Assembly: GCA_965226375.1 (NCBI GenBank)
Contig: CBDDCX010000006.1
Location: forward strand, 64,001 to 128,000
Reading direction: 5' to 3'
Source: Longimicrobiales bacterium
Lineage (GTDB): Bacteria; Gemmatimonadota; Gemmatimonadetes; Longimicrobiales; Gaopeijiaceae
Length of the DNA stretch: 64,000 nt
Made by a program: the position numbers and the translations under genes. Shown here in pieces: positions 1 through 64,000 of the stretch. How positions within the stretch are numbered: position 1 is the stretch's first letter; each line of letters opens with the position of its first letter. Below the pieces are notes generated by a model. The model did not search any database. It had not been told where the DNA came from and saw nothing but the letters and a program-made list of their open reading frames with translations.

Positions 1-84
1 AGGCGCCGAGGCGCCGGATCTCGCACCGTTCAGATAGGTCTAACTCTAAACCCAACCGTGATTTAGAACAACGACCGAGCGCGA

Positions 85-693
85 TCAGAAGGTGTAGAAC
101 ACACCCGCACTCAACTCGGTGCTGGACTGGGTGATCAGTTCGTGATTGTCCTCGCGGAAACGGTACTCCGCTCGGACCCCCAGGTGGTCGGAAACCCAAA
201 GGCGGAAGCCGGCCGGAAAATAGAACGTATTGCGCGAGAATCGCAGACCTTCGGAATCGTCGTCATACCTCGCGAACAACCCCGCGGACAGACCGGCGTA
301 CGGCTCGAAGGGCCCCATGGCGTGACGAAACTGAATGCCGACCGTGAGTGCGAAGAGATCCGCGGCCTTGGCCGGCAGTGAGGGGTCGTACTCGAAGTCC
401 GCGTCTTGCTGCACGTCCGGACGGCTGTACCACACCTCGACTTCTACCCGGGCGTAGTCGGCCATCCGGGTATCGGCCCTCAAAGAGAACGCGGGAAAGC
501 TCGCGTCGTTTGATGGCTCGTAGCTCAGTGCTCCCCCCATCAGAGCCACGGACCAGTTATCCCTGGCGGCGGCCTCTTCCGACGTCTGGGCCGAGAGTGG
601 TGATCCAAGAAGCAAGACAGCCAGGACCGATCCGACCAGGGGCACACGGGGGACCTGACACAGTGGTCTGAGGGAGGGGCTGGGAGCCTTCAC
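85..693 (-). CDS. Outer-membrane beta-barrel (OmpA/porin-like) protein
   Basis: C-terminal part of ORF 85..1485. GTG at 693 follows AGGAAG; signal peptide (LAVLLLGSPLSAQ), alternating beta strands, terminal GVFYTF. Confidence 0.7.
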   Translation of the reverse strand: MKAPSPSLRPLCQVPRVPLVGSVLAVLLLGSPLSAQTSEEAAARDNWSVALMGGALSYEPSNDASFPAFSLRADTRMADYARVEVEVWYSRPDVQQDADFEYDPSLPAKAADLFALTVGIQFRHAMGPFEPYAGLSAGLFARYDDDSEGLRFSRNTFYFPAGFRLWVSDHLGVRAEYRFREDNHELITQSSTELSAGVFYTF

Positions 694-897
694 TTTGTAC
701 TTCCTGCTGAGGGATCGTTTCGTTCGCGGGGCTAAGACTAGTCGTCGGGTTGGGCAGGGGCCAGCGGGAGCGAGCCCTGGCCTCATCACCGTCCGCCGTG
801 AATGTTTGGCCCTTCGCCACCGCGGCCCCAGGCGGCTCACCCGACGGCGCAGGCAGAACGCCAAGGGTAGCCACACGGGCAAGGAGAGTTCCAAGCA

Positions 898-2055
898 GTG
901 CAGCCGAGACCCTCTTACGACATCGAAGCCTGGAGGAGTCAGATCCCCATCCTCCAGACCACCATCCCCATGAACAATTGCGCGCAGGCGCCCCAGGCGA
1001 TCTCTGTTCGTGAGGCGGCCGAACGATACCTCGACTCCTGGCGCGACGACGTAATGGACTGGGAAACCTGGATCGAAGAGGTGGAGCTGGCACGAACAGA
1101 ATTCGCTCGACTGATCAACGCCGATCCGGGAGACATAGCGGTCTGTAGCTCGGTTTCCCAGGCCACGGCGGCGGTGGCCGGTGCCCTCGTGTACGACGGT
1201 CCACGCGACACGGTCGTAGTCTCCCAGGCGGAGTTCCCCACGGTAGGTCACGTCTGGCAGGCGCATGAACGTCTTGGCGCCAAGCTCCGCTGGGTTCCGG
1301 TGGAGAGGGGCGAGATCTCTGTGGACCGCTACTCGGAGACCCTCGACGACAGTGTCGCTCTGGTGTCGGCGTGCCACGGGTACTACCAGACGGGGTTCAA
1401 GCAGGATCTCGAGGCTCTGGTGGACCTCGCCCACGGGGCCGGCGCACTGCTGTATGTGGACGCGTACCAGACCCTTGGCACTCACCCGATCGACGTGCGG
1501 TCGCTAGACGTCGACTTTCTCGCCTCGGGCAACCTGAAGTACCTCATGGGTACGCCGGGCATCGCCTTCCTCTACGTGAAGCGAGAGATCGCAGACCGGC
1601 TTGAGCCGAACGTGACCGGTTGGTTCGGTCAGGCCGATCCGTACTCGTTCGAGGTGGACGTGCTGGACTTTGCCGCGGGCGCTCGCCGCTTCGACACGGG
1701 CACTCCCCCGATTCCCAATGCCTATGTCGCCCGCGCCGGAATGGAGATCATCAACAAGGTCGGTCCGGCGGCGATCCGGGACTGGACAGAAGAGCTGTCA
1801 CGGCAACTCATCGAGGGTGGTCGGGAGCGCGGACTACCCCGGATCGGTCCGGACGACCCCGCACGTAAGACGCCGAGCACGGCCTTCGTGTGCCCCGGAG
1901 ATTCCCACGTGGCCGAGGTGATGTTGCGCGAGCGAGGCGTGATCGGCTCCGCTCGGGGCCAGGTGGTGCGGATGGCACCGCACTTCTATTCCACATACGA
2001 CGATGTCGACCGCGCGCTCGACGCGTTGACCGAGGTCTTCGGCGGAATGGCTTAG
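898..2055 (+). CDS. Aminotransferase class V PLP enzyme (kynureninase/cysteine desulfurase-like)
   Basis: Motifs LYVDAYQTLG, SGNLKYLMG (PLP lysine), RRFDTGTP, RMAPHFY. Confidence 0.85.
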   Translation: MQPRPSYDIEAWRSQIPILQTTIPMNNCAQAPQAISVREAAERYLDSWRDDVMDWETWIEEVELARTEFARLINADPGDIAVCSSVSQATAAVAGALVYDGPRDTVVVSQAEFPTVGHVWQAHERLGAKLRWVPVERGEISVDRYSETLDDSVALVSACHGYYQTGFKQDLEALVDLAHGAGALLYVDAYQTLGTHPIDVRSLDVDFLASGNLKYLMGTPGIAFLYVKREIADRLEPNVTGWFGQADPYSFEVDVLDFAAGARRFDTGTPPIPNAYVARAGMEIINKVGPAAIRDWTEELSRQLIEGGRERGLPRIGPDDPARKTPSTAFVCPGDSHVAEVMLRERGVIGSARGQVVRMAPHFYSTYDDVDRALDALTEVFGGMA

Positions 2056-2056
2056 G

Positions 2057-3391
2057 GTGGCCCGCGAGACGTTCACGTCCAGGCTGGGTCTCGTGGCCAC
2101 GATGATCGGTGTGGCCGTGGGCCTCGGGAACGTGTGGCGCTTCCCTTACATGGTGGGACGCTTCGGTGGAGCGGCGTTCGTCTTGGTCTACTTGCTCCTG
2201 GCACTCTTCATCGGCATCCCGGCCCTCATGGCCGAGTGGTCCCTGGGGCGTCACACCCGACGCGGAAGCGTCGGTGCGTTCGACCAGGCGGGCCTGCCGG
2301 CCGGCAGAGCCCTGGGCTGGATCTTCTTTTTCGCGGTTACGGCCGCGAACGGCTACTACAGCACGGCCATCGGTTGGGTCTTGTACCACGGCGTGGCAGA
2401 AGCTGCGGCACTTCTTGGTATGCCCTTCGACCCGTCGGGGGTGCTTCCTCCGGAAGAAGGCTTCAGTCCCACTTCGTTGGGCCTTCAGTTGCTCTGCACG
2501 TCGACGGTGGTCCTGGCCTGCGTTGTCGTCCTTGTCAGGGGCCTCCGATCGGGAATCGAGCGAGCCAGCTCGGTGATCACCCCCCTGCTCTTCGTGATCC
2601 TCATCATCCTGGTGGTGCGCGGCCTGACGCTGCCCGGCGCCGATGAAGGGGTCCGCTGGTTCCTTCTGAAGTTCGAGCTCAGCGACCTGAATTCCGCCGT
2701 GGTTCTGGCAGCACTGGGTCAGGTGGTCTTCTCGTTGGCGCTGGGCGGCACCTTTATGGTGGTGTACGGATCATACCTGAATGACAGTGACGCCCTGGGG
2801 TCGAACGCGATTCTCACGGTCCTGGGCGATACGGGAGCCGGGATCCTTGCCGGGTTGGCGATCTTCCCGGCGGTCTTCGCCCTGGGGCTCGAGCCGGGGA
2901 GCGGCCCGGGCCTCATCTTCGCAACGCTACCGCGCGTCTTCGAGGGTATGCCCGCCGGGCACTTCTTCGGCTTGCTCTTCTTTGTCGCGCTCGGGAGTGC
3001 CGCCTACCTCAGCGCGGTAGCCGCGTTCGAGGTGTTGGTGGCCGGCCTGACGGACAACACTGATATGGGCCGAGGCCGGGCCGTCTGGATCGTTGCCGGC
3101 AGTGTGGTGCTGCTGGCGATTCCACCGATGATCAACCTCAAAATCTTCATCCCCTGGGATCTGACGTTCGGGACCGGGTTCCAGACGGTCGGAGCACTCG
3201 CAGCAGCCGTCACCGTCGGATGGGCCTTGAGCCGCGGTGCAGCGCTCAAGCAGTTGACCGTGGACTCTACGGACTCGAAGTCGTTCCAGCTGCTCTACTT
3301 CTGGATCCGATTCGTCATCCCGGGCGCCATCCTGGCCGTGGGTATCTGGTGGTTGCTCACAGAGGTGTTGGGGGTCGTAGGCGGCGTCTAA
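2057..3391 (+). CDS. Sodium-dependent transporter, NSS/SNF family
   Basis: GVAVGLGNVWRFPY, ALGQVVFSLALG, GPGLIFATLP; starts 1 bp after the aminotransferase. Confidence 0.92.
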   Translation: MARETFTSRLGLVATMIGVAVGLGNVWRFPYMVGRFGGAAFVLVYLLLALFIGIPALMAEWSLGRHTRRGSVGAFDQAGLPAGRALGWIFFFAVTAANGYYSTAIGWVLYHGVAEAAALLGMPFDPSGVLPPEEGFSPTSLGLQLLCTSTVVLACVVVLVRGLRSGIERASSVITPLLFVILIILVVRGLTLPGADEGVRWFLLKFELSDLNSAVVLAALGQVVFSLALGGTFMVVYGSYLNDSDALGSNAILTVLGDTGAGILAGLAIFPAVFALGLEPGSGPGLIFATLPRVFEGMPAGHFFGLLFFVALGSAAYLSAVAAFEVLVAGLTDNTDMGRGRAVWIVAGSVVLLAIPPMINLKIFIPWDLTFGTGFQTVGALAAAVTVGWALSRGAALKQLTVDSTDSKSFQLLYFWIRFVIPGAILAVGIWWLLTEVLGVVGGV

Positions 3392-3394
3392 AGC

Positions 3395-4291
3395 TCAGCG
3401 CCCGGCCATCCAGCGGTAGATCGCCCGGACATTCAACGGGAACCATGCGTCGTACTGGGTCCACTCGCTGTATTCAGGCAGACGAATCTCCTCCGCGGCC
3501 CGGTCTTCCGACCACCCTGCGGCGAGAGCCTTCCGGACCTCGGATCGGATCTGATCGTAGTAGAGGATCTGCCGGTGGATGGACCCTCGGTCGCCCGCCG
3601 GCCCGTGCCCGAACACTATGGTCTCGAAGCTGATATCGAGTAGGCTGTTCATGGACTCGAAGAAGTCGGGAAAGATCCAGCCGGGCATCTGTTGATACCC
3701 GACACGGTCGTGGCTCACGAAGTCCACCGCAAACGCGACGTGTGCGTCGGGTACGTACACGACCGTGGAGTTGTCGGTGTGGTTCGCGCCTACGTAGTGG
3801 AGCTCGACGCGACGGCCACCGAGGTCCAGGGACAGATACTCCTGGTAGGTGACGGTCGGCACGGGGAGATCCACGCTGGTGGCCACCGTGAGAGCCCCCA
3901 CGGAGTTGCGATGCGCAATGATGGGCACCGTCTGGCCCATCTCGCTCATGAGCGTGGGCGCCCCCGTGGCATGGTCGGCATCCTGGTGACTGTAGATGAT
4001 CGCCACGAGAGGGGCATCCGGCGCCACCTTCTTGATCTCCCTGGCATACTGCGTGGCCGCCGCCGGAGAAATCGGATCTGCGGCCACAACACCGGCAGGC
4101 GTAACCACAAAGAACCCGTTGTGCTGCTGCCAGCGATACTGATAAACCCCGTCGGCAATACGGGTCGTCTCGTAGTCCGGGGCTTGCGCCTCGGCCACAG
4201 GGGGGGACAGCACAATGCACGGGCCTACCGCCAACGCAGCCAAGAAGATCATTCGTATCGGCGGAAACGAAGCGTAGTTGACTCGTATCAT
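3395..4291 (-). CDS. Secreted MBL-fold metallo-hydrolase
   Basis: Signal peptide; YSHQDADH (variant of HxHxDH), NHTDN, FGHG. Confidence 0.8.
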   Translation of the reverse strand: MIRVNYASFPPIRMIFLAALAVGPCIVLSPPVAEAQAPDYETTRIADGVYQYRWQQHNGFFVVTPAGVVAADPISPAAATQYAREIKKVAPDAPLVAIIYSHQDADHATGAPTLMSEMGQTVPIIAHRNSVGALTVATSVDLPVPTVTYQEYLSLDLGGRRVELHYVGANHTDNSTVVYVPDAHVAFAVDFVSHDRVGYQQMPGWIFPDFFESMNSLLDISFETIVFGHGPAGDRGSIHRQILYYDQIRSEVRKALAAGWSEDRAAEEIRLPEYSEWTQYDAWFPLNVRAIYRWMAGR

Positions 4292-4345
4292 GGAAAACTC
4301 CTGGCCAGCGCTCTTCAGCGGCCCGGCGCGGGCTGAGAGTGTGAC

Positions 4346-5164
4346 CTAGGGAATCGTGGGCAACCGGGCATCGTCGAGCAGGCCGTCTGCCAGGGTCACG
4401 TCCAGGGAAAACACGAGCACGAACCCTCCGACGCCCAAGATGAGGGCGATCATGAACACGGTATAGGAAATCCTGAGAAGGTGGAATTTCTTCTTGAGCA
4501 CCTGACCGAGCCCATACAGATCCCTGACCATGTTGATGTAGAGATGGTCCGGCGTCAGCATCAGATCCCGCATGCCCTCCACGAAGTCGGCCTCGGACAG
4601 GTTCACGAAGTTTCCGAAGAACAGGATGTTGGCGTCGTTGCGATTGATGTCTTCCAGCGTGAGCGCCCGACTGCTGACCCTGGGGCGCGCAGCGAGGACC
4701 GCATAGACGAGGGCGATCAGGCACCCAAGGAGAAGAACGCTCGTGGGCAGGACCAGCAGGGGCAGCCCCGCTATGCGGGGCGCCAGCGCGGCCAAGGTGA
4801 TGGAGATGATCAAGCCGTTCACACTGATCATGATGTTGGCCTTAGCGTCGGCCAGGCCGACCAGGTCCTGATGGACGCGATAGCTGGTCCGGAACATCGT
4901 CTCAACGCCCCGCGACGAACCCAGGGTCACCGGCTTGTCCTTCTTTTTCTTCTTGCCCTTCTTGGCGCCGTCGGCCTCACCGGCGTCCGCACCGCCCTCC
5001 GCGACCGCGGCTACGGTTTCCTGAGCTGCGGCCATCGCCGAGGCCTCGCCGGGGCCCGAGGGCCGAGGCTCATCGCCCTCGCTCGACCCCACGGCGGCGT
5101 CCTCTTCGACGACCTCACCCGCGGCTTCCACAGCGTCTCTCGGTTCGTTCGGATCTACGTCCAT
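4346..5164 (-). CDS. Pycsar effector-like membrane protein (DUF5706/PycTM family) with acidic, poly-Lys N-terminal tail
   Basis: RGVETMFRTSYRVH..LADAKANIMISVN, two TM helices, NILFFGNF, LGQVLKKKFHLLRISY, third TM helix. Confidence 0.8.
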   Translation of the reverse strand: MDVDPNEPRDAVEAAGEVVEEDAAVGSSEGDEPRPSGPGEASAMAAAQETVAAVAEGGADAGEADGAKKGKKKKKDKPVTLGSSRGVETMFRTSYRVHQDLVGLADAKANIMISVNGLIISITLAALAPRIAGLPLLVLPTSVLLLGCLIALVYAVLAARPRVSSRALTLEDINRNDANILFFGNFVNLSEADFVEGMRDLMLTPDHLYINMVRDLYGLGQVLKKKFHLLRISYTVFMIALILGVGGFVLVFSLDVTLADGLLDDARLPTIP

Positions 5165-5180
5165 GCGCTCTCACCTTGGA

Positions 5181-7325
5181 TCAACGGGCCGGAACCTCCC
5201 CCAACAGTTCTTCCAAGTACCGGTACGTGTCAATCTGGCTCCGAACAGAAGGAGCTCCGTCGGCGGTCACGGATCGGTTGCTCTGTTCGGTGTCGATGAT
5301 GCGGGCCTTGGTGTTGTCGGCGAGTTGAAGGCTCAGAACATGTCTCAGCTGGGCCCTAACATCGGGGTCGTAGATCGGAAACGCGACTTCCACGCGCCGG
5401 TTCAGATTTCGGGTCATCCAATCGGCCGAGGCCAGGTACAACACTTCGGCACCGCCGGCGTGGAACAGGTAGATGCGCGAGTGCTCCAGGAATCGGTCGA
5501 CGATGCTGCGGCCCCGGATGTTCGCGCTCAGCTCGTCCACACCCGGCCGGACACAACAAACGCCTCGTATCACCAGTTGGATCGGGACCCCCGCCGCGCT
5601 GGCCTCGTAGAGCCGGTCGATCATGCCGCGATCCTGTAGGCTGTTCATCTTGACGGTCATGCCAGACGGGCGCCCGGCTCGAGCGGCCTCGATCTCGTGG
5701 TCGATGAGCGCGTTGAATCGGTCCCTGAGGTGGAAGGGGGCGACGAGCAGGTGCTCGAAATCGGGTTCTACGTCCTCTCCACCCAGAATCTGGAATACGC
5801 GGTGCACCTCCGTCGTAAGCCCCTCGTCGGCGGTCATCAGGCCGTGATCGGAGTAGACCCGAGCCGTCTTCTCATTGAAGTTGCCCGTGGCTAGAAGCGC
5901 GTAGAGCCGGCTGACGTCACCTTCATTGCGCCGGATGAGCGCCAGTTTGGCGTGCACCTTGATTCCCTGCCGGCCGTATAGGGTGCGCACGCCGGCCCGC
6001 TCCATCCGTTCGGCCCACTCCAGGTTGAGCTCCTCGTCGAAGCGGGCTTGAACCTCGACAAAGGCCGACACGTCCTTGCCGTTCCTGGCTGCCTCGATGA
6101 GGGCCTCGACCACGGCTGAGTCGCGGGCGACCCGATACAGTGAGATCCAGATGGCATCCACCTCGGGATCGGCGGCCGCCTCCTCGAGAAAACGCACGGC
6201 GTAGTCGTACGACTGGTACGGAAAGTGAAGGAGCCGGTCCTTCTCCGAGATGACGTCGAACAGGGTCGGGGCCTGATCCAGCACCGGATGTGCCAGGGGG
6301 TGGAGTGGCGGGTCTTGGTGTTCGGGGACCTCACCCACGGGGAACCCGAATAAGTCGTGCAAGTTGTGGTAACGCCCGCCCAGGATCAGGTCTTCGTCCT
6401 GGAGGCCGAGGGAAGCCTTCAGGCGAGTCACGATGACGTGGGGAGATCGCATGTCGTACAAGAAGCGGATCGGGATGCCGGTATCACGCTTCTTGAGACT
6501 CTTTCTGATGGCCTGTTTGAGTTCCTGGTCGAACTCGTCGTCCAGATAGAGGTCGGCATCCCTGGAAACCTTTACTGCGTAGGCCCCCGCCACCACCTGG
6601 TCGGGAAAGACGCGGGAGAGGTTATGTCGGATGACGTCATCGAGAAACACGACGTACCGCCGCCCGTCCGAAGTCGGGATCGAGATGAATCTCGGGAGGG
6701 GCGGGCTTGGCACCTGCACCAGCCCCAGCTTCGGGCCCGAGGACCCTACGGCGATATTCTGTACCGGCTGCAATTCCACCACCAGATAAACCGTGTGGTC
6801 CTTCAGGAAGGTCGGCTCCCCGTCGTCCTCCAGGTAGGTCGGCTCCAGGAGAGGCTCGACGTGTTCGATGAAGTAGTCCTCGAGCGTCGAGTGATACTCG
6901 TCCGGCACTCCGAGTTCATCGACGAGATCGATTCCCGCATCGACCAGCCCAGGGAGGATATCGTCGCGGAAGGCGCTTCCGAAGCGCTCCTGCTGCGCAA
7001 GCGCAATGTCGTGGATCTCACGCAGCAGCTTCGAGGGATTCAGGCGACGCTTCTTACGCTTTTTCTTGAGCGAGAGAAGGGCCCGGAGCGATGCCACACG
7101 CACACGGAAGAACTCGTCAAGGTTCGACGAGAAGATCGCGAGAAACTTGAGCCGCTCGAAGAGCGGCACCGTGGGGCTCTCGGCCTCCTGAAGCACCCGC
7201 TCGTTGAACGACAACCAGTTCAGTTCCCGGTTTACGTAACGCTCCTCGGTCGAGGAAACGCCCAGCACAGGCTCGCCCTCGCCCTCCTCTTCTGCATAGA
7301 CGTCGGGAATCGAATAAGCTGGCAT
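5181..7325 (-). CDS. ppk1: Polyphosphate kinase 1
   Basis: NRELNWLSFNERVL, SSNLDEFFRVRVA, QARFDEE, KVHAKL, TGNFN, DRFLEHSR, SADWMTRNL. Confidence 0.97.
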   Translation of the reverse strand: MPAYSIPDVYAEEEGEGEPVLGVSSTEERYVNRELNWLSFNERVLQEAESPTVPLFERLKFLAIFSSNLDEFFRVRVASLRALLSLKKKRKKRRLNPSKLLREIHDIALAQQERFGSAFRDDILPGLVDAGIDLVDELGVPDEYHSTLEDYFIEHVEPLLEPTYLEDDGEPTFLKDHTVYLVVELQPVQNIAVGSSGPKLGLVQVPSPPLPRFISIPTSDGRRYVVFLDDVIRHNLSRVFPDQVVAGAYAVKVSRDADLYLDDEFDQELKQAIRKSLKKRDTGIPIRFLYDMRSPHVIVTRLKASLGLQDEDLILGGRYHNLHDLFGFPVGEVPEHQDPPLHPLAHPVLDQAPTLFDVISEKDRLLHFPYQSYDYAVRFLEEAAADPEVDAIWISLYRVARDSAVVEALIEAARNGKDVSAFVEVQARFDEELNLEWAERMERAGVRTLYGRQGIKVHAKLALIRRNEGDVSRLYALLATGNFNEKTARVYSDHGLMTADEGLTTEVHRVFQILGGEDVEPDFEHLLVAPFHLRDRFNALIDHEIEAARAGRPSGMTVKMNSLQDRGMIDRLYEASAAGVPIQLVIRGVCCVRPGVDELSANIRGRSIVDRFLEHSRIYLFHAGGAEVLYLASADWMTRNLNRRVEVAFPIYDPDVRAQLRHVLSLQLADNTKARIIDTEQSNRSVTADGAPSVRSQIDTYRYLEELLGEVPAR

Positions 7326-7329
7326 GGGT

Positions 7330-9902
7330 TCAGAACGAAAATCCGAAGCCCAGGAACAGCCTGGTCGATTCGTCGGACGTCGCCAGGGTCACCGAGATCA
7401 ACGGGGTGTGCTGCCTCAGGAACGAAAACCAGATGCCGCCGCCGTAGGCCCAGTGCCAGAGGTCCGAGTCCTCGCCCTCCAGGTAGACCCGTCCCACGTC
7501 GGTCATGCCGTGCACTCCGAACTGCCCCGGAAGTGCGCGGCTCAGGGCACCCAGCCGTAGTCTCAGCTCGCTCTTCGCGAATACCATGGCATCCCCGGCA
7601 TAACGGTCGTCCGGCGCACCACGAAAATTCTCGACCCCGCCCAGGTACGCAGCGCCCAGATAGGGATACCTCCCCCACACCTTCTTGCCCCCGACCTCGA
7701 TGGCAAGGACCGGTGACATCGGCATGGGCGCCTGCAAGAAGACCTCAGCCGAGCCGGCCAGACTTCCATAGTCCGACGTAAGCTCGGAGAACTCGGGAAA
7801 GTAGGTCGCCTCTACCTGGATCCGGGTGCCTCTCGTCGGGAACCAGCCGTGGTCACGACCATCCCAATCGAGCGCGGTCGTGATACCGAACTGGAAGAGG
7901 TCGGTGAAGCCGTAGGGGTTCTCCTGCGCGATGAGTCTCCCCGTGTTTTTCGACTGCGAGTGTAGGTCCCACTCGAACAGCACCCCCCCGGTCACGGTCA
8001 GGTCGTCGCTGTACAGCCAGCGGAGCTCCGACTCGAAGGTCAGGACCTGGCGATCTACCTCGAAGAAGTCGAGATCGTCGGCGTCGGAGCTGCTGACCGT
8101 CTCGTTTCCAAATCCGAAGAAGCGGTAGCGATCGGCCCCTTGGTACCGCACCCGCGCGCCAGCCTTGAGTCGGCCCACGGGGAACGTCGTGTTGAGATCG
8201 AGGAGTGGGAGGCCCGTCGCCGTCCCGATCCCGGCGGTATAACCGAAGGAACTTCGATATGGATAGTAGCGGAAGCCGAAAGTCTGCCGGCTGGCTCCCA
8301 TTTGGACGTAGGTCCCCTTTCTCCCGCCGACCTCGAAGAGGGGAAAATACGACCAGGCATGACCCCAATCCTGAGGAGGGGCACCATAGCTCTCGACCAC
8401 ATCCGGAGCCTCGTAGTCGGACTCGTAGACCTTGGTGTTCCGGCCCCGAGTAATCTCGTTGTTACCGCGGTCATCGTGGAATCGCACCTGGCCCGAGCCT
8501 GTGGTTTCGTCGATGAGCACGTCCGCGCGGCCGCCCCCGACGATGCGGATGGTCACTCGGCCCGACGCGTCTCCCCGCACGACGGCTCGATCCTGCTCGC
8601 CCAACAGGTAGAGTCGAACATCCTCGGTCTCGGAGCCGAGGAAGGTCCGGTCGTAGAACGCATCTCCCCGAGGCTGCTCGGCGCTGTTCTTCTCCCAAAG
8701 CCGCAGCCTCACCCGGCCTTCCTCCAGCCACTCGACCAGGGCGTACTCCTCTTCGTCGGTCCCGAACACGTCTACGTTGACGACCAGGAGGTCGTAGAAT
8801 TCGCGAGCCTGAACCACCAAGTCATCACGCCTCTGCGTGAGGGCACCCAACAAGTAGTCTCCGGCCACCTCGTAGTACGGCTCGGGGAGGCGGCCTACCG
8901 CATCGGTCAGAACTTCGTCGCTCAACCGACTCTGAAGATCCACGGCAATGGCTTCCCAGGTGCTCCACTCGAGACCGTTGAGGAACCTCCTGTCCAGGGC
9001 CCGGCCCGACCAGGTGATCGCACGAGCCGACGGGTATTCTGCCTCGAAACTCACCAGATGCGGGGCAAGGCGCGGCGCAACTCGGCGGAACCAGCGCAAG
9101 ATGAAACCGTCCAGCTTGGTCAGGGCCCAGTCGCGGTCGCGTGGGACCGGCCTGAAAATGAGGAGTCCTCCCTCCTCGAATCCGGCCCACCGCCACTGAT
9201 CGGGATGCCGGTCCCAATCTCCAACGAACATGTCCATCAGCCGAGCGCGTAAGAAATCCTCGTCGTCTAGGCGGTTGTCCGGATCCTCTTCGAGCCGCTC
9301 GAAGAGGCGGTCGGAGCTGACAACCCTGGTGGAGCCGGCAAAACCCGGCTCCCCGTCCGGTCCCTCGTCAGGACGTTCTTCGATGAATCCAAGGAGTCCC
9401 GCAAATTCCTCCTGGAACTCGCCGAGGCGAGGATCGTCGGGCATGACCACGAGAGTGGGGCCACCACGATCGCGGCCATAGGAAAGAGGGCGGAGATCTG
9501 GTCCTGCTGAGCCCATGCCACGAAGGTCTCCTGGAGCAGCGGGTCCAACCCCCGGGCGGCGTCTTTGTCGATGGAGCGGAAGTTGTAAAGGACGCCGTCC
9601 GCCCCACGCATCCTCAAGGACGATGTCTGTTTTCCTCCGCCACGCCGCACGACGACGAGGCCCCCTGCGTACTCGTCGAGGTCCAGCAACTGAGTCTTTA
9701 CCGGAATCCGCCAGAGCTCCCGCCAGCCGTGACCCATCATCGCGGCGCGCCACGGGTGGGCGTCGTAGCTCATCCGAGGTGTCGCGAAGACCGAGTCGCC
9801 GCCCTGAGGGGTCTGCGCCGCCCCGGGGACAGGCGTCATCAGCACGGCCAGGCCCAGAAATCCGAGCGCTATCCGAGTCCGTGCCGATCGCGGATGGATC
9901 AT
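7330..9902 (-). pseudogene. Omp85/BamA-family barrel with N-terminal lipid/PI-kinase-like domain, frameshifted near 9455
   Basis: N-terminus in ORF 9267..9902 (signal peptide, GGGKQTSSLR, FRSIDK). Remainder in ORF 7330..10071 (DWDRHPDQWRW, PRDRD, barrel with LGG..FRG..RYAG, DVGRV, terminal FGFSF). Confidence 0.75.
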
Positions 9903-10088
9903 CCATGCCTCCGTTGAGATACCGAGGGTTAAGGGGCGGGCCTCCCTGAAACGTGGCGCCGATCGCGTGAGACCGCGTCGATGTAGTAATGACGTCCGAT
10001 GCTACACCCGGCAAGGCGTTCTTGATGCATGCCCCTTCACGGCCGATCTTCCTTCGCTTCGACGACGACAACTCAGAAAGAATACACC

Positions 10089-10649
10089 ATGTTCATCGTT
10101 GCTAACACACGGCTCTGGGCACTCCTCCTCGCACTCCTATGCCTGGCCGTGCCCTATCAGGCGCAATCACAGAGTGACGCCACGGTGGTGTACCTGGTGC
10201 GGCATGCGGAGAAGGTGGACGAATCAAGGGATCCACCCCTCTCGGCCGCGGGTCTGGAACGTGCTGCGCTGTTGGCGGAAATGCTGCGGGATGCCGGAAT
10301 CACACATTTGCACAGCACCGACCTGGAGCGCACCCGAGACACGGCGGCACCCCTTGCGAGACGGTTGAGCCTGGAGGTCCAGTTCTACGATGGGCAGGAT
10401 CTGGCGGGTTTCGCGGAGAGGCTCCGCGTCACGCCCGGACGGCATCTGGTGAGCGGGCACTCGGACACAACGGCGATACTCGTACGACTTCTCGGGGGCG
10501 AGAGCTCGGACATCGCGAGCCCTGAGTACGACCGGCTCTACGTGCTTACGCTCGCGCCCGACGGTGGGGTGAACACAGTCCTGATCCGATTCGGTGCGTC
10601 GGCGGGAGGCGGACACCCGAGAGGCAGGAACCACCCCGCTCCCCCGTAG
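10089..10649 (+). CDS. Secreted histidine phosphatase family (SixA-like) protein
   Basis: Signal peptide; VYLVRHAEK, STDLERTRDTA, VSGHSDT. Confidence 0.85.
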   Translation: MFIVANTRLWALLLALLCLAVPYQAQSQSDATVVYLVRHAEKVDESRDPPLSAAGLERAALLAEMLRDAGITHLHSTDLERTRDTAAPLARRLSLEVQFYDGQDLAGFAERLRVTPGRHLVSGHSDTTAILVRLLGGESSDIASPEYDRLYVLTLAPDGGVNTVLIRFGASAGGGHPRGRNHPAPP

Positions 10650-10671
10650 TGTAGGTTAGTGGGGTGTTGCA

Positions 10672-12318
10672 GTGGTGTCTCGGCCATTCGAGCGCCGAGA
10701 CAACCGACCCTTCACCGAGACACACTTGACCAGCATCGCCTTAACAGAAGCCCGACCCGACGTACTCAAAGCCCTGCGCTCCCTAGGTGGACGAGGCACG
10801 GTCGGCGACGTCGTATCCAATGCCGGACTCCCTCGCGATCAGGTCGAGGATGCGCTCAAAGGCCTCTTGGAAACCCACCAGGGTCACATGGAAGTCTCGG
10901 ACTCGGGAGAGCTCGTCTATCTGTTCGACCGGAAGCTGATCCGGCGAGACCAGGTGTCGACGCTCGAGCGCATGAAGAAGGCGACCAGGACCTTCCTTAC
11001 CGGTGCCTTCAAGGCGTGGATCGTCACCATGCTGGTCGTTTACTTTGTGGTGTTCGTGGCCCTCGTGGTCGCAGCGCTCGTGGCGATGGCGTCGCGAGGC
11101 GGCGACCGGAGAAGCGGTGGGGGAAGTTGGGGGCGGAGCGGCGGTAGCCATGGCGGTCACTTGCATATCCCGAGCTTTTGGCTCTGGTACTATATCTGGA
11201 CTCCGCGGTGGCGGTTGGGACGTCCGTACTACGGCCGCCGCTGGGAAAGGACGCTCGAGAAGGACAATCGTGCTCCGTTCTACAAGAAGGTCTTCGCATT
11301 CGTGTTCGGGCCGGATCGGCCCAGACCGACGCAGAAGCAGCTCGACCGTTCGACGATACGGCTGATCCGCGCACGGAAGGGTGTGCTCACCACGGCGGAG
11401 CTCATGGAGCACAACGCTCTGCCCCGCCCTGAGGCCGAGGAAGAAATCGGTCGCTTGTTGGGATCGTACGCGGGGGAGCCCACCGTTTCACCCGACGGGG
11501 AGCTGGTCTACGCGTTCCCGGAGCTCATGGTGAGTGCACATGGGCCGGTGACCGCAAAGGAGCCCAACCCGGCTTGGCTCCGGTTGGAGTACCCCCTAGA
11601 GCTGACGGGCAATGAGAAGAAGCACGATGCGGTCATCGTAGGGATGAACGGCTTCACCCTGTTGGCCGGGGCCACGGCACCCTGGTTCATCTTTCCGCAA
11701 CTCGGTATCTCGGGAACCGCCGCCTTCGTCGGTCTCGTCTTGGTGCCGGTGGTGTTCAGCGTGCTCTTCTTCGGAGGACCTCTGCTGCGCATGATGGGCG
11801 TGCGCCGTGAGAACAAGGCTCGCAAGGTGCGCAACGTCCGGCGCCTGGTGTTGGGGCTGGTCTACCGCGAGGCTCTGGCCGGGCGAGGGGCGGTGACGGT
11901 GGAGGCAGCCGCCGGCTACGTTCGGGGCCGGATCAAGGACCGGCCGGTCGATCAGTCCGAAGTCGAGACCGCCCTTCACAATCTGGCGGCCGAGTTCAAC
12001 TCCGACGTGACGTCCGGCTCGGACGGGGGGCTGGTGTTCACGTTTCCGGCGATCCGGCGCGAGTTCGTGGCCAGTGAGACCGTCCGCCGGAAGCTCACCC
12101 TCGAGGACCGTAAGCTGGGTGACATCGTGTATTCCAGCGCCGACTCCTCGACGGAGGCCTCCGAGCGAGACCTGGCCGAGTTCGATAGGAAGCTCGCGGC
12201 CGCTGAGATGGATCTGAGCGGTTATCTGCCCTCGCCCGACCGGGTGGGTTTCGAGGACGACTACGAGATCGTGGCGTTCGATGAAGAATTGCGGAGCCGT
12301 AGCGTCAGACGAGGCTAG
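10672..12318 (+). CDS. Hypothetical membrane protein with repeated wHTH-like segments
   Basis: 548-aa ORF with TM segments and three similar motifs (GELVYLF, GELVYAFP, GGLVFTFP). Confidence 0.65.
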   Translation: MVSRPFERRDNRPFTETHLTSIALTEARPDVLKALRSLGGRGTVGDVVSNAGLPRDQVEDALKGLLETHQGHMEVSDSGELVYLFDRKLIRRDQVSTLERMKKATRTFLTGAFKAWIVTMLVVYFVVFVALVVAALVAMASRGGDRRSGGGSWGRSGGSHGGHLHIPSFWLWYYIWTPRWRLGRPYYGRRWERTLEKDNRAPFYKKVFAFVFGPDRPRPTQKQLDRSTIRLIRARKGVLTTAELMEHNALPRPEAEEEIGRLLGSYAGEPTVSPDGELVYAFPELMVSAHGPVTAKEPNPAWLRLEYPLELTGNEKKHDAVIVGMNGFTLLAGATAPWFIFPQLGISGTAAFVGLVLVPVVFSVLFFGGPLLRMMGVRRENKARKVRNVRRLVLGLVYREALAGRGAVTVEAAAGYVRGRIKDRPVDQSEVETALHNLAAEFNSDVTSGSDGGLVFTFPAIRREFVASETVRRKLTLEDRKLGDIVYSSADSSTEASERDLAEFDRKLAAAEMDLSGYLPSPDRVGFEDDYEIVAFDEELRSRSVRRG

Positions 12319-12335
12319 GGCCCTCGAACGGTCGA

Positions 12336-12407
12336 GAGGATGTTGATCTCTTGGGTGCTTCAGTGGGTCAGGAGGATGTTGATCTCTTGGGTGCTTCAGT
12401 GGGTCAG
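12336..12407. repeat. Perfect 36-bp tandem duplication
   Basis: GAGGATGTTGATCTCTTGGGTGCTTCAGTGGGTCAG at 12336-12371 and 12372-12407. Confidence 0.95.
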
Positions 12408-13235
12408 AGCGTATAGCACGATGTTGATGCCCAGGGCGTACGACTGGGGGGAGAACTGGAAGAAGAACTGTTCGTCCTCCCCCTCCCGCTCCCAGCCGTC
12501 CGCAATGTCCGTGTTGTGCGTCATGACCACGATGAGCCGACCCTTCTTGTCCCGGATACCCCGTAGGTGCGCCTCGGCGCTGTCGGGGCCGCGCTCCGAG
12601 GTGCTCGAACGTCCACTGCGGCGCCAGAACTGGATGGACGGGATCTGAGGCACTGCGTGGACGGCGTACAGGGCGCTGAGCAGGAGATGACCGGCGGGAA
12701 TATCGCTGATCGGATACTCGGCGGGTGGTAGCGCCTTCCCGATCTCCCGCGTCCAGGTCTCCCAGGCCCAGCTACCCCAGAAGTCGTCGGCCCACAAGAA
12801 ACCGCCCTGCTCGAGGTATTGACGCAGACGCTCGGCCTCTTCCGGGTCGATGCCGATGGTCCCCACATCGGACATGAAGATGAACGGACACTCGAACAAC
12901 TCTTCGTCCATGATCTGGACAATGCGGTGATCGGGCTCGCCGTGTTGCGTCTTTCGTATGGGCGTCTTGGTAAGTTGCGAGAGACGCAACATGAGGTTGC
13001 GATCCCCGTCGGGATAATCGGTCCTCCAGCCCTGCCCCAAGGGCTCTCGGCGTACCTGGCGATAGGCGACCCGACAGAACGTGAACGGGCGCTGGTCCAG
13101 GTAGATGGGCACTTGGCCGGCGGCTCCGACGGCAGCTCGGGCCGACCATGTCGGTGGTGCGGGTGGCGATCCGGAAGAGGCCGGTCTGAGCCTCGCGAAA
13201 AGCTCGGACGTACCCCACCATTCCGACAATCGCAA
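12396..13235 (-). CDS. DUF4159 domain protein (5' end uncertain)
   Basis: GWRTDYPDGDRNL, LFECPFIFMSDVG, GGFLWADDFWG, NTDIADGWE, GINIVLYALTH. Confidence 0.8.
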   Translation of the reverse strand: MRLSEWWGTSELFARLRPASSGSPPAPPTWSARAAVGAAGQVPIYLDQRPFTFCRVAYRQVRREPLGQGWRTDYPDGDRNLMLRLSQLTKTPIRKTQHGEPDHRIVQIMDEELFECPFIFMSDVGTIGIDPEEAERLRQYLEQGGFLWADDFWGSWAWETWTREIGKALPPAEYPISDIPAGHLLLSALYAVHAVPQIPSIQFWRRSGRSSTSERGPDSAEAHLRGIRDKKGRLIVVMTHNTDIADGWEREGEDEQFFFQFSPQSYALGINIVLYALTH

Positions 13236-13384
13236 CGAGGCAGAGTAGGCCTTTCATTCGGCGAACGTGCCCTCGCGCTCACCGCACTGTCAAACGCTGC
13301 CGAGGCGGGGACCACCTTGAACGGCACCGCAGACTCGGACAAATTCGTACCAAGTTACGTACGTACCTTTATCTCGAGACTCCC

Positions 13385-13639
13385 ATGCGTGTGCAGAGAG
13401 TTCAAACCGGCGTTCGGTTGGAGAAACGACTGCTCAAAGTCCTCAAGAGCCTGGCCGCGTACCTGGATATGTCCCTCGGCGATCTCCTGGAGGGGATCGT
13501 ACTGCACTCTTTCGAGGGGAAAACTGTTTTCGGTGATTCGACCCTCGAAAAGATCGAGCAACTCAAAGCCGTCTATGAGATGGACTATGGCTCCGAGGCC
13601 AGCCATAAGATGGTGGAGGACGGCGAGGAGAGCCCGTAG
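13385..13639 (+). CDS. Small conserved hypothetical protein, possibly ribbon-helix-helix
   Basis: RVQTGVRLEKRLLKVLKSLAAYLDMSLGDLLEGIVLH shows a beta-helix-helix pattern. Confidence 0.65.
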   Translation: MRVQRVQTGVRLEKRLLKVLKSLAAYLDMSLGDLLEGIVLHSFEGKTVFGDSTLEKIEQLKAVYEMDYGSEASHKMVEDGEESP

Positions 13640-13832
13640 GGGACGGCACTCGTCCTTCCTTGCGGAGGACGGACGTGCTACGCAGGGTTAACATTCGCCT
13701 GAGAACAGGGCGCGACTGCTCGCCCGCCCATCGGATCCAGACATCTCCGAGCGACGCGGGTGTCATTTCGGCCTGAAGACTGCCACCAGGTAATCTTCGC
13801 GGAAGACCTGGTTCAAAGAGGAGGTACCACCC

Positions 13833-14351
13833 ATGGTCCGAACAGCCATGTTCCTGCTCGCGGCGCTAGCGCTTCCTGCATCCATCGCGGCTCAGGATGC
13901 GATTCGTAGTGCTACCTCCGCGGGCCCCGCATCGATATCCGCCGAGGCCGCGGTTCTGGATTGGTCCTTCAACGAGCTGCGCGCGGGCAGCAACGGTTGG
14001 ACCTGCCTGCCCGACAACGCCGACACGCCCGGCACCGATCCTTGGTGCATCACCGACGCCTGGGTGAACTTCCTCAATGCCTACGTCGGAAAGACGGAAC
14101 CTACCTACGAGGAGATCGGCTTCGCGTATATGCTCATGGGCGATACACCTGTGAGCAATTCGGATCCCTACGCCACTGAAGCCACGGGCCCCGAGGACTG
14201 GGTTACGGACCTCGGCGGCCACCTGATGATGCTCATCCCCGACCTCGACATGCTCGAGGGCATCTCGACCGATCATCTGAATGGTGGACCCTGGATCATG
14301 TGGCCGGATACGCCCTACGCGCACATCATGATCCCGATCGAGGCCAGATAG
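13833..14351 (+). CDS. Secreted hypothetical protein
   Basis: GAGGAGG RBS, signal peptide, GWTCLP..PWC, PWIMWPDTPYAHIMIP. Confidence 0.75.
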   Translation: MVRTAMFLLAALALPASIAAQDAIRSATSAGPASISAEAAVLDWSFNELRAGSNGWTCLPDNADTPGTDPWCITDAWVNFLNAYVGKTEPTYEEIGFAYMLMGDTPVSNSDPYATEATGPEDWVTDLGGHLMMLIPDLDMLEGISTDHLNGGPWIMWPDTPYAHIMIPIEAR

Positions 14352-14390
14352 TAGACGCCAGGTAGTAGTAGGCAGAGACCCTAGAGGGCC

Positions 14391-14429
14391 AAGAGGGCCC
14401 TGACCTGCTCATCCGGTCAGGGCCCTCTT
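14391..14429. terminator. Hairpin between convergent genes
   Basis: AAGAGGGCCCTGACC-loop-GGTCAGGGCCCTCTT, a 15-bp perfect stem. Confidence 0.7.
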
Positions 14430-14463
14430 CATGTGGCAACCCAGGACGTGTCGAGAGGGCCGG

Positions 14464-16797
14464 TTAATCTCCCCCCACCGCAGTCTGCAACTGCACCAAC
14501 CTGGGCTGGATCTTCTCCATATCGTGTCTACAGACCCCGGCCTTGGTCAGGAGCTTGACCTCACAGATGTTGCAGCGGACGCACTCCTTGAAGTCCACAT
14601 CCGGGCCCGAGATGGCCCCGGTGGGACAGCTCTGCTCACAAACCTTACAGACGTCGCACTGCTTGACCCGCGGAATGCGGAAGAAGGACACGAACGAGGC
14701 GACACCCAGGGCCGCACCCAATGGGCATGCATAGCGGCAGTAGAACCGCGGGATGACGGCCGAGGCCAGCAGCACGCTACCTGCGATAGTCCACATCAGA
14801 ACGTTGGAGCTCATGAAGAACACCGTTCCGAACGGCTCGAAGTACCCGTAGATGGACAGATCGCTGTTGATAAACGCCGTGACCAGGATGAGCGCGAGGA
14901 TCCCGTACTTGATGTAGATGGCCCGGTCGTGGACCTGAGTGGGCACTTTGCGTTGGAAACGCTTCGGGACGACCTGTTCGATGAAATCCTGCAAAGCCCC
15001 GAAGGGGCATAAGAATCCGCAGAACACACGGCCCCACAATACGGTCGTCACCACCGTGAAGATGATCATGACGAGCATGGCCAGATCCCCGAGGTAGACA
15101 CCCGGGCCACCGGCGATGCCGCTCGTGATGTGCGAGACCGAAAGAAATCCGCCGTCGACCCAACCCAGATAGACGAGAGTCCCGCCGAGAGCCACCCACC
15201 GAGCCGCCACACCCTTGAAGATGAACGCGTTCAGGGCGAGTCCCAAGATGATGAGAAGCCCCACGACCCGACTCCAGCGTGTCTGCGCCAGCATCACCGA
15301 GAAGGCAGACTCGTCCTCTTCTTCCGCGAAGTCGAAATCGAACCCCAGGCCGGCCTCGTCGGCGGGCGCAGCCGCATCTGCGGTGGCCGGTTGGGGCTGG
15401 GCATCGGACGCCCCGGCCGGCGGCGCGACGGCGGTGGCGGTCTCAACAGAGGCCGTGCCTTCACCGTTCGTGCCGTTGGTTCCAGTCGTCCCGTTCGTCC
15501 CGTTGGTGCCGCTCGTCCCGTTGGTGTCGTCTGTCCTGTTCGCGCCGTTCGTCCCGCTCGTGCCGGACGCGGCCTCCGATCCGGCGGCGGCCACAGTGCC
15601 TCCCGACGATGTCCCACCCTCGTCTGAAGCAGTGGCGGCGGCCTGAACCGGAGTCGAGCCACCCCGCGCGAACGCCAGGACATCGGGAGCGATGGTGTAT
15701 TCGATGGTGAAGGGATCGCCCTGATCGTCATCGTACTGAATGGTGAAGGGCTGGCTCAGGTCCACGGCAGGGTCGACCAGTAGCATCGCGGCGTAGAAGA
15801 CCTGCCCCGCCATCTTGCCCTCTTCGGGCCGTCCCCAGTAAACGACCTGATTCCGGGGAAGCGGATAGGAGTTTCCTCCCTGCAACACGGTGAGACCCCT
15901 GGGCCGGAATCCGGCTATGAAACTCCCGTCGAGGCCGAGGACCATCAGGTGGAAGTCCTCGTGGCGGGGACCCACTTTCTCGAGCATCGATGCGTATGAC
16001 TCCGCACCTACCAAAATGTCGCCGAGCCTCTCAGTGCCCACATAAGTGAACGAGAGATCGAGCCCGAGGGCGTTGTGGCGTATGACTTCCATCTTCGCGA
16101 TCAGACCACTCGAGACCAGCTCGAGCCAGCTAAGCCGCTCAATCGCCTCAGCGGTCAACCCTCCGCCGTTGGACGCGGCCATCACGGTAGGAGCGGGTCG
16201 GCGCAGATACGCCATCGCCACTCTGCGAGCGGAGTTACGGATACCCCGTGCCATGGCTCCGGCGGAGATGGTGGCCCCGCTGACGCCGTCGATGTCCCGA
16301 TAGATCCGGAACGCATCCGCGACATGCTTGCCCGCGTACTGCGACTCGACACCCGGGCCCCTGAGAAAGTCACCCCGCGAGGACACGAGCGCCTCATGGT
16401 AGTTGATCACTGTGGCCCCGGTGAGATTCCCGATCAGGTCCACACCCACCAGGACCTGGATGGTCCCGCTGTAGCCGAACTCCTCGGGGGGTAGGTCCGA
16501 GGTCAAGAACAGGTAGCCGACGAGTATTTGAGCGCCGTTCGGATCGTCGGCGAAAGCATGATAGACGGGCGGGCTGCCCATCTTCTCCGAGAAGCTCGTG
16601 GCCTCCGGCATGACCCCCTGCAACCTCGCATGATCGATCTTAAGCGGGATCTGTGCGGCGGCGCGCGCAGGTAGCACGAGGACTAACGCAACGAACGCGG
16701 CACCGCATAGGTGAGGCGCGAAGCGGCTCCTCGAGCCAGGCCTCCTCCTACCCTTCCCGGTCATGTTCCTCACCATCAGTCTCCCCTGGGCACTCAC
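14464..16797 (-). CDS. NosR/NirI-like FMN-binding plus 4Fe-4S membrane electron-transfer protein
   Basis: FGYSGTIQVLVG, flavinylation motif DGVSGAT, CGFLCPFG, CRYACPLG, CDVCKVCEQSCP, CVRCNIC; start uncertain. Confidence 0.8.
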   Translation of the reverse strand: MSAQGRLMVRNMTGKGRRRPGSRSRFAPHLCGAAFVALVLVLPARAAAQIPLKIDHARLQGVMPEATSFSEKMGSPPVYHAFADDPNGAQILVGYLFLTSDLPPEEFGYSGTIQVLVGVDLIGNLTGATVINYHEALVSSRGDFLRGPGVESQYAGKHVADAFRIYRDIDGVSGATISAGAMARGIRNSARRVAMAYLRRPAPTVMAASNGGGLTAEAIERLSWLELVSSGLIAKMEVIRHNALGLDLSFTYVGTERLGDILVGAESYASMLEKVGPRHEDFHLMVLGLDGSFIAGFRPRGLTVLQGGNSYPLPRNQVVYWGRPEEGKMAGQVFYAAMLLVDPAVDLSQPFTIQYDDDQGDPFTIEYTIAPDVLAFARGGSTPVQAAATASDEGGTSSGGTVAAAGSEAASGTSGTNGANRTDDTNGTSGTNGTNGTTGTNGTNGEGTASVETATAVAPPAGASDAQPQPATADAAAPADEAGLGFDFDFAEEEDESAFSVMLAQTRWSRVVGLLIILGLALNAFIFKGVAARWVALGGTLVYLGWVDGGFLSVSHITSGIAGGPGVYLGDLAMLVMIIFTVVTTVLWGRVFCGFLCPFGALQDFIEQVVPKRFQRKVPTQVHDRAIYIKYGILALILVTAFINSDLSIYGYFEPFGTVFFMSSNVLMWTIAGSVLLASAVIPRFYCRYACPLGAALGVASFVSFFRIPRVKQCDVCKVCEQSCPTGAISGPDVDFKECVRCNICEVKLLTKAGVCRHDMEKIQPRLVQLQTAVGGD

Positions 16798-16866
16798 TCC
16801 CCGTCAAACGCGGGCTCATTGAGCTTTGGCACCTCATTAAGGTATGTCAAGCTTAAGCTCAGCACG

Positions 16867-18525
16867 CTACCACAGCTTCTCGATCTCGTCTTCCAGGCCG
16901 GTCATCTCCCAGCGGATCAGCGACACCGGGATCATGCCGGCGGCGTGGAACTCGTCGATGAAACGTCCCAGGCTGAATTCGTCACCGAGCTGCTGCGCTC
17001 GGTCGGCGAGCAGCTTGTCGATAGCCACCTTACCGATGACGTAGCTCGTGCCGTACGTCGGCTGCTCCAAATATAGTTGTTGCTCCCCCCAGACCGTGTT
17101 GCTCTCGGGCGGCATCCAATTCCGCGGAGTCCACTTCGACGCGTACTCCACCGCTTCCTGGATGGTGTACTCGTTGCTGTGCATCTTCAGACCGCCCATG
17201 GCACGGGCGGCTCTCTGGGCCAACAGGATGTAGACGAGCTCCTGAGCTCTCGGTACGTCGTCCAGGTATCCCGCACCCATGACCAACTCTTCCATGCCGG
17301 TCGCATATCCTTCGGCCCGGGCAGACCAGATGTTGTAGAGGAGGGGGACCCTGCGAATGGGACTCGTGTGCGCCTCGGCGTCCATGCGCGCCAGGTCGAA
17401 CCAGTGGGTGCCATGCGCCCGCATGGGCAGCATGTTGCGGTAGCTGACTTCGCTGAAGAACCCGATATCACCCACCGGAGGAGAAAAGCGCCCCTCGCGA
17501 GCCATGAGCGCGGGCTCCGCGTATTCGGGAACGGAAAAGAAATCTTCCCGATCGAGGAAGGCGACGAACTCGCGGACCGCCGCACGATACTGGCGTTGGT
17601 ACTGGCCCTCGGAGGCGATCAGGGGGAGTGCCGGCCGGTCGCGGTTCTTGTTTTCGAGAAGCTTCAGGTAGGCCCAGGACCGCCCCAACTCCCGCTCGAC
17701 GATCGCGAGCTGGTCGGCCCATGTATAGGGCAGGAGCGAGACGTTCTTCAGGTACCAGTCGTACTCTTCCACCCCGACCCCCGAGGGAGCCGCCATGGAC
17801 CCCTGCCGTCCCTCGATCCACGTGATGTACTCGTCGACAGCCGCCTGAGCTCGCCCCGCGTCGGCCGAGAGCTGTGGATAATCATCGACCACACGTTCCG
17901 CCAAACCTCCCAGGGTGCGGCTCACCCCCCCCATCGCCCGCATGCTGAGGAACCACAGGTCCGCGGCATCCACGACCAAGTTGGCCTTTGCCTGTTCGAG
18001 GATGGCCGGCATGACACTCACACCCTCCTGGAGCTCGGCCGCGCTGCGCTCGGAGAGCGGGAACTGATACGTCCAGAGCTCGATGGTACCGTACATGACC
18101 TCGCCCTCCCGGGCGGGGACATCGGACTGGGAGCCGTGGATGAGCATGTAGAAGGCGGGATTTCGAGCCCAGGGGCGGAGAACCCTGTGGTCGAACTCGA
18201 GGCCGTTCATCTCGGCGCGGACGATGTGATAGTCCACCTGCTGGGATACCGGCCACCCTTCAGGATCTATCGCGGCAAGCCGCGCCTGATACCCGTCGAG
18301 CTCCCGCTCCTGCAGCGTCATTGCCGCAGCGGTGTAATCGGGCACTCCTTCGGTCAGGGCGGGTGCCTGGAACGCGCGCCATTCCTCGTGAAGTGTGAGG
18401 AGGTCCTCGTACCTGGTACTCCCGGCTACGTCTTCTCCTTCCGGGCCCGACGCCCCCTGGCACGAGAGGAGAAACAAAAGGGATGCGATAACGGTTATGT
18501 GGCCCCGTACGGTACGCGTTGGCAT
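16867..18525 (-). CDS. DUF885 family lipoprotein
   Basis: Lipobox LLSC, RAEGYATGME, YLEQPTYGTSYVIGK, GMIPVSLIRWE. Confidence 0.75.
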   Translation of the reverse strand: MPTRTVRGHITVIASLLFLLSCQGASGPEGEDVAGSTRYEDLLTLHEEWRAFQAPALTEGVPDYTAAAMTLQERELDGYQARLAAIDPEGWPVSQQVDYHIVRAEMNGLEFDHRVLRPWARNPAFYMLIHGSQSDVPAREGEVMYGTIELWTYQFPLSERSAAELQEGVSVMPAILEQAKANLVVDAADLWFLSMRAMGGVSRTLGGLAERVVDDYPQLSADAGRAQAAVDEYITWIEGRQGSMAAPSGVGVEEYDWYLKNVSLLPYTWADQLAIVERELGRSWAYLKLLENKNRDRPALPLIASEGQYQRQYRAAVREFVAFLDREDFFSVPEYAEPALMAREGRFSPPVGDIGFFSEVSYRNMLPMRAHGTHWFDLARMDAEAHTSPIRRVPLLYNIWSARAEGYATGMEELVMGAGYLDDVPRAQELVYILLAQRAARAMGGLKMHSNEYTIQEAVEYASKWTPRNWMPPESNTVWGEQQLYLEQPTYGTSYVIGKVAIDKLLADRAQQLGDEFSLGRFIDEFHAAGMIPVSLIRWEMTGLEDEIEKLW

Positions 18526-18670
18526 GCCAACCTCCTTGAAGGCGAGCTGGCGGGGCCCCCCTCGGATGGGAAAAGCGGTGTGCGATTGTACTTCGACCAC
18601 GCCCGCTCCACCAGCACGGCCCAGGCCATGCGGATTGAGTCGGGCAAGCCCGCCCGGTAGATTGCCAGCC

Positions 18671-19456
18671 ATGAGCCCTCCGGACGATTCACCCCGCCTC
18701 TACGGTGACCGAGAGGTCGGCCTGATTCTGAAGCGTGCCACGGAGCTTCAGGATACAGCCCCGGAACCCTCCGGAACCGGCCTTTCCCTCGCGGATCTGG
18801 AAGAGATCGCCCTCGAAGCCGGGATCGATCCCGCACATCTTCGGCGCGCCGCTGCCGAGGTGGAGGCAGGGGCTCCAGCCTCCGGGCTCGCGACGGCGTT
18901 CCTCGGTACATCTCCCACCATCTCCATCGAGCGGGTGATCCAAGGGGAGATTGCCGAAGACGTGTTCGAGATCCTCGTCCCCGAGATTCAGCGCGTGGAC
19001 ACGGGTGGTCAAGGTGTACCCAGCCTGTTCGGCCGGACACTGACCTGGCGCTCGAACACGCCCTCGAATACGCGATCCCTCCAACTCACCGTGTCATCCC
19101 GCGACGGCGAGACGCAGATCCGCATCGAGGAGCAACTTCACGGATTCGCGGGCGGCCTCTTCGGTGGGCTCGTGGGAGGTGGCGGGGCCGGGATCGGGAT
19201 CGGCGTGGGTGTCGGAGTGGGCGTCGACGTACTCGGCTCGGTCCTCTTCAGTGTGGCCTTCCCCTTGGGGGTGATAGGGGGATGTTACCTGCTCGCACGA
19301 TCCATCTTCGGTGCCACGGTAAGCCGTAGGCAGCGTACGCTTCACGGCCTGATGGAACGGCTCACCGAGATCGTGCAGAAGGAAATCTCGCAGAAGGTGG
19401 TTGAAGGGGACGAGACCCCCGCGGCGCTTCCACCTGGAGAAGCGCCAGGACACTAG
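18671..19456 (+). CDS. Hypothetical membrane protein
   Basis: YGDREVGLILKRATELQ..LSLADLEEIALEAGIDP plus two C-terminal TM helices. Confidence 0.7.
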   Translation: MSPPDDSPRLYGDREVGLILKRATELQDTAPEPSGTGLSLADLEEIALEAGIDPAHLRRAAAEVEAGAPASGLATAFLGTSPTISIERVIQGEIAEDVFEILVPEIQRVDTGGQGVPSLFGRTLTWRSNTPSNTRSLQLTVSSRDGETQIRIEEQLHGFAGGLFGGLVGGGGAGIGIGVGVGVGVDVLGSVLFSVAFPLGVIGGCYLLARSIFGATVSRRQRTLHGLMERLTEIVQKEISQKVVEGDETPAALPPGEAPGH

Positions 19457-20397
19457 TCCCTTCGGCTCGGCGCCGCCGGCAGCGCATCGACGAACTCCTC
19501 CATGCGACGGCGGAAGGCCGCGTCGGGCAGCCGGCCCTGGGCCGCTCCGATGTTGTCCACGGCGTGATGGGCCTTGGTCGTACCCGGAATCACCGCCGTC
19601 ACGGACGGGTGCGACACCACGTACGTGAGGAAGAACTGGCCCCAGCTCTCGCAGTCGATCTCCGATGCCCACGCGGGGAGCTCACGGTCACCCACACGCG
19701 AGAACAGGCGCCCGCGCCCGAACGGAAGGTTAACGAGCACACCCATTCCGCGGTCGGTCGCCAACGGGAGGATGCGCTCCGCCGCATCGCGCGCGTCGGC
19801 AGCGTAGTTGATCTGGATAAAGTCCAGATCCTCCGCCGTCATGATCCGCTCCATCTGGTCGAATTGGCGCGTGCTCGAGGTGGTGATGCCGAGATACTTG
19901 ATGCGACCCTCCTGCTTCCACTCACGGAGGGTGGGTAGCTGGGCCTCCCATCCGCGCAAGTTGTGGACCTGGACGAGCTGGAAGTGATCGGTATGCATGC
20001 GCTCCAGGGAGCCTTGCATGCGGGCGATGCCGGACTCACGATCCTCCCGGTCCACCTTGGTCGCCAACCACAGGTCGTCACGAATCCCCAGATCGGCCAG
20101 CAGGTCGCCTACGATGGCCTCGGAGGCCCCGTAGTTGGGTGAGGTATCCAGAACTCGACCGCCGAGATCGTGGAACGTCTGGAGGGTCCTTCGGAACTCG
20201 GCGGTGTCGGGTGCCCAGCCTTCACCAACCCGGTAGTTACGAGCACCGAGTCCAACAACAGGCACCCGCTCGCCCGACGAGGGAATCTGCTTGGTGATCA
20301 ACTCGGCGACCTGGGCCCTCAGCGGACTCCGACCGAGAAGCATCGATGCTCCTGCGCCCGCACCGATCTTGATGGCTTCACGACGTGTGAACTTCAT
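19453..20397 (-). CDS. Tat-exported aldo/keto reductase
   Basis: TRREAIK Tat motif; DTSPNYG, LATKV, QVHNL, IPGT. Confidence 0.88.
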   Translation of the reverse strand: MKFTRREAIKIGAGAGASMLLGRSPLRAQVAELITKQIPSSGERVPVVGLGARNYRVGEGWAPDTAEFRRTLQTFHDLGGRVLDTSPNYGASEAIVGDLLADLGIRDDLWLATKVDREDRESGIARMQGSLERMHTDHFQLVQVHNLRGWEAQLPTLREWKQEGRIKYLGITTSSTRQFDQMERIMTAEDLDFIQINYAADARDAAERILPLATDRGMGVLVNLPFGRGRLFSRVGDRELPAWASEIDCESWGQFFLTYVVSHPSVTAVIPGTTKAHHAVDNIGAAQGRLPDAAFRRRMEEFVDALPAAPSRRD

Positions 20398-20650
20398 CTC
20401 TGGCGACTCCACCTGTTGTTGCGAACGTTGGCCTGAGGGCCCGGGCGGGAAGAGCATGCGGCCAATGGGACTCCTCGCCCAGTCGATCTCCGGTCATCCA
20501 AGACACACCCGGCCCATCTACTCTGCTGGTCCCACAAGGGGGGCGCAAGCCACCGGCCGGGGTTTGCACCGGCCCCCGTTGCCGCCGGGAATCCGTCGGC
20601 GTATCGTCGACGGTCCACACCTCTTCATCCCCTGACATTTCGGAGCGCTC

Positions 20651-21586
20651 TTGCACCTCTTCCTGCTGATCCTCGGCCTTGTGGCCCTTTGGCAAGGTAC
20701 CGACTTCGCGCTGGTGGGCGCTCTCCGGATCAGTTCCCGTTACGGCGTCTCTCGGGGGTTCGTCGGGCTGACCGTCTTGGCCATCGGAACCGGACTGCCC
20801 GAGTTGGTGGTGGGAGTCGTCGGAGGCATGGAGCAGCTGGCCGGTGTCGAAGCGTCCGGCGTGGTGGTCGGCAACATGACCGGCAGTGTGGTTGCTCAGG
20901 GTGCCCTGGTGCTGGGTGTGTCCGGACTCTTCGCCTACCTGCGCTTCGCTCCCCGCATGATTCGACGGGACGGGGTCATCCTGTTGTTGGCGATCGGTCT
21001 GTTCGCTCTCGTGGGCATCGACGGCCGCATCACCCGAGCCGAAGGCGCCGTCCTGATCGTTGGATACGCCATCTACTTGGTCGCCCTCCTGCAGGCCGAG
21101 CGAAACGGGAAGTACGAGCCGGAGGCCGTAAAGGGGCGGCCCATCGTCGACTTCATGACGGTAGCGCTCGGCCTCGCGACGGTGGTCGTCGCCGCCCATG
21201 TGGTGGTCGTGAACGCCATCTCCATCGCGCAAGACTGGAACATCAGTCAGACCGTGATCGGCATCTTCCTGGTGGGAGCCGGTACCAGTCTTCCTGAGCT
21301 GGCCCTTTCGGTCCGCGCCGCTGCCAAGGGACAGTCGAGCATCTCGGTGGGGAACATCATCGGAAGCAATACCTTCGATCTCATGGTTCCAGTGGGAGCG
21401 AGTTCCGTGCTCTTTCCACTCACGGTGACCAAAGATGTGCTGATCATCGACGTGCCGGTCATGCTGATCGTGACGGCCACCGCGCTGTATTTCTTCATCC
21501 ATAAGAAGGGTCTGCAGAGGAAAGAAGCGATCGCGCTGCTCGTCATGTACGGGAGCTACATGATTCTGCGCTTGTTCATCGTTTAG
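20651..21586 (+). CDS. Calcium/sodium antiporter (CaCA/YrbG family)
   Basis: Alpha repeats GTGLPEL..GN and GTSLPEL..GNIIGSN. Confidence 0.9.
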   Translation: MHLFLLILGLVALWQGTDFALVGALRISSRYGVSRGFVGLTVLAIGTGLPELVVGVVGGMEQLAGVEASGVVVGNMTGSVVAQGALVLGVSGLFAYLRFAPRMIRRDGVILLLAIGLFALVGIDGRITRAEGAVLIVGYAIYLVALLQAERNGKYEPEAVKGRPIVDFMTVALGLATVVVAAHVVVVNAISIAQDWNISQTVIGIFLVGAGTSLPELALSVRAAAKGQSSISVGNIIGSNTFDLMVPVGASSVLFPLTVTKDVLIIDVPVMLIVTATALYFFIHKKGLQRKEAIALLVMYGSYMILRLFIV

Positions 21587-21659
21587 TCCCCTCGTCGCCC
21601 TTTCGGCGTGCGTCCCTAAAGGGATCAATACTCACCAGTCCCTGACGGTACTCCGCGTG

Positions 21660-22176
21660 CTAGAGGGTCCGCAATCCCTCGTAGTGTTCCCTCAAGGCGT
21701 CCCGCAGAACGTCCTCGAATGCGAGAAGCTCGAACTCGAGTTGGTCGGCCAGGGATTCGGCGAACGCAGTCCGATGGAAACAACGTGCGAACACCCTCGG
21801 CTCGGTGGCACGACTCCTCAATAGCATCGCGGCCCGGAAGTTGACCACCTCTTCCTCCGCGGCCAGCAGGTAAACCGGCGTGGCGCCGCCTTCACCCAGA
21901 ATCCGCTCCACCTCGGCCCACGTCCCCGGGTCCTCCAGCTCCCCGTCCACGGTGGAGTACGTCAGCGCATCCAAGGACACGTCCGCGGAGAACTTTCGGA
22001 CGCGCCGCGCTGCCGCCTCGTCCACGATTACGATGCGGTCCAGATCGGCGGCGGCCGTGACCCGTAGTAGCTCCAAAATGGTCTGCGCGAACCGGCCGAA
22101 TCCTCCAATGACCACGACGTCTCGGTCCCCGGTCTCCTGGAAGTGAGGGTGGAGGTGGCGCTCGTAGAGGTGTAGA
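21660..22176 (-). pseudogene. 3' fragment of NAD-binding/TrkA-N (RCK) domain protein
   Basis: VVVIGGFGRFAQTI Rossmann motif; 5' end replaced by unrelated DNA near 22177. Confidence 0.6.
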
Positions 22177-22320
22177 GTCCATCGCCGCCGGGGACAATGG
22201 GAACAGGCGGCGGCGGAGTTGGAGGCGGCCTTCCGTCTGAATCCTCGCGAGTACTTGAGCGCGCTCACTTTGGGCCAGATCTACGCCTATACGAAAGACT
22301 TCGCGCAGGCGATTTCACTT
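22177..22320 (+). pseudogene. TPR protein fragment
   Basis: GQWEQAAAELEAAFRLNPREYLSALTLGQIY is TPR-like; no start or end. Confidence 0.4.
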
Positions 22321-22429
22321 CGCCCCCAAAGCTCACCCCCGTACATAGACAAGGCCGTCCAGTACCTGAGTGCGGACGGGTCGAACGCCCGTGCCGTTCG
22401 GACTCGCTGGAACTACGGCCGAGGCGACG

Positions 22430-23824
22430 GGTCAAGTCCCGAGTTGTGTGTAAAAGTGAGAGGAAGCTCCTCGATGCTTCTGTTAGGCTGCCTTGGCGAC
22501 CTCCTTCGGTTCGAGAAGCGTGAGATCCAGGTAGCGACGTTCGCTCCAGGCCGCAGTAGTCCTTAGAGCAACCGCAGTGATGAGGCGGAGCGCGCTGGCT
22601 CGGTCGGGGAAGGCGCCGGCGCTCCGGATCCGACGCTTGATCTCGGTGTGCAGGCGCTCGAGGCTGTTCGTGGTGCGCAGTCGGGCCCAGTGGGGCTCGG
22701 GGAACGCGTAGAACTGGGTGGCGGCCGTGAAGCCCCGCTCAAGCACGTTGACTGCCTCGGGGAGCTCCTTGTGCCAGCGCGCCGTGATCTCGGCCAGGCG
22801 CTTCTTCGACTCAGCGAGCCCGGGGGCCCGGAAGACGGCGGCAACCTCGCGCGCCACACGCTTGCGCAGGCGATGCGGGACCTTGGCCAGCACGTTGCGT
22901 TGCAGGTGGACAGTACAGCGCTGGCAGCGCACCTCGGGCAGGAAGCGGCGCACCGCGGCTGCCAGGCCCGCGTGCTCATCCGCGATCACGAGCTGGACGC
23001 CGCTGAGACCACGCTCCAGGAGTTGCTCGAGGAGCTCCGACCAGCTGTTCTCCGATTCCTCAGGGCCCAGCGTGATGCCCAGGAGCCGGCGGTGGCCGTC
23101 CGGGCCCACGGCGTAGGCCACGAGCGCGCTCACGTTCTCGACCTTTCGGGCCCAGCGGGCATCGAGGAACGTCGCGTCCAGGTACAGGTAGGGGTGGGCC
23201 CCCTCGATGGGTGCACTCCGCAGCGTTTGCACGCCCTCGTCGAGCCGCTTCGCGACCCGGCTCACCGTCGAGCGTCCCACGCGCTCACCCATGAGTGCCT
23301 CGGTCACGTCGCCCATCTTGCGCTGCGACACGCCGCTCACGTAGGCCTCCACCATCATCGCATCGACTTCTTCACTCCTGCGCTGGTAGCGACCCATCAC
23401 GTCGGCGGGCGAGCCGCCTTCCCGGCTGCGCGGGACCGTCACGTCGATCTGACCCAGGCTCGTAAGCAGGCGCCTCAGATACGTCCCGTTCCTGTGGCCC
23501 TTCCGGCTGCCGACCCGCTCGAATCGTCGCGCTCCGACCATCGCCTTCAACTCCTCCTCCAACACCATCTCGAGCGTTAGCCGGATCGCGCCCTGAAACA
23601 GCGACTTCAAATCCTGACGCAGCTCGTCTTGCGTGGCCCGCTCAACTTCGACCATCTTTTCCATGAGGAAGCTCCTTGTTCCGGTTCCGACCTGCTCACG
23701 CAGGCCGGACTCCCGGGTTCATGTGATGATGAACAATTCACAAGGAGCTTCCTCTTTCTTTTCCGGGCTGTCCACCCTCCTCGGACGCCCTCACCCCCTT
23801 TTACACAATCTTAGTGACACTACC
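22430..23824 (-). mobile_element. IS256-family element, complete, 8-bp TSD AGGCGACG
   Basis: 26-bp imperfect IRs GGTCAAGTCCCGAGTTGTGTGTAAAA and GGTAGTGTCACTAAGATTGTGTAAAA; TSD at 22422-22429 and 23825-23832. Confidence 0.95.
22483..23664 (-). CDS. IS256 family (mutator) transposase
   Basis: RNGTYLR, VPRSREG, YLYLDATF, IADEHAGL, QRCTVHLQRN, RTTNSLERL. Confidence 0.95.
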   Translation of the reverse strand: MEKMVEVERATQDELRQDLKSLFQGAIRLTLEMVLEEELKAMVGARRFERVGSRKGHRNGTYLRRLLTSLGQIDVTVPRSREGGSPADVMGRYQRRSEEVDAMMVEAYVSGVSQRKMGDVTEALMGERVGRSTVSRVAKRLDEGVQTLRSAPIEGAHPYLYLDATFLDARWARKVENVSALVAYAVGPDGHRRLLGITLGPEESENSWSELLEQLLERGLSGVQLVIADEHAGLAAAVRRFLPEVRCQRCTVHLQRNVLAKVPHRLRKRVAREVAAVFRAPGLAESKKRLAEITARWHKELPEAVNVLERGFTAATQFYAFPEPHWARLRTTNSLERLHTEIKRRIRSAGAFPDRASALRLITAVALRTTAAWSERRYLDLTLLEPKEVAKAA

Positions 23825-24849
23825 AGGCGACGACCCGGCAAACCCCAAGTACGAGTTCCGCTGCGATGTCCACTACTGCTCGGGCGCCTGTATCGCCGTC
23901 CGACGTGACCTCTTCGAGAGCCTGGGCGGCTTTGATCTGCGCTTCGCCCCCATGTACTACGAGGATGTGGACCTTGCCTTCGCCGTCCGTGCCGGCGGCC
24001 GGCGGGTCGTATATCAACCCACGTGCGTCATCGTCCACTTCGAAGGCGGGACGGCCGGTACGGATACGGGAAGCGGCGGCAAACGGTATCAGATCCTCCA
24101 GCAGAAGACATTCGCGGAGAAGTGGGCGGCGGAACTCGGTGAGCAGCCGGCGCCCGGCTCCAACCCGGACGTGGCGCGGTATCGCCCGACGGGTCCCCAC
24201 GTGTTGATCATCGATTCCTATACCCCCCGACCCGACCGCGACGCAGGATCGCTGCGCATGCACAACCTGTGTACGATCCTGCCACGGCTGGGCTGTCACG
24301 TTTCCTTCCTGCCCGAAAACCGAGCGCAGGACGGCGACTATACGCGCTCCTTGCAAGATACAGGCGTGGAGGCGCTCTACCATCCGTACCTACCTTCCCT
24401 GGAGAGCCACCTGCAGGCGGCCGGCGACCGCTACCACACCGTGATCATGAGCCGCGTCGAGGTGGCGGCCGAGGTTGTGGACCTCGTCCGCCGTCACTGC
24501 CCCAAGGCCCACCGCGTGTTTGACACCGTTGATCTTCACTTCCTCCGTGAGGCACGGCGAGCCCTGACCGACGGACGCTCTGCCAAGGAAGTCGAGCGCC
24601 TGAAAGAGCAGGAACTTGCTGTGGCACGGGCCTGTGACCTGACGCTTGTCGTTAGCCCGGCCGAAAAAGACGTGCTCGCGCGCGAGGTGCCGGACGTTGC
24701 GGTCGAGATTCTCTCGCTCATCGTGCCCCCCGACCCGACGGAGACGCCCTTCGCCGATCGAAGCGGCATCCTGTTCATCGGCAACTTCCAGCACCCGCCG
24801 AACTGCGATGCGTTGGGACACTACCTGCGCGATATTCACCCGGCCGTGC

Positions 24850-25773
24850 TATCAGCGTGGGGCGCCGGCCAACCTCCACAGCGTACCGCAACACACCGAG
24901 GAGAAGCTCGGTAAACTCCCGCAAACCCACCAGCAGGCACTGGCAGTCCACGTCGGTGGCCGAGAGCACGAACAACCAGGATGGAGCATCCTGCGGTTCA
25001 TCTTGCTCGCTCGCAGGAGATGCGTCGCCCGGATCCGCAGCCGCGCGCGGCACCGCAGGATTGAAGAAGGTAGCGCCTCGAATGCCCTCGTCCAGGTCGG
25101 GGATCGACGTCGGATACAGGTGGATCGCGTCTTCGAGACTCGGCACCCGGAAGACTTTCGTTCGCCGGTCCAGCAGGCGCATCATGAGGCGCCTTCGCCA
25201 GCGGGTCCACACGGTCTGAGAGGCCATTCCCATCCAGGTATCGACCTGGGCAAGGGTCAATTGCGGTGCCAATCCGAGGAACGGATCGCTGGTTATGACG
25301 TGGCAACCGCGGTCCCGAAGCTGGCGCAAGAGCGCGTCCAGCGATTGGCGCGACAGCAGACGGTCCGCAGAGAGCAGGTAGCCTGAGAAGAGGAAAACGA
25401 GATCCGGCTCATGGGCGTCGACAGTGTCGAGAATGTCTCGCAGATTGGCGTAGACGGCTGCGGGAAACGGAAGCGTTGCACTGTTCTGGGCATAGAGATG
25501 CTCGGGGAGGAGCATCCGCGTGCCGTTGGCGAATTCCTGCCCGCGCAGTAATGATCTGGCGAGGCCAAGCTGCTCATAGTCCCTGTCCTTGGATAGGACA
25601 AACAACGATCGGGCGTCGTTATGCGTCTTCGGGGTCACGGTTGTCCCTACCTGCCGTCCGAGTCCTGACTTGCCGGCCAAAGTGGGCCGAGAGTGTATCT
25701 CAGCATCAACCGCAGTGCAAACGGTAACCGTCCGCCAGGGAGCGCTGTACAACCCAGTGTTGGCATCAGTCAC
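24850..25773 (-). pseudogene. Hypothetical protein, 3'-truncated by junction with the glycosyltransferase fragment
   Basis: ORF 24775..25773 looks protein-like (PDLVFLFSGYLL, TSDPFLGL) until about 24850. Confidence 0.45.
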
Positions 25774-25869
25774 TGTATGGGTGAAAATAAATACGATGAC
25801 GTATCATGGGGTGGCGTTTTCGGGCCTTTGGTTGGTATCTCGGATTCAACCAGGAGCCCGACGATGCCC

Positions 25870-26607
25870 GCGCCCTGGGGCACCGGAACCGGCGGGTCCA
25901 CCGCCATCTATGGCGCACAGCTCGAGCGGTTTACCCCCGCGGATTTCGAGCCGAGAGCGAACTTCCCTGACGTGCGGGACGCAAACCTTCCCGAACGATG
26001 GCCGATCACGTATGACGAGCTCGCCCCATACTACCGTCTGGCCGAAGCCATCTATCGCGTGCGCGGCACCCAGGATCCCTTGAACCCCGATCCCCAAGCT
26101 TCGCTCCTTCCCCCCCCCTCCCCTCAGCGAACGGGATCAAGTCTTCAACGACTCGTTCCGAAAGCTCGACTTGCACCCTTACCGATCCCATGTGGGGTTC
26201 GACTACAGCGCCGGGTGCAAGGAATGCCTTGACCTCTGTGTACGGGGGTGCAAGAGCGATGCGGCAACGTCGTGCCTGATGCCCGCACTCACGGTGCACG
26301 GAGCCCATATCTTACCGGACTGCGAGGTTGTGGAACTCGTCGCTGATCGCTCGCGCGTGAGCGCGGTTCGCGCGCGGTGGGACGGCGGGGAGGGCACGCT
26401 GTCAGCGAAGATCATCGTGCTCGCGGCAGGATCGCTCATGACGCCTATCCTTCTCTTGAACTCCCGATCACTGGCCTGGCCGGAGGGCCTTGCGAACCGC
26501 ACCGGACTGGTGGGTCGGAACCTGATGTTGCACGTCAGCGACATCCTGGCGATCGATCCACGCACCTGGTACCCCGACCAAGGTCCATCGCGCACGCTGA
26601 CCCTCAA
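25870..26607 (+). pseudogene. GMC-family oxidoreductase fragment
   Basis: GTGGSTAIYGAQLERF, WPITYDELAPYY, frameshift at C-run near 26110-26124, VLAAGSLMTPILLLNS, VGRNLMLH; cut by IS3. Confidence 0.75.
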
Positions 26608-26614
26608 CCCTCTC

Positions 26615-27911
26615 TGCCAACGTACGTGAGACACGGAGCACGCAAAGAATTAGAGTAGGGCGAAGGCAGAGAAAACGAACATGTTGGGACTGCGAGAGAG
26701 AATGGCAGAGAATGGTAGTGCCCCTGGAACCGGGGAGGCCAAGCGAAGCGCGGCAGCTCCTGCGGACCCGGAGGTAGTAGATAGGCCGCTACGGCGGCGG
26801 TTCAGTCCGTCGTACAAGCTGCGGATCGTCGAAGAAGCGGACCGGTGCACCGAGCCCGGCGAGGTGGGTCAAGTCCTGCGGCGAGAGGGCCTGTACTCGT
26901 CGCACCTGACGACGTGGCGCAAGGCGGCGCATAGCGGGTCGCTGAAGGCCCTGTCGAAGAAACGCGGCCGCAAGCCGGAGCGAAATCCGCTGGATGAGAA
27001 GGTACGCAAGCTGGAGCGGCGAAACGCACGGCTCGGGAATGAGCTCAGGAAGGCACACCTGATCATCGACGTGCAGGGAAAAGTTGCGGGGCTGCTGGGG
27101 ATAAGCCTCGACGACGGGACAAACTCTTGAAGGCGGCCGATGAGCTGGCTAAGCACGTCGGTGTAAAACCGGCGTGCGCGGCCCTCGAGGTCTCCCGATC
27201 GACGTTGTACCGTCGTCGAGGCCCATCAACCGGGCAACAGCAGCCCCGCCCGACGCCCGCCCGGGCATTGAGCGAGACGGAACGAGGCGAGGTCTTCGAC
27301 ACGCTGTGTTCGGAGCGGTTCGTGGACCGCTCACCCGCCGAGGTGGTGGCCACGCTGCTCGACGAAGAGGTCTACCTGTGCAGCGAACGCACGATGTATC
27401 GTGTTCTGGCCTCCGAGGTGCCGGTTCAGGAACGCCGGGCGCAGCGCACCCATCCCGAGTACAAGAAGCCCGAGTTGATGGCCACGGCGCCGAACCAGGT
27501 GTGGTCCTGGGATATCACGCGGCTGCTCGGGCCGAAGAAGTGGAGCTATTACTACCTCTACGTCATCATGGACATCTACAGCCGCTACGTCGTGGGCTGG
27601 ATGGTGGCGGACCGGGAGAACTCGGCCCTGGCCGGCCGGTTGATCCAGCAGAGCTGCCTGAAGCATGGCGTCCAGCCCCGGGTCCTGACCCTGCACTCGG
27701 ATCGGGGAGCTCCAATGACGAGCCAATGCACCGCTCAACTTCTCGCTGACCTCGGCGTGACCCGCTCGTTGAGCCGGCCTCAGGTGTCGGATGACAACCC
27801 GTTTTCCGAGGCTCAGTTCAAAACCTTGAAGTACCATCCCTCGTTTCCCGGACGGTTCGGGGATCAGGGCCAAGCCAAGACGTTCTGTCGATCGTTCTTC
27901 CGCTGGTACAA
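26615..27911 (+). mobile_element. IS3-family element copy 1, truncated in orfB
   Basis: IRL TGCCAACGTACGTGAGACA; orfA 26681..27130, orfB from 27127; matches copy 2 up to CGCTGGTACAA at 27911. Confidence 0.92.
26681..27130 (+). CDS. IS3 family transposase OrfA
   Basis: RRRFSPSYKLRIVEEADRC..LRREGLYSSHL HTH followed by a leucine zipper. Confidence 0.9.
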   Translation: MLGLRERMAENGSAPGTGEAKRSAAAPADPEVVDRPLRRRFSPSYKLRIVEEADRCTEPGEVGQVLRREGLYSSHLTTWRKAAHSGSLKALSKKRGRKPERNPLDEKVRKLERRNARLGNELRKAHLIIDVQGKVAGLLGISLDDGTNS

Positions 27912-28530
27912 CGGCAAGCTCGCTCGGCGTGTAGATGTAGGTCAGCTCACCATCGACGTGGAGATCAACCGAGGGAGCGTCGAACACATCAATCTGGGTG
28001 AAGGGAGGTACGCCCTCCTCTCCAGCCCACACGAAGCTGTCGGGTGTATCGCCGATCTCGAAGGTGATCGAAGCAGATGGAGCTTCCGTAGCATCGGGAC
28101 GAGCGATATTCGGTAGGATCGCTTCGACCGTTCGAACCGCTGCAAGCCGTTTGAGAATGCGTACATAACCGGTCTTCCCGGCACCATTCTCGCCGTAAAG
28201 AAGCGTCATGCGCGGGTGAAAAAGGATGTCCTGGTCCGCTGCGAGGGCGTTCACGTTGGCGACGTCGGAGAGTGCCGTTAGCCGAAGCGCCTTCTCAGGG
28301 TCTCCGGAATTGCCGTCGTGTTGGATCGCGGGCACGGATACGGGCTCACCTTCAGTGTCGACAAGCTCCTTTTCTCTTAGAAGAAGCTCGTAGAACGCCC
28401 TTATGACGTCCTCGCTCAGACCACGACGTGCATCGAGCACCGCAGCGACGAGCGAACGAACCCAGTGGTCGCGGGAGTTGGCCCAGTCGACTAGCAGGGT
28501 GATGCCAGATGTCTACTCATCATCAGTCAT
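27912..28530 (-). pseudogene. N-terminal fragment of SMC/RecF-like AAA ATPase (defence-island type)
   Basis: NVNAL, Walker A LYGENGAGKTGYVRILK, DVFD; premature TAG at 28513-28515; truncated by IS3 at 27911. Confidence 0.7.
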
Positions 28531-28534
28531 CGGC

Positions 28535-29125
28535 TCATGCCCACATGCGGGCGACGATCTTCTTCTTCTCGTCGCCAAGCGCATTCGCGTAGATGGCCGT
28601 GGTCTCCATCTTCGCGTGTCCAAGTACCTGTTGGAGCACGTTGAGCGGTACACCGGAGGCGATCGCAGCGAGCCCATAGCCATGCCGTAGACCCTTGGGG
28701 GATCGGTGCGGGCCGTCCTCAAGCCCGGCGGCTTCCATTATCTCCCTGATACGTCGCCATGCAGTCGTGCGGGAGTAATCCCAAAGGGGCCGGTTTTCTC
28801 TCTCGGTTCCTCGCGCTTCGCGGATACCGTGAACCATGTTCAGCACGTCGAGAAAATCCGGCGGTACAGGGACAGCGCGGTAGACTACCTTGCCGCGCTT
28901 TTTCAGGCTCCGGAACGTGATGGTCTCGGCGGTGAGGTCCCCGCGCTGCGGGGTGAGCTCCAAAGCTTCGCTGATCCGGCAACCTGTGTAATGGAGGGCA
29001 CCGCAAAGCGTGCGGGTCGGGCGGTATGCGATGGAGGCCGCTTCCATGAAGGCGCGGCGCTCGTCCTCGGTGAGGTAGAGGCGTTTGCCTTCGGGATCGA
29101 AAAGAGTAGGAATCCGGCCTGCCAT
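28535..29125 (-). CDS. Small tyrosine recombinase (catalytic domain only)
   Basis: TGCRISEA, PKGLRHGY, LGHAKMETTAIYA. Confidence 0.9.
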   Translation of the reverse strand: MAGRIPTLFDPEGKRLYLTEDERRAFMEAASIAYRPTRTLCGALHYTGCRISEALELTPQRGDLTAETITFRSLKKRGKVVYRAVPVPPDFLDVLNMVHGIREARGTERENRPLWDYSRTTAWRRIREIMEAAGLEDGPHRSPKGLRHGYGLAAIASGVPLNVLQQVLGHAKMETTAIYANALGDEKKKIVARMWA

Positions 29126-29186
29126 TGAAACACTTTAGCGCGTTTCGGTTTCACCGGCTACAGGTGGCGGGAGGGAATTAGGCCGT

Positions 29187-29516
29187 ATGGGGTATTGCCT
29201 TAAGTCCACCGCCCACTACATGTTGTGGTCATGGCGGTTCCGGCTTCTCAGCTCCGTGGCGGCGTGGACTATCCCCGTACGCGGCTGGAGCTGGACGAGT
29301 TCTTCCCCGACGATGCGGCATGCCTGGAGTACGTGGAGGGTCTGCGCTGGCCGGAAGGGTTTGTGTGCGTGGGCTGTGGCGGGTTGGGAGAGGTCTGGCG
29401 AGCATCGCGGGGGCGTCTCGTCTGCCCACACTGTCGAAGGCAGACCTCGGTGCTGGCGGGAACCGTGTTCCACCGCACGCGCTCGCCCCTGCGTCTGTGG
29501 TTTCTCGCTGCCTGGG
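29187..29516 (+). mobile_element. IS1595-family 5' fragment
   Basis: Matches the end of the 47459-48525 element (ATGGGGTATTGCCTTAAGTCCACCG...) up to CCTGGG at 29516. Confidence 0.9.
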
Positions 29517-29811
29517 GGGCGAGGGTCGGTGCTGATCGGCGAGTGCACATCAGACATCGGGGTGCATGTGCACCGAAACGCCATTTTCATGTGCGCGCCA
29601 GCGCTCCCTTATGTGGCTGGCTGTCTTACAGTTGCGGCACGGCCGCCGGAGCTGCGACGCCGCTCCGGAGCTTTCGGCCGTAGATGGGAGCGACCCCCCC
29701 TTTCGGGATGCCTCGATCGGCATCGGGGAGGGCTGGCATGTGCACGCCCATGCCACCCTCCCACGGGGGGTCGCTCCCAGCCATGGATCCCTACGGACTG
29801 CCTAGGGCATT

Positions 29812-29844
29812 TACGTAACTCATTTATTATGAATGAGTTACGTA
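29812..29844. repeat. AT-rich 13-bp perfect inverted repeat (possible att-associated site)
   Basis: TACGTAACTCATT-N7-AATGAGTTACGTA. Confidence 0.6.
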
Positions 29845-29985
29845 TTAGTCTACGGAGTTCGACCCCCCATTATGTCCACCGATTTGAACCCGATTTCCTT
29901 GGCCTCTCTTGGCCGTCAACGGACAACGGCCGCGAGTCGGCCCCGGATCGCCAGATCGCCATGCCGTAGTGGCACGCGGGCCGGC

Positions 29986-32900
29986 TCAAGGCAGAACCGC
30001 CTGATCACAGGCCAATCTGTACACCGTATCGGACATCCAGCGCTTGAAGTCGCGGTTGTCTCGAAACTGCTTGAACAACTCCATGTCGTCCTTCATCAGC
30101 GCTGTCATGACTCGTTGTAGAGCCTTGCCGTGCTCGATGCGCACGTTTTGCTCGTCGGAGTTCGTCCGGGCGTTCTTGAAGGCGGTGTCGTCCGCTACCC
30201 GCGACGGAATGGTCTCGGTAATGAGTCTCCTTACGCGGTCGCCGTCCTGCCAGTCGATATCGCCGAATAGGTGGTTGAAGTCCTTGAGGATGTTCGAGAG
30301 CCAGTCCAGCTCAGGATCGGGCCAGTGGCCTCCATCGCCGGTCCCGGCTGGGTCGATCTCACCGTCTTCATCCGATATGACGATCTTCTGCACCGCCAGC
30401 CTCTCGACCCGGTAACTGTCCATGTCGATCGCGTCGAGGATCCCCTTGGAGAGGTCATCTTCCACGGGCGCTGGCAGCTTCGGGACCAGGAAATTCAGGA
30501 AGATCGAGCGCTTCTCCCAGCCGGCGTTCGTGAACGGCAGGATGCAGGAGAGAAAGGCGTATGTGCGCACGAACGCCTTGGCCTTGCCCTTGAAGTCCAC
30601 CTGCCGGTCCTCATCCAGCTCCTGAAGATAGACGGCGACGCAGGCGTCGAGGATCGGGTCGAGCTCGTCGCGATCGGCGTCGCCGAGGTAGCGCTGCACG
30701 AAGTCGTGCGGTAGTAGTCGGTGAATGCGTAACGGATCGTCTCGGCATCGTTCAGGAAATCGAGCACGAAAACATCGTGCTTCTTTGGATGCGCGCGATT
30801 AAGGCGAGACAGTGTCTGCACCGCCTTGATTCCGGAAAGCGTCTTGTCCACGTACATCGTGTGGAGCAGCGGTTCGTCGTAGCCGGTCTGGAACTTGTCC
30901 GCGCAGATCAGGAACCGGTAGGGATCTTCCCGGAATTTGGCGGCGGTCTGGCCGTCCGGGAAGCCATTCAGTGATGTCTCGGTAACATTCACGCCACCAT
31001 ATTCGCGTTCGCCGGAGAAGGCCACGATGGCGTGGTACGGGCTCTTCCGCTCCTGCAGGTAGTCGCGGATGGCGTGGAAGTACTGGATCGCACGCTGAAC
31101 GCCGTTGGTGACCACCATCGCGCGCGCCTGGCCCCCGATCTTGTGCTGGGCGAGGACCTGCTCGTGGAAGTGGTCGACCATGATCTCGGCCTTGAGACGG
31201 AGCGCGTGCTCGTGGCCCTCGACGAAGCGGCGCAGCTTCTTCTTCGCCTTCGTGGCGTCGAACTCCGGGTCGTCCTCTATGGTCTTGGCGAGCCGGTAGT
31301 AGCTCTTGACCGGCGTGTAGTGCGCCAGCACGTCCAGGATGAACCCCTCCTGGATTGCCTGCTTCATCGTGTAGCTGTGGAACGCGTAGTGCCGGACCGA
31401 GCCATCGGGCTGCGGGTCCGGCTGGCCGAAGATCTCGAGTGTCTTGTTCTTGGGCGTCGCCGTGAAGGCGAAGTAGCTGGCGTTGGGCAGCAGCTTCCTC
31501 GACTCCATTAGGCGGTTGATCCGATCCTCGAAGGTCTCTTCCTCGACCTCTTGGCCAGTCTCGGAGAGCACCTGCGACATGGCCGCGCTGGTGCGACCGC
31601 CCTGGCTCGAGTGGGCCTCGTCAATGATGATCGCGAAGCGCCGTCTGCGTTGCTCGCTTCCGATCTCGTCCAGGATGAAGGGGAACTTCTGGACCGTCGA
31701 GATGATGATCTTCTTGCCGGACTCCAAGAACCTGCGAAGGTCGCCCGACCGGTTCGCGTGGCCCACCGTTGCGCTGACCTGCGCGTACTGCCGGATCGTG
31801 TCACGGATCTGCCGGTCGAGTATGCGCCGATCCGTGACCACAATGATCGAGTCGAAGAGCGGTACGCCATCCTTCATGAGTCCGACCAGCTGGTGGGCGA
31901 GCCAGGCGATGGAGTAGCTCTTGCCGCTGCCGGCCGAGTGCTGGATCAGGTAGCGTTCGCCCACACCATTACCTGGGGCATCGGCTAGCAACCGGCGCAC
32001 GGCATCGATCTGGTGGTAGCGCGGCCAGATCTGCTTACGCTTCTTTCGGCCGGTCTTCTCGTCCTTCTCCTCCACGACCTGGGCGTAGTTCTCCAAGATG
32101 TTCGTCAGGCTCTCTCGGGTCAGTACCTCGCGCCACAGGTAGTCGGTCTTAATCCCGTTCGGGTTCGGCGGATTGCCCGCGCCGTCGTTCCAACCCCGGT
32201 TGAACGGCAGGAACCAGGACTTCTTGCCAGCGAGATGTGTACAGAAGCGCACCTCGTTGTCGTCCACAGCGAAGTGGGCCACGCAGCGGCCGAGCTCGAA
32301 CAGCTTCTCGCGCGGATTGCGGTCCCTCTTGTATTGCTCCTCCGCATCGCCCACCGTCTGCTTCGTGAGGCGGTTCTTGAGCTCGAAGGTGAGAACCGGC
32401 AGGCCGTTGATGAAGAGCACGATGTCGAGTGAGCGCTGGGTCTCGTCTCGGCTGTAGCGGAGCTGCCGGACGGCGGTGAACCGGTTCTGCTCGAAGCGTT
32501 CGCGCGCCTGCGGGTTCGCGGCCGAGGGCGTGCCGTAGAACAGAGCTAGGTCGTGCGCGTCGTGCCTGGCGCCATGACGGAGCACCTCGATGGTGCCGCG
32601 CTTGGAGATCTCGCCCTGCAGCCGGGCGAGGAACTTGCGCTGCGTCGGACCGTCCGCGTCCAGAGCCAGTGCTTCGGCCGCCTCCGACTGGGTATTCTGT
32701 AGGAAGGCTGCAAGCTGAACCCGGTCGACACAGAACTCGCGGTCGTAGTCATGAGGACTGCCGCAGCTCCAGCCCACGCCGCCGTAGCCGGGATGAGCCG
32801 CGCCCTCTGTACCGTTCCCCCCTGGGTCGCACGGATCGCCAGTGAGCGCCGTGCAAATCAGCCGTTCAAGGCCACGCTCGGATGTATCTGTGATCGCCAT
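29986..32900 (-). pseudogene. hsdR: Type I restriction subunit R with internal deletion and frameshift near 30702
   Basis: FELKN, QHSAGSGKS, IIIDEAHSSQ, FAFTATPK, FQTGYDEP, VQTLSRLNR; C-terminus is in another frame (ORF 29986..30699). Confidence 0.9.
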
Positions 32901-32912
32901 AGACGCTCGCCG

Positions 32913-33230
32913 TCAGATCGGCACCTCCGTGTACTCTCCCGGTTCCATCCGATCGACAGCGGCCCGAATGTCGGCAACACGGCGTTGGATGCGCGGCCAT
33001 GACGCGGCCAGCAATACCACAATCGCTAGCCGTCTCCCAGATAGGTTCTGTTGATGACGGAGATGCTGGTCCGTCGTTACCAGCAGCTGGTACCCATCCT
33101 CCTCCGCCCGGTCGAGCAACGCACCGTTGTCCAGGCCCGACCAGCCGCGTCCGAAAACAGTATCCACGTCATGCCCGGCCAGATCCCTGCCCAGCGGCGC
33201 CGGCACCCCTTGATCGAACAGTATTCTCAA
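32913..33230 (-). CDS. DUF5615/VapC45-like PIN toxin
   Basis: MRILFDQGVP, GWSGLDNGALL, LVTTDQHLRHQQNL. Confidence 0.85.
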   Translation of the reverse strand: MRILFDQGVPAPLGRDLAGHDVDTVFGRGWSGLDNGALLDRAEEDGYQLLVTTDQHLRHQQNLSGRRLAIVVLLAASWPRIQRRVADIRAAVDRMEPGEYTEVPI

Positions 33231-33451
33231 GCCACCGAGTCCTTGAGATTCCGGGTCTCGTGGTCGAGAACGCTCTCGACCTGCCGACGCTCCACGCCGG
33301 GAAACCAGCTTAGGAACTGGTCGATCGTGGCACCGTCCCGGAGGTTCTCAAAGAGTGAAGCCACGGGCACTCGCGTGCCCCGAAACACCCAGGTTCCGCT
33401 AACTCTTGCCGGATCCCGCTCCACAGCGGGACACGTTTTCCAGCCACTCAT
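33227..33451 (-). CDS. DUF433 antitoxin
   Basis: SGTWVFRGTRVPVASLFENLRDGATIDQFLSWFPGV. Confidence 0.9.
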   Translation of the reverse strand: MSGWKTCPAVERDPARVSGTWVFRGTRVPVASLFENLRDGATIDQFLSWFPGVERRQVESVLDHETRNLKDSVA

Positions 33452-34983
33452 CGGGCCACCTCCTTCACGGTCTCGAGTTCCTCAAGAACCGAATCCATGT
33501 CAGTATCGACCGGATCGTCCACGTCGTCTCCGGCCAACGGATCCACCTTCGGCAGGGCAGCCGCAGCATCGCGCACGTCGAGCTTGCCGGTGACGACGTC
33601 GGCGACCAGGCGAGTGCGATACTCCTTGAGAAAATGGATTTGACGCTCCAGCTGACATACCTCCTGATCGATAGTGACTACGTTGCTATCGTTGAAATCA
33701 GCGATCAGAACTTGTTCTTCTTGTGGAGGACGAGGTGTTGGCATCCTCTTGAAGTCCTCCCAGTATAGCCGGTTACGATCTTTGACGATGCCGCGGGGGT
33801 ACTTGTCAATCTCGGTCATATACGCGCTCGTGCGAAAAAGAGCGTTAAAGTACTGTGGATTCGTGCCTACTAGTGGCTTTGCAACAACATACGCAGGGCT
33901 GACTAATCCATCCACTGGAGTTACTCCGACTGCTCCCTGCCACATTCGCATCATATTGTAAGCGATGTCCCCCTCGACGGCCCGCTTGTACTTGTTACGA
34001 TCTGACATGACTTGCTTTCGGTCTGGATCTTCCAAGTCTCGCACACGAATACCTGTCCTTAAAGAAATCTCAAGCAAGCCAAAATCGGCAGTTCAGCGAA
34101 TCCGACTTCATTGCGCTGAACAAAGAGCCGAGTCCCATTTCGAACCACATCCCAATGCTCCGGCACTTGTCCCAGCCACTCGACTCCAGCCTCCACGCCC
34201 CCGACATATCCGAGTAGCCTTGTAGGCCCGGTAGCACACAAACCCTTCCGGCCAGCGCAGACCCTCCACGTACTCCAGGCATGCCGGCTGGCCGGTGCGG
34301 ACATCGACCTGGCCCGTGACGGCTTGGTGGATGATGGCCTGCTTCTGCTCCTCCAGAAGCGCGATCAACTTCTCCTTGGCTCGGATGTAGCGCTGTATCC
34401 TGCGGTCGACGTAATCAAGGAAGCGAACTATGGCGGTCTGTTCGGGCAAGGGTGGAAGAGGTAACCAAACGGACTGGATGGCCGCGTGCGAGAGCCCATA
34501 CCTAGTCACACCGTTGGCTTGAACATGAAACTGACACCCAATGCTTCTACTTTGGAGTGCACGTAATAGGTATCCTCCATTCAGGCAGGTGCCCAACGGG
34601 CGGAGCAGGGCCAGGTGATAGCCGCTGACCAGATCATCAGCAGATTCAACCACAAGTGCTGGGACTCCGATGTCATCCCAAGCTTCGGAGTCCTTTGTTA
34701 TGAGAACGTCGCCAGGGGTCAAGCGGAATCGTGCGATCTCGTCTGCGGTCGCGGTTGCTCGCATGAATAGCATGCTGGGACTTATGTGATCGTTCTTGTA
34801 GACATCCACATAATTGCACAGGCGAACGGGATACTCACCCTCCTTGGTGTGCTTATCGATGTTGCTGATACGCATTTCGGCAACGTTCTTGAGCCGCTGT
34901 ATTTCCCAATGTTCTGGCACCTCTCCTAGCCACTCCAGTCCGGAATCCTTCCTAGCAGGATAGGGCTTCAGAACATGGGTCAT
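33448..34983 (-). pseudogene. hsdS: Type I restriction specificity subunit, frameshifted near 34070-34290
   Basis: KDSGLEWLGEVPEHW, PPLPEQTAIVRFLD, LLEEQKQAIIHQAVTG, LKEYRTRLVADVVTGKLDVR; IS1595 slivers inserted. Confidence 0.88.
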
Positions 34984-36270
34984 GCGCCGGTCTCCCCATC
35001 ACCCATTTGTTTCTCGAACGCCTGGCGCACGAGGCCCATCACATAGGACAGCTCATCTACCTCGGTCATGTCCACCTCTGCATCCCCATTGCCCCAGCGG
35101 CCGATGCCGGTGACGTCCTTGGCGAACCCCCTCGGGTCATTGAGCTCGTGGAAGGGGAGGTTCAGACTAAGGCGTAGACAGCTCTTTTGCGGTACCACGT
35201 CGACGAAGTTGGTCTCCGCCTTGTAGGCGACGTAGAGCTTGAGGACCTCCTCGGTGACGCAAGGATCGAGGGCCACGACCTCCTTTCGGAACGCATCGAA
35301 GAGCGATCGCATGGGACTGCCGTCGGCGAGGTTCGGGTGGTCAGCGAGGGTGTAACTAGCCGGGCGCTCTGTCTTCTGCCGATACGTTTCCAATACCTCA
35401 GCAGGCAACTCGGGCTGCGCCCACACTTTCGTAGCCTGCTCGGCAAGCCGCGTCGCGCGGGTTTGGATCGCGGCTTCGTCCCAGGTCGCGAGAGACCTCA
35501 GATCCTCGTTCAACCGCAGCGGGCTCTGCCGGAAGCCGCCCGACATGTCGCGCTTCTCGGCGAAGGGCCGATCGCTATATTCTGCGTTGTAGCCGGTTAG
35601 CGTCAGGTTACCAAGCGTGTGCAACCAAGTCGCTTGCACCCGTTGCCACTCCGAGCCGAGTGCGTTCCGCCATTTCGCGGAGAGGTTTTCGTTCTGCGGC
35701 ATGATGTGCTCGATGGTGTACTCGTCTACGTGCACTCGCTCCTTGCGGCCGTGGTTCTCGAGACGACGTAGCCAGTAGCTGCGACGCGGAAAATTATAGA
35801 GGTCTCGAATTTTGAGCTCACGCTTGAATTCCTCATCGTCCGGGAACCGACGGTAGGAGCGTATAGTCAGCAAGTGCGCCTCGATGCTCTCAAGGTAGCG
35901 ATCCTTCCTGACGAAGCGTCCGAAGGTGGCAAACGTCTTGTTCAGGGAGTTGGTAGGAATACCGCACACCGCTCGTCGAAATACGTACGCCTCGACGAGC
36001 CGCACAGCACCAGCGAGGTCATCCTTGTCTAGAGGGCCCTCGACGTAATCGTGATACAGCTCGAGTAAGAACGGGAAGGCCACGTCAACCTTGAGATCAC
36101 GCAGGTCGCGAAAAGCCAACGCCAACTGTTTGTCGGGCTCCTGGTCAAGCGCCATCGCGCAGTAGTGGCGGGCGTAAGCGTGGACCTCGGCAACAAGGGC
36201 CTCTACGCCGGCCGCCGCCACCTCCGGGGAGTTAGCGTGCGCCTTGAACGCTTCGTAGACGGCCCGGATC
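34980..36270 (-). pseudogene. GmrSD-like DUF262/DUF1524 HNH protein with DUF5655 C-terminus, 5'-truncated by IS3
   Basis: TIEHIMPQN, LGNLTLTGYNAEYSDRPF, KLYVAYKAETNFVDVVPQ, GRWGNGD. Confidence 0.8.
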
Positions 36271-36309
36271 GGAACCTGTCAACGACAATGGGACACTCTA
36301 CGGGATTAA

Positions 36310-37317
36310 TTAGAGAGCAATGTCCTGTGTGGTGAGGGAAGGGATGGGAGGATTGATGAAGACGGCCTCCGGGAGCGGTTTGGGCTTCGGCACACCTCTG
36401 ACGAAGCGTTCGGGATGAGCGGCCCATGCTTCGCGGAGCACGGATTTCCTGCCGGCAATGACCTGATCGGCGTTCCCGAAGTGGACCTGCTCGGGGGTTA
36501 GCATCGAGATGCCGCCATGGCGGTGCTCGGCATTGTACCAGCGGAAGAACGATCGACAGAACGTCTTGGCTTGGCCCTGATCCCCGAACCGTCCGGGAAA
36601 CGAGGGATGGTACTTCAAGGTTTTGAACTGAGCCTCGGAAAACGGGTTGTCATCCGACACCTGAGGCCGGCTCAACGAGCGGGTCACGCCGAGGTCAGCG
36701 AGAAGTTGAGCGGTGCATTGGCTCGTCATTGGAGCTCCCCGATCCGAGTGCAGGGTCAGGACCCGGGGCTGGACGCCATGCTTCAGGCAGCTCTGCTGGA
36801 TCAACCGGCCGGCCAGGGCCGAGTTCTCCCGGTCCGCCACCATCCAGCCCACGACGTAGCGGCTGTAGATGTCCATGATGACGTAGAGGTAGTAATAGCT
36901 CCACTTCTTCGGCCCGAGCAGCCGCGTGATATCCCAGGACCACACCTGGTTCGGCGCCGTGGCCATCAACTCGGGCTTCTTGTACTCGGGATGGGTGCGC
37001 TGCGCCCGGCGTTCCTGAACCGGCACCTCGGAGGCCAGAACACGATACATCGTGCGTTCGCTGCACAGGTAGACCTCTTCGTCGAGCAGCGTGGCCACCA
37101 CCTCGGCGGGTGAGCGGTCCACGAACCGCTCCGAACACAGCGTGTCGAAGACCTCGCCTCGTTCCGTCTCGCTCAATGCCCGGGCGGGCGTCGGGCGGGG
37201 CTGCTGTTGCCCGGTTGATGGGCCTCGACGACGGTACAACGTCGATCGGGAGACCTCGAGGGCCGCGCACGCCGGTTTTACACCGACGTGCTTAGCCAGC
37301 TCATCGGCCGCCTTCAA
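36310..37317 (-). CDS. IS3 family DDE transposase OrfB
   Basis: PNQVWSWDIT, DIYSRYVVGW, LHSDRG, DNPFSEAQFKTLK. Confidence 0.93.
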   Translation of the reverse strand: MKAADELAKHVGVKPACAALEVSRSTLYRRRGPSTGQQQPRPTPARALSETERGEVFDTLCSERFVDRSPAEVVATLLDEEVYLCSERTMYRVLASEVPVQERRAQRTHPEYKKPELMATAPNQVWSWDITRLLGPKKWSYYYLYVIMDIYSRYVVGWMVADRENSALAGRLIQQSCLKHGVQPRVLTLHSDRGAPMTSQCTAQLLADLGVTRSLSRPQVSDDNPFSEAQFKTLKYHPSFPGRFGDQGQAKTFCRSFFRWYNAEHRHGGISMLTPEQVHFGNADQVIAGRKSVLREAWAAHPERFVRGVPKPKPLPEAVFINPPIPSLTTQDIAL

Positions 37318-37763
37318 GAGTTTGTCCCGTCGTCGAGGCTTATCCCCAGCAGCCCCGCAACTTTTCCCTGCACGTCGATGATCAGGTGTGCCTTCCTGAG
37401 CTCATTCCCGAGCCGTGCGTTTCGCCGCTCCAGCTTGCGTACCTTCTCATCCAGCGGATTTCGCTCCGGCTTGCGGCCGCGTTTCTTCGACAGGGCCTTC
37501 AGCGACCCGCTATGCGCCGCCTTGCGCCACGTCGTCAGGTGCGACGAGTACAGGCCCTCTCGCCGCAGGACTTGACCCACCTCGCCGGGCTCGGTGCACC
37601 GGTCCGCTTCTTCGACGATCCGCAGCTTGTACGACGGACTGAACCGCCGCCGTAGCGGCCTATCTACTACCTCCGGGTCCGCAGGAGCTGCCGCGCTTCG
37701 CTTGGCCTCCCCGGTTCCAGGGGCACTACCATTCTCTGCCATTCTCTCTCGCAGTCCCAACAT
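37314..37763 (-). CDS. IS3 family transposase OrfA
   Basis: Same protein sequence as 26681..27130. Confidence 0.9.
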   Translation of the reverse strand: MLGLRERMAENGSAPGTGEAKRSAAAPADPEVVDRPLRRRFSPSYKLRIVEEADRCTEPGEVGQVLRREGLYSSHLTTWRKAAHSGSLKALSKKRGRKPERNPLDEKVRKLERRNARLGNELRKAHLIIDVQGKVAGLLGISLDDGTNS

Positions 37764-37836
37764 GTTCGTTTTCTCTGCCTTCGCCCTACTCTAATTCTTT
37801 GCGTGCTCCGTGTCTCACGTACGTTGGCAGAGAGGG

Positions 37837-38989
37837 AGGAGATGTTCCCGACTCGAACTCTGTTGACTGCCAAGCAAGAAGTCGGTCTGGTCAACGCCAT
37901 CGATGGGGCGGTCGGCCGGAACGTCCGCGCCCACAATGCGAGCGAACGTAGGGAAGAAGTCCATCGTCGAGAACATCTCGTTTGACGTGCCCGGATCGAT
38001 CCTACCGGGCCAGCGGATCATCCCGATCGTGCGAATCGAGCCTTCTGTCGGGTCCCCAAGCTCTCCGCGCCATGGTCCCGCAGACCCTGCGTCTGGCCAG
38101 ACCCCTGTCCGCATAGGTCCGTTGTCGCTCATGAACACCACGATAGTGTTGTCCTGGATCCCAGCAGCCTCAATGGCATCAAGGACGCGACCTGTGTTGT
38201 AGTCCAACTCCATGAGTGAGTCGCCGTAGCGACCGATGCGGGATGCTCCCTCGAACTCGGTCGATGTATAGTTCGGGTAGTGGGGTCGCGTCCACGCGAC
38301 GAAGAGAAAGAACGGATCGGGGGAGGCAGCGTGCTCCTGTATGTAAGCCACCGACATGTCCGCGATTTCAACGTCGATTGTGCGCCGCGTGTCGAAATCG
38401 TAAGGCTTTACGTTCTCGACCTCACCGCCCGCCCTTGAATGATCTGAGGTTCGAGAAACCCGGCCGGAAGCGGAGCCTTGTTTTCTGTGCTCGTTGGGAT
38501 ATAGAGCGTTTCATCTGTCGTATTCGGGATTCCCCAGAACTCGTCGAATCCCTGGCTGTGAGGGAGACTGGAATTCTGGACTCCCAAGTGCCACTTGCCG
38601 TAATACGCGGAGGAGTAACCGACGCTCTTCATGATTTCGCCTAAGGTGATTTCCTCGGGCTGGAGTGTGTTCGGCGTCCCCGGTATCAGCACCAAGGATA
38701 GCCCGGACCGAATCGAGTAGCGTCCGGTCATCGTTGCGGTGCGGGACGGAGTGCAGCCCGGTTCAACGAGGAATTGTGTGAGGCGAAGCCCCTCGGCAGC
38801 GAGTTGATCGATCCGGGGTGTGGGGGCCCCGCGCAACTCTCCTCCACCATAGATGCCGACATCCCCGTAGCCGAGGTTGTCTGCCATCATGAAGACGATG
38901 TTCGGCCTGCTGCCGTTCTGCGCTTGCAGATTATCGAGCGGGATTAGAAGTAAGCCGACAGTAAGGCATCCGAGCGCGACAGAGCGCAT
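37837..38989 (-). pseudogene. Arylsulfatase, frameshifted near 38428 and 3'-truncated by IS3
   Basis: PNIVFMMADNLGYGD, CTPSR, GKWHLG, second frame SDNGP, EGSIR, DFFPT, IDGVDQ. Confidence 0.85.
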
Positions 38990-39436
38990 CACATGGCCTC
39001 CATTCCTAGAGTGAGTTCTGTAGATCATGGGGCGCGTGTGATGACGAGGAAATTGGACTATGGTCCCATAGCATGCGACCGCTCTTGGTGCGCGCACTTA
39101 ATCGCCTGCCCCTTGAGGCACCAACAAGTTCGCCCTTGCTCGGTGCCTGGGCGGGACCACGGTTAGGCCGGATCCGACTCCGTCGCCCGACCGGACAAGA
39201 GAAAGGCGGCCTTTCCGAAGCCGCCCAGCCAGAACCTCCCAGTCGCCTGTCGTGGGTGACAAAAGGTGACTTTTCCGGCCGAGTAGATGACCACGCCCCT
39301 GCATCCCGTTTGCATCCCGCAGACCGGCTAAGAACGGTTTTACAGGACGCCTCCTGACCGGCTTAGAACGGTCGAAACGTCCAGCTTCTAAGCGAGCGAG
39401 GAGGCCCGAAGGGCCCCCGCAGCTCAATCTTGTCGT

Positions 39437-39862
39437 TTACGCACCTGTTGACCCGAGCTCCGCACTTATCCGAGCGATGATCTCGGTCGTGGAAATCCCG
39501 GGCGTGTAGCCCACCGTGCGGTAAATGCCCATCTCGATCGGAATCTTGTAACAGAGCTCTTCCATCTCACTGGGAAAGTCATCTCCGTGCACGATCAGGT
39601 CGATTTCGTACTGTTCGATCCAGGCACGGTCGATCGTGAGTGGTGCGTTCGATGCTACTTCGTCGACGTAGCGACAGCCCTCGACCGAAGCCACGCGCTC
39701 CTCCATGGTGAGTATCGGGCGGCTCCTCTTGTAACTCATCACCGTTTCATCGGCGTGAACGCCCACCAAAAGGTAGTCACCGTGTCTTCTGGCCTGTCTG
39801 AGGAAATTCACGTGACCGTAATGGAACAGATCAGCCACCATATCGACGTAAACGCGTGTGAT
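39437..39862 (-). CDS. Cytidylyltransferase (TagD/ECT-like)
   Basis: RVYVDMVADLFHYGH (HxGH), VHGDD, YTPGISTT; probable start is ATC at 39862 after AGGAG. Confidence 0.85.
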   Translation of the reverse strand: MTRVYVDMVADLFHYGHVNFLRQARRHGDYLLVGVHADETVMSYKRSRPILTMEERVASVEGCRYVDEVASNAPLTIDRAWIEQYEIDLIVHGDDFPSEMEELCYKIPIEMGIYRTVGYTPGISTTEIIARISAELGSTGA

Positions 39863-39910
39863 GTCAGGTTCTCCTGGGCTAGGTCTATGGATTACTGATC
39901 TAAGGCCTGG

Positions 39911-40801
39911 TCAGACCTGTTCGGCAATGAGGGCGTGTGCTCTCCCCGAGAGACTCTGAGGGTCCGGTTTGTAGACGTAGTTCACACCAGGCGCGAGGTA
40001 CTCAACATAGAGGATCTCCTTGTGATCTCCATGTTGGACAGAGACCACGTATCCGGCCTCGCCCGGGAGGCTGAAGTAGACATAGCCATCTGCATTGGTG
40101 CTTGACCTATCCAGCCCTGTCAGGACAGTCGTGGCGGCCAACGCAACCTGGGCCCCCTCGACCGGACGACCCTCGAGATCGAGGACCTTCAGACTGCCGG
40201 TGTGCCGTTGAGGTTCGAGTTTGCTAGCCAGGCCCATGATCCCATCGGAGGTGGTGGGAAGAGTGGCTTCGGCCATCAGGACTTCCTGTTCGAACCCGCC
40301 CGCTCTTTTTGGAATCATCCATTCCGGACCGTACTTGAGCCTGAGGTATTCCTCGGGCGGATTCGGCACCAAGAATTTCTCGCCGAGGAAATCGATCTCT
40401 TTCAGGTCCGTGTGCAGACTTGCTGGGATTCGAACGACCGGCCACTGGTAAATGCTGTCGTCTATGATTCGATAGCAGCTCCAGTCCATCGGCGTGCCAA
40501 ACTTCTTGAGATCAACGCTCAGATGAAGTTCGGTATCTGTGATTCGTGCGTCGAACCCGTGCTCCTTGAACACGTCCGCTGCACTACGTACCAGTTCCTC
40601 GGTAAGACCGTGCAGGCCGATCACCGAACCGATGTCCAGGTCATCGTCCCATTCGATGAAGGCGCTATCCCTCACAGCGCCCAAACATGTACCATGGCGC
40701 AAAAAGAAGACCAGTCCGAGTCGATCCAGGATCTGTTGCGCTTCTTTCAGCAGCGCTTCGGCGGTGCTCATGTCCATCGGTTTGAGAACTGAGGGTTGCA
40801 T
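39911..40801 (-). CDS. LicD family nucleotidyl/phosphotransferase with C-terminal beta-sandwich
   Basis: GTCLGAVRDSAFIEWDDDLDIG, VPNPPEEYLRLKYGPEWMIP. Confidence 0.85.
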   Translation of the reverse strand: MQPSVLKPMDMSTAEALLKEAQQILDRLGLVFFLRHGTCLGAVRDSAFIEWDDDLDIGSVIGLHGLTEELVRSAADVFKEHGFDARITDTELHLSVDLKKFGTPMDWSCYRIIDDSIYQWPVVRIPASLHTDLKEIDFLGEKFLVPNPPEEYLRLKYGPEWMIPKRAGGFEQEVLMAEATLPTTSDGIMGLASKLEPQRHTGSLKVLDLEGRPVEGAQVALAATTVLTGLDRSSTNADGYVYFSLPGEAGYVVSVQHGDHKEILYVEYLAPGVNYVYKPDPQSLSGRAHALIAEQV

Positions 40802-41029
40802 GGTTGTGGATAAGCTCGTGTGTGGGGCCGATAAGGGTGGCCTCGCGCGACACAGACGAAGACTACGATAGGTCGCCGTCCGGATGCCGGCACACCTACG
40901 TTACAGCAATAGGCATACAGCACAAAGCCGGGGAGTCCATTCCCAGGACTCACCGAGGGAGAGACGCTGAGGGAGCGGATCGACCGCGAGAGACAACTAC
41001 CCGCCGATTCGGGCGTACTAGTGGCGATC

Positions 41030-42470
41030 CTAAGGCTGAGATCTAGTCAGTTTGAACACACCCTGGCTCGGCAGACGCAGCAACGTCACATCCACCACGG
41101 TCGTTCGGAAGCCCTGCAACATCTTCGATACGTTGGGCTTCGTGAGCCTGACCATCAGTGGCAGGTAGCTGATGTCGTCCGAGTCCGGTTCCTCGCCGGT
41201 GATCTCGATGTCGAGTCCCTTGCAGTCCTCCAACAGGTTCTCGAAGCTCTTCTTCTTGGAGTGGTACGCCTGTGTGCGCAGATAGAACGTGGTCGTCCCC
41301 GGATTCAGGTTGTTCTTGTGCACGTCTTCGATCATCTCTTCGAGTCGGTTCGTGCCGGCTCCGCTCGCGCTCGACTTGAAGGTGATGTCGTGTTCGCGTA
41401 CGTCGACACCGTACTGGTCTCGTATGCGGAAGATCACCTGTGCGTGCGCTTCGTATTGGGCTTGCTTGTTCCATTCCGTAACCGACCTCTTCAGACCGGC
41501 CGCCCGCTGCTGTGTCTTGGCCGTATTACGATGGAAGGCGCCGACCACCTCGTCGTAGGCCTGCTCGTCGGGCGGGGTGGACAAGGCTTTGATCAAGTGC
41601 GGTAACACTCGGGTTCGGTTCTTCTCGCCGTCCACGATGCCGATGTCAGTGCCGAAGTGAGCGGTCTCATACAAGACCGTGTACGGCACTTCACGCCGGG
41701 TCGCGGCGAGCCCTCGGAAGTCCAGCGCGTAGCGTACCTCGTTCAGTCGTTTGTTGTCCCGCCGAGACTGGAGTAGCTGTCCAAGCCGGGTGTGATGGAT
41801 GCGCTGTGCGTCGCTTTGGGGCTCCGCCTTTACGTAGTTGAAGTTCAGGTTACAGGCCGCCGTGCGCACCGTATTGTCCGCCGAGTCCTCCTTGACGTAC
41901 CGAATCGGCACCGCGCGTAATGCGCGGAGCGTCTGTGAACCGATGATGCAGAACTCCTGCACCTGGTAGTCGTCGTACATGTCGTTACCAGGGGTCAAGA
42001 AATGGCCATGGAGATCCAAGGTCTTTGATGACCCGAACTCGAGTTCGCTCAGCACCTTCACACCTCGCCCGACGCCCTTGAAGATCAACTGAGCCCACCG
42101 GGCGAGCTTTCCGACGGCGACGTGCGCCAGACCGCTGCCGAAGTTGGCGCCGGCCAGGTGTACGAGGTTGCCGATCGGGGAGGGCTTCGGGCTGAAAAGG
42201 CGAATCCAGTTGCGAACTACGAGTGCCCCTGTGCTATGGATGACCACGTGGAACCCCGTGTCCAAGAGTCCGCGATACGGACGGGAATGCAGAGCGCGGT
42301 TCAGCGCGAAGCTGATGTCGTCGATCGAGATGCCGTCGTTCAGCGAGATCCACCGGGCGAGATCGATCTCGACGAGGTTGTCGGTGCCGAAGTGGTCGCG
42401 AAGGTGACTCGGCAGGGTGCCGTAGATGTCTTCGACTCTAGTGTTTCTGTCGGGTCGGTTCGATAAACAT
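41030..42470 (-). pseudogene. Alpha/beta hydrolase (lipase/esterase-like), 5' end disrupted
   Basis: VVIHSTGALVVR nucleophile elbow, LAGANFGSGLA; frame open upstream to about 42460 but the RBS-preceded ATG at 42470 is out of frame. Confidence 0.6.
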
Positions 42471-42851
42471 TGTCTTCCCTCACTTCTTCCCGGGTCGCTT
42501 TCAACCCTCTCACAACTTTCTGACCGCCACCACCGGCGGTATTTCAGGTCTATGCAGAAAGCGGGCCAAACTCCACTTTCGCAGCCATCTCCCGACCTTA
42601 AGGAGTCTGCACATAAGCCTTACGTGATTGCCCCTCAACAGGTTACAGCAATACCGAGATCGGTATCGCTGTGCTGTCACAGGCCCGGATGGGGGGTCTG
42701 GTCGGCCCAGTGCACCCCCGCGATCGTCCCATGGGCCGGACGCTGCTGTCACGTTGGCAGCAAATACCGGAGCGGCCTGCTCGGGTCACAGAGATCGCAG
42801 GCATGCCACAAGCGCTACGTCGTTCTCGGTCGCCTCGGGGAGGGACGCCCC

Positions 42852-45617
42852 TCATTCCGCTCGTAACGCCGAGGCCGGGTCGATGGTTGCCGCCCTGCGC
42901 GCGGGTACCCAGATGGCTACCCCTGCCGTTGCCAGGAGCAAAAGTGCTGATGCGGCTAGCGATGGAGGGTCCAGAGTCCGGACGCCGTAGACGAGTCCTT
43001 CCAGCGTCGATCCGAAGAGGAAGGCCAGAGCGAGGCCCACGAGCAATCCCACGCTCACCAGCCTCATGCCGCCCAGGACGATTTCTGAGAGCACCCTTCT
43101 TCCGTCGGCTCCGATGGCGAGGCGTAGCCCGATCTCACGGCTTCGGTCGCTCACCGTATATGAGATGAGGCCGTAGAGCCCGATCAGCGTCGAGACGAGG
43201 GCCACCAGACCGCAGCCGGCGACCAGGGTCAGCGCGAAGCGGGTTGGCGCGATCGCGTCGCGTACATAGGCCGGCATTGGCCGGATGTCGTAGAGGGTGA
43301 GCTCGGGATCCAGGGTTCGAAGGGCCTGGCGGATCGGGGTGGCTACCGTTTCGGGCGCGACTCGGGTTCGTACCGCGAAGGCCACGTCCCGTGAGGCCTC
43401 CTGCCGGTAAGGGACGTAGATGGCCTCGCGGCCCTCGCTCTTGAGATCCTCGTAGCGCACGTGCTCGACCACGCCCACCACCTCGGCCTCGACCGGCCTC
43501 CCGTCCAACGGGAATCCGATCCGCTGGCCCAGAGGCGACCCCCCGGGGGCCAGTCGAAGGGCGAGCTTCTCGTCGACGACCGCGACGCGGCGGTCCTCGG
43601 TCAGGTCTTCTTCCTCGGTGAACGAGCGACCCTCGAGGAGACGGCTGCCCATGGCACGGAAATAGTGGGAGGTCACCATGCGGAAGTCGGCCCGGTTCTC
43701 CGCCCACCGGCTCTCACTCTGCCCGGGCAGGCCGTACGGCTGGGTCCAGATACGGCCGCCGAGTGGAAGACGGCCCACCAACCCCATCGCTTCGACGCCC
43801 GGGATCGCCTCGACTCGCTCCTCGAACGTCTTGACGAATCGCGCTCGGTCCGCGGGGCCCGAATAGCGCTCGGCTCCCCGGAGCGAGAGGGAGAACGTCA
43901 AGACTCCGTCCGCGTCGAAGCCCGGCCTTATGCGTTCCAGTTCCTGCACAGTGCGGATCAGCAGCCCCCCGGTCGCGAGAAGTACCATGGCCAACGCGAC
44001 TTCACCGATGACGAACGCCGATCGTGCCCGACTGTGACCCCGGCCGCCCAGACGACTCCCGGAGCTGAGAGCGGCCCGCCGGAAGGCACCGTATGTGAGC
44101 AGTCCGGGCAAACCCCCGAAGATCACGGCCGCCATCACGGCCGATGCCACCGCGAAGACGAGAGTCCTCCCATCCACGCCCACCTCGTCCAACCGAGGCA
44201 GCCCCGAAGGAGCGAATCGTAGTAGGACGTCTACTCCCACACCGGCCAAGAGCCAACCGGCCGTGCACCCGAGGACGGCCAGGGTCAAATTCTCGACCGT
44301 GATCTGCCTGACGATCCGGAGACGCCCCGCCCCGAGCGCCGTGCGCAGGGCGAACTCGGGTATGCGTGCGGCGCTGCGGGCCAGGACGAGCAGGGCCACG
44401 TTGAGGCACGCGATCAGGAGGATGAACGCTCCCGCCACGAGGATGGCGATCAGGGTCGGTCGAGCCTGCCGGGTGAGCTCGTCCTGCATGGCCCGCACCA
44501 CGATGCCCACGCCAGCTGCCTCGTAGGCCGGCACCTCACGGCGAAGGTCGAGCGAGATGGCGTCCATCTCGCGCTGGGCCCGTTCGAGCGTCGCGCCCGA
44601 GGCCAGGCGGGCGACCACCGCTCCGCTGTTGTCCGAGTCCTGGTCCAGCGCGCGGCCGTCCGTTCGCTCGAATGTCCGGAGATCGACCCGGATGGGAGAC
44701 CAAGCGTCCACGTTTTCAGGGATACCGGCGTAGGGCGGGAGCAGAACGGAAAAGCCCTCGGGCATCACGCCTACGATGACGGCGGCCTGCCCGTTTACGT
44801 GAACGGTTCGTCCCAGGACCTCCGACTCCTGTCCAAACGTACGCACCCAGAGCCCGTGGCTCAGCACCAACGGAGCGGGGGCCCCGGCACGGGGCCGATC
44901 GCCGCCCTCGTCCGCTGCCGCATCCTCCGGCACGAACGTCCGGCCTATCTGCGCCCGCGCCCCCAGAAGATCGAAAAAGTCCACCGTTACCAGCGCCATG
45001 CGGGCATGGGTCGGCTCGGTGGTGGCGAGCGTGGCGTCCGTCACCCGGCTCGCGAATGCGAAACCGTCGAAGAGGCGACTCCGCTCTCTGAACACGGCGA
45101 CGTCGGGCCCCGCGATCGGGATCATGCGGCCCGGGTCGTTCTCGACTCGGTTCCAGAGTAGGACCAGGCGGTCCGGCTCGGGATATGGCAGGGGGCGGAG
45201 TAGGACCCCGTCTACCACCGAGAAGATCGCTGTGCTGGCACCGATTCCGAGGGCCAAGACCGTCACCGCCGCCCACGCGAATCCCCGGTTTCTCCGCAGA
45301 CCACGGTATGCGAACCGTACATCGCCCGACCATCCCCCCATGGTGCTCCGCCACTCGCCCAGGATTCCCATGCTCGGACCCGGCGCTCGAAGCCTCATGC
45401 CGAGCCCGGCCCATATCACGTCCACCATCTCCGCCACGAGCGTCCAGACCAGCCCGAGCCACCCGTGTATACGCATGGATGCAGTGGCAGCGTCTAGAAC
45501 GGCGGTCTCCAGAGACGGGCCGCTCACGCGGCGCTCGGCCGGTGGAAATGCCCGCAGGGCAAGTCGACACAGCCACCGGGCCAGATGGTCGACGAATCGG
45601 GGAAGCCGGGGTCGCAT
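42852..45617 (-). CDS. ADOP-type duplicated MacB/FtsX ABC permease
   Basis: [53 protein letters not shown]. Confidence 0.92.
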
Positions 45618-45628
45618 CGGTAGAGCTC

Positions 45629-46009
45629 CTACGCCCGTTCACCCACTAGATTCTTGCTCTGCGCAGCGTTGAGTAGGCTTGCCAAGCGGTTGGCTTCGGC
45701 CCGTACCACGGCCAGCCCCAGTTCGGTGATCCCGTAGTAACGCCTGCGCTGATCATCCTGGTCGGGGGCTGGACGCTCCCCCGACTCGCAGACCAGACCC
45801 GCCGCGTCGAGCCGGCGGATCGCGGCGTACAGCGTGCCCGACCGGAGCTTGGTGTATCCGCCCGAGCGTGTATCGATCTCCTTGATCAGGGCGTAACCGT
45901 GCAGGTCCTGGTCGGCGAGCGCCAGCAGGATCAGAAACGCCAGGTTCGTAAGCGGGACGTGTTGCTTAACGTCACCCGGTGGCGCCTTGTGCGGAGCCTG
46001 GTCGGTCAC
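45629..46009 (-). CDS. PadR family transcriptional regulator
   Basis: [31 protein letters not shown]. Confidence 0.92.
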
Positions 46010-46022
46010 GTTCCCCTCGCTT

Positions 46023-46059
46023 TGTTACGGGTATACTACTTGAAGGTATACTTGTAACA
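46023..46059. promoter_or_regulatory. Palindromic operator upstream of padR-ADOP 1
   Basis: TGTTAC-N2-GTATAC-N9-GTATAC-N2-GTAACA. Confidence 0.6.
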
Positions 46060-46089
46060 GGTACATCCGTTCGGGTCAATCCCGGGACA

Positions 46090-46791
46090 CTAGAGACCCT
46101 TGGCCTGGAACACGGTCTTGAGGGACCAAGCCAGAATGTTCAGGTCGAGCCACAGCTTTGCCCAACCGCTTCGGCTCGACGCCATGAACCCGATGTAGGA
46201 GTAATCGAGGGTCAACTCGGGGGGCGCATTCGAGTTGCCCTTGTTGGCCTGTACCAGGCCCGTCAGGCCGGGCCTGATCAGCCTCTTTCTGAGGATGCCT
46301 TTCTCGATCTCTTCGTAGTACGGCTCCAGCGGCCAGGGACGGGGCCCGACGAAGCTCATGTCGCCCTTCAGGATCGAGAAGAGCTGAGGAAGTTCGTCCA
46401 GATAAAACTTCTTCAAGTAGTGGCCGGTCGCCGTGAGGTGTTCGGGTACCCGTTCCATCGGCTTGATGTGGAGGTACTTCTGCTCACTGGAGATCCTCCG
46501 GTAGACGTCCATTCTGATGATTCGGAACTTGGGAATCCGAAACACTCTCCCCTCCGAGCCCCGTGGCTCGGAGAGGAAAATCGGGCCTCTGTGGGCAGAC
46601 CGGATCAGTCCCTCCAGTACGATGGAGACGATGATTACTACCATCAGTGGGGACAACAAGATGAGAAGGCCGAGAGAGAGGCCGACGTCCAGCAGCCTTT
46701 TCTGCCACGGAAGCTGTGTCAGCCCCTTCTGCTCGCGGCCGGCTCTATCGGCCTCTTCGAACTGCTCGGTGCTCATGAGTCGAGTGGGCAT
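46090..46791 (-). CDS. Bacterial sugar transferase (priming phosphoglycosyltransferase)
   Basis: KRLLDV, KFR, LDELPQLFSILKGDMSFVGPRP, RPGLTGLVQ. Confidence 0.88.
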   Translation of the reverse strand: MPTRLMSTEQFEEADRAGREQKGLTQLPWQKRLLDVGLSLGLLILLSPLMVVIIVSIVLEGLIRSAHRGPIFLSEPRGSEGRVFRIPKFRIIRMDVYRRISSEQKYLHIKPMERVPEHLTATGHYLKKFYLDELPQLFSILKGDMSFVGPRPWPLEPYYEEIEKGILRKRLIRPGLTGLVQANKGNSNAPPELTLDYSYIGFMASSRSGWAKLWLDLNILAWSLKTVFQAKGL

Positions 46792-46871
46792 GAGGGGCAA
46801 GCTTGAGTAGGAGAGGCACCTTGGGCAAGCCGGAAGATGCGAGACAACGCGGAGGCCCTCTGGCATATATG

Positions 46872-46915
46872 ATTACAAGTCAATAGTTGACACGTCATCA
46901 ATATAGTCTTATGAT
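46872..46915 (+). promoter_or_regulatory. Sigma70 promoter with MarR box
   Basis: TTGACA (46887)-17 bp-TATGAT (46910); ATTACAAGTCAATAGTT just upstream. Confidence 0.75.
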
Positions 46916-46920
46916 ACGCT

Positions 46921-47415
46921 ATGTCCAGCAAACAACCACGTTCGATCCTCGACGAGATCGGCCAGACCAAACCCAGCGCCTCGAAGCAGCAGGAGGCGCT
47001 TATCGCGCTCATGCGCACCACCGACGCCGTCAAGTATCAGCTGGCCAAAGAGCTCGACGGTTATGATGTGACACCACAGCAGTACAACGTTCTCAGGATC
47101 CTTCGTGGGGCCGGGAAGGACGGTCTTCCGACCCTGGCCATCGCGGACCGAATGATCGAGCGGACACCTGGAATCACGCGCCTTGTCGACCGCCTCGAAG
47201 GGTGTGGCTTGGCCGAGCGGAGCCGGTGCCAGAACGATCGTCGGCGCGTGTTCGCTATCATCACTGACAAGGGCCTCGAGCTTCTGGAGACTCTCGATCC
47301 GGTGATTGATTCGGCCGATCGTACTGTGATGGCCGGCCTGCCTGTCGAGAACCTTGAGCCTCTCCTCACGTCCCTTTCGATGATCCGTGCGGGTCTCGGG
47401 TCCCAGGGGGCGTGA
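46921..47415 (+). CDS. MarR family transcriptional regulator
   Basis: QQYNVLRILRG, TRLVDRLE, DRRRV..ITDKG. Confidence 0.92.
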   Translation: MSSKQPRSILDEIGQTKPSASKQQEALIALMRTTDAVKYQLAKELDGYDVTPQQYNVLRILRGAGKDGLPTLAIADRMIERTPGITRLVDRLEGCGLAERSRCQNDRRRVFAIITDKGLELLETLDPVIDSADRTVMAGLPVENLEPLLTSLSMIRAGLGSQGA

Positions 47416-47458
47416 CTTTTTTTCCACCAATACATTACTAGTCAATAATTTAATCTCA

Positions 47459-48525
47459 AGGGGGTATTCCCTTAAGTCCACCGACCCCAAGATATAGTGG
47501 TTACCGGGGCTCTGCGGGCCGTTTCCCACGTCCGGTGCCGAGGTAAAGGGCCGAAGCTGGCGTGGGAGCACACTGAACAGCCTGCTCAAGCAAGCGGTAG
47601 AACAACAGGCCGCGAGCCCGGGATGTGCGTCGGTTGAAGCGAAAGGTGAACTCGTCCAGATAGTAGGGGAGGTGTTCGCGGGCGATCCCTCCTTGGAGGG
47701 TTCCGAGGACCCAGCGCTTGAGGAGAGACGCCACCCGATGTACGGCCGACATGAGCACGTGAGCGGGATCGCCGGAGGTCGAGAGGTTCGTGACCGTGTG
47801 GCGAAAGCCCAGTTTGGCGAGTCCCTGATAGCTTGGCCATCCGTCGGTATGCACCGTGCTTGCCGGTGCGATGCTATCCTTGACGAAGCCTCGCAGAACC
47901 GGAGCGGAGAGGTCGGGCACCCAACGCAGCCGTATTCTCCCGATCTTGCGTCCGTCGACCTCGGCGGCGATCGCGACGATGGCCTTCTTGATCGTCTCGC
48001 GGCCCCGCACTCCAGCCTCCACGCCCCCGACATAGCTCTCGTCCACTTGCACAACGCCGCTCAGCTGGTCGCGATCCGGTCGGACCATGGCCCGGCGGAG
48101 CTTGTGGAGCCAGACCCACGCTGTCTTGTAGCTTCCCAGTCCGAGCACGCGCTGGAGCCCGAGAGCATTGGCTCCGTATTTCTGGCTCGTGAGCTCCCAG
48201 GCAGCGAGAAACCACAGACGCAGGGGCGAGCGCGTGCGGTGGAACACGGTTCCCGCCAGCACCGAGGTCTGCCTTCGACAGTGTGGGCAGACGAGACGCC
48301 CCCGCGATGCTCGCCAGACCTCTCCCAACCCGCCACAGCCCACGCACACAAACCCTTCCGGCCAGCGCAGACCCTCCACGTACTCCAGGCATGCCGCATC
48401 GTCGGGGAAGAACTCGTCCAACTCCAGCCGCGTACGGGGATAGTCCACGCCGCCACGGAGCTGAGAAGCCGGAACCGCCATGACCACAACATGTAGTGGG
48501 CGGTGGACTTAAGGCAATACCCCAT
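47459..48525 (-). mobile_element. IS1595-family element, complete, 8-bp TSD TAATCTCA
   Basis: IRs AGGGGGTATTCCCTTAAGTCCACCG and ATGGGGTATTGCCTTAAGTCCACCG; TSD at 47451-47458 and 48526-48533. Confidence 0.95.
47501..48487 (-). CDS. IS1595 family transposase
   Basis: Zn ribbon CVGC..CPHC, VQVDESYVGG, VHTDGW, YLDEFTFRFNRR. Confidence 0.95.
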   Translation of the reverse strand: MVMAVPASQLRGGVDYPRTRLELDEFFPDDAACLEYVEGLRWPEGFVCVGCGGLGEVWRASRGRLVCPHCRRQTSVLAGTVFHRTRSPLRLWFLAAWELTSQKYGANALGLQRVLGLGSYKTAWVWLHKLRRAMVRPDRDQLSGVVQVDESYVGGVEAGVRGRETIKKAIVAIAAEVDGRKIGRIRLRWVPDLSAPVLRGFVKDSIAPASTVHTDGWPSYQGLAKLGFRHTVTNLSTSGDPAHVLMSAVHRVASLLKRWVLGTLQGGIAREHLPYYLDEFTFRFNRRTSRARGLLFYRLLEQAVQCAPTPASALYLGTGRGKRPAEPR

Positions 48526-48560
48526 TAATCTCAAATAACATCTGCAGAAGGAGAAATACA

Positions 48561-49013
48561 ATGATTAGCAAGCTGATGAAGACTGACGGAGATGTGGCCG
48601 CGTTGATCCTCCGGGTCACTCTGGCCCTCGTGATGTTCCCACACGCAGCCCAAAAGCTCTTCGGGTGGTTTGGCGGCTACGGCCTCGACGCCACGCTCCA
48701 ATTCTTTGCGACCCTCGGGATTCCGGCGTGGATGGGAGTCCTCGCCGTCTTGATTGAGTTCGCTGGGTCGATCGCCTTGCTGCTCGGAGCGTTCGGAAGG
48801 GTCGCCGCTCTCGGATTGGCGGGCGTGATCGCCGGTGCCGTACTGACCGTCCACGCCCCGAACGGGTTCTTCATGAACTGGAGCGGTGCCCAGGTGGGCG
48901 AAGGGTTCGAGTATCACATCCTGTTCCTCGCCATGGCGGCGGTTGTGGTCCTCAAGGGCAGTGGAGCCCTCTCGGTCGACCGCGTGTTCAGTCTGGCTCC
49001 AGCTACGGACTGA
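48561..49013 (+). CDS. DoxX family protein
   Basis: HAAQKLFGWFGG, GFFMNW..GEGFEYH, GSGALSVD. Confidence 0.9.
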   Translation: MISKLMKTDGDVAALILRVTLALVMFPHAAQKLFGWFGGYGLDATLQFFATLGIPAWMGVLAVLIEFAGSIALLLGAFGRVAALGLAGVIAGAVLTVHAPNGFFMNWSGAQVGEGFEYHILFLAMAAVVVLKGSGALSVDRVFSLAPATD

Positions 49014-49143
49014 GTAACAACCGGAGCGATTCGGCCAGGACGGCCGGGCAGGGACGTGCGACCCTCGGAGCGTGGCTCCGGGGGTCGTTCGTCCGTATCA
49101 TCCTTCCGACTGCGGAAGCTCCCACACCGAGAGGGACCGAAGC

Positions 49144-50274
49144 ATGACGTTTCGAGCACACTGGGCCCTGACACTTCTTGCCGGCGTCGCCGCGGGCGGA
49201 TGCACGATCGAGTCCGAGCAGGACACGTCTGGCGACGCCTTACCGGGTGCTCCCTGGACCCTCGCGGACCCGGCACCCGACGACGACGGTGAGCTTCGAG
49301 TCCTGGTCATGCACGACATGGAGGGGCTCTCCGGTCAGTCCGACCCCCGGACCTTTTCGTACCGCAATGCCGAGTTCTATCCGCAGGGTGCGGAGTATCT
49401 GATCGGTGACGTGAACGCCGTCATCGCGGGTCTGTTCGATGGAGGGGCCGATGTGGTTCGGGTGGTAGACGGCCACGGAAGTGGCAACCCGGAACCCGAT
49501 ATCATCCTCGACCGTCTGGACCCACGGGCCGAGATGTACAGCCGGTCAGAACCCTTCGAGGCCTATGTCGACATCGTCGAGGCGGGCGCTTTCGACGCGA
49601 TCGCCGTGGTCGGCATGCATGCCAAGACCGGAAGCGGGGGCTTCGCATCTCATACCTACAATCCCGGAATCGGATGGCGCCTCAACGGGCAGAGTATCAC
49701 GGAGACCGAGATCGTGGCTCTTTCCTGGGGTCGTGTGGGCGTGCCTGTCATCTTCGCGTCCGGTGATGACAAACTCGCCGCTGATCTGGCCACCATGCCG
49801 TGGATCCGGTACGTGACGGTGAAGGATGCCACCAGCGCGTCAACGGCGGATCCCTATCCCGTGGAAGAAGTCCGGGCACAGCTCCGTGCTGAGGCCCAGG
49901 CCGCCGTCGAGGCACTGTCCGATGCCCGCGTGATGAAGACCGCGTCGCCGGTCGAAGCGACGCTCGATGCCGTGCCGCCCGCCTCACTGGCGGCCCTGGA
50001 AGGGGTGCCAGGTGTTCGATATGACGACGGCTCCGTGACGTTCACGGCCCAGGGTTTCGCGGACGCATACGATGGATTGACCGCCCTGATCAGGGTGGCC
50101 AGGGCAGGCTACTCCGGCGTCATGGGTGAGGTTCTCAGGGGACTGGACGCCAATGCGGGGGCCGAGTACTCCGCCAGGCTCTTCGAGCGCTGGATGGACT
50201 TCGAGTCAGGGCGCTGGACGGCCCCGACGCTGCCTGCTCCCCCGCAGGGCCGCACATATTACGGATACCGGTGA
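49144..50274 (+). CDS. M55 family D-aminopeptidase (DppA-like) lipoprotein
   Basis: Lipobox AGGC; DMEGLSG, DGHG, GMHAK, SHT, SGDD. Confidence 0.85.
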   Translation: MTFRAHWALTLLAGVAAGGCTIESEQDTSGDALPGAPWTLADPAPDDDGELRVLVMHDMEGLSGQSDPRTFSYRNAEFYPQGAEYLIGDVNAVIAGLFDGGADVVRVVDGHGSGNPEPDIILDRLDPRAEMYSRSEPFEAYVDIVEAGAFDAIAVVGMHAKTGSGGFASHTYNPGIGWRLNGQSITETEIVALSWGRVGVPVIFASGDDKLAADLATMPWIRYVTVKDATSASTADPYPVEEVRAQLRAEAQAAVEALSDARVMKTASPVEATLDAVPPASLAALEGVPGVRYDDGSVTFTAQGFADAYDGLTALIRVARAGYSGVMGEVLRGLDANAGAEYSARLFERWMDFESGRWTAPTLPAPPQGRTYYGYR

Positions 50275-50278
50275 GGCC

Positions 50279-52069
50279 ATGATAAATATGCTTCGTTCCC
50301 GATCCATCGCCCTGCTCCTCACGGTCCTCGTCCTCTCTTCGTGCGGAGGGAGTGCACCTCCCCCCGCCGTAGCCGTGCCCCTTCCGGCTCCGGAGCCGGC
50401 CGTCGAGCCGGTGGCCGAACCGGAGGTCGAGTACGACCTGGTCATCGAGAACGGAAGGATCGTAGACGGCACCGGAAACGCATGGTTCTATGGCGACCTG
50501 GCGGTCAAGGACGGCCGCATCGCCCGCATCGCGCCTCGCGGGATGTTACGTCGTGCGTCGACCAGCGAGCGCGTCGACGCGTTCGGGCACGTGGTCGCTC
50601 CCGGCTTCATCGATATACAAAGCCACTCCCGCTACGCGTTCCTCCAGGGCGACGGGAGGGTCGTCAGCAAGGTCACGCAGGGTATTACGACGGAGATCAT
50701 GGGGGAGGGCACTACCGATGCCCCGGTGAATCCGACGGGCCTGGGGCGGGCAAACGACGAAGAGTCTCAGGCCGACCGTCTGGCTCGTAGCTTCGCCGGA
50801 AATCACGGCTTCGACGCGTGGCTGAAGGCCATGGAGGCTCACGGCACGTCAGCCAACCAGGGTTCTTTTCTGGGGGCGGGCACGGTGCGCACCTATGCGG
50901 TCGGGATGCGTATGGGACCCGCCGCACCCGCAGAGCTGGACACGATGAAAGCCGTCGTGAGGCGGGCCATGGAGGACGGCGCCTTCGGTGTCGCCTCCGC
51001 TCTGGTCTATCCTCCGGGAAACTTTGTGTCCACGGCTGAGCTGGGTGAGATCGCCGGGGCGATGGCTGGCTATGGGGGCGTCTACATCACGCACATGCGA
51101 TCCGAAGCGGACGACTATCTGGAGGCCATCGACGAGGCCATCGAAATCGGAGAACGTGGCGGCGTACCGGTGGAGATCTACCACCTCAAGGCCGGAGGCC
51201 AGCGGAACTGGCACAAGGCTGCAATGGCCATCGCCAAGATCGACTCGGCCCGGGCTGCAGGGGTCGACGTACAGGCGAACATGTATCCGTACGTTGCGGG
51301 GAGCACGGGTCTGACGGCGTGCTTCCCACCGTCGGCTTCCGCGGATGGCAAGCTCTACGACAATCTGGCCGATCGCGAGGCTCGGCAACGGATTCGAGGG
51401 GAGATCGAGAACCAGCAGGAGGTATGGGAGAGCTTCTGCACGCTCGCTACGCCTGCCGGTGTCTTGGTTCTCGGTCTGGACAAGCCCGAGAATCAGAAGT
51501 ACACGGGCCGCTACCTGGACGATATCGCGGCGGAGATGGGCAAGGACTGGATCGACACCGCCATGGACCTGGTTCTGGACGAGCGCCAGCGCGTGGGAAC
51601 GATCTACTTCCTGATGAGCGAGGACAACGTCGCTCTTCAGATGCAGCAGCCCTGGATGAAGTTCGGGACCGACGCCGGAGGCGTGAATCCCGAAACCACG
51701 CGCGTTCTCGTGCATCCGAGAAGCTACGGGACGTATCCGCGTATCCTCGGCCGTTATGTGCGAGAGAAGGGAGTGCTCCCATTGGAGGACGCCATCCGGA
51801 AGATGAGCTCGGCGGTGGCCACCCGTCTTTCGATTCATGATCGCGGCCTACTCAAAGAGGGCTTTTATGCGGACATCGTGATCTTCGATCCCGAAACGAT
51901 TATTGACCGGGCCACCTTCGAGGAGCCTCATCAGGTGTCAGAGGGCGTGCGCGACGTGTTCGTGAACGGGGTGGCGGTGGTCAGGGACGGAGAGCACACC
52001 GATGCGAAGCCGGGCATGATCGTGCGTGGCCCTGGCTACCAGGCGCCGGACCGGAGGCCGATCTCCTAG
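50279..52069 (+). CDS. N-acyl-D-amino-acid deacylase family lipoprotein
   Basis: Lipobox LSSC; APGFIDIQSH, QGITTE, HMRSE, HPRSYGTYPRILG. Confidence 0.88.
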   Translation: MINMLRSRSIALLLTVLVLSSCGGSAPPPAVAVPLPAPEPAVEPVAEPEVEYDLVIENGRIVDGTGNAWFYGDLAVKDGRIARIAPRGMLRRASTSERVDAFGHVVAPGFIDIQSHSRYAFLQGDGRVVSKVTQGITTEIMGEGTTDAPVNPTGLGRANDEESQADRLARSFAGNHGFDAWLKAMEAHGTSANQGSFLGAGTVRTYAVGMRMGPAAPAELDTMKAVVRRAMEDGAFGVASALVYPPGNFVSTAELGEIAGAMAGYGGVYITHMRSEADDYLEAIDEAIEIGERGGVPVEIYHLKAGGQRNWHKAAMAIAKIDSARAAGVDVQANMYPYVAGSTGLTACFPPSASADGKLYDNLADREARQRIRGEIENQQEVWESFCTLATPAGVLVLGLDKPENQKYTGRYLDDIAAEMGKDWIDTAMDLVLDERQRVGTIYFLMSEDNVALQMQQPWMKFGTDAGGVNPETTRVLVHPRSYGTYPRILGRYVREKGVLPLEDAIRKMSSAVATRLSIHDRGLLKEGFYADIVIFDPETIIDRATFEEPHQVSEGVRDVFVNGVAVVRDGEHTDAKPGMIVRGPGYQAPDRRPIS

Positions 52070-52087
52070 GGGGCTGTCTCGAGCCGC

Positions 52088-53248
52088 CTAGGCGGAGTCT
52101 GTCGCCGCGTCGTCACCGCTGTTTCCGTCCGCTGTGGCCAGCTGCCACACGCCCCAGGTCAGCAGCGGCAACAGGACCACCACCAGGAAAATCCACGTGA
52201 GTGTGCCGTACCCCCTCGCGATCAGGCCGATGAGCCCGAACTGAGCCAGAAGGGCGCCGATAACCAACAGCGTCACGGCGATTGCCGGGCGCACCATCGG
52301 GGGAAGCTCCTTGCCAGCCTCTTTGAAAGTCATGGCCAGACGCTCGTTCACACCGTGGATCATGCCGGTGCCGGTCTCGATGAGCGTTCCGAACAGGCAA
52401 ATCTGAAAGACGATCTGGAACGTGCGGGATCCGAGGCCCTCGAGTATGAGGTTCACGGGCACCGTCTCGTCGGCGATTCCCGGGTAGTGGCCGGCCATCG
52501 CGAGGAGCAGGAAGAAGCCCGGGATGATGGCGATCGGGCCGGCGAGACCACCCGAGATCAACGCTTCTTTTCTGGTGCTCACGTGTCGCACACTGAAGAG
52601 CAGCGCCGGGATGATGGCCACGTTGTACGCCGCGTAGGCGATGCCGCCCACGAACCATCCGTCGCCGACCGGCACTGTGCTCAAGGCCGTTCCGATCTCC
52701 GTGCTGAAGGCGGACAACGACCAGGCGAACAGGACAGTGAACGTGCCGTAGAGCACGAATGACCAACTGGCCAGCACCTTCTCGATGAGTCCGGTACCCT
52801 CGAAGACCAGGAATCCGATCGCGACCATGATCCCGACGACCCCCACCAGGTACGGGAGACCGAACGTCTCCTGTAGAATCGAGCCCGCTGCCGACGCGAT
52901 CACGGCCAGAACGACCATGAGCATGGCCGAATACGTCAACTCGAAGACGATCCAACCAGGCCCCAGCAAGTGCCTGCAGAACGTCCGGTAGTCATAGGCC
53001 TGGAAAACGCGTGCGTACTCGAAGGCTACGGCACACACCAGCGACCAGAACGTCATGGACACCAGCATCATGGCCAGGAGTCCGCCCTTGGGGCCGTAGG
53101 GCAGAAAGAACTCCGCCAACTCCCTGCCCGTGCCGTATCCACCGGCGATGACCACCGACTGGAAGATGAACCCGGGAAGGAGGTAGCGCTTCAGAAGGCC
53201 CGGGGCGCGAGTCCCGCTGCCCGTGGCGTCGGTGGCTGAGTCGGTCAT
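52088..53248 (-). CDS. YkvI-like membrane transporter
   Basis: QSVVIAGGYGTGRELAEFF, about 10 TM helices, LIARGYG. Confidence 0.8.
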   Translation of the reverse strand: MTDSATDATGSGTRAPGLLKRYLLPGFIFQSVVIAGGYGTGRELAEFFLPYGPKGGLLAMMLVSMTFWSLVCAVAFEYARVFQAYDYRTFCRHLLGPGWIVFELTYSAMLMVVLAVIASAAGSILQETFGLPYLVGVVGIMVAIGFLVFEGTGLIEKVLASWSFVLYGTFTVLFAWSLSAFSTEIGTALSTVPVGDGWFVGGIAYAAYNVAIIPALLFSVRHVSTRKEALISGGLAGPIAIIPGFFLLLAMAGHYPGIADETVPVNLILEGLGSRTFQIVFQICLFGTLIETGTGMIHGVNERLAMTFKEAGKELPPMVRPAIAVTLLVIGALLAQFGLIGLIARGYGTLTWIFLVVVLLPLLTWGVWQLATADGNSGDDAATDSA

Positions 53249-53453
53249 CTCGCAGCGTGTCACCGCACCCCATGGCTGTCAAGCGATGTGACCCCGACGC
53301 AACCTTCCTCGTCTAAGAGTCGTCAGAGCAAGTGAGGGGGATGGTTCTTGCGATGAGCCTGAAACCGAAACAGTGCTGTCTCGTATTGGAGAGAGTGTGG
53401 GAGAAGGGCTGAGGGCCGCGTTCAGATCGGCCCCGTGAGGAAGGAAGAGGAAG

Positions 53454-53615
53454 ATGAGTGTGGAAGAGAGAATTGGGCACTTACTCAGAGCAGCGAGTCG
53501 GGTGGAGGGTGAGGGGGATAGTCGTGGGGCTGAGCTACTTCGGCAGATGGCCGAAGAGGCACTCCCGGTGGAGCGTCAGAGAGTCGTGATGGCCGTGGGT
53601 TGCCACAGCGACTGA
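53454..53615 (+). CDS. 53-aa small protein absent from the ORF track
   Basis: AGGAAGAGGAAG RBS; MSVEERIGHLLRAASRVEGEGDSRGAELLRQMAEEALPVERQRVVMAVGCHSD; followed by a terminator. Confidence 0.6.
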   Translation: MSVEERIGHLLRAASRVEGEGDSRGAELLRQMAEEALPVERQRVVMAVGCHSD

Positions 53616-53640
53616 GAGAGCCGAGTTCTCCGGCCTTTCC

Positions 53641-53674
53641 AGGGCGCTGCCTTTCGAGGCAGCGCCCTTTTTTT
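53641..53674 (+). terminator. Rho-independent terminator
   Basis: AGGGCGCTGCCT-TTCG-AGGCAGCGCCCT followed by a T tract. Confidence 0.9.
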
Positions 53675-53824
53675 CTTTCCAGTGGCGCCTTGGAGGCCTC
53701 GTTGATCCGGCCTACCGCGCCTTACCTCCGTACAGAGGCTTGCGTATTTTTCAGGGTCCCCGTGTTCACGGCCGGTGGCCTTTCGGCTACTCGGCTACGA
53801 GCCGAACCAGGAGTACGGATCAAA

Positions 53825-54400
53825 ATGAAGCGCTCCTCCAAGCTGGGTCTGACCGCCGTTATCACCGCAGGGCTCGTAGCCTGTGGCGGTGCCGATTCCC
53901 CGGACGCCGCTCCCGCCGCTTCGGAGCCGGCAGCGGCACCGGCGGCCGAAGGCGCCGTCGAGGGTGGGATACCGGACTGGTACCATATCGACACGGACGC
54001 CAAGACGGTCGAACTCCACGTGACCGCACAGATGGACGGCGGGTGGAAGTTCAACGGCATGGCGAACGGCAAGGGTACGATCACCGTGCCGCTGGGCTAC
54101 GAGATCACGGTAGAGTTCACCAACGACGACTCGGCCATGGCGCACAGCCTCGGAATCGACGCGCAGGTGGGGGGCTACGGCGCCATGTTCGAGGATCCTC
54201 AGCCGGCCTTCAGCGGAGCGATCACCGCCGATCCCACGTCCATGACGGAGGCCACCCTGCCGGGCGAAACGGAGTCCTTCAGGTTCACTGCCGATGTGGC
54301 CGGGGAGTACGCGCTGGTGTGCTACATCCCCGCGCACGCCGTCACCGGCATGTGGGTCCGATTCAACGTGTCGGAGGGTGAGCCGGGCGTGAGCATGTAA
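53825..54400 (+). CDS. Sulfocyanin-like blue-copper (cupredoxin) lipoprotein
   Basis: Lipobox LVAC; AHS, C-YIPA-H-AVTG-M type 1 copper ligands. Confidence 0.82.
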   Translation: MKRSSKLGLTAVITAGLVACGGADSPDAAPAASEPAAAPAAEGAVEGGIPDWYHIDTDAKTVELHVTAQMDGGWKFNGMANGKGTITVPLGYEITVEFTNDDSAMAHSLGIDAQVGGYGAMFEDPQPAFSGAITADPTSMTEATLPGETESFRFTADVAGEYALVCYIPAHAVTGMWVRFNVSEGEPGVSM

Positions 54401-54433
54401 CACCCGTCGGGGAGCCCATCGGGTAGCCCAGAG

Positions 54434-55216
54434 TTAGACGTCCCCGCCGCTATCTGCCGCCGCCTCCTGCGTTTCCGAGGGGTGCAGGGGGGCCGCATGC
54501 GGCCCCGCCTTGTCTTGCGGGTGTGCACGCAGGTTGAGGAACTCCACGAAGACCGAGAACCCCATGGCAAAGTAGATGTAGCCTTTCGGGATATGGAAGC
54601 CCACTCCGTCCGCCACCAGACTCATTCCGATCAGCAGAAGGAAGCTGAGGGCGAGCATCTTCACGGTGGGATGATCCGAGACGAAGTTGCCCACAGGTTC
54701 GGCCGAGATCATCATGACCCCCACGGCCAGGATGACCGCTGTCACCATTACGGCCAGGTCGTCCGCCATACCGACCGCCGTGATCACCGAGTCCAGCGAG
54801 AAGATCATGTCCAGCAGGGCGATCTGAATCAGCACCCCCGTAAAGGTCACCACGTTACCGCCTGACCCGACCCCGTCTCCGTTCCCCTCCATCTTGTGAT
54901 GGATTTCACGGGTGGATTTGGTCAGGAGGAAGAGTCCCCCCACGATGAGAATGATGTCCCTGCCCGACACTTCGTTCTGGACCACTGTAAACAGCGGTGC
55001 CGTGAGCCGCATGATCCAGGTGATGGAGAACAGCAGCAGGATGCGCGTGCCCATCGCGAGCGCCAGGCCTAGCTGGCGGGCTTTGGGCCGTTCCTCCGCG
55101 GGGAGTCGGTCGGCCAGGACCGATATGAAGACGATGTTGTCGATCCCGAGGACAATCTCGAGAATCGTGAGCGTGGCCAGGGCGACCCACGCTTCGGGGC
55201 TGGTCAGTAAATCCAT
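54434..55216 (-). CDS. TerC family membrane protein
   Basis: LEIVLGIDNIVFI, DMIFSLDSVITAVG, PKGYIYFAMGFS. Confidence 0.93.
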   Translation of the reverse strand: MDLLTSPEAWVALATLTILEIVLGIDNIVFISVLADRLPAEERPKARQLGLALAMGTRILLLFSITWIMRLTAPLFTVVQNEVSGRDIILIVGGLFLLTKSTREIHHKMEGNGDGVGSGGNVVTFTGVLIQIALLDMIFSLDSVITAVGMADDLAVMVTAVILAVGVMMISAEPVGNFVSDHPTVKMLALSFLLLIGMSLVADGVGFHIPKGYIYFAMGFSVFVEFLNLRAHPQDKAGPHAAPLHPSETQEAAADSGGDV

Positions 55217-55329
55217 TCAGATAATGTGGAGCCGAACGGAGACTCAACAAAGAGGTGAGTCCGGGAACCGGTGGACCCGCCGGGGCTCCTTGCCTACCAT
55301 GGACTCGTGACTACACACGTGTGGCGATC

Positions 55330-55521
55330 ATGAGCGCCGGATACTCCGGCACCCCACTGGCCAAGAGGCTCGGGATAAAGGCGGGGCACCACGTGGGTAC
55401 GTTCGACGCTCCGCCCCACTTTCCCGCCCTCCTCGATCCACTGCCCGACGATGTGGACATGAAGAGGGAGCCACCACCCGAGATCGAGCTCGACGTGGCC
55501 GTCTTCTTCGTTAGCGACGAA
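55330..55521 (+). pseudogene. DUF3052-like protein 5' fragment
   Basis: MSAGYSGTPLAKRLGIK..., broken near 55521. Confidence 0.65.
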
Positions 55522-55523
55522 GG

Positions 55524-56198
55524 GGCTGCGGCAAGACCACCCTGCTGTCGATTCTGGGGTTGCTCGATTCCCCCACGAGCGGTGACTACCTGCTCGACGG
55601 CGAGCCGGCGGCGAACCTCACGGCTTCGCAGCGGGCCAAGATCCGCAACCAGGCCATCGGGTTCATCTTCCAGGCGTTCAACCTGATCGGTGACCTCACG
55701 GTATTCGAGAACGTCGAGCTCCCGCTCACATATCGCGGAATGGGTGGGGCCGAGCGCAAGGAGCGCGTGCACGCGTCTCTGGAGCGTGTGGGCATGGCTC
55801 ACCGCATGACCCACTATCCCAGCCAGCTCTCCGGTGGTCAGCAGCAGCGGGTGGCGGTGGCCCGTGCCATCGTGGGCAAGCCCCTCATCCTGCTGGCAGA
55901 CGAGCCCACGGGTAACCTGGACTCGAAGAACGGCAACGCGGTCATGGACCTGATGCACGAGCTCCATGATGAGGGAGCCACAATCTGCATGGTCACGCAC
56001 GACCCGCGTTACTCTGCGGTTGCGGAACGCTCCGTGCATCTCTTCGACGGCCTGGTCGTCGACGAAGAGGACGCCAAGCGTGAGGAGCATGCGCATGAAC
56101 TCGAGGAATCCGGCTTCGACGTGCGTACCGCGGACTGGATCCGCGTACCGCGGACTGGATCCGCGTACCGCGGCCTGGATCCGCGGATTTCGCGCTGA
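55524..56198 (+). pseudogene. ABC ATP-binding protein (LolD/MacB-like) lacking its N-terminus
   Basis: Begins inside Walker A (GCGKTTLLSILG); LSGGQQQRV, LADEPTGNLD, VTHD. Confidence 0.8.
56123..56185. repeat. Three-copy 20-bp tandem repeat
   Basis: GCGTACCGCGGACTGGATCC x3 (third copy has one mismatch). Confidence 0.9.
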
Positions 56199-56326
56199 GC
56201 TGACTTGCCGGGACCCTGGGGGGGTGACTTTGGTCACCCCCCTTTCAGTTCAGCCAGCTCCTCCCGTGCCGGGTCGCCATGAGTGCCACCCAGCGCTCGA
56301 ACGTCTCGATGGCTGACACCTCCTCA

Positions 56327-57658
56327 TCAGTCACACGCGACCTCGAACCCCTGCTCCGCCCACGCGGTGGTTCCGCCATTGATGCTGCGGACATTCCGGT
56401 AGCCCAATGAAGCCAGGAACAGGGCGCCGGACAGAGATCGTACGCCCGTGGCACAGACCACGAGCATCGGGGCCTCGCGATCCTCGGGCAGGAAGTCGAC
56501 GTATCGAGTCATCTCCTGCAGGGGCATGAGGAGCCCACCGGGAATACGTATGGCCGCGTATTCATCGGGCTCGCGCACGTCGACCACCACAACATTGGCG
56601 GCCTCGATGAGATCGTGGGCGGGCCCGACCTCGATAGTGAGGCCTGGTGTGCTCTTCGCGTTCTCAACGAGCCGATCCATCATGTGCTCACGTGGGCTGG
56701 GCGCCGCGGTCGAGCCCAGTTCTGGGAGGTACTTGGGCACGGACGAAGCGTACTTGAAGGCACTGTCCGGGAACAACACCACGGCGAGCCCCCCCGGCTC
56801 GTCCGGCACCAAGTCGAAGGCGCCCGCGAGCGCCATGCCGGAGCTCGGGCCGGCTATGATGCTCTCCTCACGGTTGAGTCGGAGGCAGAGGTCGAAGGCC
56901 GCCTGGTTGGTCACCTCGGCCAGCGTGTCATACTCGTCGGGCCGGAAGAGCTCGGTCTGCTGGAGCTGCCGAAGACTCCGCACCCCCGGAATGTCGTGTC
57001 CCTCTTCCGGGTGCACACCATGAACCATGATGGCCGGGTTCTGCTCCTTCAGGAACCGTCCCGTCCCCGTAATCGTCCCGCAGGTGCCCAGGCCGGCCAC
57101 GAAGTGCGTTACTCCGCCGTCCGTCTGGAGCCAGATCTCGGGGCCTGTGGTCTTGTAGTGCGCGTCGGGATTGGCTTCGTTTCGATATTGATTGAGCATG
57201 TAGAAATCGGGGGCCTCGGCCAGGTCGTTGGCTCTGGCGATCGCTCCCTCAGGAGCGCCAGGAGCTGGGCAAAGGGTATCCTCGAGCTCGATGACGTCTG
57301 CGCCGAAGAACCGCAGCATCGTACGCTTCTCGAGTGGGATCGCCGATGACAACGGGGTCGTGAGCGAATACCCCCTCGCATTGGACATCATGGCCAGGCC
57401 CATGCCGGTGTTCCCCGACGTGGGCTCGACCAGTTGCTGCTCCGGGCGCAGCACTCCCCGTTCTTCGGCATCGGCGATCATGTTGGCGGCGATACGATCC
57501 TTGACCGCGCCGAACGGGTTGTACCACTCGAGCTTTGCGTACACCCGTGTGTGTTCGAACGGAACCACTCGATTGAGCCGCACGAGCGGTGTGGGATTCT
57601 CGGCGTCGCAAAGGAGGCCGAGTACCGAGTCATATACGCGTCGTCGGTGATCTCGCAT
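56327..57658 (-). CDS. Cysteine synthase family PLP enzyme fused to rhodanese
   Basis: KLEWYNPFGAVKDR, EPTSGNTG, GLGTCGT; VDVREPDEY, CATGVRS. Confidence 0.88.
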   Translation of the reverse strand: MRDHRRRVYDSVLGLLCDAENPTPLVRLNRVVPFEHTRVYAKLEWYNPFGAVKDRIAANMIADAEERGVLRPEQQLVEPTSGNTGMGLAMMSNARGYSLTTPLSSAIPLEKRTMLRFFGADVIELEDTLCPAPGAPEGAIARANDLAEAPDFYMLNQYRNEANPDAHYKTTGPEIWLQTDGGVTHFVAGLGTCGTITGTGRFLKEQNPAIMVHGVHPEEGHDIPGVRSLRQLQQTELFRPDEYDTLAEVTNQAAFDLCLRLNREESIIAGPSSGMALAGAFDLVPDEPGGLAVVLFPDSAFKYASSVPKYLPELGSTAAPSPREHMMDRLVENAKSTPGLTIEVGPAHDLIEAANVVVVDVREPDEYAAIRIPGGLLMPLQEMTRYVDFLPEDREAPMLVVCATGVRSLSGALFLASLGYRNVRSINGGTTAWAEQGFEVACD

Positions 57659-57778
57659 GAGCCGTTCTCCGTAATGTCGATGGTGAGATCCGCCGGACCT
57701 CGGTTCCCCGATTCGCACCCTCCTTTCCTAGTTCTCCGGAGGCCGGCCGGGGTTCCCGCCGAGAGGGTCAGTCTGGCT

Positions 57779-58135
57779 CTAGTCAGCCGTCCCTTCGCGG
57801 GCCAAGAGCTTGTCTGTCTTGGCGGCCATGATGAAGTCGTTCCGGTGCAGGCCCCGGATCTTGTGGGTCCACCAGGTCACCCTGACGTTGCCCCATTCGG
57901 TCACAAGGGCCGGATGATGAGCGTCTTCTTCGGCCAGAGCACCGACGCCGTTCGTGAACCGCAGCGCGTCAGCGAAATTCCGGAACTCGAAATCCCGTTC
58001 CAGACGCGGGATCCCATCCCGCTCGATGAGCGCCCACTCCGGCACCTGGGCATGCAGCTCACGGCTTTCCTCAGCCGTGACGGTGGGGGCCCCTCGCTGA
58101 CAGGCCTCACAAGTCATTTTCACTAGCGGGTCCAT
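57779..58135 (-). CDS. phhB: Pterin-4a-carbinolamine dehydratase
   Basis: [27 protein letters not shown]. Confidence 0.88.
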
Positions 58136-58423
58136 CGGTGACGACCTCCCTGGCTCGGGCGGATAGCGGACGATTCGAAGCACTCGCAATGGGCCTCGCC
58201 GGTGACGTGGTAGGCGTTCCAAGTCCCCTTGGGGCCAAAAGCCAAGGTATGGCGTGTAGTGATGGACTGGCCAGGTGGAGAGAGGGCCTTGGGTAGGAGC
58301 CAGCCGCTGATGAGACCTAGCACGCGGTTGCTGCTGTCGGGGTCGGCTTGCGTAGCGCCATTGCGGCTCGCATGGTTGCCCCGCGGCAGAAACGCAGTGT
58401 TAGACGACGGCTCGCATCCTCAT

Positions 58424-58903
58424 ATGGATCAACCGTTTCAGATGAAACTCAGCCAAATCCACAACCGCAGTTTGGCTATCCTCATCGCTCGAGTCATTCT
58501 CGGCCTGATTTTCTTCATGGCTGGGCAGTGGAAGTTGTTCTCGCTTGGCCCCCTAGGACATGCTCGCCGCTGGTTCGTCGGGCCCTACGCGGAGACGTTC
58601 TTGCCGATGTGGTCTCTGTGGGCGACGGGGACCGTTGTTCCCTTCGTGGAATTCGTGGCGGGTGCCTTGCTCTTGGTTGGACTATGGACGCGTCCAGCAC
58701 TCGCCGCGCTCGGCGGTGTCTTGATTATCGTGACGTTCGGCCACCTGCTCGCCGACACGTTGTATGCGTTTCATACGCACGTGATTCCCCGGACGGCGCT
58801 CCTACTCTTTGTGTTGGCCATGCCGGCCTCAGAGGACCGTTTGTCCATGGATTACTGGCTCGCTCGTCGAGCAGCGGACCGGTCAACCAGGGATCCTCGC
58901 TAG
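58424..58903 (+). CDS. DoxX family membrane protein
   Basis: ARVILGLIFFMAG..K, VEFVAGALLLVGLWTR, LSMD. Confidence 0.8.
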   Translation: MDQPFQMKLSQIHNRSLAILIARVILGLIFFMAGQWKLFSLGPLGHARRWFVGPYAETFLPMWSLWATGTVVPFVEFVAGALLLVGLWTRPALAALGGVLIIVTFGHLLADTLYAFHTHVIPRTALLLFVLAMPASEDRLSMDYWLARRAADRSTRDPR

Positions 58904-58932
58904 CGCGCGATGGGTGAGGGGCTTGCCCGATC

Positions 58933-58966
58933 TATAGGGAATCGCTATATAGGGTGACACCCTATA
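58933..58966. promoter_or_regulatory. Overlapping palindromes upstream of padR-ADOP 2
   Basis: TATAG-N7-CTATA and TATAGGGTG-A-CACCCTATA. Confidence 0.6.
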
Positions 58967-58985
58967 GTGACTGGCCCCATAAAAT

Positions 58986-59330
58986 ATGGCACAGAATCCA
59001 GAGCAGTTCATCCCGCTCACGCACGTGGCCTACCACGTGCTGCTCGCCCTCTCCGACCAGTCCAGGCACGGCTACGGCATCATCAAGCACGTGGAAGAGA
59101 GGACGAACGGTCGCTTGGAGTTGGAGGCAGGCACACTGTACGCCGCGATCAAGAGGCTGCGCGACGACGCGTTGATCTCCGACGCGAAGGCGCCTTCCGG
59201 AACCGACTCTCGGCGCCGCTACTACGGGCTGACTCCGTTCGGGCGGCGCGTCCTGGAGGCCGAGTCGCTCCGACTCGTCGAGCTCGTGGCGCTCGCACGC
59301 GATGCTCAGCTGATCCCCCCGGGCGTGTAG
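58986..59330 (+). CDS. PadR family transcriptional regulator
   Basis: RHGYGIIK, AGTLYAAIKRL, RRRYYGLTPFG. Confidence 0.92.
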   Translation: MAQNPEQFIPLTHVAYHVLLALSDQSRHGYGIIKHVEERTNGRLELEAGTLYAAIKRLRDDALISDAKAPSGTDSRRRYYGLTPFGRRVLEAESLRLVELVALARDAQLIPPGV

Positions 59331-59337
59331 GCTACCG

Positions 59338-62031
59338 GTGTCACCGAAGAGCTACCGTCGACTGTTCTTTCTCCTGCCCTCGCGGTTCAGGGACGAGTAC
59401 GGTTCGGAGTTGGAGGAAGTGGTCGAGGATCGTTGGAACGTGGTCCGAGAGCGAGGCGGGGTCGCCGTGAGGATCCGATTCTGGGTAAGGGAAACTGTGG
59501 CGCTCACGCTGCTCGCGACCCGGTTGCGAGTGGGGCTGGAGCCGGCTTCGGCCGAGCGCACGACTACACGCATGAAGACGATGATGAGGAGGTGGGAGGT
59601 GAACGGTTTGGGACAGGACCTCGGACAAGCGGTCCGATCGCTACTCAAGGAACCGGGTTTCACTCTCGTGACGGTGCTTACACTCGGGCTCGGCGTCGGT
59701 GCCTCGACGGCGATCTTCAGCGCGGTCCACGCCGTGCTCTTCCGTGATCTGGCGTACGCCGACGCAGACCGGATCGTAGCCGTGTTTCATGCGGATACCG
59801 AAACGCGAGAGCTCTCAGTCGGCGCGTCGGCCACGAACATCAGGGACGTGGCCGAGTCGAGTAACCGACTCTCCGGGGCTGCCATAGCGGAGCCCTGGAG
59901 CCTCGACCTCTTCCTGGACGACCGCACCGAGTCGCTTCGCACATGGGCCGTGTCCACAGGGTTCTTCGAGATCCTCGGCGCGGCGCCCGCGCTCGGTCGC
60001 GCTTTCCGTCCCGACGAATACGTGGAAGGGAACGACAAGGTGGTCCTGCTGGGGCATCGCAGTTGGACGCAGCGCTTCGGCGCCGACCCTGCGATCGTGG
60101 GCCGGACCGTAACACTCGACAACGAGCCCTACACGGTCGTGGGTGTCCTTACCCGGGACTTCAAGTACCCCAACCAGGCAGCGGCATGGATTCCTCGGGC
60201 CCCTAATTCGCGGGACGACGGCTCCCGGGCCGCGGACTACATGTACGGTATCGGGCGACTCGCCGACGGAGCGACGATGTCGGACGCGCAGGCCGAAATG
60301 GATCGCCTGGCGCGCTCGCTCGAGGAAGCCTTTCCGGAGACGAACACCAACATCGGTATACAGTTGGTCCCGTTCCGGGAGCACCTCTTCGGAGACGTGC
60401 GTACACCGCTTTATGTGTTGTTGTCGGCGGTCGGGTTCGTGCTACTCATCGCATGCGCGAACGTTACGGGCCTGATGCTCGCTCGAGGAGCAAAGCGGGA
60501 GCGCGAGTACGCGCTCCGGAGCGCTCTTGGGGCCGGGCGAGCCCGCTTGGCCGGATATGTTGCGACCGAGAGCCTGCTCTTGGCAGCTGTCGGATGCGCG
60601 CTGGGCGTCGGGCTCACCTTCCTGGGGGTGCGTGTGATCCAGAGTCTCGGACCGGATCATCTGCCGCGCATCGACGAGCTTCGTGTCGATGGCACGGTCC
60701 TGACGTTCGCCCTGATCGTGGCGGGACTCAGCGCGTTTCTCTCCGGGTTGGCACCGGCCTTCAGACTCTCTCGCCCCGATTTGCGAGGTGCGCTGTCGGA
60801 CGCCACTCGGGGCAGCACGGGCGGACGGAAGGCCAATCGACTGAGGAACCGGCTCGTCGTGGCCGAGGTTGCAGCCGCCCTGGTCCTGCTCATCGGGGCC
60901 GGGCTCCTCACCAGGAGCTTCTCGATTCTGGTGAACGAGGAATTGGGCTTCGACCCGACGGACCGAGTCGCTATTCAGGTCTTCGCGTACGGGTATCCGG
61001 GTGAGGAGCTGATTCAGTTCGTGAACCAGACGATCGAGAACATGAACGCGATTCCCGGAGTGAGGGACGTGGCGATCACGTCGAACGTGCCCGGCGCGAC
61101 GGACGGCGCGATCGCCTCGATCGACATCGACTTGCCTATGCGGATCGATGGGGTGGCTCCGCTGCCGACTGGTCAGGAGCCGGTCACCTGGATTTCGCAG
61201 GTGTCGAAGAGCTATTTCAACGTGATGGGGATGCCGATGGTCGCGGGTCGCGGCTTCGATGACGGCGACCGTTCCGAGGCTCCGCCGGTCGTGATCGTCA
61301 ATGAGGCCCTGGTCCGGCGCCATCTGGGCTATCGGGACGCGGTAGGACAGCGCATCGGCCTGCCTTGGGGCCCCGAGGCGGACCAGTGGAAGTGGCGTGA
61401 GATCGTGGGTGTCGTGAAGGACGTCCGTCCGCTGGGCTTCGAGTCGGAGCCGCGGCCCGAGGTCTTCTTCCCGATCACCCAGGCGGGCACAGGCAGCTTG
61501 ACCTTCGTGCTCGCTTCCGATACGGACGCGGGCCCCATCGTGACCCAGGCGGCCGAGGCGGTCTGGCAGGCGAATCCGGCACAGGCCGTTTATGGAGCTG
61601 CCACACTCGAGGCGCTACTGGCCGATTGGCTGCAGGAACGACAATTCAATGTGGTGCTCTTGTCGTCGTTCGCGCTGATCGCGCTGATGCTCTCGGCGGT
61701 GGGGATATACGGACTCGTCAGCTTTTCGATGGCACAGCGCGTCGGGGAGCTCGGAATCCGTAGGGCGCTCGGCGGCCAGACCCCCGACGTGCTCGGCATG
61801 GTGCTCCGGGAAGGAGCGAGGCTGGCCGGGGCAGGCGTGGTGCTGGGAGTCGTGGGCGCCTTGGTCCTCACCCGCTTCCTCGGCGGCATGCTTTGCGGCG
61901 TGGAGCCCACCGACTGGCCGACCTTCGGGCTGCTTGCTCTGGCGGTGCTCATGGTGTCGTCGTTGGCCACGCTCGTGCCGGCGATTCGCGCTACGCGTGT
62001 GGATCCGATGGAGGCCCTCAGAGAGGGTTAG
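59338..62031 (+). CDS. ADOP-type duplicated MacB/FtsX ABC permease
   Basis: [50 protein letters not shown]. Confidence 0.92.
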   Translation: MSPKSYRRLFFLLPSRFRDEYGSELEEVVEDRWNVVRERGGVAVRIRFWVRETVALTLLATRLRVGLEPASAERTTTRMKTMMRRWEVNGLGQDLGQAVRSLLKEPGFTLVTVLTLGLGVGASTAIFSAVHAVLFRDLAYADADRIVAVFHADTETRELSVGASATNIRDVAESSNRLSGAAIAEPWSLDLFLDDRTESLRTWAVSTGFFEILGAAPALGRAFRPDEYVEGNDKVVLLGHRSWTQRFGADPAIVGRTVTLDNEPYTVVGVLTRDFKYPNQAAAWIPRAPNSRDDGSRAADYMYGIGRLADGATMSDAQAEMDRLARSLEEAFPETNTNIGIQLVPFREHLFGDVRTPLYVLLSAVGFVLLIACANVTGLMLARGAKREREYALRSALGAGRARLAGYVATESLLLAAVGCALGVGLTFLGVRVIQSLGPDHLPRIDELRVDGTVLTFALIVAGLSAFLSGLAPAFRLSRPDLRGALSDATRGSTGGRKANRLRNRLVVAEVAAALVLLIGAGLLTRSFSILVNEELGFDPTDRVAIQVFAYGYPGEELIQFVNQTIENMNAIPGVRDVAITSNVPGATDGAIASIDIDLPMRIDGVAPLPTGQEPVTWISQVSKSYFNVMGMPMVAGRGFDDGDRSEAPPVVIVNEALVRRHLGYRDAVGQRIGLPWGPEADQWKWREIVGVVKDVRPLGFESEPRPEVFFPITQAGTGSLTFVLASDTDAGPIVTQAAEAVWQANPAQAVYGAATLEALLADWLQERQFNVVLLSSFALIALMLSAVGIYGLVSFSMAQRVGELGIRRALGGQTPDVLGMVLREGARLAGAGVVLGVVGALVLTRFLGGMLCGVEPTDWPTFGLLALAVLMVSSLATLVPAIRATRVDPMEALREG

Positions 62032-62062
62032 CGGTCCCGCGTCGGCTTTCGTGGCGGACGTC

Positions 62063-62461
62063 CTACCGTACCACGCAAACCTTCGCGCCGTGACCGGGCG
62101 CGTCAGCGCTCCGACCATCACACGTGAGTAGCGGACAGTCGAGGGCCTCCGCGAGCGCAACGTAGGCGGCGTCGTACGCGCTCAAGTTGTCGCGCAGCAT
62201 CCAGATGCGCGGGACGAGCATCCCAGCGGGGCGTCTTTCGACGGGTAGTGCCTGCAGTAGCTCCACAGCCCCGGTCGCCCTCGAATCCGAGACGGCGCCC
62301 GACCGCGCCAAGCGTCGAAACGCCTGCACGACTTCGACGTCGAGTAGATCCGGGGCGAAGAATGCACCGTCCGGGTCGTCCAGCAACTGTGTTACCACGC
62401 CGTCACCACGCTCGCTTCCCAGTAGCCACTCCACCACGGCAGAGGCGTCCAAGACCATCAC
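62063..62461 (-). CDS. vapC: VapC PIN-domain toxin
   Basis: VLDASAVV, APDLLDVEV, LSAYDAAYVALAE, LLTCD. Confidence 0.9.
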   Translation of the reverse strand: MMVLDASAVVEWLLGSERGDGVVTQLLDDPDGAFFAPDLLDVEVVQAFRRLARSGAVSDSRATGAVELLQALPVERRPAGMLVPRIWMLRDNLSAYDAAYVALAEALDCPLLTCDGRSADAPGHGAKVCVVR

Positions 62462-62688
62462 CGGGTGTCGCGATCCTCGCGGATGATTTCGGCGGCCGTT
62501 GGAGCACCGTACACCGGCCCCAATTCGTGAACACGTGCCACGACCTCGTCCACGCTCAGCCGTTGCAATTCCTTCTGCAGTGCTCGAAGTGCCAGATCGG
62601 ACAGGGTCACCCCTTCCATGGCCGCCTTGGCCTTGGCTCGGCGGTGCAGGTCCTCCGGCACATTGCGGATTTGGATCATGATAGACAT
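62458..62688 (-). CDS. vapB: FitA-like ribbon-helix-helix antitoxin
   Basis: IQIRNVPEDLHRRAKAKAAMEGVTLSD; overlaps the toxin start. Confidence 0.85.
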   Translation of the reverse strand: MSIMIQIRNVPEDLHRRAKAKAAMEGVTLSDLALRALQKELQRLSVDEVVARVHELGPVYGAPTAAEIIREDRDTR

Positions 62689-62723
62689 GTGAAAAGCATG
62701 TTAGCATGTGTAGCACATGTCAA
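62686..62723 (-). promoter_or_regulatory. vapBC promoter and operator
   Basis: TTGACA-17-CATGCT-6-ATG; four CATG cores at 62686, 62697, 62705 and 62716. Confidence 0.65.
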
Positions 62724-62855
62724 CGGCTGAACGTCTTACGGCACCTGTCTCCGTGGATTCAGCCGACCCCTCGGGTCGGTCAGGGTCTAGTTGAGGGCCG
62801 GGGCTCCAGCGTAAACAGCCTGTCCAACATCCGGGGTTCAACCGGTATTCCAACC

Positions 62856-62903
62856 ATATCGCACTGCGAAGTGTCCAACCCCTCGATATCGCAATGCGAA
62901 GTG
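62856..62903. promoter_or_regulatory. Tandem palindromic operator upstream of ADOP 3
   Basis: ATATCGCA(C/A)TGCGAAGTG at 62856 and 62886. Confidence 0.65.
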
Positions 62904-62928
62904 AGGAATGGACCGATCGGGGAGACGA

Positions 62929-64000
62929 ATGGATCGATCACCCAGGGGCATCTACAGGGCTCTACTCAGGGTCTATCCAGCCGCGTTCCGCCAACGCTTT
63001 GGCCAATCGATGGAGGTCGTCTTCGAGCGAGAGTGGAAGCGGGCTCGGATCGCGGGAACCCCGGCGGCGTTCGTGTTTTGGATCCGGCTCCTGGCGGATT
63101 CTTTCGTAAACGTTCCGCGCGAGTGGCTCGACGTCGCCGCGCACGAGGGGAAAGGGAGGGTGGGGATGATGCTCGAGAGTCTATGGCAGGATCTTCGATA
63201 CGGAATGCGGGGACTGGTGAGACGCCCTGCACTTACCTTGGTTTTGACCCTCACCCTGGGCCTCGGAATCGGGGGTGTGACGGCCATCCAATCGGTGCTG
63301 CGTGGGACGCTGTTGCGGGAGCTTCCGTACGACGCGCCCGATCGAATCCACATGTTCTGGAATGCCGGTTCATGGGCTCCAAGTGATCTGGCGGTCCTCG
63401 AGGAAGGCAGCCCGACGCTCTCTCTGGTGGCCGCCTACACCGAGACCCAGGTCGTGGTACAGAACGAGTCCGGCCCCGCGTCGGCCGAGGATGCCCTCCT
63501 TGTCTCCCACGACTTCTTCTCCGTGTTCGGTGTGGAGCTTCAAAGGGGACGCGACTTCGACGTATCGGACGAGGTCCGGGGAGCCCCGCCGGTCGCGGTG
63601 ATCACCCATGGCCTGTGGGTCGAGCTGGGTCAGAGACCCGATATGGTCGGCTCGACGCTGCGGATAGACGGTCAGGGCGTCGAGATCGTCGGGATCACCG
63701 CACCGGAATTCTACTTCCCGGACGAAGCGACGAGGATGTTTCGGCCGATGCAGGTCGATCGCACGAGCCGTGATCGCTACCTCAGCCTGATCACCCGAGT
63801 CTCGACAACGGCCACCCCCGAGACGCTCGCCGGCGAGGCGCAGCGCGTCGTGACGGTGCTCGGGCGGCAGATTGACAGTTTTTCCGATGCCGTTCGGCTG
63901 ACACCGGTTCGGCGCGCCATCTTCGGCCGTAATCGCGAGCCGATGATCCTGGTCGGGGGAGCGCTGGCGCTCGTGCTGCTCATGGCCGTCATCAACGTAG
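62929..64000 (+). CDS. ADOP-type ABC permease, partial (runs off the window, absent from the ORF track)
   Basis: GGAG RBS; MDRSPRGIYRALLRVYPAAFRQRFG..WQDLRYGMRGLVRRP..TLGLGIGGVTAI. Confidence 0.85.
   Translation, partial: MDRSPRGIYRALLRVYPAAFRQRFGQSMEVVFEREWKRARIAGTPAAFVFWIRLLADSFVNVPREWLDVAAHEGKGRVGMMLESLWQDLRYGMRGLVRRPALTLVLTLTLGLGIGGVTAIQSVLRGTLLRELPYDAPDRIHMFWNAGSWAPSDLAVLEEGSPTLSLVAAYTETQVVVQNESGPASAEDALLVSHDFFSVFGVELQRGRDFDVSDEVRGAPPVAVITHGLWVELGQRPDMVGSTLRIDGQGVEIVGITAPEFYFPDEATRMFRPMQVDRTSRDRYLSLITRVSTTATPETLAGEAQRVVTVLGRQIDSFSDAVRLTPVRRAIFGRNREPMILVGGALALVLLMAVINV

Follow-up and report, generated by a model that had tools for sequence, protein, structure and literature searches.

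The window analyzed here, 64,000 nucleotides of a Longimicrobiales genome, contains a homologue of the Pycsar membrane effectors in one row with genes for a polyphosphate kinase and an outer-membrane barrel. The locus raised the question of whether such a set serves phage defence or, as the original prediction proposed, forms an envelope-spanning unit of another kind. The gene arrangement proved to be as described, with four minus-strand genes separated by gaps of 4 bp (7326-7329), 16 bp (5165-5180) and 54 bp (4292-4345) and a divergent His_Phos_1 gene (Table 1). Profile searches identified PF18967 in the PycTM-like protein (96 bits, cut-off 27), TIGR03705 with four PP_kinase domains in PPK1 (734 bits, cut-off 466) and PF01103 in the C-terminal part of the first gene product (24.2 bits, cut-off 24). 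NF047779 matched the same barrel below its cut-off (E 2.9e-21), and the barrel matches were stronger in homologues than in the window's gene. Promoter and terminator scans of the locus gave nothing above chance.

Table 1. Features of the locus (positions within the window)
Feature	Coordinates	Strand	Remarks
kinase-Omp85 gene	7330..9902	-	signal peptide, CotH/PI4K-like kinase domain (predicted), Omp85-type barrel joined by a beta-rich linker; pseudogene here owing to a frameshift
atypical kinase domain (predicted)	8755..9767	-	split by the break; HMM matches, motif, model of G001 orthologue
37-bp deletion site shifting the frame	9453..9461	-	polymorphic among populations
ppk1, module-type paralog	5181..7325	-	profile matches, tree
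PycTM-like three-TM inner-membrane protein	4346..5164	-	PF18967
lysine patch	4934..4963	-	8 Lys in 10 residues, run of 5, directly before helix 1
MBL-fold hydrolase	3395..4291	-	signal-peptide-like N-terminus; genus-limited co-oriented passenger, outside conserved core
divergent histidine phosphatase	10089..10649	+	likely start 10089, longest ORF from 10029; signal-peptide-like N-terminus; outside conserved core

The first gene turned out to be broken in this strain. Its start was assigned to the ATG at 9902, followed by a signal-peptide-like N-terminus, and the first ~205 codons of the 913-codon ORF (7330-10071) are wrong. The frame changes near 9460, where 37 bases of the same-genus genome G001 are missing. 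Deletion-spanning contigs of two sequencing runs lack these bases (X1 and X3; X1 may be the source sample), which argues against a pure assembly error, and contigs of runs X7 and X9 keep them (depth 3-4). Intact relatives have 865-876 amino acids and are 74-85% identical to the two pieces, and the break separates the Gly-rich loop and beta3 motif of the first piece from the catalytic loop of the second. The predicted combination of barrel and kinase-like domain is real, but the gene is not intact. Because the kinase gene is frameshifted, a functional unit in this strain is unsupported; the locus is a damaged copy of a conserved envelope module. The intact state of ppk1 and the PycTM-like gene beside the broken kinase gene counts against the explanation favoured below.

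The suspected kinase-like domain was corroborated by a kinase fold in the structural model and by an invariant catalytic motif. D[WF]DRHxxQW was found in all 37 kinase homologues, and Q47, R64, K68, D198, H200, Q203, D223 and D225 did not vary. The model of the G001 orthologue (pLDDT 90) predicts an atypical kinase fold with a catalytic Asp loop and a metal-binding Asp. Its best structural match was CotH (5jda; Z 14.8, rmsd 4.2, 255 aligned), tied with PI4KIIalpha (Z 14.7) and followed by CtkA (13.0) and HipA (11.7). At the sequence level, the Pfam CotH profile (PF08757) matched neither the two pieces nor the intact homologues, hhalign to four CotH sequences gave 0.8%, and atlas searches with the kinase region returned only Bacteroidota clusters of no named function. 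The nucleotide-binding elements appear to be ordinary, and no kinase of the CotH/PI4K fold is known to use polyphosphate (polyP); both points count against polyP as its donor.

A cross-phylum neighbourhood check demonstrated that conservation extends far beyond close relatives, the barrel-kinase and PycTM genes being linked across several phyla. Among 201 Bacteroidota genomes, the kinase occurred in 82, the PycTM clade in 79 and both in 69, versus 32 expected under independence, a figure to be read with the kinship of the genomes in mind. In these 69 genomes the two genes lay within 10 kb of each other in 51 cases and within 25 kb in 58. Among 251 Gemmatimonadota the PycTM clade was present in three, each time within ~5 kb of the kinase. 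Thus, the conserved core consists of kinase-Omp85 and the PycTM-like protein. Cultured carriers of an intact locus include Arcicella rosea (L080) and Fulvitalea axinellae (L183). The MBL hydrolase and the divergent phosphatase, which the original prediction had counted as parts of the system, were rejected as such: the window-type MBL occurred in 0/80 and the HisP-type phosphatase in 1/80 distant loci, and in nine relatives' loci both were adjacent only in two same-genus genomes. Apyc1-like cyclic-nucleotide phosphodiesterases are cytoplasmic RNase Z-like MBL proteins with an HxHxDH motif; the window's MBL has HxDxDH, and its best NCBIfam match, below cut-off, was a SoxH-related hydrolase.

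The membrane partner of the kinase varies. Of the 85 Gemmatimonadota genomes that carry the kinase, 40 have DUF4956 at most 10 kb from it, making DUF4956 its usual membrane partner there (in the genome under study it lies 400 kb off). In a hand-picked set of 36 kinase loci, five contained TLC/Npt1-type transporter genes. A PycTM-like gene does not preclude DUF4956, both being present in loci L052 and L057; many kinase loci have neither, and in many Saprospiraceae-type loci with an HD-fused PycTM the kinase is absent within the flank. Where the barrel-kinase was missing or doubled, different secreted kinase-like genes turned up: Pfam CotH with phosphate porin O/P and PAP2 in four loci, and in two others a family that shows CotH-like motifs but no barrel.

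The PycTM-like protein has three transmembrane helices, an acidic unconserved N-terminus and no HD domain. Its homology to seven cyclase-paired effectors is firm (hhalign 97%, E 4e-11). This kinship could indicate an orphan or variant anti-phage system, whose pore would kill infected cells when triggered by a cyclase encoded elsewhere or by polyP. The PADLOC PycTM matches (best E 6e-18), the patchy occurrence in Gemmatimonadota (3/251) and nine class III cyclase domains in the genome agree with it. However, the tree placed eight cyclase-paired PycTMs on one side of a branch and 55 others, the window's among them, on the opposite side (99/82; the sample had only eight paired effectors, its branches were long, and the bootstrap had not stabilized completely), so the predicted separation from cyclase-paired PycTM was borne out there. 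Moreover, the clade is mostly single-copy with stable synteny in 79/201 Bacteroidota genomes, only three plasmid records matched it, and PADLOC gave no match for the other five proteins. We consider a defence role highly improbable. The far-ranging conservation and this separation support the non-defence, envelope-spanning module that had been predicted, and many Bacteroidota proteins annotated as 'Pycsar system effector' are probably not defence genes.

Cyclic-nucleotide signalling deserves more weight. Here the PycTM-like protein would be a cNMP-gated inner-membrane pore or receptor in a housekeeping pathway: a cyclase would make the signal, a fused HD domain or an RNase Z-like MBL would remove it, a GAF protein would sense it, and the barrel-kinase would be the envelope output with ppk1 as a co-regulated extra. 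The window contains no class III cyclase domain, and a PycC-type stand-alone cyclase is not adjacent. The nearest cyclase, a 584-aa cyclase-TolB-TPR-type protein, lies 4.8 kb away and ends ~450 bp before the window start; it shares 34% identity with the cyclase domain of the module type, adjoins an IS and is a doubtful cognate partner. The description 'cyclase-less' therefore holds for this locus but not generally: 15/80 loci carry a class III cyclase. One clade, of cyclase-TolB-TPR type, was present in 8/80 loci; it has a QxYGDG motif with Q and G in the customary specificity positions, spans Gemmatimonadota, Balneolota, Ignavibacteria as well as Saprospiraceae-type records, and is fused in Balneolaceae. 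A second clade was present in 2/80. Among the 120 best longer homologues, 51 were cyclase-PycTM fusions. The recurrence and fusion of this first, non-PycC clade make gating by cyclic nucleotides an alternative to be taken seriously. Most Bacteroidota members carry the HD domain, which weakly matches PDEase_I (E 8e-4); together with the cyclases, it fits signalling better than donor supply. RNase Z-like MBL proteins (6/80 loci) and a large GAF protein (5/80) point the same way. On the other hand, the flank examined was free of cyclases in 65/80 loci, and the 30 kinase loci include a cyclase in nine versus a phosphatase or ppk1 in 28 (fused phosphoesterase counted). The genome's orthologue of the linked cyclase is encoded on a different contig and is likewise split between two frames, and signalling leaves unexplained why DUF4956 or TLC transporters accompany this kinase in other loci. 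On balance, we hold this explanation to be possible, though doubtful. As separate observations, 'YeeD' appeared in 32% of members in an atlas search with the GAF protein's C-terminus, and the HD fusion may already appear in comparative-genomics work on the pJV1-spdB3 family.

The link to polyP proved to be real for a minority of loci. The window's PPK1 retains the catalytic histidine (H434 and H591 invariant, trimmed-alignment numbering) and groups with 14 PycTM-linked PPK1s and two from kinase loci (branch value 100), and the genome's second PPK1, encoded next to SixA on contig C8, falls outside this group. In Bacteroidota genomes with the PycTM clade, the distance between ppk1 and the PycTM-like gene was 3 kb or less in 8/79, namely in eight of 20 genomes with two copies versus none of 57 with one, and full-length PPK1-PycTM fusions exist (P0081, P0294). 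Such a dedicated second ppk1 and the rare fusions support a partnership, but not a general one: with ppk1 neighbouring in only 12/80 loci and 8/79 genomes, polyP is not a universal input. Complex prediction of PPK1 with the PycTM-like protein scored 0.00 in both runs (alignments A5 and A4), a result that bears on binding in neither direction. The lysine patch is a candidate polyP-binding segment by criteria drawn from the accessible part of PMC12077175. Runs of at least four lysines ahead of the PycTM domain occur in 22/31 HD-less versus 3/21 HD-fused members; they may merely be cytoplasmic positive charge.

Phosphatase-type neighbours are frequent in the 80 loci (calcineurin-like 22, SixA 23, PAP2 6), as is an SdiA-regulated propeller (24). 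They could reflect phosphate scavenging and storage, with the barrel and porins admitting phosphate esters, periplasmic phosphatases freeing Pi, the membrane protein importing it, PPK1 storing it, and the kinase fold reduced to a ligand-binding or regulatory domain. Phosphate porin O/P in four loci and an Omp85 protein reported to act as an ion channel (PMC12548389) would suit this. Against it, the kinase catalytic residues are invariant across phyla, and the identified recurring neighbour families (clusters partly annotated) include no pst, phoU or pit. We find scavenging improbable.

Altogether, the best explanation, to which we give a probability of roughly 45%, is a conserved envelope module of a barrel-borne predicted kinase, an inner-membrane protein that supplies or gates its phosphoryl donor, and a dedicated PPK1. 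The CotH/PI4K-like kinase on the barrel would be active and likely face the periplasm. The PycTM-related protein would form an oligomeric pore that supplies, exports or gates polyP or ATP, and PPK1 would likely make or regenerate the donor. The PycTM-like, DUF4956 and TLC-type genes that accompany this kinase may fill a shared membrane slot. The target would be an envelope protein, lipid or polysaccharide, and nearby phosphatases (SixA, PAP2 and calcineurin-like ones, the latter fused or separate) might reverse the phosphorylation. Such a module would likely be a so far undescribed route to phosphorylating extracytoplasmic targets, and probably no phage defence. ATP is thought to be absent from the periplasm, and for CotH-type enzymes of bacteria that do not sporulate, the question arises how a phosphoryl donor reaches an extracytoplasmic kinase. 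With a candidate kinase, phosphatase, membrane conduit and polyP source in one operon, which occurs in ~40% of the Bacteroidota sampled, it becomes directly testable. In its most specific form, FCB-group Gram-negatives would phosphorylate periplasmic protein or lipid by the Omp85-anchored CotH-like kinase, fed with polyP from the dedicated PPK1 through a hexameric, VTC-like pore of the Pycsar family. We deem this version rather unlikely; if true, one branch of an immune pore family does housekeeping work in the manner of the yeast VTC polyP channel.

Among known systems, the Pycsar and Pucsar effectors (PycTM, PucTM; pJV1-spdB3 family) share the homologous three-TM domain. The clade described here differs in being separate, far more conserved and without an adjacent PycC, and in its fusions to HD, cyclase, PPK1 or beta-propeller domains and its stable chromosomal linkage to the barrel-kinase. 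The PycTM-like protein is probably oligomeric by analogy with PucTM, a cylindrical hexamer according to the accessible text of 10.64898/2026.08.12.744502.

The eukaryotic VTC complex (Vtc4/Vtc3/Vtc1; 10.1101/2023.01.27.525886) likewise combines a polyP polymerase with three-TM subunits, whose TM1 carries basic residues at its cytoplasmic mouth. Its subunits were among the fold matches of the PycTM model, with Z scores (8.7-9.2) not above those of generic helical bundles; the match to 9umg_C (Z 9.2, rmsd 2.9, 100/103 aligned) lies within this range, and the VIA matches were such bundles too. Foldseek against the PDB gave no match at E<=0.001, nor did a sequence search of the PDB. No DUF202/VTC channel-subunit homology was detected by hhalign (0.6%; eight DUF202 sequences, shallow alignments), and PPK1 is unrelated to Vtc4.

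In Gram-positive pel loci, DUF4956 accompanies a secreted CotH and a VTC-domain polyP polymerase, as given in the available parts of 10.1101/768473 and PMC12345266. In this set, too, a kinase of the CotH fold that is secreted, an enzyme producing polyP and a small protein of the inner membrane form one unit, and its DUF4956 is the usual barrel-kinase partner in Gemmatimonadota. In contrast, the kinase described here is fused to an Omp85 barrel without a Pfam CotH match, pel genes are missing, and at the window's locus PPK1 and a PycTM homologue stand in place of the VTC-domain polymerase and DUF4956. Our literature search found nothing on DUF5706, on PycTM with polyP or on DUF4956 with VTC (subscription journals were thinly covered), and among the papers listed for Omp85 with metallophosphoesterase, or for at least three of CotH, polyP, outer membrane and Omp85, none appeared from its listing to deal with this module.

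The predicted kinase shares its fold and catalytic-loop motif with the atypical kinases CotH, PI4KIIalpha, CtkA, HipA and Fam20, but with 10-14% identity, and it sits on an outer-membrane barrel. The barrel leads to the 'Metallo' Omp85 subfamily: Bacteroidota homologues, like those of Rhodothermales, are fusions of PF00149 to Omp85, and the former fit its description (PMC4104836). The window's form lacks the N-terminal PF00149 domain in profile searches and keeps the kinase. Heinz and Lithgow (2014; PMC4104836) treat PF00149 as a protease domain, and neither 'kinase' nor 'polyphosphate' occurs in their paper. The predicted kinase domain would represent a previously unreported catalytic domain on a known Omp85 subfamily.

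The noted arrangement of four co-oriented genes, spaced by 4, 16, and 54 bp and accompanied by a divergent histidine phosphatase gene, was confirmed in the 4.2 Mb Longimicrobiales genome G000 (window position G000:C6:64001-128000); the nearest relatives of the window among the matches listed were Gemmatimonadota/Longimicrobiales records. As also noted, no cyclase is encoded in the window, the nine class III cyclase domains of G000 all lying outside it. The Omp85-type gene (barrel-kinase or kinase-Omp85) was present as proposed, but the break in its frame had been missed. Its intact counterpart in G001, a genome of the same genus, encodes 868 aa and has 37 extra bases at the corresponding site. 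The 37-base deletion splits the kinase domain and leaves the downstream remainder without a signal peptide. Contigs of two sequencing runs, X1 (window 5211-11000, 0 differing letters, possibly the source sample of the assembly) and X3 (5211-9594, five differing letters, a separate study), cross the site without the 37 bases, which are present in the low-depth contigs of X7 and X9; hence, the deletion is real in some populations.

Genes of the locus (window coordinates)
Gene	Position	Strand	Remark
Omp85-type gene (kinase-Omp85)	end 7330, ATG start 9902	-	frame change near 9460
ppk1	5181-7325	-	
PF18967 protein (PycTM-like)	4346-5164	-	
MBL-fold gene	3395-4291	-	
Histidine phosphatase	end 10649	+	divergent from the four-gene run

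At the intergenic position 9974, one additional base was found in all four runs compared, so the assembly is probably short of one base there. In both same-genus genomes (L013 near 9330; L014 near 9320 and 13240) ppk1 is split over two frames at differing places, and the Omp85 start is disturbed in G002; these are either assembly errors or independent decay. An SNF-family transporter gene (2057-3391) converges on the module (kinase-Omp85 and the PycTM-like gene, sometimes with ppk1), likewise in the relatives G010 and G016, where it directly adjoins the PycTM-like gene with nothing between; in L084 it lies upstream of that gene. Segments 49054-58301 and 39184-41019 have near-identical copies (98.8-99.8%) at C6:43621-55637 (inverted) and C6:56098-57933, explained by either recent duplication or misassembly. 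An insertion sequence of ~1.57 kb (36263-37839 and 27127-28116) has at least 17 near-identical copies, and 29986-36221 holds fragments resembling, on inspection, type I restriction-modification genes.

The MBL and phosphatase genes had been counted as parts of the system; this was not supported, and both rank as passengers. Among nine loci of relatives compared they accompanied the unit solely in the two same-genus genomes. For the PycTM-like clade, at least 564 GTDB loci were confirmed; in the best 80 of them the window-type MBL was found in none and the window-type HisP in one. Kinase-Omp85 was present in 30 of these 80 loci. Other neighbours were the SdiA-regulated propeller (24 loci), SixA (23), a calcineurin-like phosphoesterase (22), a class III cyclase (15), ppk1 (12), an RNase Z-like MBL (six), and PAP2 (six); where at least 8 kb was available on each side (44 loci), the kinase was present in 24 and ppk1 in eight. 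Many Saprospiraceae-type HD-PycTM loci had no kinase nearby; in the one genome checked it lay elsewhere. The propeller, among the most frequent separate partners, is missing from the window's locus (G000 copy at C8:2037774). A GAF protein of 765-825 aa, whose uncharacterised C-terminal domain is strongly conserved, adjoins the PycTM-like gene in several lineages (L022, L036, L040, L043, L048, L148, L149, L153, L157, L177).

Linkage beyond close relatives was borne out. In 201 genomes evenly drawn from Bacteroidota (the phylum of G281), the kinase was present in 82, the PycTM clade in 79, and both in 69; since related genomes are not independent, the Fisher p overstates this association. The two genes lay within 10 kb in 51 of the 69 and within 25 kb in 58. 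A weak match in G323, which turned out to be cyclase-paired, was removed from the clade count. Among 251 Gemmatimonadota genomes, 85 had the kinase and three the PycTM clade, always within ~5 kb of the kinase; DUF4956 was the common kinase partner, at most 10 kb away in 40 of the 85. Thirty-six kinase loci, chosen for long contigs, contained DUF4956 (15), phosphoesterase (14), propeller (12), ppk1 (nine), and a TLC-type nucleotide transporter (five). TLC/Npt1-type genes were seen beside the barrel-kinase in some Gemmatimonadota (L110, L120, L127, L128, L135).

The proposed kinase-like domain was supported by motif and fold. D[WF]DRHxxQW was retained in 37/37 full domains, together with a Gly-rich loop and an invariant downstream DxD. 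The predicted structure of the G001 domain (pLDDT 90) matched CotH (Z 14.8, rmsd 4.2, 255 aligned), PI4KIIalpha (Z 14.7), CtkA (13.0), and HipA (11.7), the top rows being all atypical kinases; no Pfam family covers the domain. Phosphate scavenging would leave this invariant site unexplained, and we regard it as improbable. Judging by the usual Omp85 topology, the domain would lie in the periplasm. Bacteroidota forms carry an extra N-terminal PF00149 phosphoesterase and match the 'Metallo' Omp85 subfamily, for which the source text (PMC4104836) contains neither 'kinase' nor 'polyphosphate'. No account of the module, or of a kinase domain in such Omp85 proteins, was found in the literature covered (main texts, few subscription journals).

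The PycTM-like protein has three hydrophobic segments, the first helix being long. Profile comparison (hhalign, 97%) makes it a homologue of cyclase-paired PycTM. In agreement with the original prediction, it fell outside cyclase-linked PycTM: eight cyclase-paired effectors (three from sampled genomes, five from plasmids) were separated from all other sequences (99/82) in a 63-row tree with long branches and a bootstrap not fully settled. This position and the stable, mostly single-copy distribution both disagree with a role in defence, which we consider very improbable; a non-defence unit had been proposed. Three Pycsar-like pairs of a short cyclase and a small TM effector were seen (L167 in G323, L139 in G142, L173 in G032); L167 adjoins genes resembling, on inspection, type I restriction-modification. 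Among longer homologues, 51 of the best 120 were fused to a class III cyclase; other partners were an HD domain, a beta-propeller, and complete PPK1 (P0081; also P0294). P0001 and P0002, with a truncated PPK1 part, look like frameshift artefacts. In P0094 and P0111 the C-terminal propeller, with a weak phytase-like match, would be on the periplasmic side.

Gating of this protein by a cyclic nucleotide is supported by its PycTM ancestry and HD fusion, and by a clade of cyclase-TolB-TPR proteins whose specificity residues are unusual, found in 8/80 loci (best 80 of at least 564) of four lineages and fused in Balneolaceae. Q and G occupy the specificity sites of this clade, where the choice between ATP and GTP is normally made; the product might be a non-canonical cyclic nucleotide. 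The G000 orthologue of the linked cyclase lies on another contig, in two frames (C5:155059-157034). We consider such gating rather unlikely, yet a serious rival. Clade members were recorded at L018, L020, L044-L046, L050, L057, L059, L093, L097, L103, and L143-L145.

The polyphosphate link stood in part, as a pairing seen in a minority of loci. Of the 79 Bacteroidota carriers of the clade, 77 also encode ppk1, which lies within 3 kb in eight; all eight were among the 20 two-copy genomes, against 0/57 single-copy ones, 12 of which had it 16-19 kb away, apparently in one syntenic block. G000 itself has two copies. The window's PPK1 clustered with module-locus PPK1s of Rhodothermota, Ignavibacteria, and Bacteroidota, apart from the second G000 copy and two other Gemmatimonadota PPK1s (100*). 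Housekeeping Bacteroidota PPK1s were left out of this tree (20 rows, FastTree), so no donor lineage is claimed. The ppk1 partnership is specific yet optional.

A Lys run of at least four precedes helix 1 in 22/31 HD-less members vs. 3/21 HD-fused ones. With 8 Lys in 20 positions and a run of five, the patch in the window ranks among the seven densest in Lys out of 3,523 crude ORFs, and is the sole one with such a run. Patches of this kind differ between proteins, some binding polyP and others not (PMC12077175). VTC channel subunits, a comparison noted beforehand, account for three of the 21 best fold matches (Z 8.7-9.2, within the generic-bundle range), with no sequence support found for the likeness.

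PucTM is a hexamer (10.64898/2026.08.12.744502), and by analogy the PycTM-like protein may oligomerise. The putative oligomer would let through or gate a phosphoryl donor, which PPK1, where present, might make or regenerate. Passage and supply taken as one mechanism form our tentative main reading (probability about 45%), and cyclic-nucleotide control could be compatible with it if the nucleotide gated donor export.

What recurs is the combination of a small inner-membrane protein with an extracytoplasmic kinase fold and phosphatases. Four loci additionally contain Pfam CotH, a phosphate porin, and PAP2. A barrel-less, unannotated secreted family with CotH-like motifs (31-39% identity among members, profile match not significant) flanks two PycTM-like loci without barrel-kinase (L165, L172) and, as a 358-aa protein, follows the DUF4956 gene of G000 (G000:C6:473029-475263, L199). 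Gram-positive pel loci combine DUF4956 with a secreted CotH and with a polymerase of polyP (10.1101/768473), and deletion of the CotH gene or of the MgtC-ACT membrane gene changed the Pel output (PMC12345266). The layout is common to that set and the window-type module, whereas the component families differ; we rate the module as a variant of a known but unexplained CotH/polyP-polymerase/membrane-protein set.
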